From an uncultured archaeon (GTDB lineage Archaea; Thermoplasmatota; Thermoplasmata; Thermoplasmatales; Thermoplasmataceae), in contig CP009479.1 of NCBI GenBank assembly GCA_000965745.1, positions 380,457 through 444,456 of the forward strand: a stretch of DNA of 64,000 bases, given 5' to 3'. A program made the position numbers and the translations under genes. This document shows, one piece after another, positions 1 to 64,000 of the stretch. The notes under the pieces were generated by a model. That model did not search any database. It had not been told where the DNA came from and saw nothing but the letters and a program-made list of their open reading frames with translations. Positions within the stretch are counted from its first letter, which is position 1. Every line of letters starts with the position of its first letter.

Positions 1-1
1 G

Positions 2-703
2 AAGTACATGAAGGACTTCAACGTGGAGAAGGAAGCGCTTTCGATGATGTCCATCAATGACCATGAAAACGCATCAAAGAATCCAATGGCCCAGTACAAG
101 AACAAGCTCACCCTCAAACAGGCCATGGGCGCAACAAACGTGGCAGAGCCGCTTACACTGATGGACTGCAGCCCGATAACGGACGGGGCATCCGCCATTC
201 TGCTTGCCTCTGACAGATATATGAAAAAGAATAAGCTGGAAGGTGCAATGGTATTGGGGTCAGGCATCTCCCAGGATTACTTCGCCGTTCACAACCGGGA
301 GTCGATATACACTCTCAATTCCGCGAAAATCGCAGCCAGGGAAGCTCTCAAGAAGGCGGGAAAAAAGCTTGACGACATATCACTCGTTGAGCTCCACGAT
401 TCCTACAGCATTTATGGGCTACTAGAGCTGGAGGATCTGGGATTCGCGGAAAAAGGGAAGGCCAAGCACCTTGTATATGAGGATATCAAGGCCGGAGGAA
501 GAATCCCGGTAAACACTTCAGGGGGGCTTAAGGCCAAAGGATATCCGCTCGGGGCGGTCGGTATATCCCAGGCAGTTGAGGCCTATGAACAGGTAATGGG
601 AAAGGCTGGCCAGAGACAGTTGAAGAGTGTGGACTCCGTTCTTCTTCATAACATGGCAGGAACCGGCTCAACTTCCGTTGTCCATGTAATAGGAGGTGAA
701 TAA
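2..703 (+). CDS. Thiolase-family acetyl-CoA C-acetyltransferase, C-terminal ~230 aa (5' end outside window)
   Basis: ORF is open to the window edge. Thiolase C-terminal motifs DCSPITDGASAILL, VNTSGGLKAKGYPLGAVG, HNMAGTGS. Followed directly by its usual archaeal DUF35 partner. Confidence 0.85.
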   Translation, partial: KYMKDFNVEKEALSMMSINDHENASKNPMAQYKNKLTLKQAMGATNVAEPLTLMDCSPITDGASAILLASDRYMKKNKLEGAMVLGSGISQDYFAVHNRESIYTLNSAKIAAREALKKAGKKLDDISLVELHDSYSIYGLLELEDLGFAEKGKAKHLVYEDIKAGGRIPVNTSGGLKAKGYPLGAVGISQAVEAYEQVMGKAGQRQLKSVDSVLLHNMAGTGSTSVVHVIGGE

Positions 704-704
704 T

Positions 705-1106
705 ATGGGTGAGCTTTCAAGATTCTGGAGAGAGAGCGACCACCGGTACAGGCTGGTGGCCCACAAGTGCGGCAACTGCGACAGGGTTTACTTCCCGCCC
801 AGGGATGTCTGCCCGACATGCCACAGGGAGTCCGTAGGCAAGATGGAGCCCATAGACCTTTCAGGAAAAGGGGAAGTTGTCTCGTATACCGTTGTGCATG
901 AAGCTCCAACCCCATTCACGAGACAGAAACCATACATCCTCGCCATAATTAAACTGGATGAGGGCCCCTCTCTGACAGGACAGATAGTCGATTCCGATCC
1001 GGAGGAAGTGGATATGGGTAAGCGTGTCCACTCAGTTTTCAGGAAAGTCGCAGAAGACGGAAAGAGCGGAATAATACAGTATGGATACAAGTTTGTTCTT
1101 GACTGA
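705..1106 (+). CDS. DUF35-type zinc-ribbon/OB-fold protein (partner of archaeal thiolase/HMG-CoA synthase)
   Basis: CGNC-x10-CPTC zinc knuckle followed by an OB-like C-terminus. ATG 705 is preceded by aggagg (691-696) and abuts the thiolase stop (701-703). GTG 696 is an alternative start. Confidence 0.8.
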   Translation: MGELSRFWRESDHRYRLVAHKCGNCDRVYFPPRDVCPTCHRESVGKMEPIDLSGKGEVVSYTVVHEAPTPFTRQKPYILAIIKLDEGPSLTGQIVDSDPEEVDMGKRVHSVFRKVAEDGKSGIIQYGYKFVLD

Positions 1107-1160
1107 TTTTTCTCAGTTCTTGAACAAACAAATTATATCCATCAACCTTTTACTATATTT

Positions 1161-1643
1161 ATGACCAATAGGGCTTCAAAATACAGCAATGCCCTTGGCC
1201 TCTATGTCAATTGTGAGATCGACAACGGGTCAGTAAGCAGAGTGTTCGTCACCATGTCACCCCGGTTCGCGGAAGAAGGGAATGAAATTCTGGACAGGAT
1301 ATGCGAATACCTCTCTGGAGAAGCAGTTGACCTGTCTGATATCCCAATAGAGCCCCGGGGGACAGATTTCCAGAAGAAGGTGTGGTCAGCGCTCATGGAT
1401 ATCCCGAGAGGTGAGGTCCGGACATATTCTGAGATAGCAAGGGTTATTGGAAAACCAAAGGGTGCAAGGGCAGTTGGAAATGCCGTCGGATCAAACCACC
1501 TGTTGATTCTTGTCCCATGCCACAGGGTGGTCGCAAAACACGGGCTTGGGGGATTCTCTGCAGAAGGAGGCATTGAGACCAAGATGAAAATACTCGCCCT
1601 GGAAAAGGTACCTGCATCAGAAGTTGCAAAGATTGCCAGATAG
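1161..1643 (+). CDS. ogt: Methylated-DNA--protein-cysteine methyltransferase
   Basis: Active-site PCHRVV motif. Preceding HTH-like YSEIARVIGKPKGARAVGNAVGSN. Size typical of Ogt. Confidence 0.9.
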   Translation: MTNRASKYSNALGLYVNCEIDNGSVSRVFVTMSPRFAEEGNEILDRICEYLSGEAVDLSDIPIEPRGTDFQKKVWSALMDIPRGEVRTYSEIARVIGKPKGARAVGNAVGSNHLLILVPCHRVVAKHGLGGFSAEGGIETKMKILALEKVPASEVAKIAR

Positions 1644-1750
1644 GATACTTTGGCTTTTTTCCTTGCTGGGCGTAATTCTGAAACCATCCCGCCATCTTAT
1701 GATAGACTATCATTGGTAATGTTTTTGTACCGCTCGGTGATGTTTGGGCA

Positions 1751-2761
1751 ATGGATGATCAGGGCCGGGACGATGGTTTCATTTTCGATGCTTATCCTGA
1801 AATGGTGCCCTCAGGGCCATCGACATGGGAGAAGTTTTTCACTTTCCTTGTCTACATTACCTTTGCAACCGCCTTCATTTTCCTGGTAATGAGCATTTTC
1901 TTTACACTGGACCCTTCCTGGGGATCAAGCCTTACACAGCCAGTCAACCCGTTCATATTCATTCTCCTTATCGTTTTGTCGTTCCCTCAGGTTTCACTTT
2001 TATCAATTTTTGTGGTGATGTTCATACTCTACCTGATTTTCTTCTCATCGATGGTGTATGAGAACAGAAGAGAAAGAAAGAAGAAACTGCTTGACACGCC
2101 AATAGGATATTTCATCGCCGCAGCTACCGCGGTTGAAGTAGTAGTCGTGATTATCACCCTTCTTGAGCATTACTTCGGAACTCCAATCGGAGGAGGCGGG
2201 ATAGATACTGAACTGAAGAACAACCCTCTTCTTGGCTACATGAGCCTCATATATGCACCGTTTGTTGAAGAGCTTGGGTTCAGGATCCTTCCGCTTGGAA
2301 TATTTAGCGCCCTGCTCGTCTTATTTTCCATAAGGACCAGAGGGGAACATGCACCTGAAAGCATGAGAGACACCCTTCTGGCGATCATCCTGCCCGGGCA
2401 CATAAGGAGAAAGTATGATCTCCCGCTCAGAGGTGCGGACTGGGTCCTCATTATCATTACAAGCATAATCTTTGGATATGCGCACATATTCTTTGGCGGA
2501 TGGGATTGGGGCAAATTCATTCCGGTTTTCATAACGGGAATCGCACTCGCAATTGGTTTCCTGAAATTCGGTGCCTATGTGGATATACCTTTCCACTGGT
2601 TCTTCAACGGTTTCCTCACCCTTTATAATATTGAGCCTTCACTTTACGGGGCAACAAACCTGCTTGTCATCTGGCTCCTTTTTGTTGGTGTTGTCAGCAT
2701 CATTTCAATACTCATGTATGCGAGGGAAAGGCTCCGAAGGGGCGGGACCGCACCTGCTTAA
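1751..2761 (+). CDS. CPBP-family (CAAX-type) intramembrane metalloprotease
   Basis: Polytopic membrane protein with EELGFR (EExxxR), FGYAHIF (FxxxH) and HWFFN motifs. Confidence 0.75.
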   Translation: MDDQGRDDGFIFDAYPEMVPSGPSTWEKFFTFLVYITFATAFIFLVMSIFFTLDPSWGSSLTQPVNPFIFILLIVLSFPQVSLLSIFVVMFILYLIFFSSMVYENRRERKKKLLDTPIGYFIAAATAVEVVVVIITLLEHYFGTPIGGGGIDTELKNNPLLGYMSLIYAPFVEELGFRILPLGIFSALLVLFSIRTRGEHAPESMRDTLLAIILPGHIRRKYDLPLRGADWVLIIITSIIFGYAHIFFGGWDWGKFIPVFITGIALAIGFLKFGAYVDIPFHWFFNGFLTLYNIEPSLYGATNLLVIWLLFVGVVSIISILMYARERLRRGGTAPA

Positions 2762-3375
2762 CTCTTTCTGATTACCCTTTTTCCCTTTATTTCATAATTT
2801 CCATCCAGCACGAGTCCTACAGAATATACAAGGGCTTCATGCTCAACTGGATGTATCCGGTCTGCAAGTGATTCGGGCGTGTCATCATCCGCTACCTGAA
2901 CAGTTCTCTGTTCGAGTATAGGGCCCCCGTCGACTTCTGCCGAGGTAAAATGAACTGTGCATCCTGAGATCCGTGCACCACTTTCCAGCACCGCTTCGTG
3001 CACCTTTGACCCGTAGAAGCCTTTCCCGCCAAAGCATGGGAGCAGGGATGGGTGGATATTGATTATCATGTTCTCGAACTTCCTGATGAATTCATCCGGA
3101 AGAATTTTCATGAATCCGCCTAGAACTATGAGGTCAGCGGACGAGTCTTCAATGAGCTTAGCTATAGTGTCGAAGTAAGTACCCCTGTTTTTGGCTGTTC
3201 TCGGGAACTCGACCGCGTTGATCCCATGATTTCTTGCCCTCGTAAGTGCGTATGCGTTTACGCGATCTGAAATTACAATGCTGATTTCAGCTTGCAGAAT
3301 ACCGGACTCGACAGCATCAATGACCGCCTGGAGATTTGTTCCGTTTCCCGAAGCCAGGAAAGCCAGTTTTTTCAT
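2758..3375 (-). CDS. purN: Phosphoribosylglycinamide formyltransferase
   Basis: MKKLAFLASGNGTNLQAVIDA N-terminus, NIHPSLLP, SGCTVHF..VDGGPI motifs. Start moved to ATG 3375, because the 35 upstream codons of the ORF look non-homologous. Confidence 0.85.
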   Translation of the reverse strand: MKKLAFLASGNGTNLQAVIDAVESGILQAEISIVISDRVNAYALTRARNHGINAVEFPRTAKNRGTYFDTIAKLIEDSSADLIVLGGFMKILPDEFIRKFENMIINIHPSLLPCFGGKGFYGSKVHEAVLESGARISGCTVHFTSAEVDGGPILEQRTVQVADDDTPESLADRIHPVEHEALVYSVGLVLDGNYEIKGKRVIRKS

Positions 3376-3480
3376 TACAGTTAGCTTATATGCGGATAAA
3401 GATAATAGTTTGTAATTCCAAGGAATGGTTAATATAAAAGAAGCAATGCTCATATTGACTTTCAAACAGAGTGTCTTCAA

Positions 3481-4437
3481 ATGCTAGATATATGGATTGA
3501 AAAATACAGGCCAAAGAATCTCTCTGAAATCCATGGCCAGAAAGAAAACATACAGAAACTGAAATCATTCGTCAATGCTAAGGAGCTGCCGCACCTCATA
3601 TTTGCAGGGCCGGCAGGTACCGGAAAGACATCAGCGGCGCTTGCACTTTCAATCGAGCTGTTCGGAGAAAACTACAAGGAGAACCTTCTTGAACTCAACG
3701 CATCAAACGAGCGCGGAATAGACGTAATCAGGGAAAATGTGAAGGATTTTGCAAGGATAAAGCCTTCCAACGAGCTTGGCTTCAAGATCATATTCCTTGA
3801 TGAAGCTGACCAGCTTACCTCAGAAGCGCAGGCTGCCCTAAGGAGGACCATGGAGCTCTACTCCTCAACCACACGTTTCATATTTTCGTGCAACTACTCC
3901 TCGCAGATCATCCCGCCGATCCAGTCGAGGACTGTAGTTATGAGGTTCAGGCCGCTAATCCCGGACCAGATGAAAAGCAGGCTAAATGATATTGCCAGGA
4001 AGGAGGACTTCACAATTGACGAGGATTCGCTAACGGCGATTACAGAGATCTCTGAAGGTGATATGAGGAAGGCCCTGAACATACTTCAGGCAATATACTC
4101 GTCCGGCGAAGTTTCCGCGAGAAGGATCTATGAGATTGCAGGATATGCACAGCCCTCCGACTTCAAGAAACTTCTTTCAACTTCGATTTCAGGCCTGTTT
4201 GATGAAGCACGTGCAGTACTTGACAGGATGCTCATTGAAGACGGCCTCTCAGGCATGGATATCGTAAAGGGCCTCCACTCCTATGTAAGGAAAGAGCCGA
4301 TAGCCCCGAGGCAGAAGATAGAGATCATAATGGCTCTAGCAGAAGCTGAATTCAGGATTGTAGAGGGTTCCAGCGACAACATACAGCTTGATGCTCTTCT
4401 CGCCAAGATTGCATACATAGGCAACGAATACAGCTAA
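3481..4437 (+). CDS. rfcS: Replication factor C small subunit
   Basis: EKYRPKNL N-terminus, Walker A GPAGTGKTS, FLDEADQLT, sensor SRTVVMRF. About 318 aa. Confidence 0.9.
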   Translation: MLDIWIEKYRPKNLSEIHGQKENIQKLKSFVNAKELPHLIFAGPAGTGKTSAALALSIELFGENYKENLLELNASNERGIDVIRENVKDFARIKPSNELGFKIIFLDEADQLTSEAQAALRRTMELYSSTTRFIFSCNYSSQIIPPIQSRTVVMRFRPLIPDQMKSRLNDIARKEDFTIDEDSLTAITEISEGDMRKALNILQAIYSSGEVSARRIYEIAGYAQPSDFKKLLSTSISGLFDEARAVLDRMLIEDGLSGMDIVKGLHSYVRKEPIAPRQKIEIIMALAEAEFRIVEGSSDNIQLDALLAKIAYIGNEYS

Positions 4438-4446
4438 CCGGAACAT

Positions 4447-6042
4447 CTATTCAAAATCGAAGAGGTCCATTTTTTCCTTCTTCTTTGGTTCGGCTCTTTT
4501 CTTTGGCTTTTCGGGTTCGTATGTGGTTTCATACCTCTTTATGTTGGATTTCATGCTGGTCTCCTTCCTGAGGCTTGAATAATAATAGCCTGTGTCCCTT
4601 GAACCTTCGTACAGGAGGATGAAGACGTCACCGGCATGTTTTCTTCCCGTCCTTCCACGGCGCTGTATTGACCTTATCTCAGAAGGAACGGGCTCATAGA
4701 AAATCACACGGTCTGTGCTTGGGATGTCAAGCCCCTCTTCAGCGACGCTTGTGGCAACCAGAACGTTGTATTTTCCCTGCCTGAAGTCATTGAGTATCTC
4801 TTCCTGCATCTTCTGGTTCATACCTTCGTCATCCTCCTTGCTTGCCTGCCCCACGAACCTCACAGGACGGATGTGGCTGGAATTTTCCTTGAAGTATGAC
4901 GTAAGGATGTCAGATGTTTTCCTGAAGTGGGTAAATACTATTATCCTTGATTCGGGGTTCTGTGACAGAACCTCCTCGCTGAGGTCCATTGCCGCCTTCA
5001 TCTTGGGGCTCGATTTCTCTGTCTCCACACAACTCCTCAGTTTCGTCATGAGTATCTCAAAGTCATCGCTGTTCCTAAGAAGGGTGGCAGTCCGCTTCAG
5101 GGTCTTTTCCTCACTGTTCAGTATGCTCATGATGTAGTCATAGGCGATCTGGACTCCCTGGCTTTCGAGGTATTCTATGGCATAATCTATCCGAATGGCT
5201 GCAGATAGGTATGGTATGAAGGAGAACAGGGCTTTCTCTCCCGCCTTGGCCCTTTCTATGAGATCGGGAATTTTTGACGCCAGAACCTTTCTGGACATGT
5301 TTGTCGACCTCAGTATCTGATGGGACTTCAGTTTGTTTACAAGCTGGTTGAAGAGAGCCTTCAGGTATGGCGAGGTATCTGTGACGCTTTTGGGCAGCCT
5401 GATCTTGACAACGTTTAGTTTGATCTCATTTACGTATTTCTTGACATCAGGTGAATTCTCATCCTTGATCAGGACTTTCTCTATACCCAGCGCCTTGGTC
5501 ACCTCATCGAATTTCTTCCTGTCACCTCCCGGGCTTGCAGTGATGGCAAGTATGAGCCTCTTCCTGGCTTCCAGGTAACTCGAGGCTACGTGGACATAGG
5601 CATAATTTCCTGTTGCCCTGTGTGCCTCGTCAAAAACAATTATCCCGAACTTGGAAATATCAACTGTGCCGTTCCTGAGGTCATTGCTCACAACCTGTGG
5701 TGTTGAGACGACCACCTTCGAGGAGACCCATTTTATGAGCCTGTCCTCGTTGTCGACTTCCCCTGTGAACTTGGTTATCTCGTTTTCATTGAGAGAGAGC
5801 AGCTTCTTCATGGTTTCATAGTGCTGCCCAACCAGTGGCTTGGTTGGAGCCATGAAAAGTGCCTTTCCTGAACCTTCCTCAAGAATTTTCGCTATGACCA
5901 TTGCTGCAATTATGGTCTTTCCCAGTCCTGTTGGAAGCACAATAAGCGTATTCTGGTTCACCGCTTCATCATAAAGATTGGTCTGGTATTCCCTTGGCTC
6001 TATGACTTTTTTAGACAGAAGCGGGTTGTCCACACCCTTCAA
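4447..6042 (-). CDS. hef: Hef/FANCM-like SF2 helicase (helicase-only, no ERCC4 nuclease domain)
   Basis: SF2 motifs LPTGLGKT, VFDEAH, ITASPG, VATSVAEEGLDIP, QRRGRTGR. Lys-rich C-terminal tail ending KMDLFDFE. Confidence 0.8.
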   Translation of the reverse strand: MKGVDNPLLSKKVIEPREYQTNLYDEAVNQNTLIVLPTGLGKTIIAAMVIAKILEEGSGKALFMAPTKPLVGQHYETMKKLLSLNENEITKFTGEVDNEDRLIKWVSSKVVVSTPQVVSNDLRNGTVDISKFGIIVFDEAHRATGNYAYVHVASSYLEARKRLILAITASPGGDRKKFDEVTKALGIEKVLIKDENSPDVKKYVNEIKLNVVKIRLPKSVTDTSPYLKALFNQLVNKLKSHQILRSTNMSRKVLASKIPDLIERAKAGEKALFSFIPYLSAAIRIDYAIEYLESQGVQIAYDYIMSILNSEEKTLKRTATLLRNSDDFEILMTKLRSCVETEKSSPKMKAAMDLSEEVLSQNPESRIIVFTHFRKTSDILTSYFKENSSHIRPVRFVGQASKEDDEGMNQKMQEEILNDFRQGKYNVLVATSVAEEGLDIPSTDRVIFYEPVPSEIRSIQRRGRTGRKHAGDVFILLYEGSRDTGYYYSSLRKETSMKSNIKRYETTYEPEKPKKRAEPKKKEKMDLFDFE

Positions 6043-6128
6043 TGTTCACTAAATATAAAAATTAGTCAGATAGGTTCTGACTAATGAAGGGAACCTTATA
6101 ATACCCTCATTTGTATTAATTACTGATT

Positions 6129-7373
6129 TTGATGTCCGATACCCCTCCTATTACGGTAATCGATTCCCAGGAAAAGCTGAAGAAGCATTTTGTTTCAATT
6201 CCCAAGTCTGGCTCGTGGCTCAAGGGCATCAATTCATCCCAGATTGAGGAAACTGCATCCCGAATAGTCAAATGGTCGCCTGGATCAAGAAACAATATTT
6301 TTCTGGTAAAGAGCCATGAAAGCAGGTACAGGGAAGCTACTGCCTTTCTCATCCTGAGCAAGTTGATTTCTGGTGGCAAGAGGGTCCTTATTCCAACCGC
6401 CAAAGCTGAAAATTTAGACGAGAAAGGGCTGTTCGGGAATGGTGATGTGCTGTTTCTTAATGCTGCGGAAAGCAATACCGGCAATGGCTTGAGGTGGGAA
6501 GATCAAAGCAGGCTTTTAGGGGATATCTGGACCGGAAGAGCGAGTGACAAATTATTGAATATTCCCATAGTTGCACTAAGCGATCTCGATGGTGAAGAAA
6601 AGCAAGAGACAAAGATTCCACCGTACGTTGAGGGCCATATGGCACCTTCGAGGAGTGACTGGAGAATCACACTATCTGTTGGGTTCATCCTGTTTGCAGC
6701 AGAATTCCTCCTAATGGCCATAGCCAACGGCATAAAGGGAGGGCTTGGAATTGCGGGGATCGGCTATCGCCAGTACTACAGCAACCAGTTTATGAATTTC
6801 CTTGTTTATGGCCAAGTGGAGACTTCCCCTTACAACTTCTTACTCATATATCCATGGTTTACGATTATAGGTTTGGCCTTGATCCTGATCTCGAGAAAAT
6901 TCGTTGACAGGAGAACCTACAGGCTTTTCATCTACGCAACAGTACTGTGGGTCGTTGGAACCATTGGCGTGACTCTTGCCTTCAATTTCACATTCTTCGG
7001 CCCTTTTAGCGGCAATGTATTTTCCAGGACCGTGCCAGCGTTGATCTACGAAATCGGAATAAATTCCAGCCAGAGCGTCTTCGTTTCCCTGACCTACGCC
7101 CTCTTAATAGTCAGGTTTGCAAAATATCGTCAAAAGATCATCCTCATGATAGTGTCTGCAGGTTATGTTGCGGTAACTGCATTACAGTCCAGTGTGGTTG
7201 CCTTCAATGGGCCGGGCGCTGTGATTAGACCGGGATATGCAACGATGCCTAGTGTATATCAGATAATAAGCTACGTGCTGTTTACGTTTTTATTCACAGC
7301 CTACTTCGTTCTGTTTTTGAAGTTAGATCTTTATTCTTCAAAGAATCAGGGAAACCTGGTAATCAGAGATTGA
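6129..7373 (+). CDS. Membrane protein: soluble N-domain (~150 aa) + polytopic C-domain; paralog A
   Basis: Long ORF with hydrophobic segments from about residue 180 onward. The N-domain aligns by eye with that of the next gene (NIFLVKS.. / NIFLIQS.., VLFLNAAES / VVMLIDAST, IPIVALSDLDGEE / VPVLALYEGADRLEE). Confidence 0.6.
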   Translation: MMSDTPPITVIDSQEKLKKHFVSIPKSGSWLKGINSSQIEETASRIVKWSPGSRNNIFLVKSHESRYREATAFLILSKLISGGKRVLIPTAKAENLDEKGLFGNGDVLFLNAAESNTGNGLRWEDQSRLLGDIWTGRASDKLLNIPIVALSDLDGEEKQETKIPPYVEGHMAPSRSDWRITLSVGFILFAAEFLLMAIANGIKGGLGIAGIGYRQYYSNQFMNFLVYGQVETSPYNFLLIYPWFTIIGLALILISRKFVDRRTYRLFIYATVLWVVGTIGVTLAFNFTFFGPFSGNVFSRTVPALIYEIGINSSQSVFVSLTYALLIVRFAKYRQKIILMIVSAGYVAVTALQSSVVAFNGPGAVIRPGYATMPSVYQIISYVLFTFLFTAYFVLFLKLDLYSSKNQGNLVIRD

Positions 7374-7406
7374 CCCAGTTTATGCTTACTGGATCGAGGA
7401 GCTTGA

Positions 7407-8687
7407 ATGCGGAAACGAGATGTTATTATATTAATGAGCATTAATCACATAACGGGCAGGACTGTGGAAGGCAGAAAAAATGCATATTGTACCGTAACGG
7501 ATGAAGAGGCACTTTTGAGAAACATCCCTTCCGTAAGTAAAAATAACAGTGGTTTTGCAAGGAAGAATTCAGAGCTTCTCGAAGAGGTGATATCCAAGAT
7601 AGCAAACTGGAAACCGGATTCCGGGGATAACATCTTTCTTATTCAGAGTAAATTTCGGGAGGACCGCAATACACTGGCTTTTCTTGTGCTAAAGACGTTC
7701 ATTGGAAAAGGTTTCAAAATACTTCTGATCAGCAATGGCGAGAACTTAGAGGAGCCTTCGAATGAGCTTCTTTCAGGCAACGGCAAGGTTGTCATGCTGA
7801 TAGATGCTTCAACCGGTTCTGATGAAAATGGTGAGAATTCCCCGCAGAAGCTCCTAAATCGAATAAGAATGGGTGCTGTGTCCAGTGAGATGAAAAGAGT
7901 GCCTGTTCTGGCCCTTTATGAAGGGGCAGATAGATTGGAAGAGGGCAGCGGGAGTAGGCCAGATGATGTGACAGTTGAAGGCTCCTCGAATCCCGGCACG
8001 AGGTCTGCGGCCTTTCTTCTTGGATATATCCTCATCTCTGTTCCCATATTTCTGGGGTTCATTTCACAGGCATACCCCACAATAGTTGAGTTCCTTGTGG
8101 ACCCCTCCTCCCACTTCACTGTACATGGGACCGTCAACGTTGGATTTGTCCTCACCTATTCCCTCTTCTATGTTATTACAATAATCTCTTTGCTCGGAGT
8201 TGCAGGCGCTATTATCACGTTCTTTTCCCGCAGGCATCTTTCAAGGAGAAAATACAGAATAATGTCTGCAGGACTTGTCCTACTCATCATCGGAATGTCA
8301 ATCACCCCCTTCATAAACGTGTTTTTCTTCCAGAATCTTGTCAACCACGGGTTGTTTGAAATCGAGACACTCCTCACACTTTCTCTTAGTTCTGTGGCAT
8401 ATTTGCTCCTAACTCTATGGTTTGTTGGAAAGAAACTGGGAGTTGCACTTGTGATCCTCATTGTCGCCAGATTTGCAGTTACCTCCATAATGAACTTGCT
8501 CCTGCAGGTTCCTGGCAGAGCCATTATGCCTTTGAATCTCCGGATTTTAACACTTTTCCGAGTATCCGGTATGGTTCCGAGGATCATATTGCCAATTGCA
8601 TCCGGAATGATGTTTGCAACGATGGTTTATATTGGGGTTAAATCCCACATAAAACCGGAGATTCTTGGATCTACGCAGGCTATGTAA
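7407..8687 (+). CDS. Membrane protein, tandem paralog B of 6129..7373
   Basis: Same architecture and collinear N-domain similarity to the upstream gene. Multiple TM segments. Confidence 0.6.
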   Translation: MRKRDVIILMSINHITGRTVEGRKNAYCTVTDEEALLRNIPSVSKNNSGFARKNSELLEEVISKIANWKPDSGDNIFLIQSKFREDRNTLAFLVLKTFIGKGFKILLISNGENLEEPSNELLSGNGKVVMLIDASTGSDENGENSPQKLLNRIRMGAVSSEMKRVPVLALYEGADRLEEGSGSRPDDVTVEGSSNPGTRSAAFLLGYILISVPIFLGFISQAYPTIVEFLVDPSSHFTVHGTVNVGFVLTYSLFYVITIISLLGVAGAIITFFSRRHLSRRKYRIMSAGLVLLIIGMSITPFINVFFFQNLVNHGLFEIETLLTLSLSSVAYLLLTLWFVGKKLGVALVILIVARFAVTSIMNLLLQVPGRAIMPLNLRILTLFRVSGMVPRIILPIASGMMFATMVYIGVKSHIKPEILGSTQAM

Positions 8688-8743
8688 CGGCGGATGCGCT
8701 TCTTTTCTGCAGTCGGCAATAAGTAGCGACATATTGCCAAGCG

Positions 8744-8750
8744 TTTTATA
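8744..8750 (+). promoter_or_regulatory. Candidate archaeal TATA box for the esterase gene
   Basis: ttttata lies ~25 nt upstream of ATG 8773, consistent with a leaderless transcript. Confidence 0.3.
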
Positions 8751-8772
8751 TTGAGTGCGAGATTTGCAACTC

Positions 8773-9750
8773 ATGCCTAATATAGAGCTGCTTAGAATAA
8801 CGAGCAGAACGCTTGCGAAGAATCCTTTGAATGATCCTGCAGAAAGGGACCTTGTTTTATTCAAGCCCGAAGAGGTAAAGGAAGGTGCGCCTCTGCTCAT
8901 TGGCCTTGCCGGTTTTGGAGGAGGCGCCAGGAGTTTCCTTAACTTTTCACCTCTATCAACGAATTTCACTGAGGTAGTTTCCAAACTTAGAAAATCCGGG
9001 GAGCTTAAGGATGCTATAATAGCGATTCCTGACTGCTTCACCTCCTACGGAGGCAATCAGTATGTCAATTCCAGCGCGATGGGAAATTATGAGGAGTTTA
9101 TAACCAAGGAGCTTATTCCCGAAATGAAGGACAGGTTCAAAACCGGAAAGACGGGGGTTTTTGGAAAATCATCCGGTGGATTCGGGTCATACACCCTGGC
9201 GGTTCACAACCCCGAAATAATCAGCGGATTTGCGGACCATTCTGGAGATGCAGGTTTTGAATACTGCTACCTCCCTGACTTCCCAAACACCATAAAGGAG
9301 TTTAGAAAAGCGGGTGGGCCGAAAGAGTGGTTTGAGACGTTCCAGAAGAGCGTGAACAAGTCTGCCAAGAAGTTCATGGAGCCATTGAACATCCTGGCAA
9401 TGTCCGCTTCCTACACTCCGAATCCTGATTCTGATACCATGATGATCGATTTTCCCTTTGACCTCAAGACTGGCGAACTTCTGGACGACGTCTGGGAAAA
9501 ATGGAAGAAATTCGATCCAGCTAGAACTATTTCCTGGAACTTGCAGAAAATCCGGGAAATGGATGCAGTATACCTTGATGTGGGATCAGAGGATGAGTTC
9601 AACATAAATATAGGCATGAGGAAGATGCACAGAGTGCTAGAAGAGAGCAAAGTTGAGCATTTCTTCGAAGAGTTTGAGGACGGTCATTTCAGCATTTCCT
9701 ACAGGTATGAGAAGTCGCTGGCTTACCTTGCCGAGCACCTCTCACAATGA
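8773..9750 (+). CDS. Alpha/beta-hydrolase, putative esterase family
   Basis: Nucleophile elbow GKSSGGFGS (GxSxG). The overall pattern resembles esterase/enterochelin-esterase-like proteins. The ORF track starts at GTG 8755, but ATG 8773 fits the TATA spacing better. Confidence 0.65.
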   Translation: MPNIELLRITSRTLAKNPLNDPAERDLVLFKPEEVKEGAPLLIGLAGFGGGARSFLNFSPLSTNFTEVVSKLRKSGELKDAIIAIPDCFTSYGGNQYVNSSAMGNYEEFITKELIPEMKDRFKTGKTGVFGKSSGGFGSYTLAVHNPEIISGFADHSGDAGFEYCYLPDFPNTIKEFRKAGGPKEWFETFQKSVNKSAKKFMEPLNILAMSASYTPNPDSDTMMIDFPFDLKTGELLDDVWEKWKKFDPARTISWNLQKIREMDAVYLDVGSEDEFNINIGMRKMHRVLEESKVEHFFEEFEDGHFSISYRYEKSLAYLAEHLSQ

Positions 9751-9835
9751 CATTTTTTATCTTTAGGTAAGCAGGTGCCCTTAAGTAGTGCAAATATTAA
9801 CTACAACTTCAGGGATACAGAGCATAGTGCGACAA

Positions 9836-9907
9836 GGGCCGGTAGATCAGCGGTAGATCGCTTGCTTCGCAAGCAAGAGGTCTCGGGTTCAAATCCCGAC
9901 CGGTCCA
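9836..9907 (+). tRNA. tRNA-Ala (anticodon CGC), no encoded CCA
   Basis: Hand-folded cloverleaf: acceptor GGGCCGG/CCGGTCC with the G3:U70 alanine identity pair, D arm gatc-agcggta-gatc, anticodon stem cttgc/gcaag with loop ttCGCaa, T arm tcggg-ttcaaat-cccga, discriminator A. Confidence 0.9.
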
Positions 9908-9909
9908 TT
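9889..9909 (+). repeat. attL core: tRNA-Ala 3' end, 21-nt exact direct repeat of 27406..27426
   Basis: tcaaatcccgaccggtccatt is identical at both positions. Confidence 0.85.
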
Positions 9910-9956
9910 TAATTTATTAATCGAATACTTTTTATCTCAGTACTCGTTATGTTCTC

Positions 9957-11246
9957 ATGACCATGCAGCCGAAGTATCAGGAACTGCTTCTTGACGAGGA
10001 CGTGCGCAGATGGTTTGAGAACCTCAAAGCAAAGTCGGTTCTCACGGCAACAGTGGCATTGAGGAATCTTGGCCACTATTGCGAACTTACCCAGACAAAT
10101 CCAAAAGAAATCCTGAAAAAAGCAGCGGCAGATGAGAAGGATTTTAGGTACGAATTCACGGATTTTGTCAGGAAGATGGAGAAAGAGGGCAAGGCAGGAT
10201 CATACATTGCGAGGTTCAAGAAGGTCATTTTATCATGGCTGAAGTTTAATGGTATCGGTTTGCAGTTAACCGTTAACATATCCGGGGAAAACGAGACGCC
10301 GACAATAGTTAACGAAAGGGTGCCTAGCAAGGAAGAACTAGCCAGAATACTCAGGAAAGCCACCTCAAGAGGCAGGGTTGCCGTAGCAATCATGGGATTC
10401 TCTGGTCTCAGGCATGAGTCTCTGGGAGACTATGAAGGCACAGACGGCCTCAGACTTGGAGATATCAAGGACCTGAGGATATCGGATGAAATCCAGTTTG
10501 ACAAGACGCCAGCGATGATTCTGGTCAGGAACAAGTTGAGCAAGGCGAGGCACCAATATTTCTCTTTCATAGGAGAGGAAGGAGCCACTTACATCAAGGA
10601 ATATCTGGAAGAACGGAGAAAGCAGGGAGAGGATTTAACCTACGAATCTCCATTACTGCAATTCGATGTCCGTGGAGTGAAAAAGAATGACTTCCTCCGA
10701 ACCACCCTGGTGACAAGGGATATTAGAGAAGCAATAGAGAATTCTGGCTTGAAGATGCGCCCCTATGTACTAAGAGCATATTTCAGCACGGCTCTTGACA
10801 TTGCAGAGGCAAAGGGCCTCACATCCCATCCATGGAGGCAGTTTATTATGGGCCACAAAGGAGACATCGAGGCGAGATATAGCACAAACAAACGATTACC
10901 TCCGGAAGTTATAGAGGAAATGAGAGAGGCGTACAGAAAGAGCACAAAGTTCCTTGAAACAAGATACAGCGAACTTGAGGAGGACAAAGCCAGAATGTAT
11001 CTGCAACAGCAACTCTTGTCAGCAGTGGGCTACAAACCTGAAGAGATAGACAAGATGGATCTCGCTGACATCAGCAACGATGATTTCCAGAAGCTCCTAA
11101 GGGACAAGGTTGCAGGAGCCATGGCAAGCAACGGCTCGAAGCAGAGGCTCGTTCCCATGAACGAGATTGAGAAACTCCTAAGTGAAGGATATGAGTTCCA
11201 AGCAGTCCTGCCCAACGGAAAGGCTATAATGAAAATGCCGTTTTAG
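9957..11246 (+). CDS. Tyrosine recombinase / integrase
   Basis: 429 aa. The C-terminal domain has candidate catalytic residues in GLRHESL (Arg), HPWRQFIMGH (H-x-x-R...H) and IEARYS (Tyr). Located 50 nt from the tRNA 3' end. Confidence 0.75.
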   Translation: MTMQPKYQELLLDEDVRRWFENLKAKSVLTATVALRNLGHYCELTQTNPKEILKKAAADEKDFRYEFTDFVRKMEKEGKAGSYIARFKKVILSWLKFNGIGLQLTVNISGENETPTIVNERVPSKEELARILRKATSRGRVAVAIMGFSGLRHESLGDYEGTDGLRLGDIKDLRISDEIQFDKTPAMILVRNKLSKARHQYFSFIGEEGATYIKEYLEERRKQGEDLTYESPLLQFDVRGVKKNDFLRTTLVTRDIREAIENSGLKMRPYVLRAYFSTALDIAEAKGLTSHPWRQFIMGHKGDIEARYSTNKRLPPEVIEEMREAYRKSTKFLETRYSELEEDKARMYLQQQLLSAVGYKPEEIDKMDLADISNDDFQKLLRDKVAGAMASNGSKQRLVPMNEIEKLLSEGYEFQAVLPNGKAIMKMPF

Positions 11247-11251
11247 AGACA

Positions 11252-11767
11252 TTGCCATGCGATGAACACCCTGTAGAATTTGCAGTCAACTGTACCCGGT
11301 GCAAACTAATCTTAGACTTCATATGCGAAAGTAAAGACGAGGTCTCCACTAACCAATTATACGCTGCATTCCAGAGCAGGGAACACGGTTTGACAATGTC
11401 CCACCGTACGGTTGATAAGCATGTCAAGGAGTTAACGGATAATGGTTTTCTGCGAAGGTTCGTTGACAGCAAAACCGGTCAGGTAACACTGTTCGTTGAC
11501 GTTTTTAACATCTATATCAGTATGACAAACAGGAAGTCTGAACTACTTGAATCTTTAGCCCAGAAGTCAAAATATTTTCTGTACCAGTACGTTGAATCTA
11601 AGTCGGAATGGACTTACAAACTCGCCTATGACTGCCCCAAATGCGGTCAAAGTAAAATCATACCGAAATATGACAGATTCGTTTCTGAGGAGCACGACGG
11701 CACAATTATCACTTCTGTAAAATGGGAATGTCCATCCTGTGAATATGAAAGGCTGGAATACTGGTAG
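11252..11767 (+). CDS. wHTH-like + C-terminal zinc-ribbon protein (element regulator candidate)
   Basis: HRTVDKHVKELTDNGFLRRF helix-turn-helix-like segment. CPKCG...CPSC near the C-terminus. TTG start in the ORF track. Confidence 0.45.
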   Translation: MPCDEHPVEFAVNCTRCKLILDFICESKDEVSTNQLYAAFQSREHGLTMSHRTVDKHVKELTDNGFLRRFVDSKTGQVTLFVDVFNIYISMTNRKSELLESLAQKSKYFLYQYVESKSEWTYKLAYDCPKCGQSKIIPKYDRFVSEEHDGTIITSVKWECPSCEYERLEYW

Positions 11768-11823
11768 CCTTGTTTTGCAAAGTATCTAAAACGATACAAT
11801 ACCCGGCATTCCATTATTAGTTC

Positions 11824-12012
11824 ATGCAGGAAAGTCAGCAAGGCAAAAGAGTCTCTATTCTGGAACTCAAAAGGAATTTTTTGGGAAAATTTCCTTCTCA
11901 CCAGTTATCAAAGATACTCTCTGCAGAGCCGGATAGCCTTACGGGCGAAGAACTCCTGGCTAAGGCCCAGACATGGCTGGCTTTCTTCAAGGGAGATGAT
12001 GGTACTGAGTAG
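11824..12012 (+). CDS. Hypothetical small protein
   Basis: ORF only. Co-directional with its neighbours. Confidence 0.25.
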   Translation: MQESQQGKRVSILELKRNFLGKFPSHQLSKILSAEPDSLTGEELLAKAQTWLAFFKGDDGTE

Positions 12013-12364
12013 GAAACAGAGAGTTGTTTTAAGCAAGAATGAGCCGGATTATGGCGAAAGCGTACCGCAAGAGATCGTGCATTACGAGATAGCCAATCCG
12101 CAGAAAAAAGGCACAATAGAGAGGCTTCAGGAAACGGTTATCGACAATACGGTTAACCGTTACGAGCTTGAAGACCGAAGGCAGATAGCAGCCATACGAG
12201 AATTCATGGAGCGGAATCCCGACATTAGTTACGTGGAATACGAGTCAAATCCTGTGCTACGGATGGACCTCGTGATAACGAGACGCGGTCTTATTTTCAA
12301 ACGTGAAGAAGCCTCAATATCCGCGACACTCACTCCAAACAGGAGATTCAAGGCCCAGAGGTGA
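11996..12364 (+). CDS. Hypothetical protein
   Basis: ORF of 122 aa. Co-directional and tightly packed with the downstream genes. Confidence 0.35.
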   Translation: MMVLSRKQRVVLSKNEPDYGESVPQEIVHYEIANPQKKGTIERLQETVIDNTVNRYELEDRRQIAAIREFMERNPDISYVEYESNPVLRMDLVITRRGLIFKREEASISATLTPNRRFKAQR

Positions 12365-12367
12365 GTT

Positions 12368-12775
12368 ATGGGGTTTGAAGAGAAGGCAGGCCTTATCTGC
12401 GTCACTTGGAGCATTTTTCTCATACTTTCCATCATCTTCATACCACCCGTCTGGCACGGATTCCTGTGGCTTCTGGCCTCTGGAAACATCTTCTTCAAGG
12501 TCTTGGGCTTAATCGGCATAACAACGGCACTGGTCGGTCTCATGATAATCCTCTACAATACGATATCCTACATCGTCTATGCCCTAATCATTGCGTTCTC
12601 AGTAGGGACGCCAGCTATGGCACTATACCATTTCCTAGGGCTGGAACATTCAATTGTTATAGCACTGATTATAGCGTTAATCGTGATCCTGTACCTGCTG
12701 GAAACGAGAACAGTCAGGGTTGAACACCATACTGTAACTGTGAGTCTGCATAGGCGACTTGTGGTAAAAAAGTAG
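12368..12775 (+). CDS. Small polytopic membrane protein (3-4 TM)
   Basis: Almost entirely hydrophobic 135-aa ORF, ending 7 nt before the ATPase gene. Confidence 0.55.
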   Translation: MGFEEKAGLICVTWSIFLILSIIFIPPVWHGFLWLLASGNIFFKVLGLIGITTALVGLMIILYNTISYIVYALIIAFSVGTPAMALYHFLGLEHSIVIALIIALIVILYLLETRTVRVEHHTVTVSLHRRLVVKK

Positions 12776-12782
12776 CAAGAAA

Positions 12783-14657
12783 ATGGATAAATATTTTGAA
12801 GGGGGAATAAGAAGTATGCGAGAAATGGGCTTTTCTGAACTTATCAATGCACGAAAGGTCCTATCCAGGCCCATAATCGAACTGCCCATAAGAAATGAGG
12901 AGAGGCTATTCTATCATCCTGAAAAAAGGCTCAAAAGGTTCACCGGACGAACTGCAATTGCCTATGCCATAATACCGGATAGCGAAAGAGGCAAGTTCAG
13001 GAGAGAAGAATGCTCTCCCAAAGCCTCTTCCCTCATGGACTACATTCTCCATAAGGGAAACAGGAACGTGTCAATAACAGGAGTATCAGGGCAGGGTAAG
13101 AGCTATCTTACCACGCACCTAATATCGATATTCAGGGACAAGGAGACAATCATATTCTCATTCAAGCCGAATGATCATGAACTGCATCTTGGGATTCCGG
13201 TTGTGGATGCAAAGGAATGCCTACCCAACCCCTTCAGGGATGTAAACGCCTTCTCCGAGTCATACATTACCGCATTCTTCGGTGAGAAGACCTCATCGGG
13301 CATACAGCTTCAGCAAACTCCTGGATTCCTGCAGGAGATCGCCTCTGAAAGCAATACCTGGAAAGACTTCATGAAAAAACTCTTGGAAAGGAAGAGATCC
13401 GCATCCAAGAATCAGGTTGAGGCTCTGAACGCAATTGAGCAGAATGTAAAGAGCCTGATCATTGACAATATGGGAAGCGTGGTCCTGGACAATGGGAGCA
13501 TCGTTTTTGACTTCTCATCCCTCCCAACGAAACAGGCGCAGAATTTCTATGCCGAGCTAATGCTGAGGCAGATATACAGGGAAATGGAAGAGCGCAAGAG
13601 GGACGACGTTCTCATTCTGATAGACGAAGCTCATCGATTGACCAAGTCCTACCATACAATCCTTGATGTCATGTCCAGGGAGATAAGGGACAAGGGAATG
13701 CTCTGGATAATCACACAGAATCTTATCGACATACTGCCAGAAATGAGGGCGAATTTCGGTACAAAGTTCACTTTCAGGTTAGGAGATGCCGACCTTAACA
13801 TGCTTTCATACAACCCACTTATGAGATACGCTGTCGAAATACTGCAACCTAGGCAGTTCATAGACATAGAGTTCCCTGAAGGATCGTCATTCTCGCCGGT
13901 CTTCACCTACGTTTCGAATGGCCTTGAGCACAAGGAGACGCAAAAGGTCGCAGCGGTGGTATCTGAACCAAAGAGGGAAGTGGGAGTCGGAGGGAGAGGG
14001 GAGATTACCGACTACAGGAGGGAGGCCCTAGAAATCCTCAGCGAGAAAATGTCCTATGCAACTGAACCAAAGAGGGAAGTGGGAGTCGGAGGGAGAGGGG
14101 AGATTACCGACTACAGGAGGGAGGCCCTAGAAATCCTCAGCGAGAAAATGTCCTATGCAACCGAAATGGGAAAGATAATAGCCGAGAAATACGGCATCAC
14201 AAAGGACCAAGCCAAACTCAGGCTGAAATCAGCACTTGAGGAACTGAAGAACAACAACGAAGTTGGCAGAGTTAAGTATCTCAGGGATGGAAAGCCAATA
14301 GTTATGTATTATTCCAAGAGCCCAAATCTCTCCAATCTACATACTGGAATGCAGAGCCAGGTAGTCGGAATCCTGAACGATTTGGGAGTGAGCATCAACA
14401 GGATATCCACCACCGGAGAAAGAAGCGCATTTGACATTGAAACCGACTTCTTCATGGTCGAGATTGAGACAGGCCTGAAGCACAGCATGGAAGACCTGAA
14501 GGATAGGATAAAAAGCACTAACCTTCGTGTAATAGTAATAGTGCCTAACAAAGAGCTGGTAGACAAATACAAGGATCTAGGAGAGAATGTGTCAGTGCTA
14601 ACAATAGACTCTCTGGCCACTGAGATTGCTGAGCCACTGCATTCAGATAACTCCTAG
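12783..14657 (+). CDS. HerA/FtsK-superfamily P-loop ATPase with C-terminal wHTH-like and nuclease-like regions
   Basis: Walker A GVSGQGKSYLT, Walker B VLILIDEAHRL, IITQNLIDILPE..FTFRLGD (HerA/DUF87-like). C-terminus contains AFDIETDFFMVEIETGLK. Confidence 0.7.
   Translation: MDKYFEGGIRSMREMGFSELINARKVLSRPIIELPIRNEERLFYHPEKRLKRFTGRTAIAYAIIPDSERGKFRREECSPKASSLMDYILHKGNRNVSITGVSGQGKSYLTTHLISIFRDKETIIFSFKPNDHELHLGIPVVDAKECLPNPFRDVNAFSESYITAFFGEKTSSGIQLQQTPGFLQEIASESNTWKDFMKKLLERKRSASKNQVEALNAIEQNVKSLIIDNMGSVVLDNGSIVFDFSSLPTKQAQNFYAELMLRQIYREMEERKRDDVLILIDEAHRLTKSYHTILDVMSREIRDKGMLWIITQNLIDILPEMRANFGTKFTFRLGDADLNMLSYNPLMRYAVEILQPRQFIDIEFPEGSSFSPVFTYVSNGLEHKETQKVAAVVSEPKREVGVGGRGEITDYRREALEILSEKMSYATEPKREVGVGGRGEITDYRREALEILSEKMSYATEMGKIIAEKYGITKDQAKLRLKSALEELKNNNEVGRVKYLRDGKPIVMYYSKSPNLSNLHTGMQSQVVGILNDLGVSINRISTTGERSAFDIETDFFMVEIETGLKHSMEDLKDRIKSTNLRVIVIVPNKELVDKYKDLGENVSVLTIDSLATEIAEPLHSDNS
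13963..14160 (+). repeat. Perfect 99-bp x2 in-frame tandem duplication inside the ATPase gene
   Basis: 13963..14061 and 14062..14160 are identical base for base. They encode EPKREVGVGGRGEITDYRREALEILSEKMSYAT twice. Confidence 0.95.
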
Positions 14658-14780
14658 AATCGTTAGGGCTCCTATTGCGACTATGATGCAAAGAGCAATA
14701 ATGCCTATCCCCACTACAACTTTTCCAGTGTTTGACATAGTATTATCGGCATGTGAAAAAAGTTAAGCTTATCCTCAATT

Positions 14781-14816
14781 AAGTTAACCGCTAACCGTTA
14801 TTCCGAGCGGGTTAAC
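14781..14816. repeat. GTTAAC-containing repeats upstream of parA (centromere/operator candidate)
   Basis: aaGTTAACCGCTAACCGTTAttccgagcggGTTAACc. A related GTTAACTGCTAACG motif recurs downstream of the operon. Confidence 0.4.
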
Positions 14817-14849
14817 CATAAACTTATAATTCTTTGCAAACAAGCTTGA

Positions 14850-15608
14850 ATGATGATCATCTCTATCGCCAACCAGAAAGGAGGTTGCGGAAAGACAACT
14901 ACTGCAGCAAATCTTGGAGCATTGCTAGCGAAGAAACACAGGGTGCTCCTGGTTGACATCGACCCACAGGGAAATCTTACCACTCATTTTGGAATCAACA
15001 AGGCGGAACAGAAGCACACCATATACGATGTGATGCTCGATGGCAGGATTGAGGAAGCAATTATCCGAAAGGATGGAGTCGACATCGTGCCGAGCACCAT
15101 TGACCTGGCCGGGGCCGAGGTGGAGCTAACCGGAAAGATAGGGAGAGAGTATATTCTGGATAACGAACTCAAAAGAATCGCCAGGAAATACGACTATGTA
15201 ATCATAGACACCCCGCCCAGTCTGGGAATATTCACCATCAACTCGCTTGTTGCATCTGACTATGTGCTCATACCCGTGCAGGCTGAATTCTTCGCTTTGG
15301 AAGGTTTGACGCAACTCATGAGAGTCGTAGAACTCGTGAATTCAAGGCTCTCAAGAAACCTGAAACTGCTTGGAATGGTAGTAACTATGTTCAATTCCAG
15401 GACAAGGTCATCCAAAGAGGTCCTTGAGGAGGTCAGGAAACACTATACAAAGAACCTGCTTAAGACAGTTATACCTAGGAATGTGACAATAACCGATTCC
15501 ACCATGGCTGGCTCTCCTGTAGTGAGATATAGGAAATCTGCTCCTGCATCAAAGTCATATATGGCGCTTGCAAATGAAATTCAGAAAAAGCTAAAGGTGT
15601 CAAAGTGA
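14850..15608 (+). CDS. parA: ParA/Soj-type partition ATPase (small, no N-terminal HTH)
   Basis: Deviant Walker A NQKGGCGKTT, VIIDTPPSLG. 252 aa. Confidence 0.9.
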   Translation: MMIISIANQKGGCGKTTTAANLGALLAKKHRVLLVDIDPQGNLTTHFGINKAEQKHTIYDVMLDGRIEEAIIRKDGVDIVPSTIDLAGAEVELTGKIGREYILDNELKRIARKYDYVIIDTPPSLGIFTINSLVASDYVLIPVQAEFFALEGLTQLMRVVELVNSRLSRNLKLLGMVVTMFNSRTRSSKEVLEEVRKHYTKNLLKTVIPRNVTITDSTMAGSPVVRYRKSAPASKSYMALANEIQKKLKVSK

Positions 15609-15940
15609 AAGACCCTATAATGAGACTTAGACAAATTCAAGGGGAGGTCTATAAACTCCATTTAGATATGGTAAAGGCAGGTGGCGGATATGATAAACTT
15701 GCCGATTACATAATCAAACAGTCACAGGGAAAGAACTCTGAACAAGACCCTACTTTACATCTTGCTGCCGTTACACATAGCATTTTAGGGCTCATAGCAG
15801 ACTATAGCAAGTTTCTGAAAGCATACGACGAAGAGCATAGGAACCCAAACGACCCGAAATTTGTAGGAAGCGTGGGAAATTTAGTATTTTTCGCGAAGAA
15901 AGGTTGGCCTCCAAAATTCAAGGTAAGAAAGGTGAAATAA
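15605..15940 (+). CDS. Hypothetical protein between parA and the parB-like gene
   Basis: 111-aa ORF. Its start overlaps the parA stop (GTGA) and its stop overlaps the next start (TAATG), which suggests translational coupling. Confidence 0.45.
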   Translation: MKDPIMRLRQIQGEVYKLHLDMVKAGGGYDKLADYIIKQSQGKNSEQDPTLHLAAVTHSILGLIADYSKFLKAYDEEHRNPNDPKFVGSVGNLVFFAKKGWPPKFKVRKVK

Positions 15941-16212
15941 TGGCAGATATGAAGAAAAGAGGTTTAGACAGTCTAATATCACAGAACTCACACTCTGATT
16001 CCGAGGCAAATAGTCCAGAGGAGAGATTCACAAAGACGGTAGGCTTCAAAGTAACCGAGAAGCAGTACGAAACTTACAAAAGATACTCAAAGTACTTTGG
16101 TTCCAACGACCTCATAAAGAAATGGCGTTCAGACCTTGACAGAATAGAACAGGAGAAAGGCAAGGACATGGAAAGCGTGGAAACTGAGATCAGAAAACGG
16201 TTAACGAAGTGA
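15940..16212 (+). CDS. Small ParB-like/RHH-like centromere-binding protein candidate
   Basis: The N-terminus MADMKKRGLDSLIS resembles the ParB N-terminal KRGLG(R/K)GLDALI peptide. It is followed by a short beta-strand/helix segment (TVGFKVTEKQYETYKRY). Position matches a type Ib par locus. Confidence 0.45.
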   Translation: MADMKKRGLDSLISQNSHSDSEANSPEERFTKTVGFKVTEKQYETYKRYSKYFGSNDLIKKWRSDLDRIEQEKGKDMESVETEIRKRLTK

Positions 16213-16256
16213 TGGTTAACTGCTAACGTAAAGTTCTAAAACCTTAGACGGTTAAC
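16200..16256. repeat. GTTAAC repeats at and after the 3' end of the par operon
   Basis: GTTAAC at 16200, 16215 and 16251. GGTTAACTGCTAACG mirrors the upstream GTTAACCGCTAACCG. Confidence 0.4.
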
Positions 16257-16297
16257 AAGGTAAGGCATTTTATGCCTCAGGCAATAGAGGGAGCAGA

Positions 16298-16723
16298 ATG
16301 GCATTCTCAAGTGGATTTACACGGTGGATTCCGTTAATAATAGTGGCGGTTGTTGACTTCTTGATCTTCATCTCAGTTTTCTATTTTGTACCCAGTACAT
16401 CTCCATATTACACACCGCTTTACTACCTCGTTGACTTTTTGTCTTTCTTCGCTGTAATTATTGCTTGGCAATCCATCAGATCTGCTAGAAGAGTAGTTTA
16501 CAAGACTAATCGCAGATTTATTTACAGCACAATAGAGGATGATTCCGACACAGACGAATACAAGCAGAAACTAAAGGAAGCTTCCGACCTCTACCTTCAG
16601 GGGGGAATAAACTCCGATGAGGAGTTCTTCACAGTATTAGGCGAGCATACACCAAAGGAAGAGCGTATTTTCCGCGCCCTAAAGGGGGCAAGACAAGAAT
16701 TTGGAAAAATGGGCAGGAGATAA
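16298..16723 (+). CDS. Membrane protein (2 TM) with cytoplasmic tail
   Basis: Two N-terminal hydrophobic helices followed by a charged C-terminal half. Confidence 0.45.
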   Translation: MAFSSGFTRWIPLIIVAVVDFLIFISVFYFVPSTSPYYTPLYYLVDFLSFFAVIIAWQSIRSARRVVYKTNRRFIYSTIEDDSDTDEYKQKLKEASDLYLQGGINSDEEFFTVLGEHTPKEERIFRALKGARQEFGKMGRR

Positions 16724-16725
16724 TT

Positions 16726-16896
16726 ATGAAAGAGCACCAAGCAAGGACGCACCAGTGCGAGATCTGTAAACTCCATTATAACAGTAAGGGCGATGCTGAA
16801 AAGTGCCAGGAATGGTGCAGTCAGCACAACTCGTGCAACCTTGAGATAACATCAACGTCCATTGAGGCTGTGAAAAGCAGGCATGTGCCATCCTGA
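16726..16896 (+). CDS. Small Cys-rich (metal-binding?) protein, 56 aa, absent from the ORF track
   Basis: Hand translation: MKEHQARTHQCEICKLHYNSKGDAEKCQEWCSQHNSCNLEITSTSIEAVKSRHVPS. Contains CxxC...CxxxC...C. The ATG lies 3 nt after the upstream stop. Confidence 0.4.
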   Translation: MKEHQARTHQCEICKLHYNSKGDAEKCQEWCSQHNSCNLEITSTSIEAVKSRHVPS

Positions 16897-16904
16897 TTCT
16901 GCTG

Positions 16905-16940
16905 TCACTAAACTTGTAATTTTAGTAACGCCACTAAACA
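16905..16940. promoter_or_regulatory. Candidate res/operator site upstream of the serine recombinase
   Basis: Imperfect palindrome TCACTAAActtgtaatTTTAGTAA plus a third half-site cCACTAAAca. Confidence 0.3.
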
Positions 16941-16983
16941 CTGGATTTTAATAACATATGTGTCCCTAAATTCTATGACTTAA

Positions 16984-17589
16984 ATGACGCTCGTTTTCGC
17001 CTACGTTCGAGCCAGCACCCAAGAGGAGGTCAGGCAAGGCTCAAATGAGAGGCAGAAGGACGTAATCAGGGAGTACGTGAAATCCAAGGCCTACGAACTG
17101 GAATTCTTTGAAGACAGGGCCAAATCTGGGAAGAACACCCAGAGGCCGGACTTCGAGAGGATGCTGAAATCCCTTGATAATAAGCCCAAGGTGGTCATTG
17201 TGGCAAAGATAGACAGGTTTGCCCGCTCCTTATCGGATCTGCTGAGAATGCTTGAATATCTGGACCAGAAGGGCATAGGATTCATCAGCGTCAACGACCC
17301 AGGCATTGATACCACCACACCCAATGGAAGGCTCCTGCTGCAAATTCTGGGCGCATTCGCTGAATTTGAGAGGAACATGATAAATTCCAGGACCAAAGCA
17401 GGAAGGGAACAGGCGATGAATCGAGGAGTTAAATTCGGCAGACCAGCACTGAAAACAAGGAATGGCAGCTTCCTGGACAGGAGGAGAGTCATTGAATTGA
17501 AGGAGAAAGGCCTGTCTGCCAGAGCCATAGCAAAGTCCATGGAATGCTCCGTTACACCAATACTGAGAATCCTAAAGGAGGTCTACTAA
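16984..17589 (+). CDS. Serine recombinase (resolvase/invertase family)
   Basis: N-terminal FAYVRASTQEE (catalytic Ser context), DRFARS, and a C-terminal HTH (KGLSARAIAKSMECS). Confidence 0.85.
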   Translation: MTLVFAYVRASTQEEVRQGSNERQKDVIREYVKSKAYELEFFEDRAKSGKNTQRPDFERMLKSLDNKPKVVIVAKIDRFARSLSDLLRMLEYLDQKGIGFISVNDPGIDTTTPNGRLLLQILGAFAEFERNMINSRTKAGREQAMNRGVKFGRPALKTRNGSFLDRRRVIELKEKGLSARAIAKSMECSVTPILRILKEVY

Positions 17590-17849
17590 TTCTCAGTGAA
17601 AGAGAGAGAGTCGCCGAACGCGTGAGCGCTCTTATTATATAATATATACCTGATACAATGAACATTACATATTAAAAAAATGGAATTTTCCTTAATTTTT
17701 AAAGCTTGAAACGAACAAAGAACAATCCACTTGTTTTCTGACACTCTCTCTCCAAAATCAATAACGACTGTTCTGCGACACTCAATGATTCGACTCGTTC
17801 GTTACTTTTAATAATCTTACCAGTGAAGCATGATTGTGCAGGTGATCCA
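17590..17849. other. Candidate element replication origin
   Basis: AT-rich core (17632-17700) flanked by inverted copies of a GTTC(T)GCGAC(A)CTCTC-like motif (17602-17619 inverted; 17736-17752 and 17770-17783 direct). Lies immediately 5' of orc1/cdc6. Confidence 0.5.
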
Positions 17850-18935
17850 ATGGCAATGAAAGATCCCTATGCATTCTTCGACACCAAGGTTAAGCAGAGG
17901 GCAAAGGAGACAAGCAACATAAAGAATGCCATCCTCTTTGACATGGACTACAAGCCAAACCAGATTCTAATCAGAAAGGAGCTCGACAAGGTAACAGATG
18001 ACTTAGCTGATTATGTGAACCTGCACCTGCCAAGGCACATAATCATATACGGTTCCAAGGGGTCAGGTAAGACGCTCAGCGCCTTGATTATGGCCAGGGC
18101 CCTGAAAGAGAGCAAATCTGTGCCATATTACTACATAAACGTGAGGGAGAACCCGACATCCATCAAGGCATACCGCTACCTCACGAGAGTATCAAGCCGT
18201 GGGCACGACATAGAGGAGGTCGAGAGGAGATTCGACCAGATGCTTGAGGGAAAGTCTATCGTAATACTGGATGAAGTGGACTTCCTGCAGGACTTTGACA
18301 TCCTATATCACGTCACGAGGCACACCAAGGCAAATCTTATACTGCTGACCCAGAAGGTCTACTGGTACAAGGACATGAATGATGAGAGCGTCAAGAGCTC
18401 GCTTCAGCCGGACCACATAGTATTCCACGAGTACAACGCCGAAGAAATGCGAGAGATCCTGAAGATGAGGGCCGAGGAGGGCCTTAATGGATTTGACAAG
18501 GATGCCTTGGGGCTTCTCTCTGCCATGCTGGTGAGGGAATACAGGAGCGATGCAAGAATTGGAATAAAGGCCCTGGAAATTCTCGGAAGGATAAACAAAT
18601 GGACTGATGAAGCTGTAAGAGCAGCACTGAGACAGGCGTATGTTGAAGTGGAAGGGGAAACCCTGAGGAACCTTGGAGACAGGGATTTAATCATTCTCGC
18701 CTCATTGATCAAGAATCAGGACACAAACAAGGCCTACGCAGAGGTGACCAATGTCAACAACTTCCTGGTAAAGGGAATGAGCAAGTCTACATTCTTCCAG
18801 AGTGTCAACTACTTGCAGAATCTTGGTCTTGTCACACTGATCAAGAAAAAGATTGGTCGATACTACACAATGGAGTCGCAAATTTTATTATCCGATGCGT
18901 CGATTGTATCTGTCGAGCTGAAAAAAAGACTTTAG
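17850..18935 (+). CDS. cdc6: Orc1/Cdc6 replication initiator
   Basis: Walker A GSKGSGKTL, Walker B VILDEVDFL, and a C-terminal winged helix (FFQSVNYLQNLGLVTLIKK). Start ATG 17850 (GTG 17823 also possible). Confidence 0.85.
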   Translation: MAMKDPYAFFDTKVKQRAKETSNIKNAILFDMDYKPNQILIRKELDKVTDDLADYVNLHLPRHIIIYGSKGSGKTLSALIMARALKESKSVPYYYINVRENPTSIKAYRYLTRVSSRGHDIEEVERRFDQMLEGKSIVILDEVDFLQDFDILYHVTRHTKANLILLTQKVYWYKDMNDESVKSSLQPDHIVFHEYNAEEMREILKMRAEEGLNGFDKDALGLLSAMLVREYRSDARIGIKALEILGRINKWTDEAVRAALRQAYVEVEGETLRNLGDRDLIILASLIKNQDTNKAYAEVTNVNNFLVKGMSKSTFFQSVNYLQNLGLVTLIKKKIGRYYTMESQILLSDASIVSVELKKRL

Positions 18936-18949
18936 TAACGTTCAATAAC

Positions 18950-21043
18950 ATGGTGTTTTATATGGTTGATTCTTTGATGGAAAAAGGTGACCAAACTCAA
19001 AGAGGTGGCAATGGGCAAAGGAGATCATTAATCGAGGAGTTGCCAAGAATAGTCGACAGAGGAAAGAAGGAGGCACAGAAAATTCTTGATGGGCTTTCTA
19101 AGTCCCAGAGAGTAACTCTTCAGACAAACGAATTGGTGCTGCCTACAAAGGCCATCGGAGGGCTGACCAAGTTTACGGGGCAGACTGTAAGGACGGAAGA
19201 TAACAGTGAATTTCTTAATCGACTCATATACGGTGATAATCTGTTTGCCATGCAGGCACTTTTAGCAGGCGATCCTGAAACAGGACTTCCGTCAATGAGA
19301 GGCAGGATCGACCTGATTTATATTGATCCGCCCTTTGACAGCAAGGCGGATTATAGGACAAAAATACATCTTCCTTCCGTAGACATTGAGCAAAAACCAT
19401 CGGTAATAGAACAATTCGCATACTCTGATACTTGGAAAGACGGGACAAAGTCTTATCTGGAGATGATCGCCCCCAGATTGGTTCTAATGAAAGAACTACT
19501 GAGTGAAAAGGGTTCAATCTACGTGCATATAGATTGGCATGTTGGACATTATGTAAAAGTAATAATGGACGATATCTTCCAAAAGGAAAATTTCATAAAT
19601 GAGGTTGTTTGGAAAAGAACAAGTGCTCATAGCGATTCTGGTAGATATGGAATCAATAGTGACTACATATTATTCTATACAAAAACTTCTGAAAGGATCT
19701 GGAATCAGCAATACGAACCATATTCAGAAGAATACCTTGCGAGGTTCAGAAATGTTGACCCTGATGGGCGTAAATGGCAGGACGGACCGATAACGGCTAA
19801 AGGATTACAGGGAGGTGGTTATTCCTATGAATATAAAGGGGCCTATGGCTACTGGAGGTGTCCTAAATCAACCATGGAAAGACTTGACAAGGAGAACCGG
19901 TTGTATTTCACCAAGAATGGTGGGATTAGGATAAAGAGGTATCTGGACGAAACTCCGGGAATACCTATGCAGACCATTTGGACGGACGTTTTTGCTGTCA
20001 ATTCTCAAGCTCATGAAAGGGTAGATTATGTTACCCAAAAGCCGGAATCATTGCTGGACAGAATAGTAAAAACATCATCTGATGAGGGTTCTATTATCGC
20101 AGATTTCTTTGCAGGTTCTGGAACATTAGGAGCAGTGGCAGAGAAACTTCGAAGAAAATGGATTATGTGCGATTTAGGTAGACCTGCAAGTATGATCTCT
20201 CGAAAACGTCTTATCGACCAGGATTCCGGACCATTCCTCTACCAAACTATTGGAGACTACCAGAAAGAACAGTTTGAAAGATCGCAATTCAGACGTATAG
20301 GAGACCTTGCCCATGTTGTGATCAACCTATACGGTGCGCTTCCATTTCCGATGCAAGAAGGTACCCCCACTAATCTTGGCTACATCAAACAGAGTAAGAC
20401 TTTGGTGTTTGTTGACTCTCCCACAAAAATCACTGGTTATGCTACTCTTAAAAGGGCCCAAGAGCTCAGAGCCTCCTTCATGGGAGGATGGAGCAGAATA
20501 GTTGTTCTGGGTTGGAACTTCGAAACGGATATTGGTAAAATCATAGACGGCATAAACGATGATAAGCTCGAAGTACTGGTGATTCCCCCAGACTTGTTGG
20601 AGAAGTTAAAACACAAGGCTGACTACGAGAAACTCATAAAAGAAGGGAGCGTAAGATTCAGTTCTTTACAATACCTTGCTGTCAGACCAGTTATCAAAAA
20701 ATTAGCAGATGACGACACGGAGGAGTTGACAATTGAACTTGAGAATTATGTTCTTCTTTCCCCAGATGCATTACCACTTGACAAGGCAGACAAGGACAAA
20801 CTCGAAAAGATCATAGAAGAGGATCCTTTGAGTCTCGTTGAATACTGGAGCATTGACCCAGAATATGATGGAGAGATGTTCAGGAGCAAATGGCAGGATT
20901 ACCGGGAAAACCATGAAGAGTCCGCTAAGGTGGACCGAAAGGTAAAACTCCTTGTCCCCAAGATTAATGGAAAAAGAAAGGTCTGCGTGAAAGCAGTTGA
21001 TGTATTCGGATTCGAGAGCGTGACCGTTAAAGAGGTATTTTGA
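18950..21043 (+). CDS. mod: Type III R-M DNA methyltransferase (Mod), beta-class N6A/N4C MTase
   Basis: Motif IV LIYIDPPFDS precedes motif I FFAGSGTLGAVA. Overlaps the res start by 4 nt. Confidence 0.85.
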   Translation: MVFYMVDSLMEKGDQTQRGGNGQRRSLIEELPRIVDRGKKEAQKILDGLSKSQRVTLQTNELVLPTKAIGGLTKFTGQTVRTEDNSEFLNRLIYGDNLFAMQALLAGDPETGLPSMRGRIDLIYIDPPFDSKADYRTKIHLPSVDIEQKPSVIEQFAYSDTWKDGTKSYLEMIAPRLVLMKELLSEKGSIYVHIDWHVGHYVKVIMDDIFQKENFINEVVWKRTSAHSDSGRYGINSDYILFYTKTSERIWNQQYEPYSEEYLARFRNVDPDGRKWQDGPITAKGLQGGGYSYEYKGAYGYWRCPKSTMERLDKENRLYFTKNGGIRIKRYLDETPGIPMQTIWTDVFAVNSQAHERVDYVTQKPESLLDRIVKTSSDEGSIIADFFAGSGTLGAVAEKLRRKWIMCDLGRPASMISRKRLIDQDSGPFLYQTIGDYQKEQFERSQFRRIGDLAHVVINLYGALPFPMQEGTPTNLGYIKQSKTLVFVDSPTKITGYATLKRAQELRASFMGGWSRIVVLGWNFETDIGKIIDGINDDKLEVLVIPPDLLEKLKHKADYEKLIKEGSVRFSSLQYLAVRPVIKKLADDDTEELTIELENYVLLSPDALPLDKADKDKLEKIIEEDPLSLVEYWSIDPEYDGEMFRSKWQDYRENHEESAKVDRKVKLLVPKINGKRKVCVKAVDVFGFESVTVKEVF

Positions 21044-23967
21044 TGGTAAATGTCAAGTCTCCCGGAACAAGAGATGTACCGCTAAAGCTTGCGAAGAGGA
21101 TTACCGAACAAGCAAACGAGTTGTGGAAATCTGGAGAATTTCTTGAGAAAGTCGCGCCAATAACTCAGGAACTGCTTAAGTTCTGGGACCCTGATGGAAT
21201 ATTTGCTGATGAAAGAAGCATAAACTTTCATGATGGGCAGTGGCAATCGATACTGAATGTAATCTATGTGCACGAGGTCCTGAAACTATCCAGCGTTGGT
21301 GAGCTGTATGCTCAAATTTACTCAGAACTGCTGGCGCAAATGAACATGGCAGATCTCAAACAGGATAAATACGAACATCCAAAATATTGTGTAAAGATGG
21401 CAACAGGAACCGGTAAGACTTGGGTTATGGATGCTTTACTCATATGGCAATACCTTAACTCAAAATACGATGAAAATGGAAGTGAGAGGTTCTCAAAGAA
21501 CTTCTTGTTAGTGGCTCCTGGTATCATAGTCTATGAAAGACTCCTGGACGCTTATCTGGGAAAGCGAAGAGAGGACGGTAATAGGGACTTTGATCAGTCC
21601 GATTTCTGGAGATTTCAGAAACTCTTCATTCCACCTGTCCACAAGGATGCAGTCTTTGGCTTTATCCAGAGTTGTGTTTCTCAAAAAGAGGAAATAGGAC
21701 GAAAAGTCACCGGAGAAGGGCTAATAGGAATCACAAACTGGCATCTTTTGGCAGAGGATGAGGAAGAAGATGAACTGGAGTCTGCACTAGATAGGCCAGA
21801 TATAGCAGTAAATGAACTGCTCCCCATTACTCCTGGTACTTCCCAGGGCCATTCCTTGGAGGAACTTGACAATCAGTATATGAGAGGCCGGGAACTCGAC
21901 TACTTATCAAGTCTTCAGGACCTTGTCGTATTCAATGACGAAGCTCACCATCTTGGCGAGATGAAGAGGGCGGATCAGGTTGTGGAGAAGAAATGGCAGG
22001 AAGCACTGGACAAAATTGCAGAGATCAAGAAGGATCGTTTCATGCAAGTGGATTTTTCAGCAACACCGTACATTGTCACTGGTAGTGGACAAAGCAGAGT
22101 CCAGAATCATTTCCCACACATAGTGTCCAACTTCGAACTCGTGGATGCAATAAAAGAAGGACTGGTCAAAACTGTCGCTATTGACAAGAGGAAGGAGTTC
22201 GGTTCAATTCCTCTTGAGGACCTTGAGTACAAAGCAGAGCGAGAGGGCAAACAGGTTGCGAGTCTCTCCGATGGGCAAAAACTCATGCTAAGAGCAGGTA
22301 TGCAGAAATTGAACATACTTGAGGAAGAATTTACAAAACTGGACTCGACAAAGTATCCTAAAATGCTAGTCGTCTGTGAAGATACCAAAGTGGGCCCTCT
22401 GGTTATCACATTCCTTCTGCAGGAAGGCTACTCAGAGGACGATGTAATGGAAATCCACTCCACAAGGAAAGGCGATGTGAGCGAGGCAGAGTGGAAAGTG
22501 ATTGAACAAAGACTCTTCGACATAGACCGTCATAAGAAGCCAAAGGTGATTGTTTCCGTTCTAATGCTCAGGGAAGGATTTGATGTTAACAATATATGTG
22601 TTATAGTGCCACTTAGGTCCGCCTCTTCTTACGTTCTATTGGAGCAGTTAATAGGGAGAGGTCTCAGATTAATGTGGCGTGGACCAGACTACGATGATAT
22701 AAGAGCAGAAAATCGTGAGAAACTTCTAGTAAAGAAGGAAGAGCCAGATAGCTATATTGACATTCTAAGTGTAGTAGAGCACCCTAACTTCATCGAATAT
22801 TATGAAAGAGTCCTTGCCGGAATGGTGGGCAAGGTCAGTGAAGAACCAACAAAGAATAGAGTCGTTGGCGACCTTATCAAGGTAGGTCTCAAACCTAACT
22901 ACAGAGACTATGACTTGTTCTGGATCATCATATTGCAGGACAAAGAGGAAGAACTCGCGGTGCCTGACCTATCCATAAATAAACTTGAGCCATTCCAGAT
23001 GAGACTTGAGGATTTGCGTTCACTGGTCGGGCGAAAAGGTGATACGTTTTACAGCGAGGAATTGACAGTAAAGACAACTTTTGGCGAATATACTGTTACA
23101 GCAGACATTTTCACTGCAAAAAGCTACAATTCATTTATCCAGAAAGTGGTGAACGCAGTGTCAGTTATCCATGTCAATGCAAGAGGCAGGAAATCAAGGG
23201 ATTTTCCAGTCATGCAGGTTAATTCTGCCCTTATTGCAAAGCTCACGGATGAATACATCAGACACAAACTATTCGGGCAGGAGTTTGATCCATTAGTGGA
23301 TAATAACTGGCGCGTACTTCTTGTGGCACAGCAGAACTTGATCAAGCACATTGTAAGTAACATTGCACAGGCTGTTTATGATTCCATGAAGAATCTCAAA
23401 GTAAACGAGGCCAAGATCGTGAAAAAGTACTTCTCCGAGGTGCCTGAAATTCGAATAAGGGAAACATATGCCTTGAGAGCTGCAAAGAACATTTACGAGA
23501 AGATAGCCTATCCTTCACATGCTGGTGGGTTTGAAAAGGACTTTATCGAATTCATAGATTCTGATTCCAAAGTCAAGGCATTTGTGAAGATAAACGAATA
23601 CTACAACGACTTTGCAAATATCATTTATGTCAGGGACGACGGTCTTCTTGCTCACTACTACCCGGACTTCATGATAAGGGCTTGTGATCACATCTATCTT
23701 GTAGAAACCAAATCTGAAAGAGACATGAGCAACCAGAATGTCAAAAACAAGAGGATCGCAGCCATTGACTGGGTGGATAAAATAAATGAGCTCCCTCCAG
23801 AGGAAAGAATGAATTGTGATTGGAGCTACGTGCTCCTTAGCCAGAACACTTTCGAAATGATGAAAAAGCAGGGCGCGAATACCTGTGAGATACTGGAATA
23901 CACCAAACTCACCAAGGCAAAGGTGAGAGGTACACTAGGAGACTACATGGGATTCAAGGACTATTGA
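21040..23967 (+). CDS. res: Type III restriction enzyme Res subunit (SF2 helicase + PD-(D/E)xK nuclease)
   Basis: MATGTGKTW (motif I), FNDEAHHLG (DEAH), LREGFDV..., C-terminal YYPDF...YLVETKSE nuclease motif. 975 aa. Confidence 0.85.
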   Translation: MMVNVKSPGTRDVPLKLAKRITEQANELWKSGEFLEKVAPITQELLKFWDPDGIFADERSINFHDGQWQSILNVIYVHEVLKLSSVGELYAQIYSELLAQMNMADLKQDKYEHPKYCVKMATGTGKTWVMDALLIWQYLNSKYDENGSERFSKNFLLVAPGIIVYERLLDAYLGKRREDGNRDFDQSDFWRFQKLFIPPVHKDAVFGFIQSCVSQKEEIGRKVTGEGLIGITNWHLLAEDEEEDELESALDRPDIAVNELLPITPGTSQGHSLEELDNQYMRGRELDYLSSLQDLVVFNDEAHHLGEMKRADQVVEKKWQEALDKIAEIKKDRFMQVDFSATPYIVTGSGQSRVQNHFPHIVSNFELVDAIKEGLVKTVAIDKRKEFGSIPLEDLEYKAEREGKQVASLSDGQKLMLRAGMQKLNILEEEFTKLDSTKYPKMLVVCEDTKVGPLVITFLLQEGYSEDDVMEIHSTRKGDVSEAEWKVIEQRLFDIDRHKKPKVIVSVLMLREGFDVNNICVIVPLRSASSYVLLEQLIGRGLRLMWRGPDYDDIRAENREKLLVKKEEPDSYIDILSVVEHPNFIEYYERVLAGMVGKVSEEPTKNRVVGDLIKVGLKPNYRDYDLFWIIILQDKEEELAVPDLSINKLEPFQMRLEDLRSLVGRKGDTFYSEELTVKTTFGEYTVTADIFTAKSYNSFIQKVVNAVSVIHVNARGRKSRDFPVMQVNSALIAKLTDEYIRHKLFGQEFDPLVDNNWRVLLVAQQNLIKHIVSNIAQAVYDSMKNLKVNEAKIVKKYFSEVPEIRIRETYALRAAKNIYEKIAYPSHAGGFEKDFIEFIDSDSKVKAFVKINEYYNDFANIIYVRDDGLLAHYYPDFMIRACDHIYLVETKSERDMSNQNVKNKRIAAIDWVDKINELPPEERMNCDWSYVLLSQNTFEMMKKQGANTCEILEYTKLTKAKVRGTLGDYMGFKDY

Positions 23968-23992
23968 CTCTTCTTACACTGACAACTTGTAC

Positions 23993-24157
23993 CTAAGCAG
24001 TACTCTTTGGAATGGTGTAGGAATTCTTCTCACCCACATAGGTATTGAAATTATTACCACACTCTGAGCATTTGTATCTTGAAACCTCATATACATTAAA
24101 CGCCCATTGTTTGAGAGGAGGATTCTTATTTTCCATGTTACAGACAGGGCACTTCAT
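23993..24157 (-). CDS. Zinc-ribbon protein, 54 aa, absent from the ORF track
   Basis: Hand translation: MKCPVCNMENKNPPLKQWAFNVYEVSRYKCSECGNNFNTYVGEKNSYTIPKSTA. Contains CPVC...CSEC. Lies downstream of the Phd-like gene on the same strand. Confidence 0.4.
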   Translation of the reverse strand: MKCPVCNMENKNPPLKQWAFNVYEVSRYKCSECGNNFNTYVGEKNSYTIPKSTA

Positions 24158-24183
24158 AACGAAATAGTAGAACTAACGCCGAC

Positions 24184-24366
24184 TTAAATTTGTTCCTGTA
24201 AAAACTCCCTTGCACTTCTGACCCCTTTCTTTATATCATCTTCACTTTTTCTTAATTGCTCCATCACACAATGGCTTTGAAGAGTTTCAATGGTAGCAAG
24301 AAGGCTATCCAGGTAGGATTTTGGTATGCTTATCAACCTGTCGTTGTGTTTTGCCATCAAGAACAA
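24184..24366 (-). CDS. Phd/YefM-like antitoxin fragment-like small protein
   Basis: C-terminal pattern LLATIETLQSHCVMEQLRKSEDDIKKG..SAREFL resembles the ETLEIL...DIKxG tail of Phd/YefM-type antitoxins. No RelE/YoeB-like partner was seen. Confidence 0.4.
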   Translation of the reverse strand: MFLMAKHNDRLISIPKSYLDSLLATIETLQSHCVMEQLRKSEDDIKKGVRSAREFLQEQI

Positions 24367-24393
24367 TAATACATATTCAGCTTTTAGTATCTA

Positions 24394-24870
24394 TTGGTAA
24401 GACTCCGGCTCAAATTCACCCCTAACCCCTCTTTGAGCCTCCGCCGATTACTATGTGCCCTTCGCTCGCCTGCACGCCGAGCACAGGACCCCATGCTTCG
24501 ACTCCAATCAAAATTCACCCCTAGCCCCTCTTTTGATTTACGTCTCGCACTCTTCTTCGAAGAGCCCCTCATTCGCCTTGCTCATTCAGGGTGGTGTCCT
24601 GTGCTCGCCGCTCGTGGTGTATGTGTGGTGTTAAACACCTTCGCTTCGCTTGGTGTTCCACACCACCCACCGCTAACGCTTACACCACTCGGTCTTGCTA
24701 CGCAAGACTTCCGGCTCGCTTCGGGCACATTATTCTCTCCTGCGGAGTGCAATTTTAGGGGAACAGGGGGAGGGGAATTTTTGACCGCACAATCTCGCTG
24801 CGCTCGGTGCGGGATAATATTAGGGGTTCTCGGTCCGTGCTCACTTCAACGATTCACAGATGGATAATAC
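24394..24870. other. GC-rich, repeat- and stem-rich non-coding island (candidate structured RNA or repeat element)
   Basis: Local G+C is clearly above the flanks. Two 36-nt direct repeats (24401, 24500), a G-rich partial complement (24756-24780), 12-bp perfect long-range complementarity (24478-24489 / 24596-24607) and several hairpins. The ORFs here translate to low-complexity strings. Confidence 0.45.
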
Positions 24871-24941
24871 AAAGCACTGCGACCAACCCTTTTGGGAAAA
24901 GGTAGACGAAAACAAAAATTATTAGAAAATAATGTAATAAC

Positions 24942-24990
24942 CACGTGACGAGGTTTGTATAACAAACCTGACAAACAGGTTTTATACAAG
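24942..24990. promoter_or_regulatory. Overlapping palindromes upstream of the DGQHR gene (operator candidate)
   Basis: CACGTG (24942-24947). AGGTTTGtataaCAAACCT (24951-24969). AAACCTGacaaaCAGGTTT (24964-24983). RBS-like aggtaggtga at 25004-25013. Confidence 0.35.
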
Positions 24991-25016
24991 AAACCAATTA
25001 AGAGGTAGGTGAAACA

Positions 25017-26129
25017 ATGAGACTTAGAGCACTTGAAATTAGTCAGAAGGATACCCAGTTCTACCTCTGCTCATTTAGAGCAAAAGATATCGTTGGTATC
25101 TATAAGGTAGATACATGGAGAACGGATAACAGGAATGGCTACCAGAGAGATGTTGTAATCAGTAGGGCAAGAGGGTTTGGAAGATTCATAAGAGATGGCG
25201 GTGTCTCGCCTTCTTCCATACTGCTAAATGTGAGAGAAAGTGGAGTTATATCTTACAAAGATGGTTATTTACAGATCCCAGACGAGACTCCATTATGGAT
25301 CGTAGATGGTCAGCACCGTGTCAAAGGGCTCAAAGAAATGATTGAAAATGATGGTCACATTGACATGGGAGAATTTGAATTCCCCGCAGTAATAATGAAT
25401 TACCAGAATCCTTATGAGGAGGCTAAGCAATTCGTCATCATTAACAGAACCGCAAAGGGTGTACGGTCTGATTTAGGTGAAAGATTCCTTCAAAGGGCTA
25501 TTGAAGAACAAGGTAAAATGAGTGTCATGGCCAGACAAGGGCTCCCTTCATCGATTCTTACCGGAGTAGAATGGAAAACAAGGGCTGTCAATATAACCGA
25601 CAGGATTAGCACCCTGGATACTTCTATATGGAAAGACCTGATTATATTTCCGAACGAGCCTAAAGGCGATAAACTGGTCAGTCAAAAAGCATTTTCAGAC
25701 TCACTGAGGCCAATTCTTAATGACCGACTATTTGAGAGACGTACAGACGATGAAATAACCCAGATTCTCATAAACTACTGGAATGCAGTCAAGGAAATTT
25801 GGCCCAGATGCTTCAGCGATCCAAGCTCTTACGTTCTTCAGAAGTACGCAGGGGTTTTTGCCGTTCACAAGTTGCTTCCAAAGGCAGCTCAGTTCTGCCC
25901 TACTAAAGGCGATAAAATTGTTCTTACTAAAGATTCTTTCCTGGTAATTTTTGAAAGACTTTCTCAGAAGGACTTGGGGGACGGCAAGAAGTTTGACGAG
26001 GAAATTTGGGCAAACAGAGGCAGATATGGAATGCTTGGTACAACAATGAAGTCCGTTTCCCTAATTACAGACGACCTGTCAGATGCGCTTGACAATTCTT
26101 TAGGATCGGGACAGGATATAGAACTGTAA
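25017..26129 (+). CDS. DGQHR-domain protein (DndB-like, ParB/Srx-fold)
   Basis: Literal WIVDGQHRVKGL motif and downstream QFVIINRTAKGV (FxxxN) motif, as in the DndB/DGQHR family. Confidence 0.8.
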   Translation: MRLRALEISQKDTQFYLCSFRAKDIVGIYKVDTWRTDNRNGYQRDVVISRARGFGRFIRDGGVSPSSILLNVRESGVISYKDGYLQIPDETPLWIVDGQHRVKGLKEMIENDGHIDMGEFEFPAVIMNYQNPYEEAKQFVIINRTAKGVRSDLGERFLQRAIEEQGKMSVMARQGLPSSILTGVEWKTRAVNITDRISTLDTSIWKDLIIFPNEPKGDKLVSQKAFSDSLRPILNDRLFERRTDDEITQILINYWNAVKEIWPRCFSDPSSYVLQKYAGVFAVHKLLPKAAQFCPTKGDKIVLTKDSFLVIFERLSQKDLGDGKKFDEEIWANRGRYGMLGTTMKSVSLITDDLSDALDNSLGSGQDIEL

Positions 26130-26146
26130 TTACCCCCTATTTCTAT

Positions 26147-27376
26147 TTGGAGGAATGTATGTCTTGTGATTTTATTTCTGAATTTCAAGTAACTGGCGAC
26201 AAAGTAGTAAATCCAAGAGAAGGAATAACTTATGAATTCAAGGAGAATTTTAACTGGGGAGGCAAAGAGAAATATGCCAAGATCATGGCTTCTTTTGCTA
26301 ATTCCACAGGTGGTTACCTCCTATTTGGCGTAAAAGATGACGGGCATATCGAGGGTCTCTCTAACAACAACTTTGAAGACCGCGACCCGGCAAATATCAG
26401 TTCATTCTTGAATTCCTTGTTCACTCCTGCAATACGGTGGGGCAAGTTCGTATGTGAACTTGGAGGATACAAGATCGGAGTCATCAAAGTCGAAGAGGCA
26501 ATAGAAAAACCAATTATATCATATAGGAACGGCCAAGAGGTGAAGGAAGGAGACATTTTCTTTAGGTATGCAGCTCAAAGTGAAAGAATTAAGTTTTCTG
26601 AACTGAAGTCGATCATTGAAATTGGAAGAAGGGTGTACGGAGAGAAGCTCCTCAAGAGTCTAAGAATGATTGTCGAGAAAGGTCCTGAATCTGTAAAACT
26701 GCTTGACCTGAACGAGTTGAAAGATGCAAAGAAAGATGAGATTTACTTCCTAGATGATAACTTTCCCGATTCGGAAGTAAGGGTACACAGAGCCTCAGAA
26801 AGCGAACAAACAAAGGGAGTTGGCATAAAAATAGTCAATGTTGAAGGTAAGGCGATGCCAATTACAATTAGGGAATTTGCAAACATAAGTTCAGAACTTA
26901 TTGTGCACGCCTTTCTTGATCAAGAGCTCCCTGCAAAATTTGATCCAATGGGCTTTGTGGAACGTCTCGCTTTCGAAACTAGCGGTTTGGTGCCTATGTA
27001 TTTTTATATAAAAGAGGCCAACTTAACAAGAGATGAGGCAGTTGAGCTTATTAAAAAAACAAAGTCTACCACTAGAGGAAGAACTACTATCCTAAAACGA
27101 TTGAGTGGTAAGGAATACGACTTCAGATCTTCAACATACAGCAACACACTTGATGACTTAATTAATGGTTCCTTGAGCATAAGTGATCTGCAAACCTCAA
27201 ATGTCAGGACCGTCTTGCAATCTATACGGTCTTGTTCAAAAGGCTTCTTGGTGCAGAACTGGAATAGGCTGAAGGACATAATGCAATACCTATATGATGA
27301 GTATTATATGAACCCGAAATTCAGGTCTGAGGTTAGATGGGCAATGTGTTTCATAGACTTGACCTTATTTTCATAG
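26147..27376 (+). CDS. AlbA_2 / Schlafen-like DNA-binding domain protein with uncharacterised C-terminal half
   Basis: N-terminal EGITYEFKENF...YAKIMASFANSTGGYLLFGVKDDGHIEGL matches the AlbA_2 (divergent-AAA/Schlafen) consensus pattern. Confidence 0.75.
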   Translation: MEECMSCDFISEFQVTGDKVVNPREGITYEFKENFNWGGKEKYAKIMASFANSTGGYLLFGVKDDGHIEGLSNNNFEDRDPANISSFLNSLFTPAIRWGKFVCELGGYKIGVIKVEEAIEKPIISYRNGQEVKEGDIFFRYAAQSERIKFSELKSIIEIGRRVYGEKLLKSLRMIVEKGPESVKLLDLNELKDAKKDEIYFLDDNFPDSEVRVHRASESEQTKGVGIKIVNVEGKAMPITIREFANISSELIVHAFLDQELPAKFDPMGFVERLAFETSGLVPMYFYIKEANLTRDEAVELIKKTKSTTRGRTTILKRLSGKEYDFRSSTYSNTLDDLINGSLSISDLQTSNVRTVLQSIRSCSKGFLVQNWNRLKDIMQYLYDEYYMNPKFRSEVRWAMCFIDLTLFS

Positions 27377-27405
27377 TCCGCGTAAGTATTCGCTTAATAT
27401 TTTAA

Positions 27406-27426
27406 TCAAATCCCGACCGGTCCATT
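27406..27426 (+). repeat. attR1: exact 21-nt copy of the tRNA-Ala 3' end
   Basis: Identical to 9889..9909. Confidence 0.85.
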
Positions 27427-27432
27427 CGAACC

Positions 27433-27825
27433 CTACCTGAACAGCTTGAGACCCTTGTCAGTAAAAACTTCAAAGTGATTATATAAGGTATAGAGTGAGC
27501 ATCCGTTATTAATTGCTATTGACGCAACAATAGCGTCCATTCTTGGAACTGCCCCTCCTTTTCTTTCCGCGTCTAATTCTAAAACGGCAGATAGTTCACT
27601 GTCATTTTTACTGTATTCCAGAGTTGGAATCTGCAGGACTAGACGAGAATCTCTGGAGTATTTCTCTATACCGTACAGCACCTCATGCATGTTCACTGAA
27701 CTTGTGCAGTATTCTTCCCCGCTTTCGATGATTTTAAGCATGAGTTCCTGGCCTTTGTATGAGTCCTTATCCAGCACTTCGATGATGATATCCGTGTCCA
27801 GAAGAATCAATTTCTTTTCTCCCAT
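27433..27825 (-). CDS. vapC: PIN-domain toxin VapC
   Basis: LILLDTDIIIE (first acidic residue), HEVLYG, and MDAIVASIA, typical of PIN domains. Overlaps the vapB stop. Confidence 0.85.
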   Translation of the reverse strand: MGEKKLILLDTDIIIEVLDKDSYKGQELMLKIIESGEEYCTSSVNMHEVLYGIEKYSRDSRLVLQIPTLEYSKNDSELSAVLELDAERKGGAVPRMDAIVASIAINNGCSLYTLYNHFEVFTDKGLKLFR

Positions 27826-28019
27826 CGTTTCTTTTCTATATCCATGAGGAGCTCCTTCTTATTTTCAAATTCCACGCTTCCCCGTAGAGACAAAAGTAGA
27901 TCCTTCTTGCTCTGTGATTTAATAAGCCTGTCCAGAAGTTCACTGAAACTTTCATTCTCCTTCTTGAATCCCATCAGTTCATCATATACAGATTTCTTAA
28001 TGGTGATAGTTTTAGGCAT
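27807..28019 (-). CDS. vapB: VapB-type antitoxin (archaeal COG1753-like)
   Basis: MPKTITIKKSVYDELMGFKKENESFSELLDRLI matches the common archaeal VapB pattern. Lies upstream of vapC and overlaps it. Confidence 0.75.
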   Translation of the reverse strand: MPKTITIKKSVYDELMGFKKENESFSELLDRLIKSQSKKDLLLSLRGSVEFENKKELLMDIEKKRWEKRN

Positions 28020-28040
28020 AACATATGTTTATGTTTAACA

Positions 28041-28051
28041 CTATTTATACC
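28041..28051 (-). promoter_or_regulatory. Candidate TATA box for vapBC
   Basis: Reverse strand reads ggtataaatag, 22-32 nt upstream of ATG 28019. Confidence 0.35.
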
Positions 28052-28116
28052 TTCATACATCTACCAGTAAAGGCGCTGGAACGTGTCTTCTATAAAGTAT
28101 TCGCTTAATATTTTAA

Positions 28117-28136
28117 TCAAATCCCGACCAGTCCAC
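28117..28136 (+). repeat. attR2: 18/20 copy of the tRNA-Ala 3' end
   Basis: tcaaatcccgaccAgtccaC compared with the tRNA sequence. Confidence 0.7.
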
Positions 28137-28240
28137 TTCAAGTTTACCGGGATATGCGAACAACTTTCAAGATTTACCCCCACCCTTGATTGTCTGCAGA
28201 AGCTCCATGCGGGATCACTTCAGCACCGGATCCAGTTCAA

Positions 28241-29695
28241 TCAATTTTCTGGTTTCTTCAATTTCTTGAAAAGCTCATGTTCTATATCCGAAAGATTCAT
28301 GAAGATTACATTTCCAGCCAGCCCATGCATGGCTCCCTTGAATCCACTTTTTGAAAATACAGCATATGTATAATTTTTCCCGGGGTATTGCTTTCTCAGT
28401 GATTCTGATTTTGTCTTTAAAGCTTCAACCACATTTATCGGTACGGGACTGTTTGTCCACTTGCATTCTGCGAAAAACAATTCTCCACGTTTTTCGGAGT
28501 GTGCGACGATATCGATCTCCTCCACACCCCTGCCCTTTTTTCCGGACCCGTTTCTGCCCCACCACCTGGAAACAGTGTCAAACGATCTGCCTAATATCCC
28601 TTCCAATATTAGTTCCTTCATGAGGTTCTCAAACTGCTCACCCGCAAATGTGGGAAAATCTGTCTTTATGCTCTCAAGTACGCCTCCGTTGCGGGAACTC
28701 TCGATTTCACTCTTATGCGGCAATACATACCTGAACCAGAACTTCAGGTACTGGTCGGATATCCAGTACAATTTTCTCTTGAATTTCTCATGAGCCCCGA
28801 ATGGCTTTTCAGGTATTACAAGGCCAAGTGACATGAGGACATCGAGATACTTGGATACCATACTCTTGTCCAGCCCGGAATAGTAACATATCTCTCCCAA
28901 TGTATGATTTCCGTAAGAAATAGATCTGAGAATCAGCATGTAGTTCCTCGGTTCCCTGAATTCAGTTCTAAGGAGAAATTCTGCCTCCTCATAGAGTGCA
29001 GAACCTTTTGAAAGCAGGTTCTTTGACACATTTCCCCAAAATCCAACAGAAGGATCAAGTTTCAGAAGATATTCTGGTATGCCGCCAAATACAAAGTATG
29101 TATTGCATAAATCTTCAAATCCATAATCCACAAATTCAGCCAAATATCTGAACTTCAAAGGTTTCAGCTGCAGTTGGCCGGTTCTTCTGCCGTAAAGAGG
29201 ACTTCTACAGGAAAGTACTTCATTTTCCATTATGCTGATTGATGAGCCTGAAAGAATCAACATTACATTCATCTGCCTCAGAATCGTGTCGTATATTTTT
29301 TGAAACACCGATGAGATTGCCCTGTTAGCCTCTATTAGATATGGAAATTCATCAATGGCAATTATGACCTTTGATTTGCTTGCTTTCGCACGAAATGAGC
29401 TACTTGAAGCCAGAACAGAGAAAAGAGAGTGCCAATCATCAAAACTTGCCTTGATAATACTGTCATCTTCCAGAAACCTTGATACACTCGCCTTGAAGTT
29501 GTTTATGTTTTCTTTGTCTCCTTCTGCTGTTGCAAGAAAATAGACTCCCCTGTTGCCAATGAACCTACTGATTAATTCAGTCTTTCCAACCCTTCTTCTC
29601 CCATAAAGGATGAACAGCGAAGCTTCCTTGGATGAGTAAGCATTCTCAAGGATTTCTAGTTCCTCAACTCTGTTGACAAACTTTTGTTGATACAT
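28241..29695 (-). CDS. Archaeal ATPase family protein (Arch_ATPase + DUF234-like)
   Basis: FVNRVEELEILENAY...LFILYGRRRVGKTELI (Walker A), IIAIDEFPYL (Walker B), and a C-terminal EIDIVA...FAECKW nuclease-like DUF234 pattern. Confidence 0.8.
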   Translation of the reverse strand: MYQQKFVNRVEELEILENAYSSKEASLFILYGRRRVGKTELISRFIGNRGVYFLATAEGDKENINNFKASVSRFLEDDSIIKASFDDWHSLFSVLASSSSFRAKASKSKVIIAIDEFPYLIEANRAISSVFQKIYDTILRQMNVMLILSGSSISIMENEVLSCRSPLYGRRTGQLQLKPLKFRYLAEFVDYGFEDLCNTYFVFGGIPEYLLKLDPSVGFWGNVSKNLLSKGSALYEEAEFLLRTEFREPRNYMLILRSISYGNHTLGEICYYSGLDKSMVSKYLDVLMSLGLVIPEKPFGAHEKFKRKLYWISDQYLKFWFRYVLPHKSEIESSRNGGVLESIKTDFPTFAGEQFENLMKELILEGILGRSFDTVSRWWGRNGSGKKGRGVEEIDIVAHSEKRGELFFAECKWTNSPVPINVVEALKTKSESLRKQYPGKNYTYAVFSKSGFKGAMHGLAGNVIFMNLSDIEHELFKKLKKPEN

Positions 29696-29807
29696 AAGTA
29701 TTATACTTTATTCACAACAAGTACATTAACCTGTCCGGACTAAACGTATTAAACTGAATAACCTTGGAGTCTTCCTTTAAAACAATAATAATTTATCAGG
29801 ATGCCGT

Positions 29808-30050
29808 TCATTCAAGCTCGAGTCTTCTCTTCAGCTCTTCGAGTGAGATAAGTCTACCCTCCACTACATCCAAGGAACTCTCGAGGAAAGATGCTTTGAA
29901 TTCATCAGTGTATCTACCTTCATCGTCACCCTCAGGGATCAGACTCAATAATGCCCTTATCAATTTGTCATAAGAAATGCCACCGGCTTTCTTTAGTGCT
30001 TCCAATCTCAATTTAGTGGATTCTTTTACGTGGATTGTGGAATTATTCAT
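29808..30050 (-). CDS. Orphan RHH/antitoxin-like protein
   Basis: N-terminal IHVKESTKLRLEALKK..ISYDKLIRALL (RHH-like). C-terminal GRLISLEELKRRLELE tail, as seen in antitoxins. No adjacent toxin. Confidence 0.45.
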   Translation of the reverse strand: MNNSTIHVKESTKLRLEALKKAGGISYDKLIRALLSLIPEGDDEGRYTDEFKASFLESSLDVVEGRLISLEELKRRLELE

Positions 30051-30158
30051 TCTTTCCTATGATTAAGGAGAGCAACAATTTAAATGGTATCTTCAAGCGG
30101 AATGGGCGACGCGAGCATGAACTCATTTGTTAATTCCGGTATTCACTAAAAACACTAA

Positions 30159-30178
30159 TCGAATCCCGGCCGGTCAAT
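30159..30178 (+). repeat. attR3: degenerate (17/20) copy of the tRNA-Ala 3' end
   Basis: tcGaatcccgGccggtcAat compared with tcaaatcccgaccggtccat. No tRNA body lies upstream. Confidence 0.5.
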
Positions 30179-30448
30179 GATATCTCACGGTCATAATTTT
30201 CAACAGAAAACCTCCAATCAATAGATTTCAACTTCTGTCCATCGCCCATAAACCCTTGATAGAAACAAACTGGAAAAGAGTGCCAATGAAATGGTCAATT
30301 CCTAATTCTGCCCTCCAGTTGTTTAATTCAGCTTATGGTTTATCTCAAGTCCGTGGTGTAGCAGCCTCTAGATATGCGAATATGAACAAAGTTATTGGTA
30401 TAACAATATGGATGCGTGCTAAGTAATCTCAATTCAAGAGTGAACAAC

Positions 30449-33400
30449 ATGAGTGATTCAGGAGACAATAAAAAAACAACCGGTGACCCACAAATAGGGA
30501 GCATCCGGGCAAACACTAAAACTTCAACCAAGTGGATTGCAGTTGTAATAGCCCTTCTCGCAATAATAGGAGTCCTGGGTGGGGTGCTTGCAACACACTA
30601 TTCCGCGGCCCAGACAGCCGGAGGGATCAACGCAATACTTTCAAGCAAGATTGGAGCAATAGATCAGAATGGAACCTATACGACGAGCATTACAGCGTCA
30701 AGCACTTTCAAGAACATGACAGTCTACTTCGGTGATGGTTCCAGCCAGCTCTTAAATTATAACGGGAACAATACTGTGAAAATCAGCCATAGGTATACTA
30801 ATCCCGGTGAATACTATATTTTTGCCGATATCAACTATGGCTCAACCAGCAGTTATTACATAGAGCCCGTCAAGGTTACACCACAGTACCCGAACACAAA
30901 ATATGCCTACAGATCCATGTCTGTGGATCCCCTGTCTTCATCACCGCAGTTGGTAAACAACCTGTCCAACATATTCAGCCCTGGTTCGCACATGACGCTC
31001 AACTTCGTCCCCCCTGTCGGAGGAGGCAGCGACCAGATAGTGCAGCAGACGCTGTCTATGTCCAACGGAACAGGGATGGTTTCGAGCCAGAACATACCTT
31101 ACTTCTACAACCTGAACAATAAGGAATATGAGATTCCAGTTCAGACGGAGGCTTATGGAGGTCTGCAGTCCGGCCTTTATGTTCTTGAGATCAACACCAC
31201 CACAGCTCCGGTAAACTTCACACAGATGATAACTGCCAAGGTCTCAAGCACATCGATCATGAATTTCACGGCCAATCAGCAGTACATTTCTGCCTCTGCA
31301 ACGTCGCTTGTCCACAACCTTTCAGCGTTGCAGTTTGACAGGACAAACATAACCTACAGTGCCAATACGACAGTTAATTACACAAACCCTGCAGCTCTGT
31401 TTCTCTGGGATTCAGCGAATATCACCCTGAATAACGGATCAGTTACTTACGGGACAAAAACGGTAACGTCAGGAACGTTTAAGGTGAATGCATCCACAGA
31501 GCTCTCCCTCTCCAGGCAGACTAACGTTACGTTCAACAACATGGCATCTGCAGAATTGAATGATACCAGCACTGTTTCAGTTTTCACCGGTGCAGCATCA
31601 GGCATAACAACGGACAATGCCACCCAGATAAAATTCCTTGCCAATGCGCATAACGTTTCAGTGACATCAACATTGACCGGGGCCAGCACTGTTCCACTCA
31701 ACAACGGAGAATACAACCGTTCCGCAACAGTCACAACATCCTATTTCATAGATTTCCCGGTTGTCGGACAGGTACAGCAGCAGACTGGGGCATCCACAAG
31801 CTTCACCAACGCCGAGCCAAACCTGCCAGGCGGATATACGACGCTTGATCCGGCAACAGCATATTACCAGGCAGACACAGAAATACTTTCCAGCGTCCTG
31901 ATGACGCTTGTAACGTATAACGGGTCTTCAACAAGCAATTTTGAGCCGCTCGTTGCAAAACAGCTGCCTTCTTTCAAGAACGGCGAAATAAACAGCAACT
32001 ACACGAACAAGACTGTAACCACTCCATGGGGTTCAAAATATCAGTACAACGTCACCCCGGGCGAGAATTACACCTTTGTTGTAAACCAGAAGATCAAGTT
32101 CGCAAACGGGAATCCGGTTACAGCGTGGGATATCATGTACTCCCTGACAAGGACACTTCTCTTCGCGGGTGGATCTCCGGGAACTTCCGGATGGATCCTC
32201 GGGCAGTACATCCTTCCAGGGCATTACTTCAAGACAAACACTTTCTACAACATTACCACTAACATGACCGTAGACAACAACACAAACTCCATCACATTCC
32301 ACTTCCAACAGCCAATGAACCCGAGTTTCGCGTTCCAGATCTTTTCGTCGGTCGGTACCTGGATCGAGGATTCCGGCTGGTACATAAAGCATGGGGCGGG
32401 GATAACATGGAGCAAACAGGGATTCCAGGACTACAAGAAATATGGGGATCTCAGCAACTACAACTCCTATGTCCAGAACCACGTGATGCCTGACGGCCCC
32501 TACAGAGTCTCATATATTGTGCCTGGGACTCAGGTTACACTTGCAGCAAACCCGGATTTCGTTTCACCCGGACCATGGTATCCTGCAGCGAAGATCAATA
32601 CGGTCAACATACTATACCCCCACACCAATCAGCAAGCTTACCTGCTTCTGAAATCGGGGCAGGCTCAGAACGCATTTCTTCCGACGACATACTGGAACCA
32701 GACCAGGGCACTTGCAAACAGCGGAACTATCAGTGTGTATGGGTTCCCCACTCTGTCAATCAATTTCTACAACTTCAACCTGAAAATCAATGCTACGATA
32801 CTGCATTCCCTGGACCAGTCGTCAAATGTGCCGTCATACTTCTTCGTCAACCCGAACGTCAGGAAGGCCTTCGCATACGCATTCAACTATTCCCTTTACT
32901 TCGGAAGGCAGGTTGGAAATGAGGTTTACAATACAACCTTCTTCTCGCCCTATGTAGGAATGCTTCCGTCTGGAATGCTCTACAACCAGACTGCACAGGG
33001 CCTGGCGGACGCGGGAAGCGGTGTTGTCAATGCTAACGGCCACGAGCCTTTCCAGCTTCAGCAGGCAAGAAAATACCTGAACTACTTCTTCAATGGCACA
33101 ACAAGCTCATCCAACCACGACACAGCAGGCACAATGAACGTGAAATTCCAGGGAGGAAAGGTTCTGTATAACGGCAACCCGCTTGTGATTCCAATAATAG
33201 TTCCTGCCAACGATCCCACAAGCACCGCAGCAGTAACAACATGGGGTGCGGACCTGAAGCAGATTCTACCCGGCGCATCTTTCCCTATTGTCCCGCTGCC
33301 GCTGACCCAGCTGTTCGGGGCATACTCGGTGCAGGGGCAGAACCCGATGCCAGTAAGCTGGGGCGCCTGGAACCCTGACTACCCCTTCCCCACAGACTAT

Positions 33401-33775
33401 CTGCTGCCAATGGCAATGCCAATAAACGGATCCTTCTACATGGGAGCTGCAGATTACACGCCATACAATGTGGAAAACACCAGTCACAATGCCTACAACC
33501 TGTCTGAAGCAAGCTTCATGAACCAGGAAATCAGTGCATTGAACAATGCGACAAGCAATGTGACAAATCAGACACTTTCGGAGTACTGGTTCCATGTTAC
33601 GAACGGAATGGTCGTAAACAGCACAAATGAGGTATACGCCGGACAGACACACAGATACCTAACCATCAGCGCAGGCATAAACGGAAACGACATTACAGCG
33701 TACCAGCAGAACGTGATGTTCGGAGGCAAAGGCATATTGCTCTACAACCTTATCGGGTACAACACAACAGCGTGA
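30449..33775 (+). CDS. Large N-anchored surface protein: TM anchor + PKD-like domain + T/S/N-rich region + family-5 solute-binding (Opp/Dpp-type) domain; paralog 1
   Basis: TM segment WIAVVIALLAIIGVLGGVLA. PKD motif VYFGDGSS...HRYTNPGEYYIF. Long SBP_5-like C-terminal region. About 40 N-x-S/T sequons by eye. GTG 30416 is an alternative start. Confidence 0.75.
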   Translation: MSDSGDNKKTTGDPQIGSIRANTKTSTKWIAVVIALLAIIGVLGGVLATHYSAAQTAGGINAILSSKIGAIDQNGTYTTSITASSTFKNMTVYFGDGSSQLLNYNGNNTVKISHRYTNPGEYYIFADINYGSTSSYYIEPVKVTPQYPNTKYAYRSMSVDPLSSSPQLVNNLSNIFSPGSHMTLNFVPPVGGGSDQIVQQTLSMSNGTGMVSSQNIPYFYNLNNKEYEIPVQTEAYGGLQSGLYVLEINTTTAPVNFTQMITAKVSSTSIMNFTANQQYISASATSLVHNLSALQFDRTNITYSANTTVNYTNPAALFLWDSANITLNNGSVTYGTKTVTSGTFKVNASTELSLSRQTNVTFNNMASAELNDTSTVSVFTGAASGITTDNATQIKFLANAHNVSVTSTLTGASTVPLNNGEYNRSATVTTSYFIDFPVVGQVQQQTGASTSFTNAEPNLPGGYTTLDPATAYYQADTEILSSVLMTLVTYNGSSTSNFEPLVAKQLPSFKNGEINSNYTNKTVTTPWGSKYQYNVTPGENYTFVVNQKIKFANGNPVTAWDIMYSLTRTLLFAGGSPGTSGWILGQYILPGHYFKTNTFYNITTNMTVDNNTNSITFHFQQPMNPSFAFQIFSSVGTWIEDSGWYIKHGAGITWSKQGFQDYKKYGDLSNYNSYVQNHVMPDGPYRVSYIVPGTQVTLAANPDFVSPGPWYPAAKINTVNILYPHTNQQAYLLLKSGQAQNAFLPTTYWNQTRALANSGTISVYGFPTLSINFYNFNLKINATILHSLDQSSNVPSYFFVNPNVRKAFAYAFNYSLYFGRQVGNEVYNTTFFSPYVGMLPSGMLYNQTAQGLADAGSGVVNANGHEPFQLQQARKYLNYFFNGTTSSSNHDTAGTMNVKFQGGKVLYNGNPLVIPIIVPANDPTSTAAVTTWGADLKQILPGASFPIVPLPLTQLFGAYSVQGQNPMPVSWGAWNPDYPFPTDYLLPMAMPINGSFYMGAADYTPYNVENTSHNAYNLSEASFMNQEISALNNATSNVTNQTLSEYWFHVTNGMVVNSTNEVYAGQTHRYLTISAGINGNDITAYQQNVMFGGKGILLYNLIGYNTTA

Positions 33776-33795
33776 GCTTCGGTTCACGCCGAATA

Positions 33796-33830
33796 ATTTT
33801 TTATTCTTTTTCTCTTTATTTTGACTGGAA
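33796..33830 (+). terminator. T-rich terminator candidate after paralog 1
   Basis: A short stem (cgtga...tcacg) is followed by the runs tttttt and cttttt. Confidence 0.35.
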
Positions 33831-33919
33831 GAACATTGTTATACTACTGCAGGAGATCAGGCATTGAGGTTTGTTCAGGGCTTGCCGTTGAAAGTGATGC
33901 GTGAGGTGTGGAAATAAAC

Positions 33920-34354
33920 ATGACAGTAACCGTGCGTTCAGAAGTGAGAATATGGCCAAATGCCAGCAAGATAGACGACTGCACCCAGAATTACCTTACC
34001 ATTCCAAAGAAGCTTATATCTGACACATACAACCCTGGTCCGGGTTCAATAGTAACAGGGAAGATAGTAGCCGTTTCAATAGAAACAGATGAAGACATAG
34101 TTGGTGGCGGCGAATTCTCAAGTGTTATAAGGGATATCCCGGCCAGTACGAGGATAGTACTCGGGCAGGGCGACTATGATTACCTTTTTATATTCACAAA
34201 GGACTGGAAAAAGATTTCCAAAAAATTCACTGTTCCAGGGAGAAAATTCCTGACCTACTCCATTGACTCGATCCAGAACGGAAGGAAAAAAGAGAGGATC
34301 TACCACGGAAATACGGTATACTGGGAAGAGAAGGACGGTACAACCCTGGAATGA
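33920..34354 (+). CDS. Hypothetical protein
   Basis: ORF of about 144 aa with no recognisable motif. Sits upstream of the AAA ATPase gene. Confidence 0.4.
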   Translation: MTVTVRSEVRIWPNASKIDDCTQNYLTIPKKLISDTYNPGPGSIVTGKIVAVSIETDEDIVGGGEFSSVIRDIPASTRIVLGQGDYDYLFIFTKDWKKISKKFTVPGRKFLTYSIDSIQNGRKKERIYHGNTVYWEEKDGTTLE

Positions 34355-34461
34355 GAAGGCAGGTTCAATGATGACTGATCGTGCGATACGAATAAATCTG
34401 ACCAACATATATTACATCCGGACGTGGATATTTGCCGGACGGATATGACAGGAGCAACAGG

Positions 34462-35568
34462 ATGGAGAAAGTGAAGTATTACCTTGCCCTCGCAATAGAG
34501 AACAGAAACAAAGGAAGAATGAATGAGGCTGAAAGGAACTACATAGACGCCGCACTTTCACTTCTTTCCCATGCAAAGTCTGATGACACACCATCCAGGG
34601 CTAAGGACATACGAAGAGCAATAGATGTCCTTGACAACTTCCTCAACGTGTTCCACCCATCAGACACAGGCTCCGGAGATGATTATGCAAATGAAGGGTG
34701 GAAAATTCTCAACGAAGTCGGAATAAGCGCCTCCAGGCTCGAAAAAACATCGCTTGAGGACGTGGCTGGCCTCAGTACTGTCAAGGAGGAAATCATGAGG
34801 AGGCTCATTTACCCTATCAAATATCGTGACCTGTCAAAAAAATATGGAGTCAGGCCATCCGGCGGGGTACTGCTCTACGGGCCGCCGGGAACCGGGAAGA
34901 CTTTCCTGGCCAGGGCGATTGCCAACGAGGCCGGGGCAGCTTTCATCAATGTAAACCCCTCAAGCCTTTATAACCAATGGTTCGGGCAATTCGAGAAGAA
35001 CATAACCAGGGTGTTTGAGGCAGCAAGGCTCCTGTCCCCCTCAGTGATTTTCTTTGACGAGATCGAGACTATCGCCTCAAGGAGAGGTGGGTACGAGCAG
35101 GACGCGGCCTCAAGGAGAGGGGTCTCACAGCTTCTTATAGAGATGGAGGGTGTAGAAAAGACGAGGGATGAGGAGATATTTGTACTGGCTGCAACCAACA
35201 GGCCTTGGGACCTTGATGAAGCCATTCTGAGGCCTGGCAGGTTCGACATACGGGTTTACACACCCCTCCCTGATGCCAGTGCCAGAAAGAAGATGTTCGA
35301 AAACAATCTCAGGAACATTGCATTCTCTGATGGGGTCGACTTTGATGATCTTGCCTCAAAGACAGAAGGTTACAGCGGGGCTGATATTTCATACATATGC
35401 AGGAGGACAGTTATTGGCGCCTTTGCAAGAAGTGTTGAAGCCGGCAGAGAGATAAGGCTTGCTGGAAAGGACATGGAACAGACTATTGCAGAGGTGAAGC
35501 CCTCTGTTTCAGGAAAAACTGTAAGCCTTTATGAAAAGTTCTCCGGAACTTCAGGCATGTCAGCCTGA
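34462..35568 (+). CDS. AAA+ ATPase with N-terminal MIT-like helical domain (Vps4/CdvC-like)
   Basis: N-terminal ~65-aa helical segment (YYLALAIENRNKGRMNEAERNYIDAALSLL). Walker A GPPGTGKTF, Walker B IFFDEIE, SRH ATNRPWDLDEAILRPGRFD. Confidence 0.7.
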   Translation: MEKVKYYLALAIENRNKGRMNEAERNYIDAALSLLSHAKSDDTPSRAKDIRRAIDVLDNFLNVFHPSDTGSGDDYANEGWKILNEVGISASRLEKTSLEDVAGLSTVKEEIMRRLIYPIKYRDLSKKYGVRPSGGVLLYGPPGTGKTFLARAIANEAGAAFINVNPSSLYNQWFGQFEKNITRVFEAARLLSPSVIFFDEIETIASRRGGYEQDAASRRGVSQLLIEMEGVEKTRDEEIFVLAATNRPWDLDEAILRPGRFDIRVYTPLPDASARKKMFENNLRNIAFSDGVDFDDLASKTEGYSGADISYICRRTVIGAFARSVEAGREIRLAGKDMEQTIAEVKPSVSGKTVSLYEKFSGTSGMSA

Positions 35569-35627
35569 GGCTAGGCTCAACAACAAAGATTTTAATTACG
35601 AATATCTTGTTATGCATAGGGAAGAGC

Positions 35628-35945
35628 ATGACGATTGAAGACTTTCTTATGCCGGGTGAGGAGATTAAATATCATGGAGGCTCCAGCCTCATTTATGGTG
35701 GCAAGCCGTATGAACTGATAATAACAGACAGGAGACTCCTGCTTTACGGCAGGCGCGGGATGCTTTTCAAGAAGGATGATATTGTAAGCCAGAAGGTGGA
35801 GGAGGTTCAGAATATAAAGTACTCCGAGAACGGCATAATCAGAAAAGAGGGAGTTCTTCAGATTGACGCAAAAACGAGGTTCTCGCTTATAGGCCATCCA
35901 AGCCAGGTGAAGGCCATATATCAGCAGATCCTCCAGTTCTTCTGA
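35628..35945 (+). CDS. PH/GRAM-like small protein
   Basis: GEEIKYHG...YELIITDRRLLLYGRRG...IVSQKVEEVQNIKY...LQIDAKT fits the bacterial/archaeal PH (bPH/GRAM) beta-sandwich pattern. The ORF track uses TTG 35607. Confidence 0.45.
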   Translation: MTIEDFLMPGEEIKYHGGSSLIYGGKPYELIITDRRLLLYGRRGMLFKKDDIVSQKVEEVQNIKYSENGIIRKEGVLQIDAKTRFSLIGHPSQVKAIYQQILQFF

Positions 35946-35951
35946 TCAGAA

Positions 35952-36461
35952 ATGGCGCTGAGAGATACCTACAGGAACATGGTAGTGGAGAAAGTCCAGA
36001 AAAGGGCCGGATTTTCCCTTGACCAGGGAGGTGTACCTGCAAGGCAGTGGAAGAGAATATCTGAGCTTTCAGAGATTCTTCATGAAGCGGTTGTCCTGGA
36101 GCAGATGATCAGGGTTGAGGAAAAAAGAAGCAGATCTGTCTCGTCCAGAATATCCTCAAGAATAAGGCCCGCCAAAGCAGAGGAGCTGAAGCAATCGCTT
36201 TCTTCACTTGAAAAGGTTAAAAGCGGGATATGGAACAAGTGCGATTCCATTGCATATGATATCGTCCGTGAGAAGGAGATGTCGGGGGCCGATTCAGTCC
36301 ACGCGGTCCCCCCGGATTCCGCTGGAATCATGAGATGCCGTGCCTGCGGCGGAGGTGTCTCAATACTTGCTTATGACAATTATAAATGTACGAAATGTGG
36401 TCTCGGTTACTCAGCCAGGGACTACCTGGAAATTCTGATAAAAGATGTGGAAGGAATATAA
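35952..36461 (+). CDS. Helical protein with C-terminal zinc ribbon
   Basis: CRACGG...CTKCG near the C-terminus. The N-terminal half is charged and helical. Confidence 0.5.
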   Translation: MALRDTYRNMVVEKVQKRAGFSLDQGGVPARQWKRISELSEILHEAVVLEQMIRVEEKRSRSVSSRISSRIRPAKAEELKQSLSSLEKVKSGIWNKCDSIAYDIVREKEMSGADSVHAVPPDSAGIMRCRACGGGVSILAYDNYKCTKCGLGYSARDYLEILIKDVEGI

Positions 36462-36505
36462 GAATGAGGTCCGCTGTACGGATGCTGGAAAGCGGTAGTC
36501 GTATG

Positions 36506-37162
36506 CTACTCCTTTTCTGATTCTTTGTTCTGCCCCAGCTTCTTGATCAGTTCATCCACCGATTCTTCATCGCCGTTCACTGTGGACGGTGCCTTTTGAG
36601 CATTTTCCTGTGAAGGAGCTGAAGAGGCTGAAACGCTAATCTTATTCCTGATGCCGCTCAGTATGTCTTCCACCTTTTCAGGGTTCTTCTGCCCAATCTG
36701 GTCCACAGAGGAGGTTATCTGGTCAAGCTGGGAGTTCAGCCTTTCCTGTATCTGGTCTGATGACATCATTATGTTTTCTATGTTTGTGTTGATCTGTGTA
36801 AGCTGCTTGTCTGAGAGCTGACTCTTAATAAGGTCCTGAGAGCCTTCCTTTAATGAGGCCCATATGTCCTTGGTAGTTTTGGCGAATTGCAGGTTCAGGT
36901 CTATGTTGTCTAGAAATAATTTATAATCCTTAAGTCCCCTTATTGCGCTGTTAAGCATCACTATGTTAGACGCAAAAATACGTGCCTTCTGATCGTTTTC
37001 ATCTTCAAGGGCCATTTTTATGTCGTCCACGTTTCTTTCCCGGTTCCTTTCATAACTTCTTATTGCCCTTTCTATTTCACTCTTCCAGCGATTCAGCTTT
37101 GATCTTCTTTCCATGATCTTTTCGTTTTCAGTTTTACCAAACTTAAAAGGCGACATTGTCAA
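36506..37162 (-). CDS. ESCRT-III/Snf7-like coiled-coil protein (CdvB-like candidate)
   Basis: 218 aa. Basic N-terminal helices (IERAIRSYERNRERNVDDIKMALEDENDQKARIFASNIV) followed by an acidic C-terminal half and the tail DELIKKLGQNK. This charge polarity and pattern are typical of the Snf7 family. Confidence 0.55.
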   Translation of the reverse strand: MTMSPFKFGKTENEKIMERRSKLNRWKSEIERAIRSYERNRERNVDDIKMALEDENDQKARIFASNIVMLNSAIRGLKDYKLFLDNIDLNLQFAKTTKDIWASLKEGSQDLIKSQLSDKQLTQINTNIENIMMSSDQIQERLNSQLDQITSSVDQIGQKNPEKVEDILSGIRNKISVSASSAPSQENAQKAPSTVNGDEESVDELIKKLGQNKESEKE

Positions 37163-37320
37163 TCTACGTAGAATAACTAAGGGAATCAGATTATTAAGAT
37201 TTTCCTCATTATCTCGCTATTTCGCCCTCCGATGGTTCATGCGGGGACTCAATGAATTCTGCTGAAATACTCCCTCGCAGGGAGTTTTTATTTAATTGTA
37301 TGTTCATATACAAATAACTG

Positions 37321-37866
37321 ATGAGGCCAAGATACTGGAAGCTTGCAGTAATACTCCTTGCATTGGGGATAATCTTCACCTACGGGTGGACACAGAGTTT
37401 CCATTCGGTTAACAAGACGTACTTCACCTTCCCGAAGGACGGAAATGGAACTGCCATTGTTGTGTTCGCAGTTTCAAACGTGAATGTGAATGGTGAATTC
37501 CAGATATCATCCAATAACGCCACAAAGTATGGAAATCCTGCCCCGGTCACGGTTGTTTTCCAGAACGGAACAAAGGAGATGGCAAATTCCACCATGTTCC
37601 TGAATCAGTATTCGCTCACTGCCAAGTTCCATTTCAAGGGAGGACTGGGTGAGCCCGGATTCAGTTCTTCAGGAGGGATCGCAAACATAAGCATATCGAG
37701 CGGGGACCCTCTGGCAGTTGCATCAATAAGCAATATCTCTGAGAGTTTCTTTCTTCACCATCTGTCGGGGACCCTTCGGCTATACGGGTCAAACGTCAAC
37801 TATTACATGATTTACATTGATTCGTACGCAACTGTGAACGTAAAAGCGGTAGGTGGGTCTTTTTGA
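37321..37866 (+). CDS. N-anchored/secreted protein
   Basis: N-terminal TM or signal segment WKLAVILLALGIIFTYGW, then a beta-rich region with N-x-S/T sequons. Confidence 0.5.
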   Translation: MRPRYWKLAVILLALGIIFTYGWTQSFHSVNKTYFTFPKDGNGTAIVVFAVSNVNVNGEFQISSNNATKYGNPAPVTVVFQNGTKEMANSTMFLNQYSLTAKFHFKGGLGEPGFSSSGGIANISISSGDPLAVASISNISESFFLHHLSGTLRLYGSNVNYYMIYIDSYATVNVKAVGGSF

Positions 37867-38543
37867 ATGAAAAAGAGGCAGTGGACAAGATGAGAGACCT
37901 TCAGAGTTCCATAGAAACCTCCATGGGGTACAGCAGGGCCGGATCAAAATTCCCGGTTCTTTTTCTGTTAACCCTATGTGGAATTCTGGGAACATTGATT
38001 CTGTTCCTGGCATGGGACTTCTACAACTACTTCTCCATTTCAACCGATTTGACTTCGGTACCAATAGGCAGTGGTTCATCCGTGAATGTTTCCGCCATAG
38101 TCCTGCTTATGTGGATCATCATTGCCGCTATATTCTACAACATACTGGCGAGAGCATACCGTTCCACACCTACAGGAAAGTGGGATCGTGACCTAGATGA
38201 GGGGATAACCGGCATAATAAAAATAATAGAGAACGAAGACTGGGATGAGACGCTTATGGGCCTGAGAAAGGCAAAGCTTTCATTCGTCTTCCTCGGCGTG
38301 ATGCAGTTTGTTCTCTACTGGGCTCTCGCCGCAATTGTGTTTTCGCTGGTTTTTTATTTCGTTGCCGGAGCACTTTTCGGTGTCGGATACAGCAATCTGT
38401 TCATATCCGGAATCTCCGCCATAATAGTGCTTGGTCTCGGTGACAGTTCGATCAAGAAGAGTTACAGGCAGCTATGGTACATGGATGGCCTGATAGCAGA
38501 GCTGAGGTGGTTTTATCTCGAATTCCAGGGATCAGAACTTTAA
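37863..38543 (+). CDS. Polytopic membrane protein (about 4 TM)
   Basis: Hydrophobic segments throughout. TTG 37863 overlaps the upstream stop. ATG 37890 is an alternative start. Confidence 0.5.
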   Translation: MNEKEAVDKMRDLQSSIETSMGYSRAGSKFPVLFLLTLCGILGTLILFLAWDFYNYFSISTDLTSVPIGSGSSVNVSAIVLLMWIIIAAIFYNILARAYRSTPTGKWDRDLDEGITGIIKIIENEDWDETLMGLRKAKLSFVFLGVMQFVLYWALAAIVFSLVFYFVAGALFGVGYSNLFISGISAIIVLGLGDSSIKKSYRQLWYMDGLIAELRWFYLEFQGSEL

Positions 38544-38598
38544 ACCTGATCTCTACGTTGTTGCGAGGATAATCAAGGCTCTGATAGATGACGGTCCC

Positions 38599-38805
38599 AT
38601 GAAAAAGACAAGGCTCTCCACCTACGCTGAGCTTTCCTATGACAAGTTCATATCATACATGGAGTGGATGGTGAATAGAGGATTTCTGAAGGAAAGTGAC
38701 GGGGAGGTGTCTGTTCTTGAAGAAGGAGTGGAGACCTACAACAGACTTGTGGAATGGATATTGAAGTATGTGGGAAAGCTTAAGTTCAGCAGAAGAAGGT
38801 TCTAG
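38599..38805 (+). CDS. Winged-helix (HTH_45-like) protein; the domain appears to extend 5' of the ATG
   Basis: KTRLSTYAELSYDKFISYMEWMVNRGFLKE...LEEGVETYNRL matches small archaeal wHTH proteins. The in-frame upstream codons (DLYVVARIIKALIDDGP) look like helix 1, but no ATG/GTG/TTG occurs back to the stop at 38503. Confidence 0.55.
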   Translation: MKKTRLSTYAELSYDKFISYMEWMVNRGFLKESDGEVSVLEEGVETYNRLVEWILKYVGKLKFSRRRF

Positions 38806-39055
38806 CGGTCCGGGAAATGCATTGTTTTTACTCCCGCTTTTTTTTATATACCTTATTAGCCTAAATATTTGGGTTATCAGGATTTATACTTACCAATAAT
38901 ATGTGAAATCGACAGCTGAGGTTTCATAATTCGTCACTATGTTTCATCAGCTGAGCCAATCTAGCTGGTAGGGAGGCGTCCATTTTGTCACCTTGGGCAC
39001 TCTTCCCACTCTAGTTTGGATTCCCCTTTTTATTGAACGCAACAGGTTTGATTTT

Positions 39056-39760
39056 CTATGCTGCCTGCTCTTTAATGAGATCGCAAAACCCCCTGTTCTT
39101 ACTGCTTTTCTTTCTCAGGCACTTTCTTGCAACCTTCAGCAGGAAACTCTCAAATCTTCCGTAACTGACCCCGAATTCCCTATGACCTTTGCAGGCATCA
39201 ATTCCTAGATATTCTGCTCCTTTCCTGACCAGCTCAGAAGGGTATGGCTCGGCCTTTTCCCACACTCCAACCATCTCCCTGAGGAATATTCCGACAGTCA
39301 CGTCACCAATGCCTTTTGCAAGGCCTTTCAGCTGTGCAACCAGATCTCCCATTCCTGACACATCTTCGTGGATACTTGTCAGTCCACCCCTTGAGATAAT
39401 GCTCTTCGACAGTTCGTCGAGTTTTGCCGCAGTCTTGAAGTCATATCTTGTATAGCCGCCTGAATCAAGAATGGAGACAATCCTGTCAAATCCTGCATTT
39501 GTGATTGACTCCGGAGTCGTCAGCCCTTCAGATTTGAAGAGAAAGAAGGTCCTGACCGCTATCGACTCGGTTATTCTTGCCCCGAAGAGAACAGAGAGCA
39601 GAAACCATGGAAAAGGGTCTCCTGCAAGATCAAACCCGAACCTTTCTGAATAAAGCACGGAATTTGCCATTATCAGTTCCCTGTTTATCATTTCTGCTTT
39701 CATGCAAAACATGCATACCTGGTTCAAAATCTTGACTGATATGGGGAACCCCGTAATCAC
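39056..39760 (-). CDS. HhH-GPD-superfamily protein (putative DNA glycosylase)
   Basis: HhH-like LAKGIGDVTVGIFLREM and helical-domain patterns. The start codon is uncertain (several in-frame Met). Confidence 0.45.
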   Translation of the reverse strand: MITGFPISVKILNQVCMFCMKAEMINRELIMANSVLYSERFGFDLAGDPFPWFLLSVLFGARITESIAVRTFFLFKSEGLTTPESITNAGFDRIVSILDSGGYTRYDFKTAAKLDELSKSIISRGGLTSIHEDVSGMGDLVAQLKGLAKGIGDVTVGIFLREMVGVWEKAEPYPSELVRKGAEYLGIDACKGHREFGVSYGRFESFLLKVARKCLRKKSSKNRGFCDLIKEQAA

Positions 39761-39817
39761 AGCCTTATTATCATGGAATGCTGAAAAAGCCTAAATCCAA
39801 CATTCTGTTTTTATCGT

Positions 39818-40240
39818 ATGACAATTTTCATGGACGGTTTTTCTGTCAAGACGGAAAGCGAGAACCAGTTTACTGACATAACCGGGAGAATATCCGGCAG
39901 TGTGTCAAGGAGCGGTCTATCATCGGGCATTGCCAGCATATTTCTCCTTTCGACAACCTCTTCGCTGATAATATGCGAAAATGAAGGCGGCCTTCTGGAA
40001 GACATCGTCAGAAGAGCCATGTTCTTTGCCCCTGACGATATAGAATACAGACATAACAAAGCATGGGGTGACAACAACGGCAGAAGCCACGTCAAAGCCA
40101 CGCTCTACAGGCAGGACCTGACCGTTCCGGTAAGAAACGGTGAACTACTGCTTGGCACATGGCAGAGCATCTTTCTCCTTGAGTTCGACGTAAGGCCCAG
40201 GGAAAGGAGGGTGTCAATCACCATGGTGGGAGACGTGTGA
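39818..40240 (+). CDS. yjbQ: YjbQ/UPF0047 family protein (secondary thiamine-phosphate synthase)
   Basis: HTTSSL-like STTSSLIICENE, NNGRSHVKATL, LLLGTWQSIFLLEFD..PRERRV. Confidence 0.8.
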   Translation: MTIFMDGFSVKTESENQFTDITGRISGSVSRSGLSSGIASIFLLSTTSSLIICENEGGLLEDIVRRAMFFAPDDIEYRHNKAWGDNNGRSHVKATLYRQDLTVPVRNGELLLGTWQSIFLLEFDVRPRERRVSITMVGDV

Positions 40241-40295
40241 CCGGCAGCCAGATGCTGCCAAGGGAAATATATATCTTTTCTGATGATGTTGTCTG

Positions 40296-40928
40296 GTGTT
40301 CAACCAAGAACCTTTTAGGGTATCAGATCGCCGCAGAATAAGGAATTTTGTCAGGGAACACAGCCTTGGCCTCTTGATCAGCACGTCTGAAGATGGAAGA
40401 TTGCATGCTTCAAGCATCCCTTTTCTCATCGACTCAGAATGCACTGAGCTCAAGGGGCATATGGCACGCATGAATGAGCAGTGGAACAATCTGGATGGAA
40501 GGGATGTCCTGGTGGTGTTCCAGGGTCCAGGGCATTATATATCACCAGAATGGTATGGCGAAGAAGCCTCGGTTCCAACCTGGAACTACGTTTCCGTTCA
40601 TGTGGAAGGCAGTTTCAGGCTTGTTGAGAAAGAGGATAGAAAGATGGCCCTTCTGGATGAGATGGTGGCGCACTACGAAGGAGGCCTTGGCAGAAGCTGG
40701 TCTGCTGATTGGGGTGACAGCAGGTATCGTTCCATGGTGGAACACATAGCAGCATTCACCATCTCAATCGAAAAGATAGAGGGAAAATGGAAGATGAGCC
40801 AGAATCATACGGAAAATGGCATAAAAAATGTGGCCGGTGAGTTGCTGAAGGTCGGAACCCATGATGCTTCAAGAGTTTCAGGGATGATGCTTGAAAGCCT
40901 GAATAGTACTCGAGGTGAAGGTGCGTGA
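40296..40928 (+). CDS. paiB: PaiB-family FMN-binding protein
   Basis: HASSIPFLID, LKGHMARMNEQW, HYISPEWY, VPTWNYVSVHVEG, IEGKWKMSQN are family hallmarks. Confidence 0.8.
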   Translation: MFNQEPFRVSDRRRIRNFVREHSLGLLISTSEDGRLHASSIPFLIDSECTELKGHMARMNEQWNNLDGRDVLVVFQGPGHYISPEWYGEEASVPTWNYVSVHVEGSFRLVEKEDRKMALLDEMVAHYEGGLGRSWSADWGDSRYRSMVEHIAAFTISIEKIEGKWKMSQNHTENGIKNVAGELLKVGTHDASRVSGMMLESLNSTRGEGA

Positions 40929-40993
40929 TCAGTTCAGCACGTATCCGGCAAAATGAAAAGTAAATAATATGTGCATAGGAATCACGTACGCAT

Positions 40994-41758
40994 ATGTCCG
41001 TTGTCAACTTCAACATGGTTTCCAGTGGGAGCAAAGGCAACTCGACACTAATATGGGACCGGGAAAATCTGATTCTTGTGGACTTCGGGATAACGCTGAA
41101 GAGACTCCGGGAAAGGCTCGCAGCAAACAGGATAGGCGATCTTGAGGCATCTCTCTTCATCAGCCATGAACATTCGGACCATTCGAGGGGGGCAAAGATG
41201 CTGGCGAGAAACATGCCCGTGGGCATATACACCAGGGAAGCCACGGCCAGTGCCCTAGGCCTGAAGGATGCCTATTCAATAAGGGACTCTGTCGTTCTGG
41301 GAAATTTTGAGATAAAAGCAATCAGCGTCTCGCACGACGCGGTTGACCCCGTTGCATACAGTGTCAGGTGCGGCAGGACCATGATTTCTGTCGTGTCTGA
41401 CCTTGGCCGCATGACAGATGACGTGGCAGAGAGAATAAAGGGATCGGATATACTTGCCATAGAGGCAAACCATGATGAAAAACTGCTTATGGCAGGTTCA
41501 TACCCGGAAATGCTTAAGAGGAGGATCCTCAGCAACCACGGGCATCTGTCCAACAGGCAGACAGCAGAAAAGATAACCGGGCTGGTGAAGCCCGACACTA
41601 GGATAATACTCACGCACCTGAGCCAGGAGAATAACCGCCCGGAAATAGCACTGAATGAGATCGGGACAGCACTTGCCGAAAGCGGTACACCGTACGGGCA
41701 CCTTGAATGCGCGTCCCAGGATTCGGGAAGCTCATTTTTTTCGCTTGAGATAGATTAG
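40994..41758 (+). CDS. MBL-fold metallo-hydrolase
   Basis: FISHEHSDHSRG (HxHxDH), with later His/Asp motifs (SVSHDA, SNHGHLSN). Confidence 0.8.
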   Translation: MSVVNFNMVSSGSKGNSTLIWDRENLILVDFGITLKRLRERLAANRIGDLEASLFISHEHSDHSRGAKMLARNMPVGIYTREATASALGLKDAYSIRDSVVLGNFEIKAISVSHDAVDPVAYSVRCGRTMISVVSDLGRMTDDVAERIKGSDILAIEANHDEKLLMAGSYPEMLKRRILSNHGHLSNRQTAEKITGLVKPDTRIILTHLSQENNRPEIALNEIGTALAESGTPYGHLECASQDSGSSFFSLEID

Positions 41759-41789
41759 GTTTTTATCATTATGTCAGTTTATCTTCCCA

Positions 41790-42668
41790 ATGGAAGGTAT
41801 CGGGTTCATCGGCCTTGGCAAAATGGGTGTCCCTATCCTGAAAAACATAATGAGGAAGCATCAGGTTCTCGGGGTATACAATAGAACTGCCACCAGGGCC
41901 CAGCCATATGCTGCCCTGGACATGAAAATATTCCGCGATCCCTGGGAGGTAGCGGCGAGGTGTGACATAATTTTCCTTATGCTGTCAGATTCGAAGGCAG
42001 TTAACGAGGTAATGCACGGAAAGAAGGGAATTCTCGGGAACCTTGGAACCGGGAAGATTGTTGTTGATCTGAGTACTATTCATCCGGATGATTCAGTGCG
42101 GATAGCAGCAGAGGTGAGAGAGAGAAATGCAGAGTTCATAGACTCCCCTGTCATAGGAAGTGTGCCTGTTGCTGAGAAGGGAGAACTGGTTACAGTTGCT
42201 GGAGGCTCCAGAGAGGCCTTTGATGCCGTTAAGCCGATTCTTGAATCGTTCAGCAACAGGATATTCTATATGGGCCTCAACGGCTCCGGACTTAAAATGA
42301 AGCTGGTAAACAACCTTCTTATGGGGGCCAATCTCGCTGTTCTCTCTGAGTCTCTCCTTTTTGGTGAAAAGCTCGGCATTCCCAGGGAGAAACAGATAGA
42401 AATACTGTCCAGCGGCGCTGCATCATCCAAAATACTCGAACTGAAGAAAGAGCCTCTCCTGAATGAGGATTTCCTGCCCCAGTTTCTGCTTTCACATGAG
42501 TACAAGGACCTTAACTATGCACTGGACCTGGCCAGATCAAGCAGGGAGCCTGTGCCAATAAGTGGTGCTATCGTGCAGTTTTATGCAGCAGCAATGTCCA
42601 TAGGCCTGGGAAACCTTGATTTCTCGTCTGTACTGAGAGCGTTCAAAGCACTGAGAGGTATGTCCTGA
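41790..42668 (+). CDS. NAD(P)-dependent 3-hydroxyisobutyrate/6-phosphogluconate dehydrogenase-family oxidoreductase
   Basis: Rossmann IGFIGLGKMG. GSGLKMKLVNNLL pattern of the HIBADH family. Confidence 0.8.
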   Translation: MEGIGFIGLGKMGVPILKNIMRKHQVLGVYNRTATRAQPYAALDMKIFRDPWEVAARCDIIFLMLSDSKAVNEVMHGKKGILGNLGTGKIVVDLSTIHPDDSVRIAAEVRERNAEFIDSPVIGSVPVAEKGELVTVAGGSREAFDAVKPILESFSNRIFYMGLNGSGLKMKLVNNLLMGANLAVLSESLLFGEKLGIPREKQIEILSSGAASSKILELKKEPLLNEDFLPQFLLSHEYKDLNYALDLARSSREPVPISGAIVQFYAAAMSIGLGNLDFSSVLRAFKALRGMS

Positions 42669-43415
42669 ATGAACAATTTCGCTTCTGAAATATATGGAGT
42701 CCTCTTCATCCTGACCTGCATAATCCTGGTTTACACTTCCTACACAGACGTGAAAAAAAGGACGATAAATTCCTTCATTTTCCTGCCTGTGATTGCCCTG
42801 GGAGCGTGGTTCAATGTTGCCAATGGTGCACCACTTTTCTTCGCGGTCATTGGAATACTGATTTTCCTGGCAACTTACCTGAACACCAGCCTTGTGATTT
42901 ACCCGATCATCGGAGTGGCGTTCCTGGCTGTCTCGCTTTATTACATTGCGGGCGGAGAGTTCGCCTACGGGTTTACATCCCTTGTAATGTCCCTGATGTT
43001 CCTGATAGGTTTCCAGGAGAGGCTATTCGGCATAGGGGACGTCAAGGCAATGGTGGCCCTCTTCTTCTCGTTCACCGAATTCCCCTTCACCACTCCCTTA
43101 ATCACGCCAATCCAGATTGAGCTGGCCAAGGTAATGCCGTTATCAATCGTTATGCTGTTCAACATAGCGATTGTGTCACTGTTCTTCATTCCGTACCTGG
43201 TTATTCTGAACAGGAGAAAAGGGAGTTCCATAGGCCTGCATTCAGTGACTTCGGTTGATTACGATGAGAAGACTTACTCGCGGAACATGGCCAAGTTCAG
43301 TCTCATGGATACCCCCTCCGGAAAGGTAATGGTCTACAAAACCCCATTCATGATTTCCGTTTCCGTCGGGTTCATCATCACGATGCTGGCAGGATTCTGG
43401 TTCGTGCTGCTTTGA
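42669..43415 (+). CDS. A24-family aspartic peptidase (prepilin/preflagellin peptidase-like)
   Basis: Polytopic protein. Two Asp contexts: YTDVKKRTI and FGIGDVKAM (GxGD). Confidence 0.7.
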   Translation: MNNFASEIYGVLFILTCIILVYTSYTDVKKRTINSFIFLPVIALGAWFNVANGAPLFFAVIGILIFLATYLNTSLVIYPIIGVAFLAVSLYYIAGGEFAYGFTSLVMSLMFLIGFQERLFGIGDVKAMVALFFSFTEFPFTTPLITPIQIELAKVMPLSIVMLFNIAIVSLFFIPYLVILNRRKGSSIGLHSVTSVDYDEKTYSRNMAKFSLMDTPSGKVMVYKTPFMISVSVGFIITMLAGFWFVLL

Positions 43416-43547
43416 GCTGTAAGGGCAACGACAATTTGGGGCATGATTTGCTGCCTGCAGCGTAAGGACAAAGTCTGTCCCCGACACAAATTCCACATGA
43501 ATCGTTAGTGTTATTTAATTTCCTGTCACTATAGGGATGCGGTCGTT

Positions 43548-44804
43548 ATGCAAGATATGCTGATTGAGAACGCTTCACAGATTCTAACTATGGAGGGGGC
43601 CGGATGGGAGCCCCTGAGAGGGGAGAGGCAGAACAAGCTCAGAATCAAGGAGGGGCAGTCCATCCTGATACGCGGAAACAGGATTATAGAGCTGCTGACA
43701 GCCACAAAGAAGGAGAAGTACCTTAGAAACAATGAGCCAAAGACAATCGACGCCAGGGGAAATGTGGTAATGCCCGGAATAATTGATTCCCACACACATC
43801 TTGTTTACGGGGGAACAAGAGAAGACGAGTTCTTCATGAAGATAAAGGGGAAGAGCTACCTTGAGATTCTCAACTCTGGAAACGGCATCTATGCAACGGT
43901 AAATTCAACCAGGAAGATGAGTGAGGACCAGATATTTTCCGAATCTCTTAAGAGAATCTATGACAGCATATTCTACGGCACCACCACGGTTGAGATAAAA
44001 ACCGGTTATGGCCTTAATCTTGCCACGGAGCTGAAGATGCTTTCGGTGATCGAGAGGATCTCGTCTCTCGGGATAATCAATGTTGTACCCACATTCCTTG
44101 GAATGCATGCAATTCCGAAGGGAGAGACAGAAGGAAAGTACACGTCCGAGGTGCTTGACAAGATTGCGCCTAAATTTGCCGGGAAAGTGAAGTTTGTGGA
44201 CGTTTTCTGTGACAAGGGAGCTTTTACTCCGGAGTCTACCAGGGAAATGGCCCTCTGGGGAGTCAGGAACAACATCAGGCTGAAGCTTCATGCGGATGAG
44301 CTTGAAGATGTCGGGTGCCTTGACCTCTGTGACGAATTCGAGTTCGCTTCAGTGGACCATCTCCTGAAAACCAACAGGCGCGGGATCGAAAAGATCAGCA
44401 AGTCAGGCTCGGTTGCAACATTTCTTCCCATCACAGCACACTCCATAGGGAACGACAAATATCCGGACATAAAGAAATTCATAGACAGCGGCATACCGGT
44501 TGCAATAGGTTCCGACGCATCACCGGTCTCCTACAATTCAAACGTTTTCTTTGCCCTGTACCTTGCAGTGAGGTTCTGCCACATAACACTTGAGGAGGCG
44601 CTCAATGCAGTGACGATCAATGCGGCATTTGCAGCGGGCGTCGAGGATGACAGGGGGTCTATCGAGCCGGGGAAGATGGCTGACATATTGATCCTCAATG
44701 TTGACAACTACAGGAAGATTCCGTATGAGTTCGGCGCAAGGCTTGTAGATACAGTAATAACCAATGGAGAAATCGTGATGCGAAACGGAGTCTTCCAGCT
44801 CTGA
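43548..44804 (+). CDS. hutI: Imidazolonepropionase
   Basis: GIIDSHTHLVYGGTREDEF...GKSYLEI..., RLKLHADE, GSDASP amidohydrolase motifs in HutI order. Confidence 0.8.
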   Translation: MQDMLIENASQILTMEGAGWEPLRGERQNKLRIKEGQSILIRGNRIIELLTATKKEKYLRNNEPKTIDARGNVVMPGIIDSHTHLVYGGTREDEFFMKIKGKSYLEILNSGNGIYATVNSTRKMSEDQIFSESLKRIYDSIFYGTTTVEIKTGYGLNLATELKMLSVIERISSLGIINVVPTFLGMHAIPKGETEGKYTSEVLDKIAPKFAGKVKFVDVFCDKGAFTPESTREMALWGVRNNIRLKLHADELEDVGCLDLCDEFEFASVDHLLKTNRRGIEKISKSGSVATFLPITAHSIGNDKYPDIKKFIDSGIPVAIGSDASPVSYNSNVFFALYLAVRFCHITLEEALNAVTINAAFAAGVEDDRGSIEPGKMADILILNVDNYRKIPYEFGARLVDTVITNGEIVMRNGVFQL

Positions 44805-44814
44805 AACGGATACC

Positions 44815-45816
44815 ATGATAAACGTAGCTGCAACTGTCGGGAAACTCAGGAAGATGAATGCAAAGAAGATACTTCTCCAGGTACCGGATGGTCTGAAGCC
44901 CAATGTTTTTGACTATTTTTCGCGTCTTTCCTCCGAGTTCAATGTCATCGTGAGCTCGGAAGGATTCTACGGGGCATGCGACACAGGCAACATGGAGGTC
45001 TACAAGGATGTTGACTGCATAGTACAGCTCGGCCACTCTGAAATTCCAAACATAAACTACCCAAAGCCCGTAATCTTTGAGGAATACAGGAATGAGAAAA
45101 CGGTGGAAATTGATCCCTCTGTGCTCGAGCCTCTTGTATCTGGCGGTTCAAGAAGAGTAGGGCTTGTAGCGTCCATACAGTACATGAATGAAATGCAGGA
45201 TGTCAGGAGGCTGCTTGAAGACCAGGGAATAGAGGTCAGGGTGGGTGAAAGCGACGGGCGAATGAGATACGCGGGACAGGTTCTTGGCTGCAATTTCAGT
45301 TCAGCCCACTCAGTTGAGGCGGATGTTGATTCGTTCCTGGTCGTCAGCACGGGAATGTTCCACGCCATAGGCGTTCAGCTTTCAACATCGAAGGATGTTT
45401 TCCTGCTGGATCTCAATGACAGGACCATGAGGAACATAAAGGGTGAAACAGACAAGTTTCTGAGGAAAAGGTACGGAGCGCTCTACAGGGCAAGAGATGC
45501 AAGGAAATTCTGTGTGGTAGTCGACACAAAAGTCGGCCAGCACAGGAGGAAGCTGGCAGATGTTCTCATGAATGATGTCAGGAAGGTCGGAGGGGAACCT
45601 GTCCTTCTGACAACGAATGAGGTGAACCCCATGGACTATGAGAACATGCGCTGCGATGCAGTTATTTTCACGGGTTGCCCCAGAGTCCCGATTGACGATC
45701 ATGAGAAGTTCACAATGCCGGTCATGACTCCTCCTGAATTCCAGACAATTTTCGGCCTTAAGAACCCCGGCAGGTACATAATGGACGAGATTGTGGCAGT
45801 TGACGACCTCAACTGA
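44815..45816 (+). CDS. dph2: Diphthamide synthesis radical-SAM enzyme Dph2
   Basis: ILLQVPDGLK N-terminus. Three domain-wise conserved Cys contexts (YGACDT, LGCNFS, FTGCPRV). Confidence 0.8.
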   Translation: MINVAATVGKLRKMNAKKILLQVPDGLKPNVFDYFSRLSSEFNVIVSSEGFYGACDTGNMEVYKDVDCIVQLGHSEIPNINYPKPVIFEEYRNEKTVEIDPSVLEPLVSGGSRRVGLVASIQYMNEMQDVRRLLEDQGIEVRVGESDGRMRYAGQVLGCNFSSAHSVEADVDSFLVVSTGMFHAIGVQLSTSKDVFLLDLNDRTMRNIKGETDKFLRKRYGALYRARDARKFCVVVDTKVGQHRRKLADVLMNDVRKVGGEPVLLTTNEVNPMDYENMRCDAVIFTGCPRVPIDDHEKFTMPVMTPPEFQTIFGLKNPGRYIMDEIVAVDDLN

Positions 45817-45818
45817 TC

Positions 45819-47051
45819 CTATATCTTCTTTCCAACCAGGTAAATCCTGTCTGAATCGACTATTTCACACTCGACTTTTGAATAAACTGGAAAATCACCC
45901 GGAATAACTACGGGCCTGTAAGCAAGGTCCCTTCCAACAACTGTTCCATTCTTGCCTTTCTCGTTTACCAGCACCGTTTTGACCTTTCCTGTTTCTTTTG
46001 AAAATTTGTCCCTCGTAATCTCCTCGTGAATCCTGGCGTATTCCTTTGTCCATCTCTTTGTGTCGTTTGAAGGTGGAGTCTTCACGTTGTAGTCCGGCGT
46101 GTACGGCCTTGGGGAAAATCTTGTTATGTTGATTATTTCAGGGCGCGTTTTCTCAATAAGGCTCACAGTTTTTTCGAAGGATTCCTCATCGTCGCCGTGA
46201 TAGCCTGCAATAATGTCCGTTGAAAGCATGGAATCGGGGTACGCATTCCTGAATGCAGAAACTATCTCCTCAAAATCCTCTCTTGAGTACTCCCTGTTCA
46301 TTGACTCCAGTACCCTGTTGTCTCCGCTCTGCACAGGCAAGTGCATGAACTTGAACACCTTCCCGCTGCTGTATGACTCCATAAGCCTGTCCTTTACCGA
46401 GAGTGTGTTCCTGGGTTCCATCATGCCAACTCTAAGCATGAAGTCTCCTTCCGACGAGGATATGGCTTCCACAAGGTCGGGGAGCGATGTGCCAATATCT
46501 TTACCGTATGCCGCTGTGTCCAGTGAGGATATCCTCACTTCCCTGATCCCCCTCTCAAGCTGCATCCTGATCTGGCTTACAATCTTCCCAATGGGGCGCG
46601 ATACCAGTTTCCCCCTGGCCACATGCGATATGCAGTAGTTGCAGCTTCCGGTGCATCCCTGATTTATGGGGATCCCGTCAAATATTGACGGTTCCTTAAT
46701 CTCTATGTCATCCAGCTGACCGGTGTAGAAGCTTCTGAAATCCTTTGGGGCGAGAACTTCAATGTTTTCGTCTTCAAGGACTTTGCCGGTCACAGACGAG
46801 ATGCAGCCTATCACCCTGACCCTGGATTCCCGGGAGAGCTCCCCTATTCTTTTCGTCATGCGGTCTTCTGTTGACTTGATGACCACGCAGGTACCTATGA
46901 CACTGATGTCAGCCTCTTCCGGTCTCCTGACAAGTGTATTGCCTTCGCTCAGAAGTTTGTTAACGTAAAGCCCTGATTCGGACTTGTTAAGAGTGCATCC
47001 ATAAGATTCAAAGTATACTTTCAACAGACCACCGATTGGTTGCCTCCACAT
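45819..47051 (-). CDS. MiaB-like radical SAM methylthiotransferase (archaeal tRNA MTTase)
   Basis: UPF0004 domain YFESYGCTLNKSES, radical SAM cluster CTGSCNYC, and a C-terminal TRAM-like region. Confidence 0.8.
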   Translation of the reverse strand: MWRQPIGGLLKVYFESYGCTLNKSESGLYVNKLLSEGNTLVRRPEEADISVIGTCVVIKSTEDRMTKRIGELSRESRVRVIGCISSVTGKVLEDENIEVLAPKDFRSFYTGQLDDIEIKEPSIFDGIPINQGCTGSCNYCISHVARGKLVSRPIGKIVSQIRMQLERGIREVRISSLDTAAYGKDIGTSLPDLVEAISSSEGDFMLRVGMMEPRNTLSVKDRLMESYSSGKVFKFMHLPVQSGDNRVLESMNREYSREDFEEIVSAFRNAYPDSMLSTDIIAGYHGDDEESFEKTVSLIEKTRPEIINITRFSPRPYTPDYNVKTPPSNDTKRWTKEYARIHEEITRDKFSKETGKVKTVLVNEKGKNGTVVGRDLAYRPVVIPGDFPVYSKVECEIVDSDRIYLVGKKI

Positions 47052-47124
47052 TCAGGTATGATATTTTTCATTTTTGTTATTGATGCCCTCGATTTCTGAC
47101 AAATTGTTGCGTTTTATGTAAATC

Positions 47125-47712
47125 GTGCTGTTGAGGGTCGTTGCTCAAATATTAAATATCGAACAAAAATTGCATAATATGGAAGAGAAAGAGGTGGGTG
47201 AACAATTCCTCGAAGGATACAGTTGTGATGTTGCAATAAGATGGTCAAGGCTTGACTCATCACTTCTTCCTGTGGACGAGCTGGACAAGAAGATCATCTG
47301 CTTTCTTAGATACAACGCAAGGATGACAAATGCAGAAATCGCAAAGCTCCTGAAGACTAGCGAGGCTACTGTCAGGAGGAGAATTTCTGAACTGATAAAG
47401 AAGAAGATAATCATAGGCTTCTCTGCGCTCGTTGATCTTCAGGCTGTGGAGAACAGCATCAAAGTTTACATGAAAATAGATGTCGAGCCCACTGAAATTG
47501 AGAATGTGGCGGGCGTTCTCGATGACAACATGAATATTCTCAGCCTTTACCGGAGAGGCGGAGAAAGCCAGATTCTCGGAGAGGCACTCTTCCTGAATAT
47601 GGAATCCCTGCAGGACTTCGAGGACAGCACGCCTAAAATACCGGGAGTGATACGTGTTGAAACAATGATTGTTTCGAAGGCCTACAGGAAAAATCCCTGG
47701 GTGGGGATATAG
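47125..47712 (+). CDS. Lrp/AsnC-family transcriptional regulator
   Basis: HTH segment RMTNAEIAKLLKTSEATVRRRISEL plus a RAM-like C-terminal domain. ATG 47179 is a likely alternative start. Confidence 0.75.
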   Translation: MLLRVVAQILNIEQKLHNMEEKEVGEQFLEGYSCDVAIRWSRLDSSLLPVDELDKKIICFLRYNARMTNAEIAKLLKTSEATVRRRISELIKKKIIIGFSALVDLQAVENSIKVYMKIDVEPTEIENVAGVLDDNMNILSLYRRGGESQILGEALFLNMESLQDFEDSTPKIPGVIRVETMIVSKAYRKNPWVGI

Positions 47713-47732
47713 AAATGGTTTTTGGTTTGGGA

Positions 47733-49100
47733 TTACTTGTTTCCACTCATGACCTTGATGAAATCCTCCTCGGAAATCTTCCCGGTCGCCAGGGCGAGGT
47801 CTTTCAGGGACTTCCCAGTGTGGAGCGCTTCCTGGACTATTTTTGCAACTGTATCGTATCCAAGGTAAGGGTTGAGTAAAACTGCCGATCCAAAGCTCCT
47901 TGAGAGCATCTCAGTCATTCTTTTTGTGTCCGCTTCAAGGCCGTCAACCAGTTTTGTCCGGAACATCTCCAGGCCGTTTGCGAGAATGTCCAGCGATCTG
48001 TTAAGCTCATAATCAATGTGCGGCATCATCACGTTGAGCTCAAACTGGCCAGCCTGTGCCGAGAAATTAAGCGCCTGCTGAGATCCAAGGACTGAATGGC
48101 ATATCATGTTCATAGCCTCTGCGATTGAGGGGTTGATCTTCCCCGGCATTATTGATGACCCCTGCTGAACAGCGGGTATGATAATCTCATGAAGGCCGGC
48201 ACCAGGACCTGAATACATGAGCCTTACATCGTTGCTGATCTTGTTCACATCTATCGCTATGTTTGCAGCAGCGTTCATCATTCTGGAGAAATCACTCATG
48301 AACTCCATTATTCCCGGGAGGTTCTCAGAAGCAATCATTTCCTCGCCCGTAAGCCTGCTCAGTTCCTTCACGACGTTCTCCTGGTATCCTGGAGCGGTAT
48401 TCACGCCGGTCCCAGTTGCAGTCCCGCCTATGTTGAGCTCCCTCATATAGTCAAAGGACTGTTTCAATTCCATTAGGTCTTTCCTGAGAGTGTATGCCCA
48501 GGCGGAAAGCTCGATTCCAAGTGTAAGGGGTGGCCCATCCTGAAGATGTGTCCTTCCCGGCTTCTTGACGTTCTTGAACTGGTCCGCCTTCTTCTCGAGC
48601 GATTTGACAATCTTGTCGAGCTGCTCCATTAGCCTTCTTGCCTTGATTAGTGCAGTCAGCCTTATCATGGTTGGGAAAGTATCGTTCGTGGACTGGCTCA
48701 TGTTAACCTGATCGTTTGGATGAAGGAATGAGTAATCTCCCTTCTTCTTGCCGGCGAGCTCCAGTGCTATGTTGGCGATTACCTCGTTCGCATTCATGTG
48801 AAAAGATGTTCCCGCACCTGCCTGGAAGACGTCAATAACAAACTGGTCATGGTATTCGCCATCTATGATTTTCTGGCAGGCCTCCACAATCAAATCCTTC
48901 TTGTCGTCGGGAAGCTTTCCCCCCTTGTTGTTTGCAACAGCGGCCGCCAGCTTGATTCTTGCGTATGAGACAATGTGGTCTGAATCTGCAGTCAGGCCCG
49001 TTATTCTGAAATTGTTCCTGGCCCTGTACGTATTAACGCCGTAATAACAATCGTCCTCAATTGTCACTTCACCAAGCACATCCTTTTCAGTTCTGCTCAT
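47733..49100 (-). CDS. Class II fumarase/aspartase-family lyase (aspartate ammonia-lyase or fumarate hydratase)
   Basis: GSSIMPGKINP signature, QSTNDTFPT, and N-terminal EKDVLGEVTIEDDCYYGVNTYRARNNF. Confidence 0.85.
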   Translation of the reverse strand: MSRTEKDVLGEVTIEDDCYYGVNTYRARNNFRITGLTADSDHIVSYARIKLAAAVANNKGGKLPDDKKDLIVEACQKIIDGEYHDQFVIDVFQAGAGTSFHMNANEVIANIALELAGKKKGDYSFLHPNDQVNMSQSTNDTFPTMIRLTALIKARRLMEQLDKIVKSLEKKADQFKNVKKPGRTHLQDGPPLTLGIELSAWAYTLRKDLMELKQSFDYMRELNIGGTATGTGVNTAPGYQENVVKELSRLTGEEMIASENLPGIMEFMSDFSRMMNAAANIAIDVNKISNDVRLMYSGPGAGLHEIIIPAVQQGSSIMPGKINPSIAEAMNMICHSVLGSQQALNFSAQAGQFELNVMMPHIDYELNRSLDILANGLEMFRTKLVDGLEADTKRMTEMLSRSFGSAVLLNPYLGYDTVAKIVQEALHTGKSLKDLALATGKISEEDFIKVMSGNK

Positions 49101-49256
49101 GATAAGATAATAGCTGCGGGATATAAATCGGTTGTCAAAAGATCAGATGGTGGTTAATATAAACAGACATCATCGCAATTCTCCCTCTGTAACTCGTGCT
49201 TTAGCTACTCCGCAAACATATTAATATCTTAGTCTGATATAGTTGCGGGTACGATC

Positions 49257-50993
49257 ATGGCTAGAGAAGAAGCGATTTTTAGAATTGGAGGAGCCGCTGG
49301 TGACGGTGTCCAGTCTGCCGGGCAGATCATGGGCAAAACACTCTCAAGAAGTGGCCTCCATGTTGTGACTTATCTTTATTATCAGGATATAATAAGAGGC
49401 GGTCAGAGCTGGTACCAGATTAGAGGCTCTGCCAACGAGATTAAATCCCAGGGCGACGGGCTTGATATCCTTATTGCCCTGAACAAGGATGCCTTGACGA
49501 GGCATACCAATCCTAAGATTAATGAAGGTGGAGCTTCACCATTGCAGGGAGTTGCAATTTTTGACAAGGGAATTTCGGGCTATGAGGCAGTGGATGGTGT
49601 AACATACTGTGCCATGCCTCTTGCCGAGATTGCTGCAAAGTACGGTTCAAACAAACTCATGAAGAATACTGTTGCCCTTGGGGCTGCGGCTGCTGCCAGC
49701 GGGCTTTCCTTTGATGTTATGTCCGATGTCATAGCAGACACCTTCGAGGGGAAAGGGGACGTAATAAAGCAGAACCAGGATGCAGCAAAGGAAGGGTACG
49801 ACTATTTCAGCCAGCATTTCAAGAAGCTCGAGATCACTCTCAAGACGAGCAACAGGAAAAGAATGCTCATGGGTGGTGGAGACGCAGTAGGCCTGGGGGC
49901 GGTAATGGGCGGGTTGAAATTCTACGCCGGATACCCGATGACTCCAGCCTCATCTGCACTTCATTTCCTGGCATCACACGCCAGTAAATACGGAGTTTTT
50001 GTAAAACTGCCGGAAGATGAGATAGCTGCTATAAACATGGCAATAGGCGGGAACTATGCCGGCCTGAGGTCAATGACCGGGTCCTCCGGCGGAGGTTTCT
50101 CACTTATGGTTGAGGCACTGGGAATGGCAGGCATGATGGAGGTTCCACTCGTGATTTACGAATCACAGAGGTCGGGGCCTTCGACTGGATTGCCCACCAA
50201 GACGGAGCAGGGGGATCTTAATCTGGTTCTTGGAGCCTCGCAGGGAGATTTCCCAAGAATCGTCCTTTCGCCGCGGAATGTGGAGGAAATGTTCTACATG
50301 ACTGCAGAGGCACTCAATCTGGCGGAAAAATACCAGACCCCTGTCATACTCATGTCAGATCTTTACCTTTCGGAGAATTATGCAACAGTGAATGACCTTG
50401 ACCTCAAATTCAAGATTGACCACGGAGAGAGGGCAAAGGACAACACCGAGGATTTCAAGAGATATCTTGACACGCCTACCGGAATATCCCCCAGGGCGAT
50501 TCCTGGCCAGGCTGGCCTTGTGCACAACGAGGATTCGGATGAGCACAACGAGTATGGTGATGTTGTAAGCGATGCTGTCACAGACCCGAGAGACAGGATC
50601 AGGGCAATGAACAAGAGAATGAGGAAGATGGAGACCTACATCAAGAGCATGACTCCGACTCCGACATACAAACTTGATGGCGCAGAATATGCGATAGTTC
50701 AATGGGGATCTACACAGGGCGTTGTGGAAGAGGTCGTAGACGCACTCAAGGAGAAGGGGCACAAGGTTGGTGCAATAGAAATCAACAGGCCGTTTCCCAT
50801 GAATCCTGACATTGGAAAACTCCTTGAAGGAAGGAAGAAGGTCATAGTTGTTGAGGGAAATTACACAGGGCAGTTCAACAGGCTGCTCAAGTCAGAGTTT
50901 CTCGTTAAGACGGAACTCATCACCAAGTACGATGGGGAGAACTTCTACCCCAGCGCCCTTGCGGGTGAGATAGAGTCGGTAATTAAGAGGTGA
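49257..50993 (+). CDS. korA: 2-oxoacid:ferredoxin oxidoreductase alpha subunit (fused gamma-alpha type)
   Basis: N-terminal gamma-like FRIGGAAGDGVQSAG, then an alpha domain with GYPMTPAS. Its stop overlaps the beta subunit start region. Confidence 0.85.
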   Translation: MAREEAIFRIGGAAGDGVQSAGQIMGKTLSRSGLHVVTYLYYQDIIRGGQSWYQIRGSANEIKSQGDGLDILIALNKDALTRHTNPKINEGGASPLQGVAIFDKGISGYEAVDGVTYCAMPLAEIAAKYGSNKLMKNTVALGAAAAASGLSFDVMSDVIADTFEGKGDVIKQNQDAAKEGYDYFSQHFKKLEITLKTSNRKRMLMGGGDAVGLGAVMGGLKFYAGYPMTPASSALHFLASHASKYGVFVKLPEDEIAAINMAIGGNYAGLRSMTGSSGGGFSLMVEALGMAGMMEVPLVIYESQRSGPSTGLPTKTEQGDLNLVLGASQGDFPRIVLSPRNVEEMFYMTAEALNLAEKYQTPVILMSDLYLSENYATVNDLDLKFKIDHGERAKDNTEDFKRYLDTPTGISPRAIPGQAGLVHNEDSDEHNEYGDVVSDAVTDPRDRIRAMNKRMRKMETYIKSMTPTPTYKLDGAEYAIVQWGSTQGVVEEVVDALKEKGHKVGAIEINRPFPMNPDIGKLLEGRKKVIVVEGNYTGQFNRLLKSEFLVKTELITKYDGENFYPSALAGEIESVIKR

Positions 50994-50998
50994 ATAAA

Positions 50999-51847
50999 AT
51001 GGTAGAATTGAAGGATTACAAAGGTCATGTTGCACCGGACTGGTGCCCCGCGTGTGGAAATTTCGCACAACTTACCGCAATGGAAAAATCATTGACAGAG
51101 CTCGGCATAGAGCCGAAGGATGTTGTTGTAGTATCCGGAATCGGGTGTTCCAGCAATCTCCCGGAGTTCATTCATGCCTATGGTTTCCACGGAATCCATG
51201 GAAGGCTGCTTCCGGTTGCATCTGCAATAAAATGGGGAAACCCGAAGCTTACAGTCATTGGCTATGGGGGGGATGGAGATGGTTTCAACGAGGGAACACA
51301 GCATCTTTACCACGCCGCAAGAAGAAACGTCGACATGACATACATTGTTTCAGACAACCAGATTTTCGGCCTCACCACAGGCCAGGCATCCCCTACTTCA
51401 CCGACTGGGCTGAAGACAAAAACAACACCAGACGGCAGCGTGGAAAAGCCCGTGAACCCGATGACATATGCGCTTTCAGCAGGAGCAACGTTTGTTGCCA
51501 GAGCGTTTTCCGGAGACCCGAAACACCTCCAGGAAGTAATCACGGAAGGAATCAAGCACAAGGGATTCTCGTTCATTGACGTTTTCAGCCCGTGTGTTAC
51601 ATTCAACAAGCTGAACACCTACGACTATTTCAGGAAGAGAGTGTACAAACTGACTGACAACGACAGGAAAGATTTCCAGCAGGCCTACAAGTTTGCAGAA
51701 GAATGGAACGAGAAAATACCAATTGGAATTCTCTACCAGGTCGATGAGGAGAGGTATGACCAGGTTGATCCGGTTGTCTCACAGGGGCCGTTGATAGATC
51801 GCGAGCCGTACAGGCTCACTCAGGAAGACCTAAAAGAATTCCTCTAA
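50999..51847 (+). CDS. korB: 2-oxoacid:ferredoxin oxidoreductase beta subunit (TPP-binding)
   Basis: WCPACGNF, GIGCSS, GYGGDGDG..., SDNQIFGLTTGQ motifs. GTG 50990 is an alternative start. Confidence 0.85.
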   Translation: MVELKDYKGHVAPDWCPACGNFAQLTAMEKSLTELGIEPKDVVVVSGIGCSSNLPEFIHAYGFHGIHGRLLPVASAIKWGNPKLTVIGYGGDGDGFNEGTQHLYHAARRNVDMTYIVSDNQIFGLTTGQASPTSPTGLKTKTTPDGSVEKPVNPMTYALSAGATFVARAFSGDPKHLQEVITEGIKHKGFSFIDVFSPCVTFNKLNTYDYFRKRVYKLTDNDRKDFQQAYKFAEEWNEKIPIGILYQVDEERYDQVDPVVSQGPLIDREPYRLTQEDLKEFL

Positions 51848-51984
51848 TTATATTTTTTATATTATTTAATCTCCCCTTCAGGGGTTTTAGCTGTTTTCCG
51901 CATACATCGAAATATACATCATGACCTAAACATTTAAATACATAGATTCTGATAGACGATAACTTCTACACGGAGGAATAAAAA

Positions 51985-54900
51985 GTGGAGAATAACGAAG
52001 ATAAAGGAAAAGCTCCGGAAGAGCCGAAAGTTACTGCTCCGCCATCACCCCCGAGGAAACCGTCAACCTCGGGAAAATGGATAGCAGTGATCATAGCTCT
52101 TTTGGTAGTGATTGGAGTGCTTGGCGGGCTTCTAGCAACGCACTATGCACCAGCGGCCCCAAGCGGGCCTTCTGCAACACTATCAAGCAAAGTCGGAGCG
52201 ATAAATCAGAATGGTACATACTCTACGAATATCACTGCCACAGGCAGTTTTAAGAACATGACAGTGTACTATGGAGATGGACACAGCCAGCTATTGAACT
52301 ACAGTGGTAGTAACACGGTGAAAGTAGTGCATCATTACGCACAGCCGGGAGAATTTTACATTTTCGCTGACATCAATTACGGATCATCAACTGGATACTT
52401 TTTTGAGCCTGTAAAGGTCAGTCCTAACTATCCGTCAATTAACTATGCGTACAGAGCACTGGCGGTAGATCCAGCTACATCCTCGACACAGCAGATTAAC
52501 AACATATCAAACATATTCTCACCTGGTGGGCATATGAGACTTGACTTCCTGCCTTCAGTTGGAGGAGGAACTTACAGTATCATATCACAGACTCTCACGC
52601 TTTACAACCAGTCAGGCATGGTTTCCCAGGAAAGCATACCTTATGCATACAACATAAACAGCCATGGATATGCGCTTCCAGTGCCTGGAGTAACGTACGC
52701 AGACCTCCAGAGCGGAATGTACACCCTTCAGGTTCAGACCACAACTGCACCAGTAAACACAACACAGTCAGTAACAACAACTGTGACAAACACCCAGAGC
52801 ACGCCTTACGGAATACCGCTTACAGGCAGCCCAGGTATGACATATCCGTTCTCAACAGGATCATCTGTTGCAGCAACTGGATCACAGAACGTTACATACA
52901 GCGTCCCTGTGACTAACCTGGCATACACGATGGGTGACCAGGCAACCTTCGCGGGAGCCGCAAAGCTCAATGTGTCAAACACTGCCAACGTGACTGTTGT
53001 TTCAGGCAGCGGAACATTCGCAAACGCAACCCAGTTCCACCCACTGAACACAAGCAGCAGTACCCAGGCTTACAGTCTAGTCCCAGCAGGATATGTGATA
53101 ACACTCACATCAGGAACCACACTGATGTTCAACAACAATGTAACCGCAATGACCGTTAACACCCAGACGACGATGAACTTTACCGGAAACTACACTCTCG
53201 GCTTCGTGAATGCAGTCGTTGCAACACTCAGTAACAACGCTGCTTCAAGTGTGTCAACAGGAGTTACCTACGAAGCTGGAACTGCATTCTCTAACCTGAA
53301 TAATGCTGCCTTTGCAGTGCCTTCAACTAACGTGAGCTTCTCGAAGAGTGCTGCTGTAACATTTGGTGCTCCAACTGGAGTAACGATGAACACAGCAGCT
53401 AACATTAGCACGAGCGGAACAGTGTACAACAAAACTGGCGTAGCTGTTGCACCAACGCATGGGTATGTGTTGCTTAACGCATCAGAGACATATCTGCTGC
53501 CAACAAGTGCAATAACCTTCAACTCTGCAATGACCGGCCTTATGCTTCTTAACACTTCATCTAGTCTAACATTCGGTGCCGGAAACTATAACTTCACCCT
53601 GATGAACAAGACTATGGTGTCTGTTACAGGTTCAGGTTCAGTAGTGCTTTGGACTCACCTTGCTTATACGCAGATGCTCAAAGGAACCGGAACGGTTGGG
53701 CTTAACAACGGCCAGTATGACCAGTCTAAGACGATTACTTCAACATACTACGAGGACTTCCCGGTTGCCCAGAAAGTAACACAGCAGACTGTCGCAGGCA
53801 CAGCTTTCACGAACGCAGAACCTAATGCACCTGGAGGATACACGACACTCGATCCGTCAATCGCATACTACACTGCAGACTCTGAGATACTCAACAATGC
53901 TCTGCTGCAGCTTGATACCTACAACGGATCTGCAACAGACGCCTTTGTGCCACTCGCAGCTTCATACCTTCCGACTCTGACTAACGGTGGAATCAATACA
54001 AACTCCGCTAACTACACACAGAAAACACCATGGGGAACAACATACGCAGTCAACCTGACACCGGGAATGAACTACACCTTCCACATAAACCACGCCATAA
54101 CCTTCCAGAATGGAGCACCGCTCACTGCTTGGGATGTTATGTATACGTTTACGAGGACACTGCTCTTTGACGCAGCCAGTCCGGGAACTGGTGGATGGGT
54201 TATAGCGCAGTACCTCCTGCCGGGAGACTACTTCGCATCTAACACATTCTACAACATAACACACAACATAACTGTGAACAACCAGACGAACACTATAACG
54301 TTCCACTTCCAGCAGTCAATGCCAGCTTCACTTGTGTTCCAGATATTCGCTTCATCTGGCACATGGATTGAGCCGGCAGCATGGTTCCAGGACCACGGAG
54401 CTGGAATAAAATGGACTCCTAAAGGATTCCAGGACTACAAGGCACAGGGAAATATAGCGGGTTACAACAGTTACGTGCAGAATCATGTGATGGCCGATGG
54501 ACCTTATATGATATCTTATATCGTTCCGGGTTCACAGGTTACCATGGTGAAGAATACAAACTTCGTGCAGCCTAACAATACATACTACAGAAAGCCGACG
54601 ATAGACAGAATCAACCTGCTTTATCTGTCCAGCAACCAGCAGGCGTTCCTGCTTCTGAAGTCTGGACAAGCAACATCAGCAGCTCTGCCTACTACGTACT
54701 TCAATCAGACAACACAGATGATCAACCAGGGACTGCTGCAGAGACACGGATTCCCGACACTGGGTCTGTACTTCTATACGTTCACCATGAACACAAACCT
54801 GCAGATTCTGAAGACAGTCAGCTCACAGGCAAACCTGCCGTCCAACTTCTTCATGAACCCGAATGTTAGGAAAGCGTTCGCATACGCTTACAACTACAGT

Positions 54901-55782
54901 CTGTATTACAACCAGCAGGTAGGAAACCAGATATACAACACGACATTCCTGTCGCCGTATGCTGGTATGCTGCCACCTGGAATGCTGTATCAGCAGACAC
55001 TTTCGGACCTGAAGAATGCAAGCGCTCAGGTGATCAATGGCGGTAATGGACTTCAGCCATTCCAGAAGGTAATGGCACAGAAGTACTGGAACATATTCAT
55101 GGGCCAGACAACTGTAGGCGGACAGCATGATAGCCCTGCAGCCATGGGTATTACCAAGGATAACAGTGGAAACATCATGTATAACGGTAACAAGTTGTAC
55201 ATACCAATAATGATTCCAAACAGCGATCCTACTGATAAGGCCGCAGTGACAACCTGGGCCAGCGACATTGCACAGGTGATACCGGGAGCAACTGTTGTGC
55301 CTGTAGAGCTTCCGCTTACAGACATATTTGCTGCATATGCCATACCAGGCCAGAACCCAATGCCAATAAGTTGGGGTGGATGGGCACCGGATTATCCGTA
55401 TCCAACGGACTATCTGCTGCCAATGGGTATACCCATAAACTCCTCTACATACATGGGTCCAGCCGGTTACACGCCATACGTGGTGGGCAACACAAGCAAT
55501 GCGGTATACAACCTGTCTGAATCTGCCTTCATGAACCAGGAAATAAATGCACTGGACAATGCAACCAGCAACGCAACACACCCTGCTGCTGCTCAGAAAT
55601 GGTTCCAGATAACAAATGGAATGATTGTGAACAGCACGATAGAGGTCTACATTGGACAGGCAGTACAGCACTGGACCATGAGTTCGAAGATAAGCAGTAG
55701 CGACATAATTAACTACCAGGAAAATGTGATGATAGGAGGAGGGCAGGATCTCCAGTATAACCTGCTTTCCTTCACATCATAA
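51985..55782 (+). CDS. Large N-anchored PKD + T/S/N-rich + family-5 solute-binding protein; paralog 2
   Basis: Collinear with 30449..33775: KWIAVIIALLVVIGVLGGLLA, VYYGDGHS...HHYAQPGEFYIF, and an SBP_5-like C-terminal ~650 aa. GTG start with ggagg at 51972. Very many N-x-S/T sequons. Confidence 0.75.
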   Translation: MENNEDKGKAPEEPKVTAPPSPPRKPSTSGKWIAVIIALLVVIGVLGGLLATHYAPAAPSGPSATLSSKVGAINQNGTYSTNITATGSFKNMTVYYGDGHSQLLNYSGSNTVKVVHHYAQPGEFYIFADINYGSSTGYFFEPVKVSPNYPSINYAYRALAVDPATSSTQQINNISNIFSPGGHMRLDFLPSVGGGTYSIISQTLTLYNQSGMVSQESIPYAYNINSHGYALPVPGVTYADLQSGMYTLQVQTTTAPVNTTQSVTTTVTNTQSTPYGIPLTGSPGMTYPFSTGSSVAATGSQNVTYSVPVTNLAYTMGDQATFAGAAKLNVSNTANVTVVSGSGTFANATQFHPLNTSSSTQAYSLVPAGYVITLTSGTTLMFNNNVTAMTVNTQTTMNFTGNYTLGFVNAVVATLSNNAASSVSTGVTYEAGTAFSNLNNAAFAVPSTNVSFSKSAAVTFGAPTGVTMNTAANISTSGTVYNKTGVAVAPTHGYVLLNASETYLLPTSAITFNSAMTGLMLLNTSSSLTFGAGNYNFTLMNKTMVSVTGSGSVVLWTHLAYTQMLKGTGTVGLNNGQYDQSKTITSTYYEDFPVAQKVTQQTVAGTAFTNAEPNAPGGYTTLDPSIAYYTADSEILNNALLQLDTYNGSATDAFVPLAASYLPTLTNGGINTNSANYTQKTPWGTTYAVNLTPGMNYTFHINHAITFQNGAPLTAWDVMYTFTRTLLFDAASPGTGGWVIAQYLLPGDYFASNTFYNITHNITVNNQTNTITFHFQQSMPASLVFQIFASSGTWIEPAAWFQDHGAGIKWTPKGFQDYKAQGNIAGYNSYVQNHVMADGPYMISYIVPGSQVTMVKNTNFVQPNNTYYRKPTIDRINLLYLSSNQQAFLLLKSGQATSAALPTTYFNQTTQMINQGLLQRHGFPTLGLYFYTFTMNTNLQILKTVSSQANLPSNFFMNPNVRKAFAYAYNYSLYYNQQVGNQIYNTTFLSPYAGMLPPGMLYQQTLSDLKNASAQVINGGNGLQPFQKVMAQKYWNIFMGQTTVGGQHDSPAAMGITKDNSGNIMYNGNKLYIPIMIPNSDPTDKAAVTTWASDIAQVIPGATVVPVELPLTDIFAAYAIPGQNPMPISWGGWAPDYPYPTDYLLPMGIPINSSTYMGPAGYTPYVVGNTSNAVYNLSESAFMNQEINALDNATSNATHPAAAQKWFQITNGMIVNSTIEVYIGQAVQHWTMSSKISSSDIINYQENVMIGGGQDLQYNLLSFTS

Positions 55783-55783
55783 C

Positions 55784-55806
55784 TTTTTCCACCCTAAATT
55801 TTTTTT
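55784..55806 (+). terminator. T-rich terminator candidate after paralog 2
   Basis: A T5 run (55784-55788) and a T8 run (55799-55806) lie directly after the stop codon. Confidence 0.4.
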
Positions 55807-56095
55807 AAAATTCCATCTTTATTTTATTTCTGTATTGTTCTAATATGACTTTCTGACTTTCCAATCTTGAAGTGCGAATTATGAGTTATTGCAATGTTGA
55901 AGTAATAGATTCAGCAAAGCCTGTTTGCATTAAGGAGACCGGCATTGTTTTGACTTGAGCCGAAGCTATTTAGCCATAGTCCACAACAAAAAACCATCTT
56001 TCTACGTTTCTGAATAAGCAGAATGGAACCTCTGCATATTGCAGGTAAAAAGAGATGAGCCAAATTGTCTGTATAGAAAAGGTATCAGTATAGAT

Positions 56096-56440
56096 TCAGT
56101 ATTCTTTTCCAACTGGCCATATTCTTCTGAAGAGCTTGCCCTGATAGAAGATCACCACTGCTTCAATTAAGGCTATCAGCATTACAAAGTACAGGTCATA
56201 GAGGCCAAAAGAAAAAAACAGGTTTGTCGCCCTGCTGTAAAAATGACCATTTGGTATGTACCTGAACATGTATGCGATGATCAGTCCATCCAGGAAAAGA
56301 CAGGCCACGAGATAAAAACCTCTCAGGAAGTCATCGAAGATGTACCTGATCAGTTGCCCTCTCGTAAGGTCCTTCGAGGTTACCTCTTTCTTTTCCTCTT
56401 CTTCACTCTTGTAGGATATCCTGGTAGACTGTCTCGCCAT
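56096..56440 (-). CDS. Small membrane protein at the distal end of the ABC operon
   Basis: 114 aa with 2-3 hydrophobic helices. Overlaps the 3' end of the ATPase gene by ~38 nt. Confidence 0.45.
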   Translation of the reverse strand: MARQSTRISYKSEEEEKKEVTSKDLTRGQLIRYIFDDFLRGFYLVACLFLDGLIIAYMFRYIPNGHFYSRATNLFFSFGLYDLYFVMLIALIEAVVIFYQGKLFRRIWPVGKEY

Positions 56441-57878
56441 CTGGCTTCTCGCCTTTGTTCTCCTTTTCCCAATGGTTGTAATCGTAGATCAGGCATGATA
56501 CAAAATGTCCCTTCACAGGCTCCGTAAGCCTTGGTACATCTCCCTTGGACATCTTTACAGTGATCACGTTGTTCGTCTGGCCGAAACCTATGGCCTCTAT
56601 AGCCTTGAACCGCACTCCTCTTTCTTTCTGAGATTCCTTTGCAATGAGGTTCTTGAAGCTGTCCAGTACGCTGCTGGAATTACCGCTGTATGGAGTAAGG
56701 GTGATCGTTAGAGTGTCATTCTCCTCATCGACCAGTATTTCCTCAGGTCTTGGAAAGTCTGCGGCGTCAGGGTTCCTGTAGGGATCCAGCATTTCGTTTA
56801 TAGGCTCAGCCATATCTCCAGAGGACCATCCGCAATTTGCCATGGCAACCGGGCACCTTGGGTGGAAATAGCAGCCCTTTGGCGGGTTTGAAGGACTTGG
56901 AATTTCACCCTCCAGGACGATTCTCTCTACCTTTGTCTCCGGGTCTGGTATAGGTATGGCCGAGAGAAGTGCCTTCGTGTAAGGGTGAAGCATATCAGTA
57001 AAGAGTTCATCTGTTTCAGAAAGCTCTACCAGCTTGCCCAGATACATAACGGCAACACGGTCGGACATCATCCTTATTACACTAAGATGGTGCGATATGA
57101 ACAGGAATGAGAGATCAAACTTTCTCTGTATATCCCTCATCATGTTCAGGATCTGCGCCTGAACTGAAACGTCAAGGGCTGAAGTCGGCTCGTCCAGGAC
57201 AAGAAGCTTGGGGTTGATTGAAATTGCCCGGGCAATACCTATCCTTTGCCTCTGACCTCCACTGAATTCGTGGGGGAAACGGTAAAGGTGATCTTCGCTC
57301 AGCCCTATTTCTTCAATCAGCTTCATAGTAATCTCCCTGATTTTGCTTGACCTTGTCTTGTTCAGAAGTTTCATTGGCTCGGCTATTATATCCCTGACCA
57401 ATTTTCTCGGATCAAGGGAACTGAAAGGGTCCTGGAAAACAGGCTGCATAATTTTTCTGTATTCAAGCAGCTTTTTCCCCTTCATCTCAGTGATTGAGTA
57501 CTTTGACCTGAGCTCTTCAAGCTTCTCTTCCATCTGTTTTTCTTCCTTTGGATCCACCGTCGCATCAGTCTTGGGGTCCCTGATGTGGTGGAGATTTTCC
57601 TCAAGCGAGATGATTTCCTGCATCTTGTCCTTTGGAAGATCGAGGTAAACATTGCCCTCTGTTGCTTCTATAAGCTTGAGTATGGTTCTCCCAAGGGTTG
57701 TCTTTCCACAACCTGTCTCTCCCACAACACCAAGTGTTTCTCCCTTCCTGAGCGCGAAGGTTACATCATCAACTGCTTTTACCTTTCCTTTGGACCTTCT
57801 CAGCCCGGAGGAAATATCAAAGTATTTCTTGAGGTGTGATACATACAACAGTACATCTTTCTGATCTGTTTCGCTCAT
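56403..57878 (-). CDS. Opp/Dpp-type ABC ATP-binding protein (OppF-like) with insertions
   Basis: Walker A GETGCGKTT, signature FSGGQRQR, Walker B LLVLDEPTSALD, HPYTKALL and Cys-rich C-terminal motif. 491 aa, against the ~320 aa usual for this family. Confidence 0.85.
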   Translation of the reverse strand: MSETDQKDVLLYVSHLKKYFDISSGLRRSKGKVKAVDDVTFALRKGETLGVVGETGCGKTTLGRTILKLIEATEGNVYLDLPKDKMQEIISLEENLHHIRDPKTDATVDPKEEKQMEEKLEELRSKYSITEMKGKKLLEYRKIMQPVFQDPFSSLDPRKLVRDIIAEPMKLLNKTRSSKIREITMKLIEEIGLSEDHLYRFPHEFSGGQRQRIGIARAISINPKLLVLDEPTSALDVSVQAQILNMMRDIQRKFDLSFLFISHHLSVIRMMSDRVAVMYLGKLVELSETDELFTDMLHPYTKALLSAIPIPDPETKVERIVLEGEIPSPSNPPKGCYFHPRCPVAMANCGWSSGDMAEPINEMLDPYRNPDAADFPRPEEILVDEENDTLTITLTPYSGNSSSVLDSFKNLIAKESQKERGVRFKAIEAIGFGQTNNVITVKMSKGDVPRLTEPVKGHFVSCLIYDYNHWEKENKGEKPDGETVYQDILQE

Positions 57879-59455
57879 TGCGCTTCACCTGCCGGCTCAC
57901 CGACATATTCTCTTGAATAAAGGAAACAGGCCACTTTATGGCCAGGTTCTACTTCAACCAGCTTCGGTTTCTTCTCAGAGCAAACATCCATGGCGAATTT
58001 GCACCTTGGATGGAATCTGCATCCCGAAGGAGGAGTAATCAAATTTGGAACTGTACCCGGGATAGACTCGAGTTTCTGATCTGCCGATCTCTTCTTGTCA
58101 GCCCTTGGGATAGCTCTCATAAGGCCCATCGTATACGGGTGCTTCGGATCGTGGAATATTTCCTTGACTGATGTCTGCTCTACAAGATTCCCTGCGTACA
58201 TGACACCGACACGATCGCACATCTCTGCTATGACAGCAAGATCATGGGTGATGAAAAGAACAGAACTGCCGGTAACCACATTCAGTTCCTTGATAAGCTC
58301 AAGTATCTGGGCCTGGGTTGTAACATCAAGTGCTGTAGTTGGCTCATCAGCAATCAGGAGCTTTGGATTTGCAGCGAGTGCCATGGCGATCATTGCCCTC
58401 TGCTGCATGCCACCACTCAGTTCGTGGGGATAAGAGTCGATCACTCTTTCAGGGCCTGCAATATTGACAAGATTTAGGAGCTCCAGGGCCCTCCTTCTGG
58501 ATTCTTTCTCCAGGGGCCTGTCCATTCTCTTCCTCATAAGCTTGTGCTTAATGGTGAAGGACATGAACTTGGAACGCATTTCCGACCTCTTCTGACTTAT
58601 CTGCTGCCTAAGATGTTCTGCTTCCGATTCATTCCTGTTTGCTTCAGCTTCTATAAGATTCAGGTTCAGTGCAAATAACTCATCGTCCGCCTTGTAATAT
58701 TCGCGTGCCACAGAAAGTGGCTGAAGGTCGATTCCGGTCTTCTCCTCAGCGAGGAGCGAAAGAAGCTCTTTCTTTACATAATTGATGTCTTCAGAAGTGT
58801 TGATAAGATCGTATATTGACTCGTCAGAGTCAGGGACACCGTATTCTCTGCTCCATCTGTTGACAATCCTTCTCCTTTCGTCATAGTCCTTCGTCTTGAC
58901 GATCTTCTGTATAAGCTCGTCAACGCCATCTTCTCCCAGTGTTTCCCTACGAATGATAGAATTGATGATGTCAATTCTGCTGTGAAGCATGATATTCTCT
59001 ACAATCTGGTATCCAATTGAAAGCACAGGGTTGAGTGCGAGGAATGGCTCCTGGAAGATCATCGCAACCTTGTCGCCCCTTATTTTAGAGAGAATGTAGT
59101 TATGCCTCTTTATCAGCCTCTTGTTTCTTTTGACCTTTACATTCGTCTCTGATTTTACCTTTATCTGTGCCAGTTTGTCCAGATCGGATATGATGTTGAA
59201 GCCATCGATGTATATCTTTCCCCTTACTATTCTGCCAGGGGGATCGGGAACAAGGTCCATTATTGAAGTTGCCGTGACACTTTTTCCACAGCCACTCTCC
59301 CCTACAAGGCCAAATACTTCTCCTCGCTTTACTGAAAGGTCAACGCCATCAATGGCCTTGACGATTCCCTTGAAGGTAAAGAACTGTGTTACAAGATCCC
59401 TGACTTCCACATAGTTCTCTTCTTTTACTTCACTCTGTTTTACCTCTGTTTCCAT
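57875..59455 (-). CDS. Opp/Dpp-type ABC ATP-binding protein (OppD-like) with a ~200-aa insertion
   Basis: Walker A GESGCGKS, signature LSGGMQQR, Walker B LLIADEPTTALD, HPYTMGL, and C-terminal CRFHPRCKFAMDVC...VAC. Confidence 0.85.
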   Translation of the reverse strand: METEVKQSEVKEENYVEVRDLVTQFFTFKGIVKAIDGVDLSVKRGEVFGLVGESGCGKSVTATSIMDLVPDPPGRIVRGKIYIDGFNIISDLDKLAQIKVKSETNVKVKRNKRLIKRHNYILSKIRGDKVAMIFQEPFLALNPVLSIGYQIVENIMLHSRIDIINSIIRRETLGEDGVDELIQKIVKTKDYDERRRIVNRWSREYGVPDSDESIYDLINTSEDINYVKKELLSLLAEEKTGIDLQPLSVAREYYKADDELFALNLNLIEAEANRNESEAEHLRQQISQKRSEMRSKFMSFTIKHKLMRKRMDRPLEKESRRRALELLNLVNIAGPERVIDSYPHELSGGMQQRAMIAMALAANPKLLIADEPTTALDVTTQAQILELIKELNVVTGSSVLFITHDLAVIAEMCDRVGVMYAGNLVEQTSVKEIFHDPKHPYTMGLMRAIPRADKKRSADQKLESIPGTVPNLITPPSGCRFHPRCKFAMDVCSEKKPKLVEVEPGHKVACFLYSREYVGEPAGEAQ

Positions 59456-59459
59456 GTCA

Positions 59460-60410
59460 TTACCTCCTCAGTTTAGGATCAAGCACATCCCTCAGGCCGT
59501 CCCCCATTACACTTACTGCTATAGTGAAGACCACCAGGAATATGGACGGTATGATGATCGGCCACCATGCTCCGTAAACGATGTACTGGTTACCCCAGTT
59601 GATCAGGATTCCAAGCTCAGGAAGATAGGGATTTCCCCTGTTAAGACCTATGAACTCCAGGCTTGCGAACAGCTGAACAATAATACCGATGTCCAGGGAT
59701 ATCTGCACGAATATCGGAGACAGAACGTTCGGAAAAACATGCACGAATATATTCCTGAATTTTGAAGATCCGGAAGCAGTCGCGGCCTCAACATATCGCA
59801 TCTCTTTTGTGCTGAGTGCGAGACTCCTGGATAGCCTTGCGTAGATGGGCCACCATATGATCATGAATGCTACGACAATAAAGATGAAGTTATCCCCAAG
59901 GGTGTATATAATTGCAAGGGCAAGGACAATCTGCGGTATACTGAAGAATATATCAGTAATCCTCATCATGAACTCGTCAACCATGCCTCCAAGGTATCCG
60001 GAAGCAGTTCCTATGACCATTCCTATTGCCACGCCAATGGCCACAATGGCTATTGAGTAAGCCATATCAAACTTGAGAGCTGCAAGCATTGCCGGAAGCA
60101 CTGGAATGCCGTACTGTGTCGTTCCGAAAATGTACATTATGCCCTTGCTCAATGTTGGCGGGGAAGGAGGGACCAGCTGAGGCTGCTGTCCGTAAAGGAA
60201 GCTGAGCATCGTATTTGCGTTTGTAACACCCAGATACTGTGGGTATACAAAATCTAGCAGTGCAATGAAGAAATAGATCATCATCACGACGAAACCGGAG
60301 AAAGCAAGCTTGTTCTTGAAGAACAGTTTCATTGTGTGCTTCATGTCCTCCAGTTTCGGGTTTCTTTTCTGGGGTTCTACATTTTTCTTAAAAACATTTA
60401 CTTCTGCCAT
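59460..60410 (-). CDS. Opp/Dpp-type ABC permease (OppC-like)
   Basis: Polytopic protein. BPD_transp_1 EAA-like region YVEAATASGSSKFRNIFVHVFPN. Confidence 0.85.
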   Translation of the reverse strand: MAEVNVFKKNVEPQKRNPKLEDMKHTMKLFFKNKLAFSGFVVMMIYFFIALLDFVYPQYLGVTNANTMLSFLYGQQPQLVPPSPPTLSKGIMYIFGTTQYGIPVLPAMLAALKFDMAYSIAIVAIGVAIGMVIGTASGYLGGMVDEFMMRITDIFFSIPQIVLALAIIYTLGDNFIFIVVAFMIIWWPIYARLSRSLALSTKEMRYVEAATASGSSKFRNIFVHVFPNVLSPIFVQISLDIGIIVQLFASLEFIGLNRGNPYLPELGILINWGNQYIVYGAWWPIIIPSIFLVVFTIAVSVMGDGLRDVLDPKLRR

Positions 60411-60418
60411 TTAACCAC

Positions 60419-61495
60419 CTAATACCTTATCCTCGGATCCATGAATGCATACACTATGTCCACTATCAGGTTGGCGAATACAAGAATCAACCCGAATACC
60501 AGGGTGGTGTCCAGAACTCCGTAAATCTGGTTGTCCAGAGTTGCTGTAACTGCGAACCATCCAAGTCCGTGATAAGTGAAGAGAATTTCTATAACCACAA
60601 CCCCACTGAGAAGCGCAGCGATAAGCAGACCCATAACCGTAATGGTCGGTATCAGGGCATTTCTCCTGATGTGCCTCTTTATAATCATACCTTCCGGAAC
60701 GCCTTTTGATCTTGCTGTCTTGACGTATTCCTGGTTAGTCGCATCCACCATTCCAGCCCTGATGAACCTGAGAAGACCTGCCAGAATTGTATAAGTAAGG
60801 GTCACAACCGGCAGAACAAGATGGAGAAAAGCGCTCCATGCCACTCTGGGATCGCCATGAATAAGGGCATCGAAGAACACCAAGTGAGTTGGCGAGGAAA
60901 TGATAAACCCGGTTTCCTGATTAAGGAGCCAATGCGGGACTGGAGTTGGCACATTAACTACCCCATTAAATGGCAGCACGGCTCCGCCCCAGTTGCTCAC
61001 CCCCTGCCCGAAGGCGAGGATCAGAAGTATACCTAAAACAAAAGGAGGCATCGCGTAACCGACCAGTGAGAATACCCTTCCAGCCTGATCGGCAAATGTG
61101 TTTGGCCTGGAACCGATATATGTTCCAATGGGTATGGCGAGCAAAATCGAAAGTATAGATGAGAATATTGCGAGCTGAATCGAGTTGGGCATGAACAGTT
61201 CTATACCAAGCAAGACCGGGCCCGGGAAAGGTTTTGTGACAAAACCCCAGTTGCCCTTAAGCAGATTCGATATATAATAGAAGTACTGAACAGGCACTGG
61301 GAGGTTCAATCCGAGCTGTTCCTTCGCGATTTGTATTTGCTCCTGCCTCGGAAGCGTGCTGTGTGGATTAATGTACGCAGACACTAGCAGCGAATCCGGA
61401 AAACTCCTGAGCAATATGAAAACAAGCACTGTAATTCCTATGACCGTAGGAATTATCAGCAGAACTCTCCTAAGTACAAAATATCTTAGTTCCAT
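60419..61495 (-). CDS. Opp/Dpp-type ABC permease (OppB-like)
   Basis: N-terminal YFVLRRVLLIIPTVIGITVLVF. EAA region YVKTARSKGVPEGMIIKRHIRRNAL. Confidence 0.85.
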   Translation of the reverse strand: MELRYFVLRRVLLIIPTVIGITVLVFILLRSFPDSLLVSAYINPHSTLPRQEQIQIAKEQLGLNLPVPVQYFYYISNLLKGNWGFVTKPFPGPVLLGIELFMPNSIQLAIFSSILSILLAIPIGTYIGSRPNTFADQAGRVFSLVGYAMPPFVLGILLILAFGQGVSNWGGAVLPFNGVVNVPTPVPHWLLNQETGFIISSPTHLVFFDALIHGDPRVAWSAFLHLVLPVVTLTYTILAGLLRFIRAGMVDATNQEYVKTARSKGVPEGMIIKRHIRRNALIPTITVMGLLIAALLSGVVVIEILFTYHGLGWFAVTATLDNQIYGVLDTTLVFGLILVFANLIVDIVYAFMDPRIRY

Positions 61496-61593
61496 CTATA
61501 ACATCAACCAATTGGAAAATTGTTATTTAATCTTTTCCAGATTTAGGCGTGTCTTGCCTCCACAATAAGTAATATAAAAAAGAGAGTATTATT

Positions 61594-62556
61594 TTACTCT
61601 GCCACCAATGGAGGCTGAATTCGGCCACCGTCTCTCGCAGAATCCCTTCTAAATCTGGTTTTAACATGGTTGTACCACCAGATTTTCGAGAGTAATGCAG
61701 CCTCCTCAATAGGTCTTTCCAGAGACGGTTCTCGGAAACATTCGTCGAAACACTCCGAGCAATGGTTGTCGTAGGATTCCCACACGGGCCCCTTGTTCAT
61801 TACAACTTCCATCCTTGTGAAGCACGGGTGGACTTTTCCCCTGTAGTCGGTGTAAAGGACATTCTCTCCTGCTTTGCATCTAGTTACAGATCTACCGTCG
61901 ATATAATCGACTGCTTCCTTGTAGTAGGTTTTGAGATTGCCGAAAACGTGCCTGTTGTAGTTTTCATACGCGTAGTTGAAGGCGGTCCTTATCATATCCT
62001 GGCTTACCTGGAAATCCTGGAAGTAATAGGCGCTCTGGTCCGGGAAGCACATGGTCATTGGGATTCCCAGCTCGTTGTTGTTGAACTCTGCCATTTCACC
62101 TATCTTGTTGTAGTTGAAATTTGTAACAAGTGCATTGGAAGTCACAATTTTCACCTTCTGCTTGGCCTCCTTTATTGTCTTGACCACGGTGTCAAATATC
62201 TTCAGGCCCCTGTACTCATTGTGCTCCTCAGGTATGTTGCTGTCAAGAGATATGGTTGCCGCATCAAGGTATGGAAACAGTCTTCTCAGTACATACGGAT
62301 TTGTCCCGTTGGTTGCGATATGGGTGAAAAAGTGGTGTTCCTTAAGCTTCTTTATAATAGATTCGATTGACCTGTTGAGTGTTGGCTCCCCTCCTGTGAG
62401 TGATACAATCTTCACCCCATTCTTCTTCATTTCCTCTATATGCCTGTCTACAAGCTCATCGGGAAAAAATATCTTCCCCTGCCAGGCGTTACAGCTTTTG
62501 CATCGTAAGTTACAGAAAAAATCAATATTCCAGATCATTGTCTTGAAGGATTTCAT
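61594..62556 (-). CDS. Radical SAM protein with Cys-rich (SPASM/twitch-like) C-terminus
   Basis: CNLRCKSC (CxxxCxxC) at the N-terminus, SLTGGEPT, and C-terminal C..C motifs (RCKAG..., HPCF, CSECFDEC). Confidence 0.75.
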   Translation of the reverse strand: MKSFKTMIWNIDFFCNLRCKSCNAWQGKIFFPDELVDRHIEEMKKNGVKIVSLTGGEPTLNRSIESIIKKLKEHHFFTHIATNGTNPYVLRRLFPYLDAATISLDSNIPEEHNEYRGLKIFDTVVKTIKEAKQKVKIVTSNALVTNFNYNKIGEMAEFNNNELGIPMTMCFPDQSAYYFQDFQVSQDMIRTAFNYAYENYNRHVFGNLKTYYKEAVDYIDGRSVTRCKAGENVLYTDYRGKVHPCFTRMEVVMNKGPVWESYDNHCSECFDECFREPSLERPIEEAALLSKIWWYNHVKTRFRRDSARDGGRIQPPLVAE

Positions 62557-62625
62557 TTACACATGTTACGCAACTCAGTAATTTAGTATTTTTGTAAACA
62601 AAGCTGAAATTTTGTCGGGTTTCGG

Positions 62626-63150
62626 TCACTGTTGTATATAATAGGTCATGAAAACGTCGTCTACAGGCTCCCCGTTGATCATGAACTGGCCGCGCCTATG
62701 GCCTTCAATTTCAAAGCCAACTTTCTCGTAGGCCCGTATCGCCCCTGTGTTTGTTGAGAATACCTCAAGGTTCAGCTTCTTTATTCCCTGCCCCTTGCAC
62801 CAGTTGATTGCTTCCTGGATCATTCTTGTGCCAAGACCCTTGTTTCTGTGGCCAGATTTTATTGCGATTCCAAGGTTTGCCGTGTGCCTGTTCTTTTTGT
62901 ACATACCCCTCTGAATCGTTATAACTCCGATGATTTCGCCATAGCGGTCGCATACAAGTGTAAGGTCCTCGATGCTGCGTATGCGCTCCTGCTCCCCCCT
63001 TTCTGTAAGCAGATAGTACTCTCCTACGAGGTATATCCTTTCATCCATAACGCTCTGCATGCAGATGATTATACCCCTTGCATCAGATGGGTCGGCCTTT
63101 CTTATTATATATTCAGATCTTTCTAGATCTTTCTGCCTCTTGAACAGCAT
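62626..63150 (-). CDS. GNAT-family N-acetyltransferase
   Basis: Acetyl-CoA-binding motif A: IAIKSGHRNKGLGTRMIQEAINW (R/Q-x-x-G-x-G/A). Confidence 0.8.
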   Translation of the reverse strand: MLFKRQKDLERSEYIIRKADPSDARGIIICMQSVMDERIYLVGEYYLLTERGEQERIRSIEDLTLVCDRYGEIIGVITIQRGMYKKNRHTANLGIAIKSGHRNKGLGTRMIQEAINWCKGQGIKKLNLEVFSTNTGAIRAYEKVGFEIEGHRRGQFMINGEPVDDVFMTYYIQQ

Positions 63151-63197
63151 CGGGCAACAAGCTAATAATGCAAATTAAATGATAACTGTTTCTGAGG

Positions 63198-63527
63198 TTA
63201 TTTTTTAGCAAGAGTGCTTTTGAGGTCCGAATAAATTCCCTCCATCTCATCCAGAACCAGCTTTGCGCTGTTCATTATTGCGTCCCGGTTCTCGATGAAT
63301 TCAGGGGTAAGTATTGCTCCTTCCCTGGACGGGGATATAACCCCCTCCTTCTCCAGTATCCTGAGGGAGTATCGAATCTTATGCTCAGGGATGTTTGTTT
63401 CCTTAGCCATTTTAATAATGCCCGCAGGCTGTTCCCGCAAGAGAGTCTTGATAATTGCAATATGCCTCTTCACAGTTTCAAGGTCGTATACAATCTCTTT
63501 GAAAATTGAATGATCCTGATCGCTCAT
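63198..63527 (-). CDS. Winged-helix transcriptional regulator candidate
   Basis: IIKMAKETNIPEHKIRYSLRILEKEGVISPSREG is an HTH-plus-wing pattern. Confidence 0.55.
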   Translation of the reverse strand: MSDQDHSIFKEIVYDLETVKRHIAIIKTLLREQPAGIIKMAKETNIPEHKIRYSLRILEKEGVISPSREGAILTPEFIENRDAIMNSAKLVLDEMEGIYSDLKSTLAKK

Positions 63528-63599
63528 GTTTTTAAGGAATGCATGTTAGCATATAACAATTACGAATACCGAAACCGTCACGGAAGGGAGGTCTATCAG

Positions 63600-63821
63600 C
63601 TACGGAAACAGGACTTTGCTTCCTTCCACAATCTTTAAATCGTTCTGGATGCCCACCATCTTCCTGATGATCTCTTCCCTTTCCCTTATATATTCATCGA
63701 ATTTCTCCGGGTGCTTGGATTCCCCCCTTATGCTTATTGCATTGATGCGGAGGGCGAGCTGAAGCTTTAGGGCAAACCTTGTTTTTTCGTCCAGTTCATT
63801 CAGGTCAATGACCGATGTCAT
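63600..63821 (-). CDS. Hypothetical small protein
   Basis: 73-aa ORF, helical and charged. No motif recognised. Confidence 0.3.
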   Translation of the reverse strand: MTSVIDLNELDEKTRFALKLQLALRINAISIRGESKHPEKFDEYIREREEIIRKMVGIQNDLKIVEGSKVLFP

Positions 63822-64000
63822 TCCATGAATTTAATCCCAAAAACACCTATAATCCTTTGCCTCTCCTGGCTTTAAAATTCATAAGGCTTCATTGCCTGAT
63901 TCTCCGATGAGGTAAGACACACGTTGAATATGATGAGGCGAAACTGTTATTTTCGTCTGCAAGTTGAGCAATTTATGAGCGTACCCCTCAACAGAGTTGA

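Follow-up and report, generated by a model that had tools for sequence, protein, structure and literature searches.

The stretch of DNA analysed here (the window, 64,000 nt) contains a plasmid-like element integrated in a tRNA-Ala gene, with att repeats at 9889-9909 and 27406-27426. The element encodes a VirB4/CedD-like ATPase, ParA, Orc1 and a tyrosine recombinase. The match of the ATPase to conjugation ATPases is weak (E 6e-8; 30.8 bits vs a cut-off of 590), and the recombinase, the only tyrosine recombinase seen, is XerA-like with a score far below the family cut-off; its presence can be put down to the att repeats at tRNA-Ala. Downstream of the co-oriented orc1 gene and a variable restriction-modification (RM) slot lies a GC-rich island, and this is followed by genes for a DndB/DGQHR protein (PF14072, TIGR03187) and an AlbA_2 protein (PF04326).

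The G+C content is 0.567 over 24400-24519 and 0.555 over 24401-24800, the latter being the highest-G+C 400-nt bin in the 64-kb window (composition count), compared with 0.36-0.40 in the flanks, and the raised G+C reported in a preliminary description of this DNA is thus borne out. That description had placed the island at 24394-24870. All of the features that it listed were found where it had put them, and the island is real, but the conserved unit continues rightward to about 24912. A search for further copies, which had been suggested at the same time, recovered about 40 homologues of the whole module in Thermoplasmata contigs, at 68-96% identity and with differing flanks. These define a module of about 510 nt with a full span of roughly 24401-24912, assigned to the minus strand. 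Its left end is sharp, at RGCTTCGGCTC, and its right end is ...GGTAGRCGAAAA in the full-length form, while a shorter form stops at about 24822.

The island had been described as non-coding, and the homologues agree. Open reading frames of 157 aa (plus strand) and 62 aa (minus strand) do exist, but neither is conserved, because the homologues carry indels of about 9-10, 16 and 25 nt; on sequence comparison, the reading frames of the homologues vary in length and frame. The 157-aa frame, which is called in metagenome annotations, matches no Pfam or NCBIfam family, and an exact look-up of its product in the contig index returned no record. With about 40 copies whose indels are not multiples of three, the island is, as judged from these comparisons, functional and non-coding. 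The module is also better conserved than the adjacent coding genes, for example 85% vs 76% identity in locus L046, 95% vs 87% in L111, 83-86% vs 77% in L028 and 85-88% vs 77-80% in L024. The island is a strongly conserved, discrete module of an integrated archaeal plasmid family, and no described RNA or DNA element matches it.

The orientation of the module relative to orc1 is fixed in every locus that shows both, and the module is usually single-copy. Right-hand neighbours vary in identity and lie in either direction (20 on the plus strand vs 19 on the minus strand). BLAST searches of the PLSDB plasmids and INPHARED phages found no match, nor did a scan of IMG/VR with two patterns for the Thermoplasmata copies. 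The possibility of a duplex replication origin (ORB/DUE) was considered and rejected in view of the high G+C content of the island, its distance of 5.5 kb from orc1 and the AT-rich, origin-like sequence immediately upstream of that gene. A resolvase res site and a centromere were set aside on position alone.

Architecture of the module

The left part of the island had been described as containing 36-nt direct repeats. Both repeats are present, at 24401-24434 and 24500-24533 (82% identical, with a start-to-start spacing of 99 nt), but they are actually hairpins with a common loop. A 23-mer repeat core has only two sites in the window and no matches in 100 shuffles. The first hairpin, HP1 (24407-24439, minus strand), has the stem GGCTCAAA/TTTGAGCC and a loop of 17 nt, TTCACCCCTAACCCCTC (minus-strand reading GAGGGGTTAGGGGTGAA); stem covariation was seen among 79 distinct sequences. 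The second, HP2 (24506-24538, minus strand), has the stem AATCAAAA/TTTTGATT, also with stem covariation, and the HP1 loop in a TAG variant, so that both hairpins present the 17-nt loop TTCACCCCTARCCCCTC. Both are elaborated in relatives: the TAA of the HP1 loop is replaced by an optional additional hairpin, and HP2 carries an inserted hairpin capped on the minus strand by GAAA, GUAA, GGAA, GUGA or GUUA.

The remaining helices are likewise assigned to the minus strand. P1, with the 5' arm ATGTGCCC (24453-24460) and the 3' arm GGGCACAT (24723-24730, from the alignment), closes a multi-helix junction; 97% of its cells are paired among 32 sequences, and it is predicted in all four folds (RNA and DNA, both strands). 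P2 joins 24476-24489 to 24596-24609, as seen in the inverted-repeat search and the alignment. The preliminary description had recorded this as a perfect 12-bp long-range complement, which is present but belongs to a longer one (19 nt at 89%, 24475-24493 with 24592-24610). In the most divergent copy, L026, the alignment shows other complementary arms at P2, GAAG..GG and CC..CTTC.

Within the junction, H5 (24550-24564) is CTCTTC-TTC-GAAGAG, with a GAA triloop on the minus strand and one compensatory change, C-G to T-A, in L063. H6 (24565-24591), as read from the sequence and alignment, has a hypervariable loop, and its minus strand shows a U.G pair together with two blocks of tandem G.A/A.G; its outer and middle Watson-Crick pairs are 81-98% paired, and the plus-strand equivalents of its non-Watson-Crick positions are C.U and A.C mismatches. 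P3 (24614-24688) aligns as a long hairpin in which the outer helix is GTGGTGTA/TACACCAC and the inner one has 9 bp. About two thirds of the copies also have a 25-nt extension of this hairpin, with the loop AAGCGAAGCGAA on the minus strand, and the others lack it. At 24672-24679 the minus strand reads GCGTTAGC, an example of the GCGNNAGC mini-hairpin motif, in 28 of 31 copies. P4 (24692-24708) is GTCTTGC-TAC-GCAAGAC, which reads GC-GNA-GC on the minus strand and is 99.5% paired; on that strand 16 copies have a GUA loop, 10 have GAA and 4 have GCA. The hairpins reported earlier in this part of the island are confirmed at 24626-39, 24651-64 and 24692-708. The alignment also shows long invariant unpaired stretches within the junction fold.

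To the right of the junction, H7 (24737-24747 in the alignment, minus strand) is CTCC-TGC-GGAG with a GCA triloop on the minus strand, and two of its pairs are altered on both sides in 10 sequences (CTCC/GGAG to CCCT/AGGG). Next, at 24756-24781 (assigned to the minus strand), comes a tract rich in G when read on the plus strand and in C on the minus strand. It is complementary to the HP1 and HP2 loops and is therefore able to form a long-range pairing that competes with HP1. A G-rich partial complement had been noted at 24756-24780, and the minimum-free-energy folds indeed pair the tract with the HP1 region; the number of such tracts is 2 to 3 among copies. The R hairpin (24785-24812 in the alignment, minus strand), CCGCAC/GTGCGG, surrounds a mini-hairpin at 24797-24803 that reads GCGNAGC on the minus strand, and the middle loop base of this mini-hairpin takes all four values, in 4 copies each, with the flanking bases fixed. 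An AT box, ATAATATTA (24814-24822, no strand assigned), adjoins the R hairpin in the alignment even where the right flank differs, and the spacing between the two differs between two versions. About half of the copies have an optional right-hand module (24827-24912, minus strand) that comprises an imperfect hairpin and the palindrome CCCTTTTGGGAAAAGG and ends with GGTAGACGAAAA; conservation ends after GGCGAAAA in at least 10 loci with different right flanks.

Such a modular build, with optional hairpins, the 25-nt extension and the optional right module, could also mark a MITE- or BIME-like repeat, a mosaic of hairpin modules that is selfish or in decay and serves no plasmid function. Partial copies exist, deletion hybrids of HP1 and HP2 occur in L136, L127 and L121, and a short direct repeat, GGTAGGC, flanks many copies. 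REP/BIME elements and MITEs resemble the island in being hairpin-module mosaics with optional parts and recombinant and deleted variants. However, the island is usually present once per element and nowhere else in the 64-kb window, its backbone position and orientation are constant wherever orc1 is also seen, and it is conserved above the neighbouring coding genes. It has no terminal inverted repeats or target-site duplications, its left junction has no conserved target sequence (by eye), and no RAYT or transposase gene is linked to it. The module is also absent from IMG/VR, PLSDB and INPHARED. A mosaic repeat is accordingly an improbable explanation.

The folding strand and the RNA readings

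The strong self-complementarity noted earlier is far beyond chance. RNA folding gave z scores of -6.2 for the plus strand and -5.4 for the minus strand, and DNA folding gave -92.6 kcal/mol (z -8.4) for the minus strand and -77.0 kcal/mol (z -4.9) for the plus strand; in each of these folds 0 of 100 shuffles were as stable. The covariation score was 0.056 vs 0.042, with one helix supplying most of the double-sided changes; the core helices are nearly invariant, and therefore covariation does not prove the fold. RNAalifold output was messy for both strands and did not discriminate between them, because the repeated GTGGTGT/ACACCAC and CGAGC/GCTCG sequences give many competing pairings.

Loop and mismatch signatures, along with the DNA-fold z score, which is stronger for the minus strand, point to the purine-rich minus strand as the probable folding strand, and not to the plus strand on which the fold had first been drawn. 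For the variable terminal loops that were examined, the minus-strand reading is G-N-A or G-N-N-A, with the middle bases alone free, whereas on the plus strand they would be UNC or UNNC and the stems would contain A.C, C.U and U.C mismatches. Each copy has 2-7 matches to GCGN(N)AGC on the minus strand vs 0-1 on the plus strand. In the island of the window the count is 4 vs 0, with 0.41 expected, and this is the densest 515-nt stretch of the 64 kb. Isolated mismatches in the stems of the shared-loop hairpin read A.C (n=13) more often than G.T (n=3) on the plus strand, an excess that corresponds to G.T wobbles on the minus strand, and H6 and the inserted hairpins have G.U and tandem G.A pairs on the minus strand only. 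In the core helices, counts of G.T and A.C showed no strand bias, so that the bias is limited to the inserted hairpins, H6 and the shared-hairpin stems.

This strand evidence (loops, motifs and mismatches) fits equally with a structured non-coding RNA of about 400-500 nt encoded on the minus strand, which would converge with the orc1-RM operon and run toward the small open reading frames at 24366-24184 and 24157-23993. Such an RNA might act in plasmid maintenance or regulation, for example as an antisense or insulating transcript facing the installed RM cassette or as a protein-binding scaffold. Taken as a whole this is a possible reading, nearly as likely as the single-stranded DNA signal discussed below. 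The inserts of HP2 carry GNRA tetraloops in 14 of 16 copies, tandem sheared G.A pairs occur together with conserved G.U pairs, and all of these are equally at home in RNA. The multi-helix junction with its long invariant unpaired stretches, the modular insertion of hairpins at loops (as in many RNA families) and the RNA-fold z scores of -5.4 to -6.2 are also consistent with an RNA, as is the GC-rich island within surroundings of about 42% GC, a classic signature of structured-RNA genes in AT-rich archaeal genomes. The AT box at 24814-24822 could serve as a TATA element, but its spacing to the conserved core is variable, and a transcript beginning about 25 nt past it would start inside the R hairpin. 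Most terminal loops are GNA triloops in exact GCGNAGC heptamers, which are much weaker in RNA, and HP1 is not followed on the minus strand by a terminator-like T run.

The lack of an Rfam match also counts against an RNA on either strand. A tRNA and tmRNA scan of the window returned only the tRNA-Ala at 9836-9907, which was also the only match to Rfam 15 at gathering score, and the best sub-threshold score in 24100-25100 was 20.9 bits (gathering score 70). No relevant family was found, whether at the gathering or at a permissive threshold, in the window, in 18 related loci or in one cassette-linked unit (see below), the families covered including riboswitches, group II introns, HEARO, ROOL and GOLLD; the Rfam/Infernal scan suggested in the preliminary description thus assigns the island to no family. 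ColE1 RNA II, GOLLD, ROOL and HEARO/omega RNAs are like the island in size, in their many hairpins, in their location on mobile elements and in conservation above the flanks. Unlike them, the island has no Rfam match at any threshold and no identifiable promoter or terminator, and its loops are mainly GNA triloops in DNA mini-hairpin heptamers.

An RNA read from the plus strand, which would cover the riboswitch and type III antitoxin proposals made earlier, is quite unlikely. It might serve the upstream operon as a 3' UTR, terminator or insulator, and the module does directly follow co-oriented genes in 29 of 31 loci; alternatively, it might be a leader or switch for the downstream genes. Its loops are able to pair with the G-rich tract, its C-rich loops resemble the anti-Shine-Dalgarno sequence, and T4-T5 runs occur at 24531-34 and 24778-82. 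Against these points stand the UNC/UNNC loops and the A.C, C.U and U.C mismatches, the variation of the right-hand genes in identity and direction, and the lack of any Rfam family, which together leave a riboswitch or switching RNA unsupported. The proposed control of the downstream genes fares no better, since right neighbours vary and lie in either direction, and by eye the DGQHR gene seems to come with a TATA-like box and a Shine-Dalgarno-like sequence of its own. The ToxI, CptI and TenpI antitoxins share with the island repeat units of about 36 nt and a defence-gene neighbourhood. However, Tandem Repeats Finder detected no array in 24300-25000 at a score of at least 30, the island has two non-tandem hairpin copies 99 nt apart, its functional strand is apparently the opposite one, and no gene for a ToxN/AbiQ/CptN-type endoribonuclease lies directly downstream, where DndB/DGQHR and AlbA_2 are found instead. 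What stands of the original proposal is therefore a structured, discrete unit with competing pairings, while its antitoxin and downstream-control roles do not stand.

A loop shared across phyla and a possible recombination site

The 17-nt loop recurs on at least 10 unrelated, covarying stems at about 95 loci in CPR bacteria, DPANN, Asgard and other lineages, and one IMG/VR contig (L152) matches the loop pattern. Outside Thermoplasmata the hairpin adjoins integron attC-like sites (attC call by eye): in CPR, DPANN and other contigs it lies about 160-190 nt upstream of attC-like hairpins of the form GCGTATAAC...GTTATACGC, in which conservation stops after AACGTTA. With an nhmmer profile, homology between the cassette-linked unit and the Thermoplasmata copies was confined to the loop region of roughly 25 nt. 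The bacterial homologue of the shared hairpin occupies an antisense position between co-oriented genes, where no promoter was recognised; this counts further against a minus-strand RNA. A likeness of the cassette-linked units to domain V of group II introns was considered and set aside, as Rfam gave it no support. Text searches of the literature did not find the 15-mer of the loop or its complement, and the 11-mer cores occur in 39 papers, with unrelated uses among the matches listed (e.g., G-quadruplex, i-motif and nanotechnology).

It is conceivable, though doubtful, that the island and the cassette-linked units of CPR, DPANN, Asgard and other lineages form a single undescribed class of single-strand-acting elements, with arbitrary stems, the invariant G-rich loop GAGGGGTTAGGGGTGAA and GCGNAGC mini-hairpins, spanning the bacterial-archaeal divide and enlarged in Thermoplasmata plasmids to a junction module of about 500 nt that anchors the RM swap-slot. 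If so, recognition by some factor or structure found in both domains would act through the shared loop; a G-quadruplex between hairpin loops (GGGGTTAGGGG x 2) and a conserved recombinase or primase contact are examples.

The linkage to attC-like sites raises the possibility that the island itself is a single-strand-folding recombination site, an analogue of attC or attI that delimits and exchanges defence cassettes in Thermoplasmata plasmids. Homology of orc1 ends at the orc1 stop codon and homology of the element begins at the same nucleotide, with at least 14 different left flanks. In 11 loci, involving at least 5 different genes, HP1 follows the stop codon of a co-oriented RM gene at a distance of 8-36 nt, which is the layout of a cassette ORF followed by an attC site with bottom-strand folding. 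Two loci, L125 and L099, each have two direct copies that bracket an RM cassette, and the element encodes a tyrosine recombinase. Integron attC sites, including those of archaeal integrons (PMC9668308), share with the island a bottom-strand fold, cross-domain occurrence and placement at cassette boundaries, immediately 3' of a co-oriented gene.

Several observations nevertheless make a recombination site unlikely. Inspection by eye of both ends of 24401-24912 and of the 32-sequence alignment found neither the R'' (RYYYAAC) nor the R' (GTTRRRY) box, and the R''/L''/L'/R' architecture of attC is lacking. In both L125 and L099 the second copy is cut short internally, at points that do not correspond, and right boundaries are heterogeneous, which fits homologous or illegitimate recombination and not a precise crossover. 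Each cassette would be expected to bring its own site, but one and the same element lies beside different cassettes. Ordinary hotspots between conserved backbone genes likewise produce sharp borders, the tRNA-Ala att repeats explain the recombinase, and 500 nt of conserved structure, about 4 times the length of attC, would not be needed. The homology of the attC-linked family to the island is limited to roughly 25-40 nt of the hairpin. An IS200/IS605-type element (PATE) was also rejected, because the left junctions, checked by eye, share no target tetranucleotide.

The minus strand as a candidate single-stranded DNA signal

The reading that we tentatively favour is that the island is a cis-acting backbone element of tRNA-integrating, Orc1-encoding Thermoplasmata plasmid-like elements, which would be active as single-stranded DNA of the minus strand, for example as a complementary-strand priming site. 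Non-coding status, conservation above the neighbouring genes, fixed orientation, folding potential and strand asymmetry are demonstrated. When single-stranded, the minus strand would fold into a compact cluster of very stable hairpins: at least four GCGNAGC/GCGNNAGC mini-hairpins, other GNA-capped stems, the two hairpins with GAGGGGTTAGGGGTGAA loops and the junction closed by P1. The folded cluster would resist coating by single-strand-binding protein (SSB) and could thereby mark a strand-specific site for a DNA transaction. The likeliest transaction would be the priming of complementary-strand synthesis after a single-stranded stage (e.g., transfer), in the manner of ssi and sso signals.

The choice of DNA over RNA follows from the mini-hairpins. 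GCGNAGC and GCGNNAGC form extraordinarily stable mini-hairpins as DNA, with far weaker RNA versions; the DNA motifs bind SSB poorly and occur at single-stranded DNA priming sites, namely the G4, St-1 and alpha3 origins and RSF1010 ssiA (PMC13037366). The octamer GCGTTAGC is identical at the complementary-strand origins of phages St-1 and alpha3 (PMC13037366). It is on this basis that we infer DNA as the folded molecule; a single-stranded stage of the element, and priming as the transaction, are further suppositions. No conserved promoter was found at a fixed distance on either side (by eye, alignment). The usual single copy, the constant orientation relative to orc1 and the ATPase, ParA and Orc1 genes of the element are in keeping with a plasmid cis signal. 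In other phyla the shared hairpin has the same geometry as in the island, immediately past a co-oriented gene and with a bottom-strand fold, and the attC sites that its neighbours resemble act as folded single-stranded DNA.

The ssi and sso signals (G4, St-1, alpha3, RSF1010 ssiA/ssiB, ssoA/ssoU and F-plasmid Frpo) are, like the island, non-coding, strand-specific and orientation-dependent hairpin clusters on mobile replicons. They are exchangeable modules with sharp borders. A strand-specific cluster of mini-hairpins is what the island contains (4 on the minus strand vs 0 on the plus strand), and motifs of the GCGNAGC/GCGNNAGC type are common to both, with GCGTTAGC shared with St-1 and alpha3 (PMC13037366). 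There is no sequence homology between them, however, and the known signals are bacterial, shorter and found on replicons with a proven single-stranded stage, whereas the island is archaeal, resides on an Orc1-encoding element, is 400-510 nt long and is a candidate only. It adds a closed multi-helix junction and two hairpins with G-rich loops. Known ssi and sso signals are roughly 60-330 nt long, and the module (about 400-510 nt, with its junction) exceeds them in size and elaborateness.

Other observations count against a single-stranded DNA signal. The element encodes Orc1, which implies theta-type replication, and among the open reading frames scanned there is neither a rolling-circle Rep nor a relaxase; the resemblance of its ATPase to conjugation ATPases is, as noted, weak. 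In addition, rightward replication from upstream of orc1 would presumably make the plus strand the lagging-strand template, contrary to what this reading would predict.

Whatever its mode of action, the module forms the fixed right-hand border of the RM exchange slot and so provides a practical landmark for Thermoplasmata defence cargo, and the 17-nt loop, shared with attC-linked units in over 90 genomes of bacteria and archaea, offers a concrete, testable handle on how non-coding modules cross domains. If the island acts as RNA, it would represent a new class of large structured RNAs that is specific to mobile elements of archaea. If it acts instead as single-stranded DNA, it would be, to our knowledge, the first candidate single-stranded DNA signal on an archaeal Orc1-type integrative plasmid, and would imply a single-stranded stage, whether transfer or an alternative replication mode, in these little-known elements.

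Composition and predicted fold of the island

The island, a conserved unit at about 24401-24912 hereafter called the module, includes the most G+C-rich 400-nt bin of the window (24401-24800; G+C 0.555), and the elevated G+C noted in the preliminary description is borne out, with 0.567 over 24400-24519 against 0.36-0.40 in the flanks. All of the sequence features named in that description were found in the window, and the G-rich tract (24756-80) and local hairpins lie where it had placed them. The direct repeats are real as two 34-36-nt copies starting at 24401 and 24500, and their 23-nt core is unique to these two sites in 64 kb (0 occurrences in 100 shuffles); their nature proved different, in that they are two hairpins with a common 17-nt loop, HP1 (24407-24439; stem GGCTCAAA, loop TTCACCCCTAACCCCTC, stem TTTGAGCC) and HP2 (24506-24538; stem AATCAAAA, loop TTCACCCCTAGCCCCTC, stem TTTTGATT). 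The 12-bp long-range complement is likewise present, and its full extent is 19 nt at 89% (24475-93 with 24592-610).

A protein-coding function is rejected, as the preliminary description had anticipated: the 157-aa ORF belongs to no family, homologues differ by non-triplet indels (about 9-10, 16 and 25 nt), and their ORFs in this region vary in length and frame. An Rfam scan of the module region, also suggested there, matched no family at any threshold. The further proposal of a repeat-RNA antitoxin in the type III style fails because its defining features are absent, there being no tandem array in the module region and no ToxN-like gene after it.

Folding is stable well beyond dinucleotide shuffles on both strands, with z-scores of -6.2 and -5.4 for the two strands as RNA and of -4.9 (plus) and -8.4 (minus) as DNA, and one set of helices is predicted for either strand in all four folds. 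Within a junction closed by helix P1 (24453-60 with 24723-30) lie P2 (24476-89 with 24596-609), which bears HP2, H5 and H6, together with P3 (24614-88) and P4 (24692-708); outside this junction are HP1, H7, the R hairpin (24785-812) and the G/C-rich tract. The predicted folds allow the G/C-rich tract to pair with the region of HP1 at the expense of the HP1 hairpin, and this is the competition between pairings that had been sensed earlier. In the 32-sequence module alignment, 93.9% of cells are paired in the proposed helices against at most 48.5% for slid partners, and 31 cells show double-sided changes against 10.1 +/- 2.3 in shuffles. Because most helices are invariant and H7 supplies the majority of the double changes, the proposed fold is compatible with the data while covariation falls short of proof. 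Independent support comes from whole hairpins gained or lost exactly at loops (inserts in the HP1 and HP2 loops and a 25-nt extension of P3), from compensatory changes inside the loop inserts (GACC/GGCC to GACT/AGCC), and from replacement of both P2 arms in the most divergent copy, L026. Two separate Logan contigs of one public run, ERR476942 (L003 and L155), break off at window positions 24703 and 24588, within the module; this assembly break in the P3 hairpin region probably stems from palindromic repeats or from presence or absence of the 25-nt extension.

Homologues and the element that carries them

The entire unit occurs in 17 Thermoplasmata MAG loci and in most of 32 metagenome loci found by a core-pattern search, and the full-length homologues are 68-96% identical. 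The left end is sharp (RGCTTCGGCTC) against at least 14 different left flanks, which by eye have no target sequence in common; the full right end is ...GGTAGGCGAAAA, and a shorter form stops past the AT box. Neighbouring coding genes are consistently less conserved than the module (module versus genes: 85% versus 76% identity in locus L046, 95% versus 87% in L111, 83-86% versus 77% in L028, 85-88% versus 77-80% in L024, and 81% versus 75% in L148), and the module's nucleotide sequence is thus itself under purifying selection. Three hybrids (L136:9230-9300, L127:1040-1090 and L121:2200-2260) begin with HP1's 5' half and continue into HP2's 3' half, with deletion of about 100 nt in which the 5' arms of both P1 and P2 are lost; what remains is 81-86% identical to the window. 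Either these arose by recent slippage or recombination between the loop repeats, or the deleted part is dispensable. That the module is only a selfish or decaying mosaic is improbable.

The island sits within a plasmid-like element in integrated form. The 21 nt that end tRNA-Ala(CGC) (9836-9909), at 9889-9909, recur exactly at 27406-27426, and because of this repeat the element is taken to extend over about 9.9-27.4 kb. A third copy (18/19 bases) lies at 28117-28135, and the vapBC pair between the second and third copies (27433-28019) resembles a small insertion of its own at this site. Products encoded by the element are a XerA-like tyrosine recombinase, a VirB4/CedD-like ATPase (weak match), a serine resolvase, ParA and an Orc1/Cdc6 protein (TIGR02928, E 3e-30). 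Directly upstream of the Orc1/Cdc6 gene, the AT-rich intergenic stretch at 17590-17822 (e.g. ttattatataatatatacc...attaaaaaaatgg) is likely to be the element's duplex replication origin.

Gene order is shared by at least 12 loci: orc1, a variable restriction-modification (RM) cassette of 1.9-5.6 kb, sometimes two small minus-strand ORFs, the module, and variable cargo. Homology ends at the orc1 stop codon, which with the left end of the module borders a variable slot (18936-24400 in the window; 1.9-5.6 kb). Equivalent slots occur in L006, L041, L046, L094, L111, L120, L121, L132, L139, L144, L148 and L028; the contents differ, being type III restriction-modification in the window and other methylase/endonuclease sets elsewhere. 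Both of its borders being fixed, the slot is a hotspot for defence genes. A co-oriented RM gene ends 8-36 nt ahead of HP1 in 11 loci, involving at least 5 different genes, and the left neighbour is co-oriented in 29 of 31 loci, against a 20 to 19 split by direction on the right. In L144 a distance of 1.2 kb separates the module from the att/integrase end, in keeping with a circular form, and L125 and L099 each have two direct module copies around an RM cassette, one of each pair truncated.

Of the two small minus-strand ORFs (23993-24366), one has 57 aa, starts with the ATG at 24357 and belongs to no family; the other, 54 aa long, has a zinc-ribbon match (IS1/IS1595 N-terminal-like, E 4e-4). 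They are conserved beside HP1 in about 11 loci and missing from others, and the interval from HP1 to the 57-aa ORF contains a TATA-like box, which in relatives reads TATTAAAAT. The earlier "Phd-like" label for the upstream gene finds no family support in Pfam or NCBIfam. The right cargo (25017-27376) consists of a DGQHR/DndB-like gene, with no dnd/dpd modification genes adjacent, followed by an AlbA_2 (Schlafen-type) gene; these may form a two-gene defence pair, and at least part of this cargo is common to L150 and L127.

The shared hairpin in other phyla

A scan for the loop pattern AAATTCACCCCTARCCCCTC, with one genome per species, gave 116 loci. About 95 of them carry labels, taken from MAG record titles and in some cases possibly mis-binned, of Patescibacteria/CPR, Nanoarchaeota, Woesearchaeota, Omnitrophota, Cloacimonadota, Gammaproteobacteria, Methanosarcinales, ANME-1, Altarchaeum and one Promethearchaeota MAG, and in these non-Thermoplasmata loci likeness to the window is limited to the hairpin. 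The identical loop sits on at least 10 unrelated stems (e.g. TTTTGAAAAATGAAA/TTTCATTTTTCAAAA, GGCGCGCAAAA/TTTTGCGCGCC and TTGGGCTTCGGG/CCCGAAGCCCAA). Among 79 distinct sequences, 10 of the 11 stem pairs change on both sides; double-changed cells number 184, whereas shuffles give 59.6 +/- 8.2 and none of 500 attains 184, and the covariation score is 0.48 against at most 0.20 for slid partners. Here as in the module alignment, the number of sequences should not be taken for a number of independent events. Invariance of the loop in the 116-locus set follows by construction, since that set was retrieved with the loop itself; module copies retrieved with the core pattern show all the same that the loop is well conserved. 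The loop 15-mer is absent from the searchable literature.

Outside Thermoplasmata the hairpin belongs to a non-coding unit, about 300 nt long, that is conserved in more than 90 genomes (CPR, DPANN, Asgard, Methanosarcinales, Cloacimonadota, Omnitrophota and others; L004-L119, e.g. L065:2330-2625, L015:2690-2960 and 3820, and L022). A gene stop codon is followed directly by the 17-nt-loop hairpin, then by an A-rich stretch, GC-rich mini-hairpins and a hairpin that by eye is attC-like (GCGTATAAC-AAGGGATATACG...CGTATATCCCT-AAC-GTTATACGC); conservation ends past AACGTTA. Some loci have more attC-like units 0.9-3.8 kb off, flanking single genes. These units look like a cross-domain cassette system whose sites bear an additional conserved hairpin. 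The 20-mer also occurs with no flanking stem at L012:1506-1525 and L070:1823-1842 (Oscillatoria; a common GC-rich sequence) and in L042 and L093; these loci look unrelated to either family and may be chance matches or coding sequence.

Functional strand and nature of the module

Core helices show no strand bias. The variable terminal loops examined read G-N-A or G-N-N-A on the minus strand: at P4, 16 copies have GUA, 10 have GAA and 4 have GCA; in the R mini-hairpin, GC-G[N]A-GC, all four bases occur at N, 4 times each; HP2 insert loops are GAAA (7), GUAA (5), GUUA (2), GGAA (1) and GUGA (1); and H5 and H7 have GAA and GCA. Each copy has 2-7 GCGN(N)AGC motifs on the minus strand versus 0-1 on the plus strand, and the window module, with 4 versus 0 (0.41 expected), is the densest stretch of the 64 kb. 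Inserted hairpins and H6 have G.U and tandem G.A on the minus strand where the plus strand has A.C and C.U; isolated mismatches in the shared-hairpin stem of both families are A.C (13) and G.T (3) on the plus strand; and the DNA-parameter fold is stronger for the minus strand. From these loop types, motif counts, mismatches and folds we conclude that the functional strand is the minus strand, which is purine-rich, antisense to the upstream operon and "bottom" in integron terms. A plus-strand RNA, including the structured or switching RNA of the preliminary description, is given little credence.

The module may act as RNA or as single-stranded DNA, and we tentatively favour a single-stranded DNA signal, most likely of the priming, ssi-like kind. 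GCGNAGC and GCGNNAGC are "mini-hairpin DNA" motifs, extraordinarily stable as DNA and far less so as RNA, that bind SSB poorly and recur at ssDNA priming sites, including the octamer GCGTTAGC (PMC13037366); this octamer is in 28 of 31 module copies. Also counted toward DNA are the dominance of GNA triloops, the lack of any fixed-distance promoter or terminator seen by eye in the module alignment, and, by analogy, the apparent company of the homologous hairpin with attC-like sites in other phyla, attC sites acting as folded ssDNA (PMC9668308). A single-stranded recombination site is unlikely. A minus-strand RNA is almost as probable as the priming signal. It would suit a GC-rich island within an AT-rich archaeal genome, the GNRA tetraloops with tandem G.A and G.U pairs, the elaborate junction, the long unpaired stretches that never vary, an AT box that is conserved and could be a TATA element, and the lack of evidence for an ssDNA stage in an Orc1-type replicon; the much lower stability of GCGNAGC-type mini-hairpins as RNA (PMC13037366) speaks against it.

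Closest to the module in working are the ssi/sso signals and attC sites, which likewise act through hairpins on a specific strand of a mobile replicon. The module belongs to neither family: by eye it has no attC boxes, its size far exceeds that of the ssi/sso signals known to us, and it lies on an archaeal Orc1 replicon. We rate it as a structured cis element or RNA of a mobile element, and it is conceivable, at rather less than even odds, that the module and the cross-domain hairpin units together define something new.

Follow-up and report, generated by a model that had tools for sequence, protein, structure and literature searches.

A recurrent DGQHR–Schlafen gene cassette at the end of an integrated Thermoplasmata element, possibly a split variant of Schlafen antiviral systems

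At one end of a plasmid-like element integrated at tRNA-Ala in a Thermoplasmata archaeon, a gene for a DGQHR-domain protein is followed by a gene for a prokaryotic Schlafen protein, and the two recur as a cassette in other Thermoplasmata. The pair may be an undescribed split variant of the Schlafen antiviral systems, consisting of a ParB-like sensor or regulator and a tRNase effector, a reading that we hold tentatively and rate a little short of even. A preliminary description of the window (the whole 64,000-nucleotide stretch of DNA that was analysed) had proposed a two-gene defence or regulatory module; the recurrence of the cassette agrees with this, but the DGQHR gene is dispensable and the neighbouring R-M system is probably involved. 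The features of the locus are listed below; those between 24952 and 25016 were read from the sequence and the promoter/operator function is predicted.

18950–21043 (Mod) and 21040–23967 (Res), plus strand: Type III R-M system (Pfam N6_N4_Mtase, ResIII and RE_endonuc; PADLOC MTase_III and REase_III)
23993–24157, minus strand: small ORF from the ORF listing, 54-aa CxxC...CxxC zinc-ribbon protein (weak zinc-ribbon matches)
24184–24366, minus strand: small ORF from the ORF listing, 60-aa protein
24370–24951, strand not assigned: conserved G+C-rich non-coding leader (the “structured island”), from blastn conservation
24952–25016, plus strand: putative promoter/operator of the cassette
24952–24968, plus strand: palindrome GGTTTGT-ATA-ACAAACC
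24980–24987, plus strand: TATA-like TTTTATAC
25002–25012, plus strand: SD-like GAGGTAGGTGA
25017–26129, plus strand: DGQHR-domain gene, 370 aa, ParB/Srx-fold and DndB-like by profile scores and motifs
26159–27376, plus strand: Schlafen/AlbA_2 gene, 405 aa, with an unannotated C-terminal region; alternative TTG start at 26147
27386–27426, plus strand: attR-type repeat, a copy of the tRNA-Ala 3′ end, directly after the cassette

The first gene carries all three motifs defined in PMC4619093: the QR pair at aa 43–44 (nt 25143–25148; GYQR at 41–44), DGQHR at aa 97–101 (nt 25305–25319) and FxxxN, here FVIIN, at aa 139–143 (nt 25431–25445). The literal DGQHR and FxxxN motifs had already been pointed out in the preliminary description, and all three are invariant among 37 homologues. 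The protein scores 115.6 bits against NCBIfam TIGR03187 “DGQHR domain” (cutoff 58.85, aa 5–289) and 58 bits against Pfam PF14072 DndB (cutoff 29.1), the latter across the N-terminal half only (aa 4–161), and by domain score and motifs it belongs to the DGQHR domain family that these two models describe. In Foldseek searches its AF2 model (pLDDT 91) gave weak matches to ParB-like N-domains, the best being Noc, PadC and the pNOB8 ParB N-domain (E 0.006–0.1, rmsd >11 Å), while the DUF262 profile gave no match to the protein even at E≤5. Within the cassette the dN/dS of the gene is 0.015–0.05, indicating very strong purifying selection. In other archaea, members of this subfamily are solitary genes in housekeeping surroundings where no target gene is apparent, and neither the nearest DGQHR gene beyond the cluster (L164, 74%) nor the distant ones in L009, L011 and L013 has a Schlafen neighbor.

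Stand-alone DGQHR proteins are common in archaea, where they are routinely mistaken for products of phosphorothioation (dnd) genes. The window protein has the DGQHR domain and ParB/Srx fold in common with DndB and DpdB and aligns with the DpdB model over almost its full length (PADLOC 52.7 bits, aa 1–295). Its equivalog scores fall widely below the cutoffs: 18.9 bits versus 328 for DndB proper (TIGR03233; PADLOC DndB 15 bits), 55.3 versus 300 for DpdB (NF041060) and 46 versus 450 for the TIGR04172 equivalog. Dnd and Dpd families are absent from the 25 best-matching PADLOC or Pfam families for the other 49 ORFs of the window, and no dnd or dpd genes were found at the related loci examined, the scan covering the 64-kb window of a 2.23-Mb genome together with those loci. 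These scores and the absence of dnd and dpd genes lead us to reject membership of DndB or DpdB, and they bear out the earlier remark that the gene stands in the window without dndCDE or dpd genes. Unlike DndB and DpdB, the relatives of the window protein are solitary or Schlafen-paired, without dndCDE or dpdA–K.

The second gene almost certainly starts at the ATG at 26159, since all homologues begin MSCDF... and the database protein AKA48127.1 has 405 aa; the spacer to the DGQHR gene is therefore 29 nt and the protein 405 aa, in place of the 17 nt and 409 aa given previously. The database entries for the pair are AKA48126.1 and AKA48127.1. Its N-terminus matches Pfam SLFN_AlbA_2 (PF04326) with 71.8 bits (gathering cutoff 25.3) over model positions 1–117 of 118 (aa 25–148 of the 409-aa reading), and contains a catalytic-type motif, E21-x4-E26-x-K28 (nt 26219–26242), whose three residues E21, E26 and K28 do not vary across 30 members of the family at 22–87% identity. 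This agrees with the catalytic motif Ex4(E/D)xK of SLFN11 and prokaryotic Schlafens, and with the triad E17-D22-K24 of the tRNase CbCash. Foldseek matched the AF2 model (pLDDT 82.5) with probability 1.0 to 3lmm, 2kyy, SLFN5/11/12/13/14 and the SAMD9 tRNase over ~150–165 columns, with TM-scores that are low because only one query domain aligns. Domain score, catalytic motif and structural similarity all place the protein among the Schlafens, and the AlbA_2 domain is predicted to be a Schlafen-type nuclease domain, more than a binding module. The preliminary description was thus correct in recognizing AlbA_2, but its label of nucleic-acid-binding falls short for a domain with an invariant Ex4ExK.

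The remainder of the Schlafen protein, which the preliminary description put at ~280 aa and could not assign, comprises ~230–260 aa and is just as resistant to annotation here. It gave no Pfam match in nine diverse family members at E≤5 and none in NCBIfam, PADLOC or PDB sequence-profile searches; with the whole model Foldseek matched only the N-terminal domain in the PDB and BFVD, and no PADLOC model matches the protein. The dN/dS of the Schlafen gene is 0.13–0.21, against the far lower values of its partner, with variability concentrated at aa 176–244 and 321–405 and the conserved parts at aa 31–175 and 245–320, and the protein P0023 is a mosaic.

The two genes are served by a single putative promoter region and, judging by the gene arrangement, form a conserved operon-linked cassette that is putatively co-transcribed. 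The 24952–25016 segment is conserved 5′ of the DGQHR gene in L001, L095 and L138, and its palindrome, which sits ~12 nt upstream of the TATA-like box, is short and shows partial, weak conservation in relatives. The same cassette is found in L001–L004, L015, L095 and L138–L141, in at least five different upstream and at least five different downstream contexts within the Thermoplasmata, so the preliminary description was right to treat the pair as a unit. In L001 and L016 a different Type III Res, with 25% identity to that of the window, occupies the same position upstream, while in L139 and L140/141 there is no R-M gene upstream and a transposase and an AAA_22 gene, respectively, are found instead.

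A single lineage of Thermoplasmata accounts for the pairing. The paired DGQHR proteins that were compared share 89–99% amino-acid identity, a profile search of genome contigs with the Thermoplasmata alignment subset added one Thermoplasmata genome, and the adjacency could be one inherited accident. Within this lineage the two genes behave differently: between L001 and L138 the DGQHR genes have 96% nucleotide identity and their Schlafen partners 62%, so that selection appears to keep the arrangement of the pair while the Schlafen alleles swap. Exchange as free as this, with DGQHR held constant, speaks against a closely co-evolved interface between the two proteins. In L016 the DGQHR gene has been cleanly deleted; the 24952–25016 segment is kept directly before the Schlafen gene, the Schlafen ORF is open and the promoter–Schlafen unit is intact. 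Close Schlafen relatives (48–66% identity) also occur without DGQHR, and lone Schlafen genes are found in L142, L160 and L143. From these relatives and the clean deletion we take DGQHR to be an accessory rather than an obligate partner, and the deletion likewise argues that it is no essential antitoxin. No fused DGQHR–Schlafen homologue was found among 176 relatives. A candidate for a second, deeply divergent pair, P0028/P0087, was rejected: the gene after P0028 is no DGQHR gene, and the upstream side lies beyond the contig end. We found no paper on the pairing in the literature, in keeping with the preliminary description, which did not recognise it as a described system.

A profile of the C-terminal domain recovered 758 clusters at 50% identity, nearly always preceded by an AlbA2-sized N-terminus. 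Across this broad AlbA2+CTD family the co-occurrence of DGQHR and Schlafen that the preliminary description had looked to is absent: of 80 loci from metagenomes and 43 from genomes, one in each set has a DGQHR neighbor. The family is mostly embedded in R-M operons, and its recurrent partners are R-M and BREX genes. Immediate neighbors at more than 70 family loci include Methylase_S (HsdS; 17 of 94), N6_Mtase (7), HSDR_N (5) and N6_N4_Mtase (4), and those at ±2 include ResIII (7), SWI2_SNF2 (6), HSDR_N (5) and PglZ (3; n = 75). Family members are embedded in operons of the hsdM-hsdS-[X]-hsdR type, hundreds of them being single genes within R-M operons, and others lie beside Type II, Type III and BREX genes, with HpaII and BsaWI R-M systems adjoining family members in L005–8 and L143–5. 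These recurrent partners suggest that the adjacent Type III R-M system, which ends ~1 kb upstream of the pair, is part of the story: it is probably a functional neighbor of the cassette and more than mere context.

Bacterial Schlafen nucleases were shown to be antiviral effectors in 2025–2026, and more than half of defence-linked Schlafens adjoin restriction systems. A class of Schlafens with a C-terminal domain of no known identity beside R-M genes was noted in 2026 and is uncharacterised there (Cluster 4, PMC13462974); the window protein resembles it in the Schlafen N-terminus, the unannotated C-terminal domain and the R-M-rich neighborhood, and thus in domain architecture and context. The text consulted mentions no ParB-like or DGQHR partner gene. 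The closest precedent for the pairing itself is the DUF262–Schlafen fusion. DUF262 is a ParB/Srx domain related to DGQHR, with QR, DGQ[QH]R and FxxxN in common (PMC4619093), and 1.8% of prokaryotic Schlafens carry it as a fused domain; among these, EcoSlfn7 from E. coli UC4224 lowers T7 plating ~540-fold (Nat Microbiol 2026, PMC13056530). The fusion offers Rosetta-stone support for a functional pairing of DGQHR and Schlafen. Fusion and pair alike combine a ParB/Srx-fold domain with a Schlafen domain bearing Ex4(E/D)xK in a defence-island context, the antiviral effect being experimental for the fusion and the pair being known from its genes. The window pair is not itself a DUF262–Schlafen member: a stop codon and the 29-nt spacer separate two ORFs, the ParB-like part is of the DGQHR/DndB type (PF14072, TIGR03187) and gives no match to DUF262 (PF03235), the Schlafen has an additional ~230-aa C-terminal region and the host is an archaeon, so the resemblance is functional and architectural only.

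Two other groups of systems offer looser analogies. In GmrSD, BrxU and SspE (DUF262 with a DUF1524 HNH domain) a ParB-like NTPase or DNA-sensing module controls a nuclease effector, as might be the case here, although the window effector would be a Schlafen RNase rather than an HNH DNase and the parts are split, not fused. PrrC is a latent anticodon nuclease encoded in the EcoprrI Type I R-M operon that serves as a back-up to restriction, and its fold is an ABC-ATPase with a C-terminal nuclease. It may be comparable as a latent tRNA-cutting enzyme in or beside an R-M system, the broad AlbA2+CTD family filling the same hsdS-[X]-hsdR slot, while its nuclease fold is unrelated to Schlafen and the window system is of Type III and ~1 kb away.

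In the reading that we prefer, the effector would be the second protein, a prokaryotic Schlafen nuclease with an AlbA_2/Slfn N-terminus and intact Ex4ExK which, once activated, would cleave tRNA or another RNA and so shut down protein synthesis during infection, giving an antiviral phenotype. The fast-evolving, recombining stretches at aa 176–244 and 321–405 may set what it responds to. Its conserved partner, a predicted NTP- and DNA-binding protein of the ParB/Srx fold, would sense invader DNA, or DNA processed by the neighboring restriction enzyme, and license or tune the nuclease, perhaps by physical interaction; it may also repress the cassette promoter, as DndB does. DndB-like proteins, which bind ATP or GTP and are DNA-binding repressors, provide a precedent for such functions. 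The arrangement would be the split-gene counterpart of the DUF262–Schlafen fusion, and the cassette a further layer of defence backing up the neighboring Type III R-M system, on which it may depend. A more elaborate version joins all three into one immune unit, in which the Type III R-M system cuts invading DNA, the DGQHR NTPase loads on or detects the cut products or DNA lacking modification and then licenses the Schlafen tRNase, and swappable C-terminal modules set the specificity of the latter; taken jointly, we regard this as rather doubtful. Should it be true, the stand-alone DGQHR proteins that are widespread in archaea would gain their first function and archaea their first Schlafen defence system, and restriction would be tied mechanistically to Schlafen activation, a connection on which the papers of 2026 could only speculate. 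Confirmation of the pair would by itself extend Schlafen immunity to archaea and show that the DUF262–Schlafen logic exists in split form. The locus offers a testable role for stand-alone DGQHR proteins and a natural experiment on Schlafen switching, as the same family occurs with and without a ParB-like DGQHR partner, with a clean partner deletion, nuclease alleles swapped against a constant DGQHR and differing upstream restriction systems.

The occurrence of each gene without the other, and the L016 deletion that spares the promoter–Schlafen unit, would also be expected if the Schlafen+CTD protein were an R-M accessory similar to PrrC, held latent by the R-M enzyme until a virus inhibits restriction, and DGQHR an independent passenger that in one lineage came to lie between the promoter and the gene for the nuclease. 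The placement of the broad family in R-M operons and near Type II, Type III and BREX systems fits this explanation, as does the Type III Res gene that immediately precedes the locus in the window and likewise in L001 and L016. We nevertheless consider it unlikely: the cassette has no upstream R-M gene in L139 and L140/141, the DGQHR gene is strongly purified and kept through Schlafen allele exchange, and a validated defence protein joins Schlafen to DUF262, which is ParB-like, in one polypeptide. DGQHR could instead do nothing but set nuclease expression, as an autorepressor of the DndB type that senses no infection. DndB is a dimer that represses its own promoter by binding to palindromes there, and the partly conserved palindrome ~12 nt before the TATA-like box would suit such a role; loss of the repressor in L016 would be tolerable if basal nuclease activity is harmless. 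The invariance of the NTP-binding-type motifs QR, DGQHR and FxxxN suggests more than passive DNA binding, however, and with a palindrome this short and weakly conserved, and a subfamily whose solitary members elsewhere in the archaea have no evident target, we judge repression as the sole function improbable.

Two further explanations tie the genes to upkeep of the element rather than to defence. The presence of ParA (14850–15608), a resolvase and Orc1/Cdc6 on the element, the ParB-like structural matches of the DGQHR model, weak as they are, and the island with direct and inverted repeats that always accompanies the DGQHR gene would be consistent with a ParB-like centromere-binding or maintenance protein, with the island as its binding site and the Schlafen gene as unrelated cargo. 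This seems very unlikely, as the DGQHR gene lies 9.4 kb from parA, which has small downstream genes of its own, the island persists in L016 without DGQHR, related DGQHR genes occur in chromosomal housekeeping contexts without ParA, and the Foldseek matches are poor both in E value and in rmsd. Least convincing of all is a toxin–antitoxin-like addiction module that stabilises the element, with Schlafen as toxin and DGQHR as antitoxin. The pair is a two-gene operon with the nuclease second, and VapBC, ParE and PIN cassettes surround it at the element end in the window, L001 and L004; yet the DGQHR deletion and the close relatives lacking DGQHR keep the Schlafen ORF open, hundreds of family members are single genes in R-M operons, and a strongly conserved, enzyme-like protein of 370 aa would be atypical as an antitoxin. 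Classification as a Type II toxin–antitoxin module, in which no toxin occurs without its antitoxin, was rejected on the L016 deletion and the lone Schlafen genes of L142, L160 and L143.

Positions 9889–9909 and 27406–27426 hold identical 21-nt copies of the end of tRNA-Ala (3′ side), and an attR-type sequence of ~40 nt is also present 3′ of the cassette in L001–L004, L015 and L095. Within 6 kb there are also VapBC and a PDC-S27-type ATPase in addition to the Type III R-M system, an island context that favours the defence reading. Among viral contigs the DGQHR relatives were all distant and the Schlafen family had none, which gives no sign of a viral cassette. The pair is the final cargo ahead of attR and follows the R-M system and the non-coding island, as the preliminary description had placed it, while the structured state claimed there for the island is unproven: across six relatives RNAalifold predicted 38 pairs, of which only 2 showed compensatory changes, the covariation term was positive, and an Rfam search of the island gave no match. 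By blastn the island is common to L001, L015, L016 and L095 and partly to L138–L141, is modular with indels of ~100–300 nt, and travels with the cassette. The DNA of the small minus-strand ORFs (24009–24423) is conserved with L001 and L015, and the region of the 60-aa ORF with L138–L141, where a 58-aa minus-strand gene is called.

The two open reading frames described on the plus strand at 25017–27376 are both present, and what changes is the start of the second. The preliminary description gave a 17-nt spacer and a 409-aa second protein; ATG 26159 (MSCDF...), with a GGAGG-like site directly 5' of it, is the start in all homologues and in the database entry, so the intergenic spacer is 29 nt and the protein 405 aa. 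Both are annotated as hypothetical proteins (IX51_02335 and IX51_02340) in the 2.23-Mb genome recorded as 'uncultured archaeon', and the relatives nearest to them belong to Ferroplasma and Thermoplasmata. The pair and the small genes conserved with it on related contigs (L numbers) are:

25017–26129, plus strand: DGQHR gene (Protein 1), ORF of 370 aa
26159–27376, plus strand: Schlafen gene (Protein 2), AKA48127.1, 405 aa, starting at ATG 26159 (TTG 26147 in the mechanical ORF list)
23993–24157, minus strand: four-cysteine zinc-ribbon protein, 54 aa, conserved with the cassette in L001 and L015
24184–24366, minus strand: family-less 60-aa protein, conserved with the cassette in L001, L015 and L138–L141

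Within Thermoplasmata the pair is a unit. The Schlafen gene follows the DGQHR gene by about 30 nt in L001–L004, four contigs of Ferroplasma Type II that differ in their downstream flanks, and the arrangement recurs in L015 and L095 (Thermoplasmata MAG) and in L138–L141, four contigs that have three upstream contexts between them. Further pairs may exist, as we infer from matching the longest-contig sizes of a 26-member 90%-identity DGQHR cluster with those of seven Schlafen clusters. The DNA shared by blastn runs from 24009, right after the Res stop, to 27431, right past the att repeat, and takes in the non-coding leader as well as the small ORFs on the minus strand. The Res gene upstream in L001 and L016 is of Type III and has only 25% identity to that of the window (21040–23967 against L016 458–3007 and L001 1–1722). 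The same cassette therefore lies behind different Type III systems: one restriction system has replaced another, and the downstream cassette was retained.

The G+C-rich leader (24370–24951) carries two copies of a 34-nt motif at a distance of 99 nt (24401 and 24500), an inverted G-rich copy at 24751–24782 and many short hairpins. Indels among relatives are modular, approximately 100–300 nt in size, with 24424–24524 and 24651–24794 missing from L015 and 24452–24757 from L138. Rfam gave no match to this island, and in the alignment of relatives RNAalifold supports only 2 pairs by compensatory changes; an RNA, MITE-like repeats and a protein-binding array are all candidates.

The placement of the pair at the integrase-distal cargo end of an element is borne out by the att repeats and the gene content. 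The 21-nt 3' end of a tRNA-Ala gene (9889–9909) is repeated exactly at 27406–27426, 17.5 kb away, and degenerate copies lie at 28117–28137 and 30159–30179. The exact copies bound an interval that ends with the pair, so that the integrated plasmid-like element has the pair as its last cargo:

9836–9907: tRNA-Ala(CGC)
within the 17.5-kb interval: weak XerA-like tyrosine recombinase (NF040815, E 2e-10)
within the interval: VirB4/CedD-like ATPase
within the interval: ParA
within the interval: serine resolvase
within the interval: Orc1/Cdc6
within the interval: Type III Mod/Res pair
within the interval: small minus-strand ORFs and non-coding DNA, about 1 kb
within the interval, last cargo: DGQHR and Schlafen pair

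A VapBC pair and an ATPase_2/DUF234 protein (a match to PADLOC candidate PDC-S27) are situated between the degenerate copies, so that four progressively degenerate att copies bound the 17.5-kb element and then two tiny cassettes. Related Ferroplasma contigs also hold att-flanked toxin-antitoxin gene arrays (L001 5957–5997 and 8636–8675; L004 2654–2693 and 4759–4800), and the copies at one tRNA gene look like serial integration or a cassette array. The VirB4/CedD-like gene (12783–14657, 624 aa) contains a perfect 99-nt tandem duplication at 13963–14160 (2 x 33 codons). A 22-nt repeat of 82% identity (15619–15640 and 25016–25037) gives the ORF after parA (internal ATG 15620) and the DGQHR gene the same M-R-L-R start, probably by chance.

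Protein 1 passes the DGQHR-domain model TIGR03187 (115.6 bits, cutoff 58.85) and, over its N-terminal half only, Pfam DndB (58 bits, cutoff 29.1). It falls far below the equivalog thresholds for DndB (18.9 of 328 bits), DpdB (55.3 of 300) and TIGR04172 (45.8 of 450). The three motifs that define the domain are the QR pair, DGQHR and FxxxN (PMC4619093); the latter two had been recognised already, and Protein 1 has all three, none of which varies among 37 homologues. The best 25 PADLOC or Pfam families listed for the window's 49 other ORFs include no Dnd or Dpd family, in line with the earlier reading. Homologues at 35–46% identity are frequent in other archaea and occur in some bacteria, standing alone among housekeeping genes in all three contexts examined. 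Protein 1 therefore belongs to the DGQHR domain family; DndB and DpdB are ruled out by the equivalog scores. A Nitrosotenuis MAG (L013 3291–4505, 6001–7056) has a stand-alone homologue and, 1.5 kb away, a solo Cas1 gene, among small genes without annotation, a possibly casposon-like region.

The Schlafen-like N-terminus proposed for Protein 2 is confirmed by a Pfam SLFN_AlbA_2 match (residues 21–144, 71.8 bits) and by its predicted structure (pLDDT 82.5), in which residues 1–145 form an AlbA_2 fold. Foldseek matches it with probability 1.0 to the bacterial AlbA_2 structures 3lmm and 2kyy, to mammalian SLFN5/11/12/13/14 and to the SAMD9 tRNase domain. E21, E26 and K28 are invariant in 30 full-length relatives (22–87% identity) and form the Ex4(E/D)xK motif, which prokaryotic Schlafens conserve and which has a catalytic role in SLFN11; their counterpart in the cA4-activated tRNase CbCash is the triad E17-D22-K24. 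After the AlbA_2 fold come a long helix, then a small beta unit and finally an all-helical C-terminal domain (245–405, pLDDT above 90). The C-terminal region (CTD, approximately 230–260 aa), which the preliminary description could not assign, matches no family: nine diverse members gave no Pfam match even at E<=5, and its profile none among PDB sequences. Searching 1.84 billion representatives with this profile returned 758 50%-identity clusters, nearly all 420–530-aa proteins with the CTD after an AlbA_2-sized N-terminus; the architecture is a single coherent one, and the CTD is not promiscuous. Five members of approximately 500 aa (P0035, P0037, P0041, P0055, P0057) have an additional conserved N-terminal domain of about 85 aa (alignment A1; E-W-E-V-x-L-I-K-x-M ... 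R-P-D-R-x-I-N-x-x-R-I-S), which the Thermoplasmata proteins do not have.

The two genes have discordant histories. Cassette DGQHR genes share 89–99% amino-acid identity (dN/dS 0.015–0.05) and Schlafen genes 58–91% (dN/dS 0.13–0.21); between L001 and L138 nucleotide identity is 96% for DGQHR and only 62% for Schlafen, and the window and L138 show the opposite tendency. Schlafen divergence is concentrated in residues 176–244 and 321–405, and P0023 is a mosaic (26% and 74% identity respectively). A constant partner with a shuffled, fast-evolving effector or sensor is typical of defence loci, and argues against a tightly co-evolved interface.

The reading of the pair as a defence or regulatory module holds in part: it is a unit in Thermoplasmata, with essentially one apparent origin in this sample and a dispensable DGQHR gene. 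We tentatively favour, at slightly less than an even chance, a mechanism in which Protein 2 would be a latent Schlafen RNase, probably a tRNase, whose variable modules set trigger or substrate. Protein 1, as the conserved partner, would bind NTP and DNA, act as a DNA sensor and license or tune the nuclease, and the cassette would back up the neighbouring restriction system. ATP and GTP binding is known for DndB-like proteins. DUF262, the ParB/Srx-fold domain nearest to the DGQHR domain, has the same three motifs (PMC4619093); of 5,930 prokaryotic Schlafens, 1.8% carry it as a fused domain, and one of these, EcoSlfn7, reduces T7 plating about 540-fold (PMC13056530). These fusions lend independent support to a functional link. 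The literature on Schlafen with DndB, DGQHR or DUF262 yielded no DGQHR and Schlafen gene pair, as the preliminary description had supposed, and the pair resembles a split analogue of DUF262-Schlafen. DndB is an autorepressor that binds palindromes, and Protein 1 may also repress the promoter through the palindrome at 24952–24968; that DGQHR is a regulator only we consider distinctly unlikely. The confident Protein 1 model (pLDDT 91) weakly matches ParB-like N-domains (Noc, PadC, pNOB8 ParB; E 0.006–0.1), and a ParB-like maintenance protein with the island as its binding site is very improbable.

Protein 2 could instead be a restriction-modification accessory and DGQHR a passenger, which is unlikely. 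The families co-occur within Thermoplasmata and not in the broad family, where DGQHR is found in only 1 of 80 metagenome loci with full-length Schlafen+CTD relatives (mostly 26–34% identity). Type I specificity subunits dominate the immediate neighbours (17 of 94), with HsdM (7), HsdR N-termini (5), N6_N4 methylases (4), ResIII (4) and BrxL (1); the next genes out, 75 in all, include ResIII (7), SWI2_SNF2 (6), HsdR (5) and PglZ (3). In individual look-ups the gene followed an HpaII system (bacterial mobilisable element) and a BsaWI system (Thermoplasmata relative). This agrees with the known class of restriction-associated Schlafens with a CTD (Weickert et al., PMC13462974), within which the finding would be prokaryotic Schlafen defence in split form. 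A toxin-antitoxin module is extremely unlikely. Schlafen genes without DGQHR occur at 48–58% identity to that of the window (L142/L162, L160/161, L143–145), and L016 (66%) keeps leader and promoter, the latter joined straight to the start of a Schlafen ORF open to the contig end, with the first DGQHR codons degraded (ATG to ACG): the DGQHR ORF has been cleanly deleted. The nuclease gene can therefore be carried without DGQHR, and a role as essential antitoxin is ruled out. No Schlafen gene adjoins the DGQHR gene of L164 (74%), the nearest one outside the cluster.

Natural comparisons, with and without the partner and between swapped alleles, make the locus moderately interesting for how restriction-linked Schlafens are controlled, and it hints at what orphan DGQHR proteins of archaea may do. 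In L160 (561–3591) and L161 (383–1990) a DGQHR-less Schlafen relative (55% identity) has as its divergent partner a 535-aa protein with AAA_17/18 kinase-like and adenylosuccinate-synthetase domains, plus a DUF7002 protein, possibly a different partner set.

Follow-up and report, generated by a model that had tools for sequence, protein, structure and literature searches.

Does the gene cluster of an uncultured soil Thermoplasmataceae archaeon encode a genuine ESCRT machinery, and if so, where does its ATPase come from and which of the neighbouring genes belong to it? We analysed a stretch of 64,000 nucleotides of contig CP009479.1 (hereafter the window), for which the first-pass annotation had proposed an ESCRT-III and MIT-AAA module with PH-like and zinc-ribbon genes between the two. 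Gene identities, domain families, synteny and motif conservation were observed directly. The cluster does carry a real ESCRT-III gene and a Vps4-like ATPase gene: the former matched Pfam Snf7 above the cut-off and the latter aligned with the CdvC model from end to end. All six ORFs of the annotation were found where it had placed them; they are listed below together with one gene upstream.

33920..34354, + strand: arCOG07400-type beta-rich protein, ~144 aa (ORF open from GTG at 33908)
34462..35568, + strand: Vps4-like ATPase, 368 aa (ORF open from TTG at 34432)
about 34462-34653, + strand: MIT-like three-helix N-domain of the ATPase, residues 1-64
35628..35945, + strand: PH-like (bacterial-type, bPH) protein, 105 aa (ORF open from 35607)
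35952..36461, + strand: helical and zinc-ribbon protein, 169 aa (6-nt gap after the PH-like gene, same frame)
36506..37162, - strand: ESCRT-III/Snf7-family protein (Pfam Snf7), 218 aa (216 aa by gene callers)
37321..38543, + strand: two overlapping genes for a single-pass glycoprotein-like protein and a protein with ~4 TM segments
37321-37866, + strand: the first of these, 181 aa
37863-38543, + strand: the second, 226 aa

We consider it quite probable that the genes of 33920-37162 represent the Thermoplasmata-clade 'minimal ESCRT system', which has three parts: an arCOG07400 protein, a Vps4-like MIT-AAA ATPase and a single ESCRT-III protein. Makarova et al. (2024, mBio, PMC10936438) describe this system as Vps4 (arCOG01307), ESCRT-III (arCOG00454) and arCOG07400. 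An ESCRT module in the Euryarchaeota is therefore not the surprise that had been supposed, and the Thermoplasma acidophilum orthologue is already called 'Snf7 family protein' at NCBI.

The 218-aa protein matched Pfam Snf7 with E=1.2e-11 and 45.1 bits (gathering cut-off 27.3) over model positions 3-170 of 171, so its assignment to the Snf7/ESCRT-III family was upheld by the profile. From N- to C-terminus the protein carries an xFKFGKxE motif, the Snf7 core, a variable linker and an amphipathic helix, EESVDELIKKL, that resembles MIM1. Among 62 homologues, all those with a source name came from Thermoplasmata/Thermoplasmatota, and the closest named relatives were from Thermoplasma (58% identity) and Oxyplasma (53-54%). 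The N-terminal motif is present in 50 of the 56 full-length homologues. Behind the non-conserved linker, 45 of the 56 have the C-terminal pattern (D/E)xx(L/I/V)(D/E)(D/E)(L/I/M)(I/L)xx(L/V/A), a motif defined post hoc from the same homologue sequences and found in 0.2% of shuffled tails. The MIM1 consensus is (D/E)xxLxxRLxxL(K/R). Hydrophobic positions 4, 8 and 11 and acidic position 1 of the tail motif map onto it, while position 7 is hydrophobic and not Arg. At the sequence level, the conserved MIM1-like helix suggests that the ATPase is recruited by MIT-MIM binding.

The ATPase is composed of the N-domain, a linker, one AAA cassette with LRPGRFD in the second region of homology (SRH), a lid and a C-terminal helix. 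Pfam AAA and AAA_lid_3 were matched, and the end-to-end alignment with NCBIfam CdvC covered residues 12-370 at 196.6 bits, far under the 650-bit cut-off of that model. The AF2 model (mean pLDDT 81) shows N-domain helices at 2-16, 22-39 and 44-64 and the C-terminal helix at 351-364. Pfam MIT matched the N-domain of the window ATPase weakly and below threshold (E=0.085), and 6 of the 13 family N-domains were matched at E<=1 (best 5e-5). A MIT-like three-helix N-terminus, as first proposed from the window alone, is thus borne out by both the model and the family.

Conservation across relatives, on which the original proposal had been staked, was found for the core: the arCOG07400-ATPase-Snf7 linkage is kept in 13 of 15 loci from Thermoplasma, Oxyplasma and several MAG lineages. 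With ESCRT-III and the ATPase, the arCOG07400-type protein makes up the core of the Thermoplasmata ESCRT module, as its third component. Its homologue lies directly 5' of the ATPase gene, also in 13 of the 15 loci, and is the most conserved accessory gene; in T. volcanium, TVG_RS01980 (arCOG07400) has the same position and size and overlaps the vps4 start. Pfam and PDB sequence searches with this protein gave no match, and hhalign detected no relation to the PH-like family. In the window lineage the ESCRT-III gene is inverted and convergent with the ATPase gene, with the PH-like and zinc-ribbon genes in between; it is the single ESCRT-III paralogue of the window. Independent metagenome assemblies contain an identical cluster, and a search for RNA runs returned none.

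The extent first given to the cluster was right for the core genes that it included, but it omitted 33920-34354 and took in two membrane-protein genes that recur in the closest relative only. A single N-terminal TM segment and seven N-x-S/T sequons were counted in the 181-aa protein, whose gene is annotated at 106 aa in other strains (loci L017 and L018). For the 226-aa protein the count is about four TM segments. Among the compared loci, homologues of the two were found in the nearest relative (L001) alone, and for this reason they are probably passengers, neighbours of the ESCRT module.

Taken singly, the PH-like protein of the window was a weak match to bPH_3 (E=0.02). For the family the assignment held: bPH_3 matched all eight members (best 8.4e-6) and bPH_1 five of the eight. 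The zinc-ribbon protein also kept its description as helical, with four invariant Cys residues (CxxC-x13-CxxC) and an AF2 model (pLDDT 79.5) showing helices at 3-19, 30-62, 71-110 and 155-168 and a small beta ribbon at 127-152. A search of 5.8 billion proteins yielded just five close homologues of it. A structural search returned generic Zn ribbons alone (best E=0.8) and no match to a known fold. Divergent homologues are located 3' of the PH gene in L019, L020 and L022-L026, and the two genes form a conserved two-gene cassette.

Two other readings concern the core proteins. ESCRT-III and PspA/Vipp1 share one superfamily (PMC7619361) and the best PDB sequence match of the 218-aa protein, CHMP2A, was weak (E=0.046), so the protein might instead belong to the envelope-stress proteins of PspA/Vipp1 type or be a generic coiled coil; the cluster would then serve the stress response and not ESCRT scission. 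We regard this as very improbable, because the Snf7 match is full length and above the cut-off, no PspA family appeared among the five Pfam matches up to E=1, linkage to a MIT-AAA ATPase is the ESCRT arrangement, and the protein has a MIM-like tail. The first-pass annotation had itself raised the other reading. From the RPGRFD type of the SRH it proposed independent recruitment, namely that a classic-clade AAA unfoldase derived from Cdc48/VAT had separately gained a helical N-domain and is analogous, not orthologous, to Vps4/CdvC. The motif is real and LRPGRFD was found in 17 of 17 clade ATPases. The best 50 Foldseek PDB matches were all p97/Cdc48-family chains (38-41% identity where D2 alone was aligned), NCBIfam CDC48 scored 245 bits against 197 bits for CdvC, single Cdc48-type domains reached 229 bits against 152-185 bits for Vps4/CdvC, and the raw similarity of the AAA domain to Cdc48 D2 (41%) is slightly above that to Vps4/CdvC (38%). 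However, in a NJ tree of 255 columns the clade, CdvC and yeast Vps4 were grouped against canonical Cdc48 D1 and D2 in 258 of 300 bootstraps (86%), and the clade joined Cdc48 D2 in 6 of 300. The motifs ATNxPW and (I/V)YxPLPD are common to the clade and Vps4/CdvC and absent from Cdc48, and the MIT-like N-domain and the conserved ESCRT-III linkage also speak against a separate origin. Independent recruitment is thus unsupported, since the AAA domain groups with Vps4/CdvC despite RPGRFD, and we judge it unlikely. Makarova et al. (PMC10936438) place the clade within the Vps4 tree and derive Vps4 from Cdc48, so the PG dipeptide of the SRH is most simply a retained ancestral state.

A further reading accepts the three-gene core as a functional ESCRT by itself and takes the PH-like/zinc-ribbon cassette, like the two membrane-protein genes, for passengers inserted by chance between vps4 and ESCRT-III. 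The narrow recurrence of the membrane proteins agrees with it, as does a zinc-ribbon fold that resembles nothing ESCRT-related. In addition, 24 of 34 PH-family loci had no ESCRT gene in the available flank, though many of the PH-only loci are short contigs, and one PH and zinc-ribbon pair (L025), on a 140-kb contig, had no ESCRT gene within 5 kb. On the other side, the PH-like gene adjoins ESCRT genes in 8 of 15 genome loci with three gene orders, and metagenome PH-like genes lie beside clade ESCRT genes in L019, L033, L038 and L039. A different, divergent Snf7 gene, too, has a PH-like gene immediately 5' of it in L028 and L029 and close by in L049, which brings the arrangements in which the family neighbours ESCRT-III genes to at least four. 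That the linkage recurs although gene orders have been rearranged points to a functional tie, for the PH protein at least, and we hold chance insertion to be the lesser possibility.

The function of the ESCRT cluster is likely membrane scission, in division and/or in vesicle formation. ESCRT-III would polymerise on the cytoplasmic face of the membrane, where its conserved basic and aromatic N-terminus, xFKFGKxE, may aid binding; such polymerisation would suit Thermoplasmatales cells, which are wall-less and S-layer-less according to reviews. The ATPase hexamer would dock by its MIT domain on the MIM1-like helix, which is held by the variable linker, and ATP-driven extraction of subunits would then remodel the polymer until the neck constricts and is cut. 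For the arCOG07400 protein and for the PH-like/zinc-ribbon pair, the likeliest role is an upstream one, as adaptors for targeting or nucleation. The output may be cytokinesis and/or vesicle budding or membrane repair.

Among known systems, the D2 domain of Cdc48/p97/VAT is the one most similar in raw sequence and in structure to the AAA cassette of the window ATPase (38-41% identity, rmsd 2-3 A over ~280 residues), and it has an identical LRPGRFD SRH. Unlike Cdc48/p97/VAT, the window ATPase has a single AAA cassette and a MIT-like N-domain in place of the CDC48_N double-psi barrel; its place in the tree is with Vps4/CdvC, and its gene is linked to ESCRT-III.

Like crenarchaeal CdvABC (CdvB ESCRT-III, CdvC Vps4; PDB 4LCB, 4D80, 4LGM), the cluster has a gene for a MIT-AAA ATPase adjoining an ESCRT-III gene, and ATNxPW and IYxPLPD are common to the window ATPase and CdvC, which are joined in the NJ tree. 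The two differ in the SRH (LRPGRFD in the window, LRRFQKR in CdvC), and the CdvC equivalog scored 197 bits against its 650-bit cut-off. The tail of the window ESCRT-III is MIM1-like; CdvB relies instead on a Pro-rich MIM2 and a winged helix (PMC8970359). The window has one ESCRT-III paralogue, in contrast to CdvABC, and Pfam searches of the cluster proteins gave no CdvA-related match.

Eukaryotes and Asgard archaea use PH-type, Zn-binding and helical blocks upstream of ESCRT-III (PMC10936438). The same blocks occur in eukaryotic ESCRT-II Vps36 (a split PH/GLUE with Zn fingers) and Asgard Znr_PH_CC_SB, but in the window they are separate small proteins, and the PH protein belongs to the bacterial bPH type. 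Vps36 GLUE faintly matched one of the eight PH-like family members (E=0.07), the structural search with the zinc-ribbon protein gave no ESCRT-I/II match, and neither a winged-helix ESCRT-II core nor ubiquitin machinery was seen in the cluster.

The closest system is the Thermoplasmata minimal ESCRT, with the same three core genes in the same taxon, and T. volcanium TVG_RS01980-01990 has the same order, arCOG07400 followed by vps4. Term searches of the text of PMC10936438 and of supplements to it returned no PH or Zn-ribbon component for the Thermoplasmata clade, and no MIM1-like tail or retained PG in the SRH. Going by that source, the ESCRT core was already known and the PH-like and zinc-ribbon gene pair is what this locus adds: in the window the ESCRT-III gene is inverted, and the cassette stands between it and vps4.

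Genes for a Vps4-like ATPase, an ESCRT-III protein and an arCOG07400-type protein lie together at 33920-37162 of the window, and this linkage was found in 13 of 15 genome loci (the window counted). The six ORFs of the first-pass annotation, which had set the module at 34462-38543, were all present. Their description was accurate and their reading as ESCRT genes was right; the third core gene lies just outside those coordinates, and the two membrane proteins at the far end are probably passengers, with homologues among the 15 loci only in the closest genome bin, a Thermoplasmataceae MAG (L001, 85%). The genes are listed below.

33920-34354, + strand: arCOG07400-type beta-rich protein, third core component (ORF open from 33908)
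34462-35568, + strand: Vps4-like ATPase, one AAA cassette and lid (Pfam, NCBIfam, AF2)
35628-35945, + strand: PH-like (bPH-type) protein, 105 aa (bPH profile matches of its family)
35952-36461, + strand: Zn-ribbon protein, 169 aa (ZnR169), four invariant Cys, CxxC-x13-CxxC
36506-37162, - strand: 218-aa Snf7-family (ESCRT-III) protein (Pfam PF03357 above cut-off)
37321-37866, + strand: 181-aa single-pass protein with 7 sequons (sequence analysis)
37863-38543, + strand: 226-aa protein with roughly four TM segments (sequence analysis)
38599-38805: small winged-helix protein (HTH_45 / Sso10a-like), shortly past the two membrane-protein genes

Fourteen genome loci were fetched by the Snf7 family, and the window proteins were mapped onto them by tblastn and iterated HMMs. 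The ATPase gene was located within 7 kb of the Snf7 gene in all 14, and the core of the cluster is conserved across relatives. A homologue of 33920-34354 was found directly upstream of the ATPase gene in 13 of the 15 loci, and the identical locus was seen in several soil-metagenome assemblies. We assigned this upstream gene to arCOG07400 because of its homology to Thermoplasma sp. proteins (loci L005 and L006) and the position and size of TVG_RS01980. In the T. volcanium locus of the published table, an arCOG07400 gene (155 aa) that overlaps the start of vps4 is followed by Vps4 and then ESCRT-III (PMC10936438); the upstream gene of the window and of the two Thermoplasma sp. loci is arranged in the same way. 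The arCOG07400 fold was described as a 'beta-barrel' (PMC10936438). PDB profile searches with the arCOG07400-type and PH-like families gave nothing significant. The two families were also considered as paralogues and this was rejected, as hhalign showed no relation between them.

The presence of ESCRT genes in a euryarchaeon, put forward as the novelty of this cluster, is an outdated point. Makarova et al. (2024, mBio, PMC10936438) described a Thermoplasmata-specific Vps4 clade, proposed that it may serve division in Ferroplasma and Acidiplasma, which lack FtsZ, and noted that Thermoplasma and Cuniculiplasma carry both the ESCRT system and FtsZ; a 2025 review (PMC7619361) restates the system. 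The core of our finding is therefore already known, and the window locus contains all parts of the minimal Thermoplasmata ESCRT system (Vps4, ESCRT-III and arCOG07400). Our literature search found no experimental study of the Thermoplasmata system.

The 218-aa protein, annotated at first as ESCRT-III-like from its general pattern, matched Snf7 (PF03357; gathering cut-off 27.3 bits) with a score of 45.1 bits over model positions 3-170 of 171. PF03357 also matched every listed homologue of 132 aa or more, and CHMP2A was the best PDB sequence match. A PspA/Vipp1 identity was rejected because of this Pfam result. All source-named homologues were from Thermoplasmata/Thermoplasmatota, with identities to the window protein of 58% in T. 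acidophilum and T. volcanium and 53-54% in Oxyplasma; the T. acidophilum orthologue is already named 'Snf7 family protein' by NCBI. In the alignment a well-conserved core is followed by a linker variable in length and composition and, close to the C-terminal end, by a short motif that is again conserved. An N-terminal xFKFGKxE motif was present in 50 of 56 homologues. It resembles the LFG(K/R/W) N-termini of Snf7, CHMP4 and CHMP6, a resemblance only, and hints at a membrane-binding N-terminus.

The MIM1 consensus is (D/E)xxLxxRLxxL(K/R). The C-terminal amphipathic motif, for example EESVDELIKKL in the window, DKDLEDLLKSL in Thermoplasma and DQKIDDLLKGL in Oxyplasma, matched it at position 1 (acidic) and at positions 4, 8 and 11 (hydrophobic), and has a hydrophobic residue at position 7, where MIM1 has Arg. 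Forty-five of 56 full-length homologues matched a regular expression for this MIM1-like motif compared with 0.2% of shuffled tails, a control that shows conservation only, because these very sequences had served to define the expression. The tail suggests ordinary MIT-MIM recruitment of the ATPase. An earlier domain survey (PMC8970359) had detected no interaction motifs in euryarchaeal Cdv proteins.

The AF2 model of the ATPase (25-sequence alignment, mean pLDDT 81) displayed the AAA fold, preceded by three N-terminal helices and a linker and followed by a C-terminal helix (351-364). The N-domain helices were predicted at 2-16, 22-39 and 44-64 with pLDDT of 62-77. Pfam MIT was below threshold on the window ATPase alone (E=0.085) and matched six of the 13 family N-domains (best 5e-5), and the family N-domain profile gave weak PDB matches that included the Atg38 N-terminal region and VPS4A chains. 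The AF2 model and the Pfam family matches together argue for the MIT-type three-helix bundle that had been read from the sequence. The NCBIfam CdvC model aligned end to end (12-370 against 9-364 of 370) at 196.6 bits; as this is far below the 650-bit cut-off, the window ATPase is not a CdvC equivalog. AF2 has the 351-364 helix after the lid, and Pfam Vps4_C matched the ATPase at E=0.021, a match that is not diagnostic because the Vps4_C model also matches Cdc48-like proteins.

Two paralogous Vps4-like ATPases were seen near the Snf7 gene in two relatives, at 7708-9009 and 11331-12464 of L002 and, in tandem, at 6029-7135 and 7201-8328 of L014. In a 704-aa protein (P0101) two Vps4-like AAA cassettes seem to be fused, and the N-terminal region ahead of them aligns with the window N-domain. 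Three Vps4 paralogues are given for Cuniculiplasma in a table of the 2024 paper (PMC10936438).

The second region of homology (SRH) of the ATPase was read in the first-pass annotation as RPGRFD-type, and from this an independent recruitment of the ATPase was proposed. The SRH is indeed LRPGRFD in all 17 ATPases of the Thermoplasmata-type clade (the window and 16 relatives), and the Vps4-type SRH, with adjacent Arg (LRRF or RRRF) and no Pro-Gly, was absent from all 17. CdvC has LRRFQKR (4LCB, 4LGM) and yeast Vps4 has RRRFERR (5UIE), neither with Pro-Gly. The raw similarity of the AAA cassette to Cdc48 D2 (mean 41%) was slightly above that to Vps4/CdvC (38%), and the best 50 matches in a Foldseek PDB search were all p97/Cdc48-family chains. 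Multi-AAA proteins, for which the scores of the single domains are summed, prevailed in an exhaustive representative search, which was uninformative on the nearest neighbours of the ATPase. A neighbour-joining tree was built from 255 trimmed columns with Kimura distances and 300 bootstraps, using the 17 clade members, four references (three CdvC and yeast Vps4; 4LCB, 4D80, 4LGM, 5UIE) and D1 and D2 of nine canonical two-AAA (Cdc48-type) proteins. It replaced a tree with heterogeneous two-AAA proteins, in which neither D1 nor D2 was monophyletic. With this crude method and small reference set, the clade was recovered at 99%, the clade and Vps4/CdvC stood apart from canonical Cdc48 D1 and D2 in 258 of 300 bootstraps, and the clade joined D2 in just 6 of 300. 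Vps4/CdvC and the clade also have ATNxPW and (I/V)YxPLPD in common; Cdc48 differs at these sites, with ATNRP(D/N) at the first. Both the grouping and the motifs agree with the published Vps4 tree and with the proposal that Vps4 arose from Cdc48 (PMC10936438). On these sequences the AAA domain of the clade appears to belong with Vps4/CdvC and not with the Cdc48 domains, and independent recruitment is not supported. The Pro-Gly of the SRH would most simply be a retained ancestral state; a Vps4-clade ATPase with a Cdc48-type Pro-Gly is in keeping with that proposal on the origin of Vps4.

The PH-like protein was weak on its own, at 15.7-16 bits against a bPH cut-off of 23. Its family was matched by bPH_3 in 8 of 8 members (best E=8.4e-6) and by bPH_1 in 5 of 8 (best 6.9e-5), and the best hit of the PDB profile search was the PH-like DUF1696 protein 3DCX (E=1). 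The bPH matches place the family among the putative bacterial-type PH domains, in line with the initial reading. An ESCRT-II Vps36 GLUE identity is not claimed: Vps36_ESCRT-II (PF11605) matched one of eight members faintly (E=0.07), and the cluster contains no winged-helix ESCRT-II-like gene. The PH-like gene was found in 8 of 15 genome loci in three orders, PH-x-ATPase-Snf7, Snf7-x-ATPase-PH, and x-ATPase-PH-ZnR with Snf7 inverted, where x is the position held in the window by 33920-34354. A metagenome scan with the PH family gave 34 real loci. Clade ESCRT genes adjoin the PH gene in four of them (L019, L033, L038, L039), a divergent Snf7-family gene directly follows it in L028 and L029 (Pfam 31.5 bits, above cut-off), and a Snf7 gene of the same divergent type lies near it in L049. 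Outside these groups and the ZnR loci described below, the loci showed only the PH gene, and many of them were short contigs. The PH family is thus linked to ESCRT-III repeatedly, but not exclusively.

PH-like proteins at five loci end in a Pro-rich tail, such as SSPASKTNPANP and MMDRQLHRPPQE (L004 4640-4996, L010 4582-4938, L011 5943-6292, L012 2844-3200, L013 9271-9651). The tail is missing in the window, L001 and L003, the loci with a Zn-ribbon gene downstream. These tails could be MIM2-like; comparison with the consensus gave no clear match.

The Zn-ribbon protein, with its four invariant Cys, was as described, and of the 15 genome loci just three (the window, L001 and L003) had its gene. 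The AF2 model of ZnR169 (pLDDT 79.5) has three helices, the ribbon and a terminal helix; a Foldseek PDB search with it gave no match below E=0.8, and the hits were no more than helical hairpins and Zn ribbons of a generic kind. A gene for a 161-213-aa protein of the same architecture (HMM E 1e-9 to 6e-12) comes after the PH gene in seven metagenome loci (L019, L020, L022-L026). These proteins are helical in their N-terminal part, have CxxC-x13/14-CxxC next and end in a helix; the match in L021 was truncated and weaker. The recurrence of this gene after the PH gene indicates that PH and ZnR form a real, conserved cassette. On a 140-kb contig (L025) the pair has no ESCRT gene within 5 kb. The Zn-ribbon partner there (5331-5972) has a hydrophobic TM-like segment inserted in the helical region, by which that member would sit at the membrane.

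Other strains of this population (L017 4431-4751, L018 2631-2951) have the gene of the 181-aa single-pass protein called at only 106 aa, so it varies between close strains. The HTH_45 / Sso10a-like gene recurs only in L001 and, larger, beside the ATPase gene in Thermoplasma sp. L005 and L006. A promoter and terminator scan used bacterial consensus sequences and was uninformative for an archaeal host, and a search for RNA-seq runs gave none that covers the locus. Upstream of the cluster is an apparent defence island at 17823-29695, and housekeeping genes lie elsewhere in the window.

17823-18935: AAA_22 ATPase, defence island
18950-21043: N6_N4 DNA methylase, defence island
21040-23967: ResIII helicase/restriction subunit, defence island
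25017-26129: DndB-like protein, defence island
26147-27376: Schlafen/AlbA_2 protein, defence island
28241-29695, - strand: ATPase_2+DUF234 protein, defence island
9836-9907: tRNA-Ala(CGC) gene, housekeeping
44815-45816: diphthamide synthesis protein, housekeeping
45819-47051, - strand: MiaB-like radical-SAM/TRAM enzyme, housekeeping

GC content was 0.40 at 26-30 kb and about 0.46 elsewhere. Two very large SBP_bac_5 (peptide/oligosaccharide-binding) proteins are encoded at 30416-33775 (1119 aa, with an N-terminal TM anchor and rich in Asn/Ser/Thr) and 51985-55782 (1265 aa); both are probably glycoproteins on the surface of a cell without a wall. Thermoplasmatales have been described as lacking an S-layer, and some of their genera lack FtsZ (PMC10936438).

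From the observed domain identities, synteny and conserved motifs we infer the further steps of a mechanism. The ESCRT-III protein would polymerise at the inner face of the membrane, and an ATPase hexamer, recruited through its MIT domain and the MIM1-like tail, would remodel the polymer and lead to scission. Upstream adaptor roles would fall to the arCOG07400 protein and the PH/ZnR pair, and the output may be cytokinesis, vesicle budding or repair. We regard the ESCRT identity and the general scission mechanism, taken jointly, as quite probable. The locus adds an uncultured Thermoplasmataceae lineage to an already catalogued ESCRT system, and the new points are modest: a PH/ZnR cassette, an ESCRT-III tail that is MIM1-like and an SRH of Cdc48 type retained in the ATPase. 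The tail, the Pro-Gly SRH and the bPH linkage make the question of division and vesicle shedding in Thermoplasmatales more testable and overturn no current view.

The TACK Cdv system has CdvA, with a PRC barrel and a helical ESCRT-III-binding region, whereas no CdvA-related Pfam match was found among the cluster proteins at E<=1 to 10. The recurrent linkage of bPH, often with a Zn-ribbon, to ESCRT-III is a hint that simple membrane adaptors exist beyond the Asgard archaea. It is rather unlikely that the bPH protein, alone or with ZnR, is a new upstream ESCRT-III adaptor that nucleates or targets polymers on the membrane in Thermoplasmatota and at least one other lineage (L028, L029). The PH domain, Zn module and helical region of the window recall the parts list of Vps36 and of the Asgard Znr_PH_CC_SB protein (PMC10936438), and as such an adaptor bPH, with or without ZnR, would be a small split analogue of their PH, Zn-finger and coiled-coil modules.
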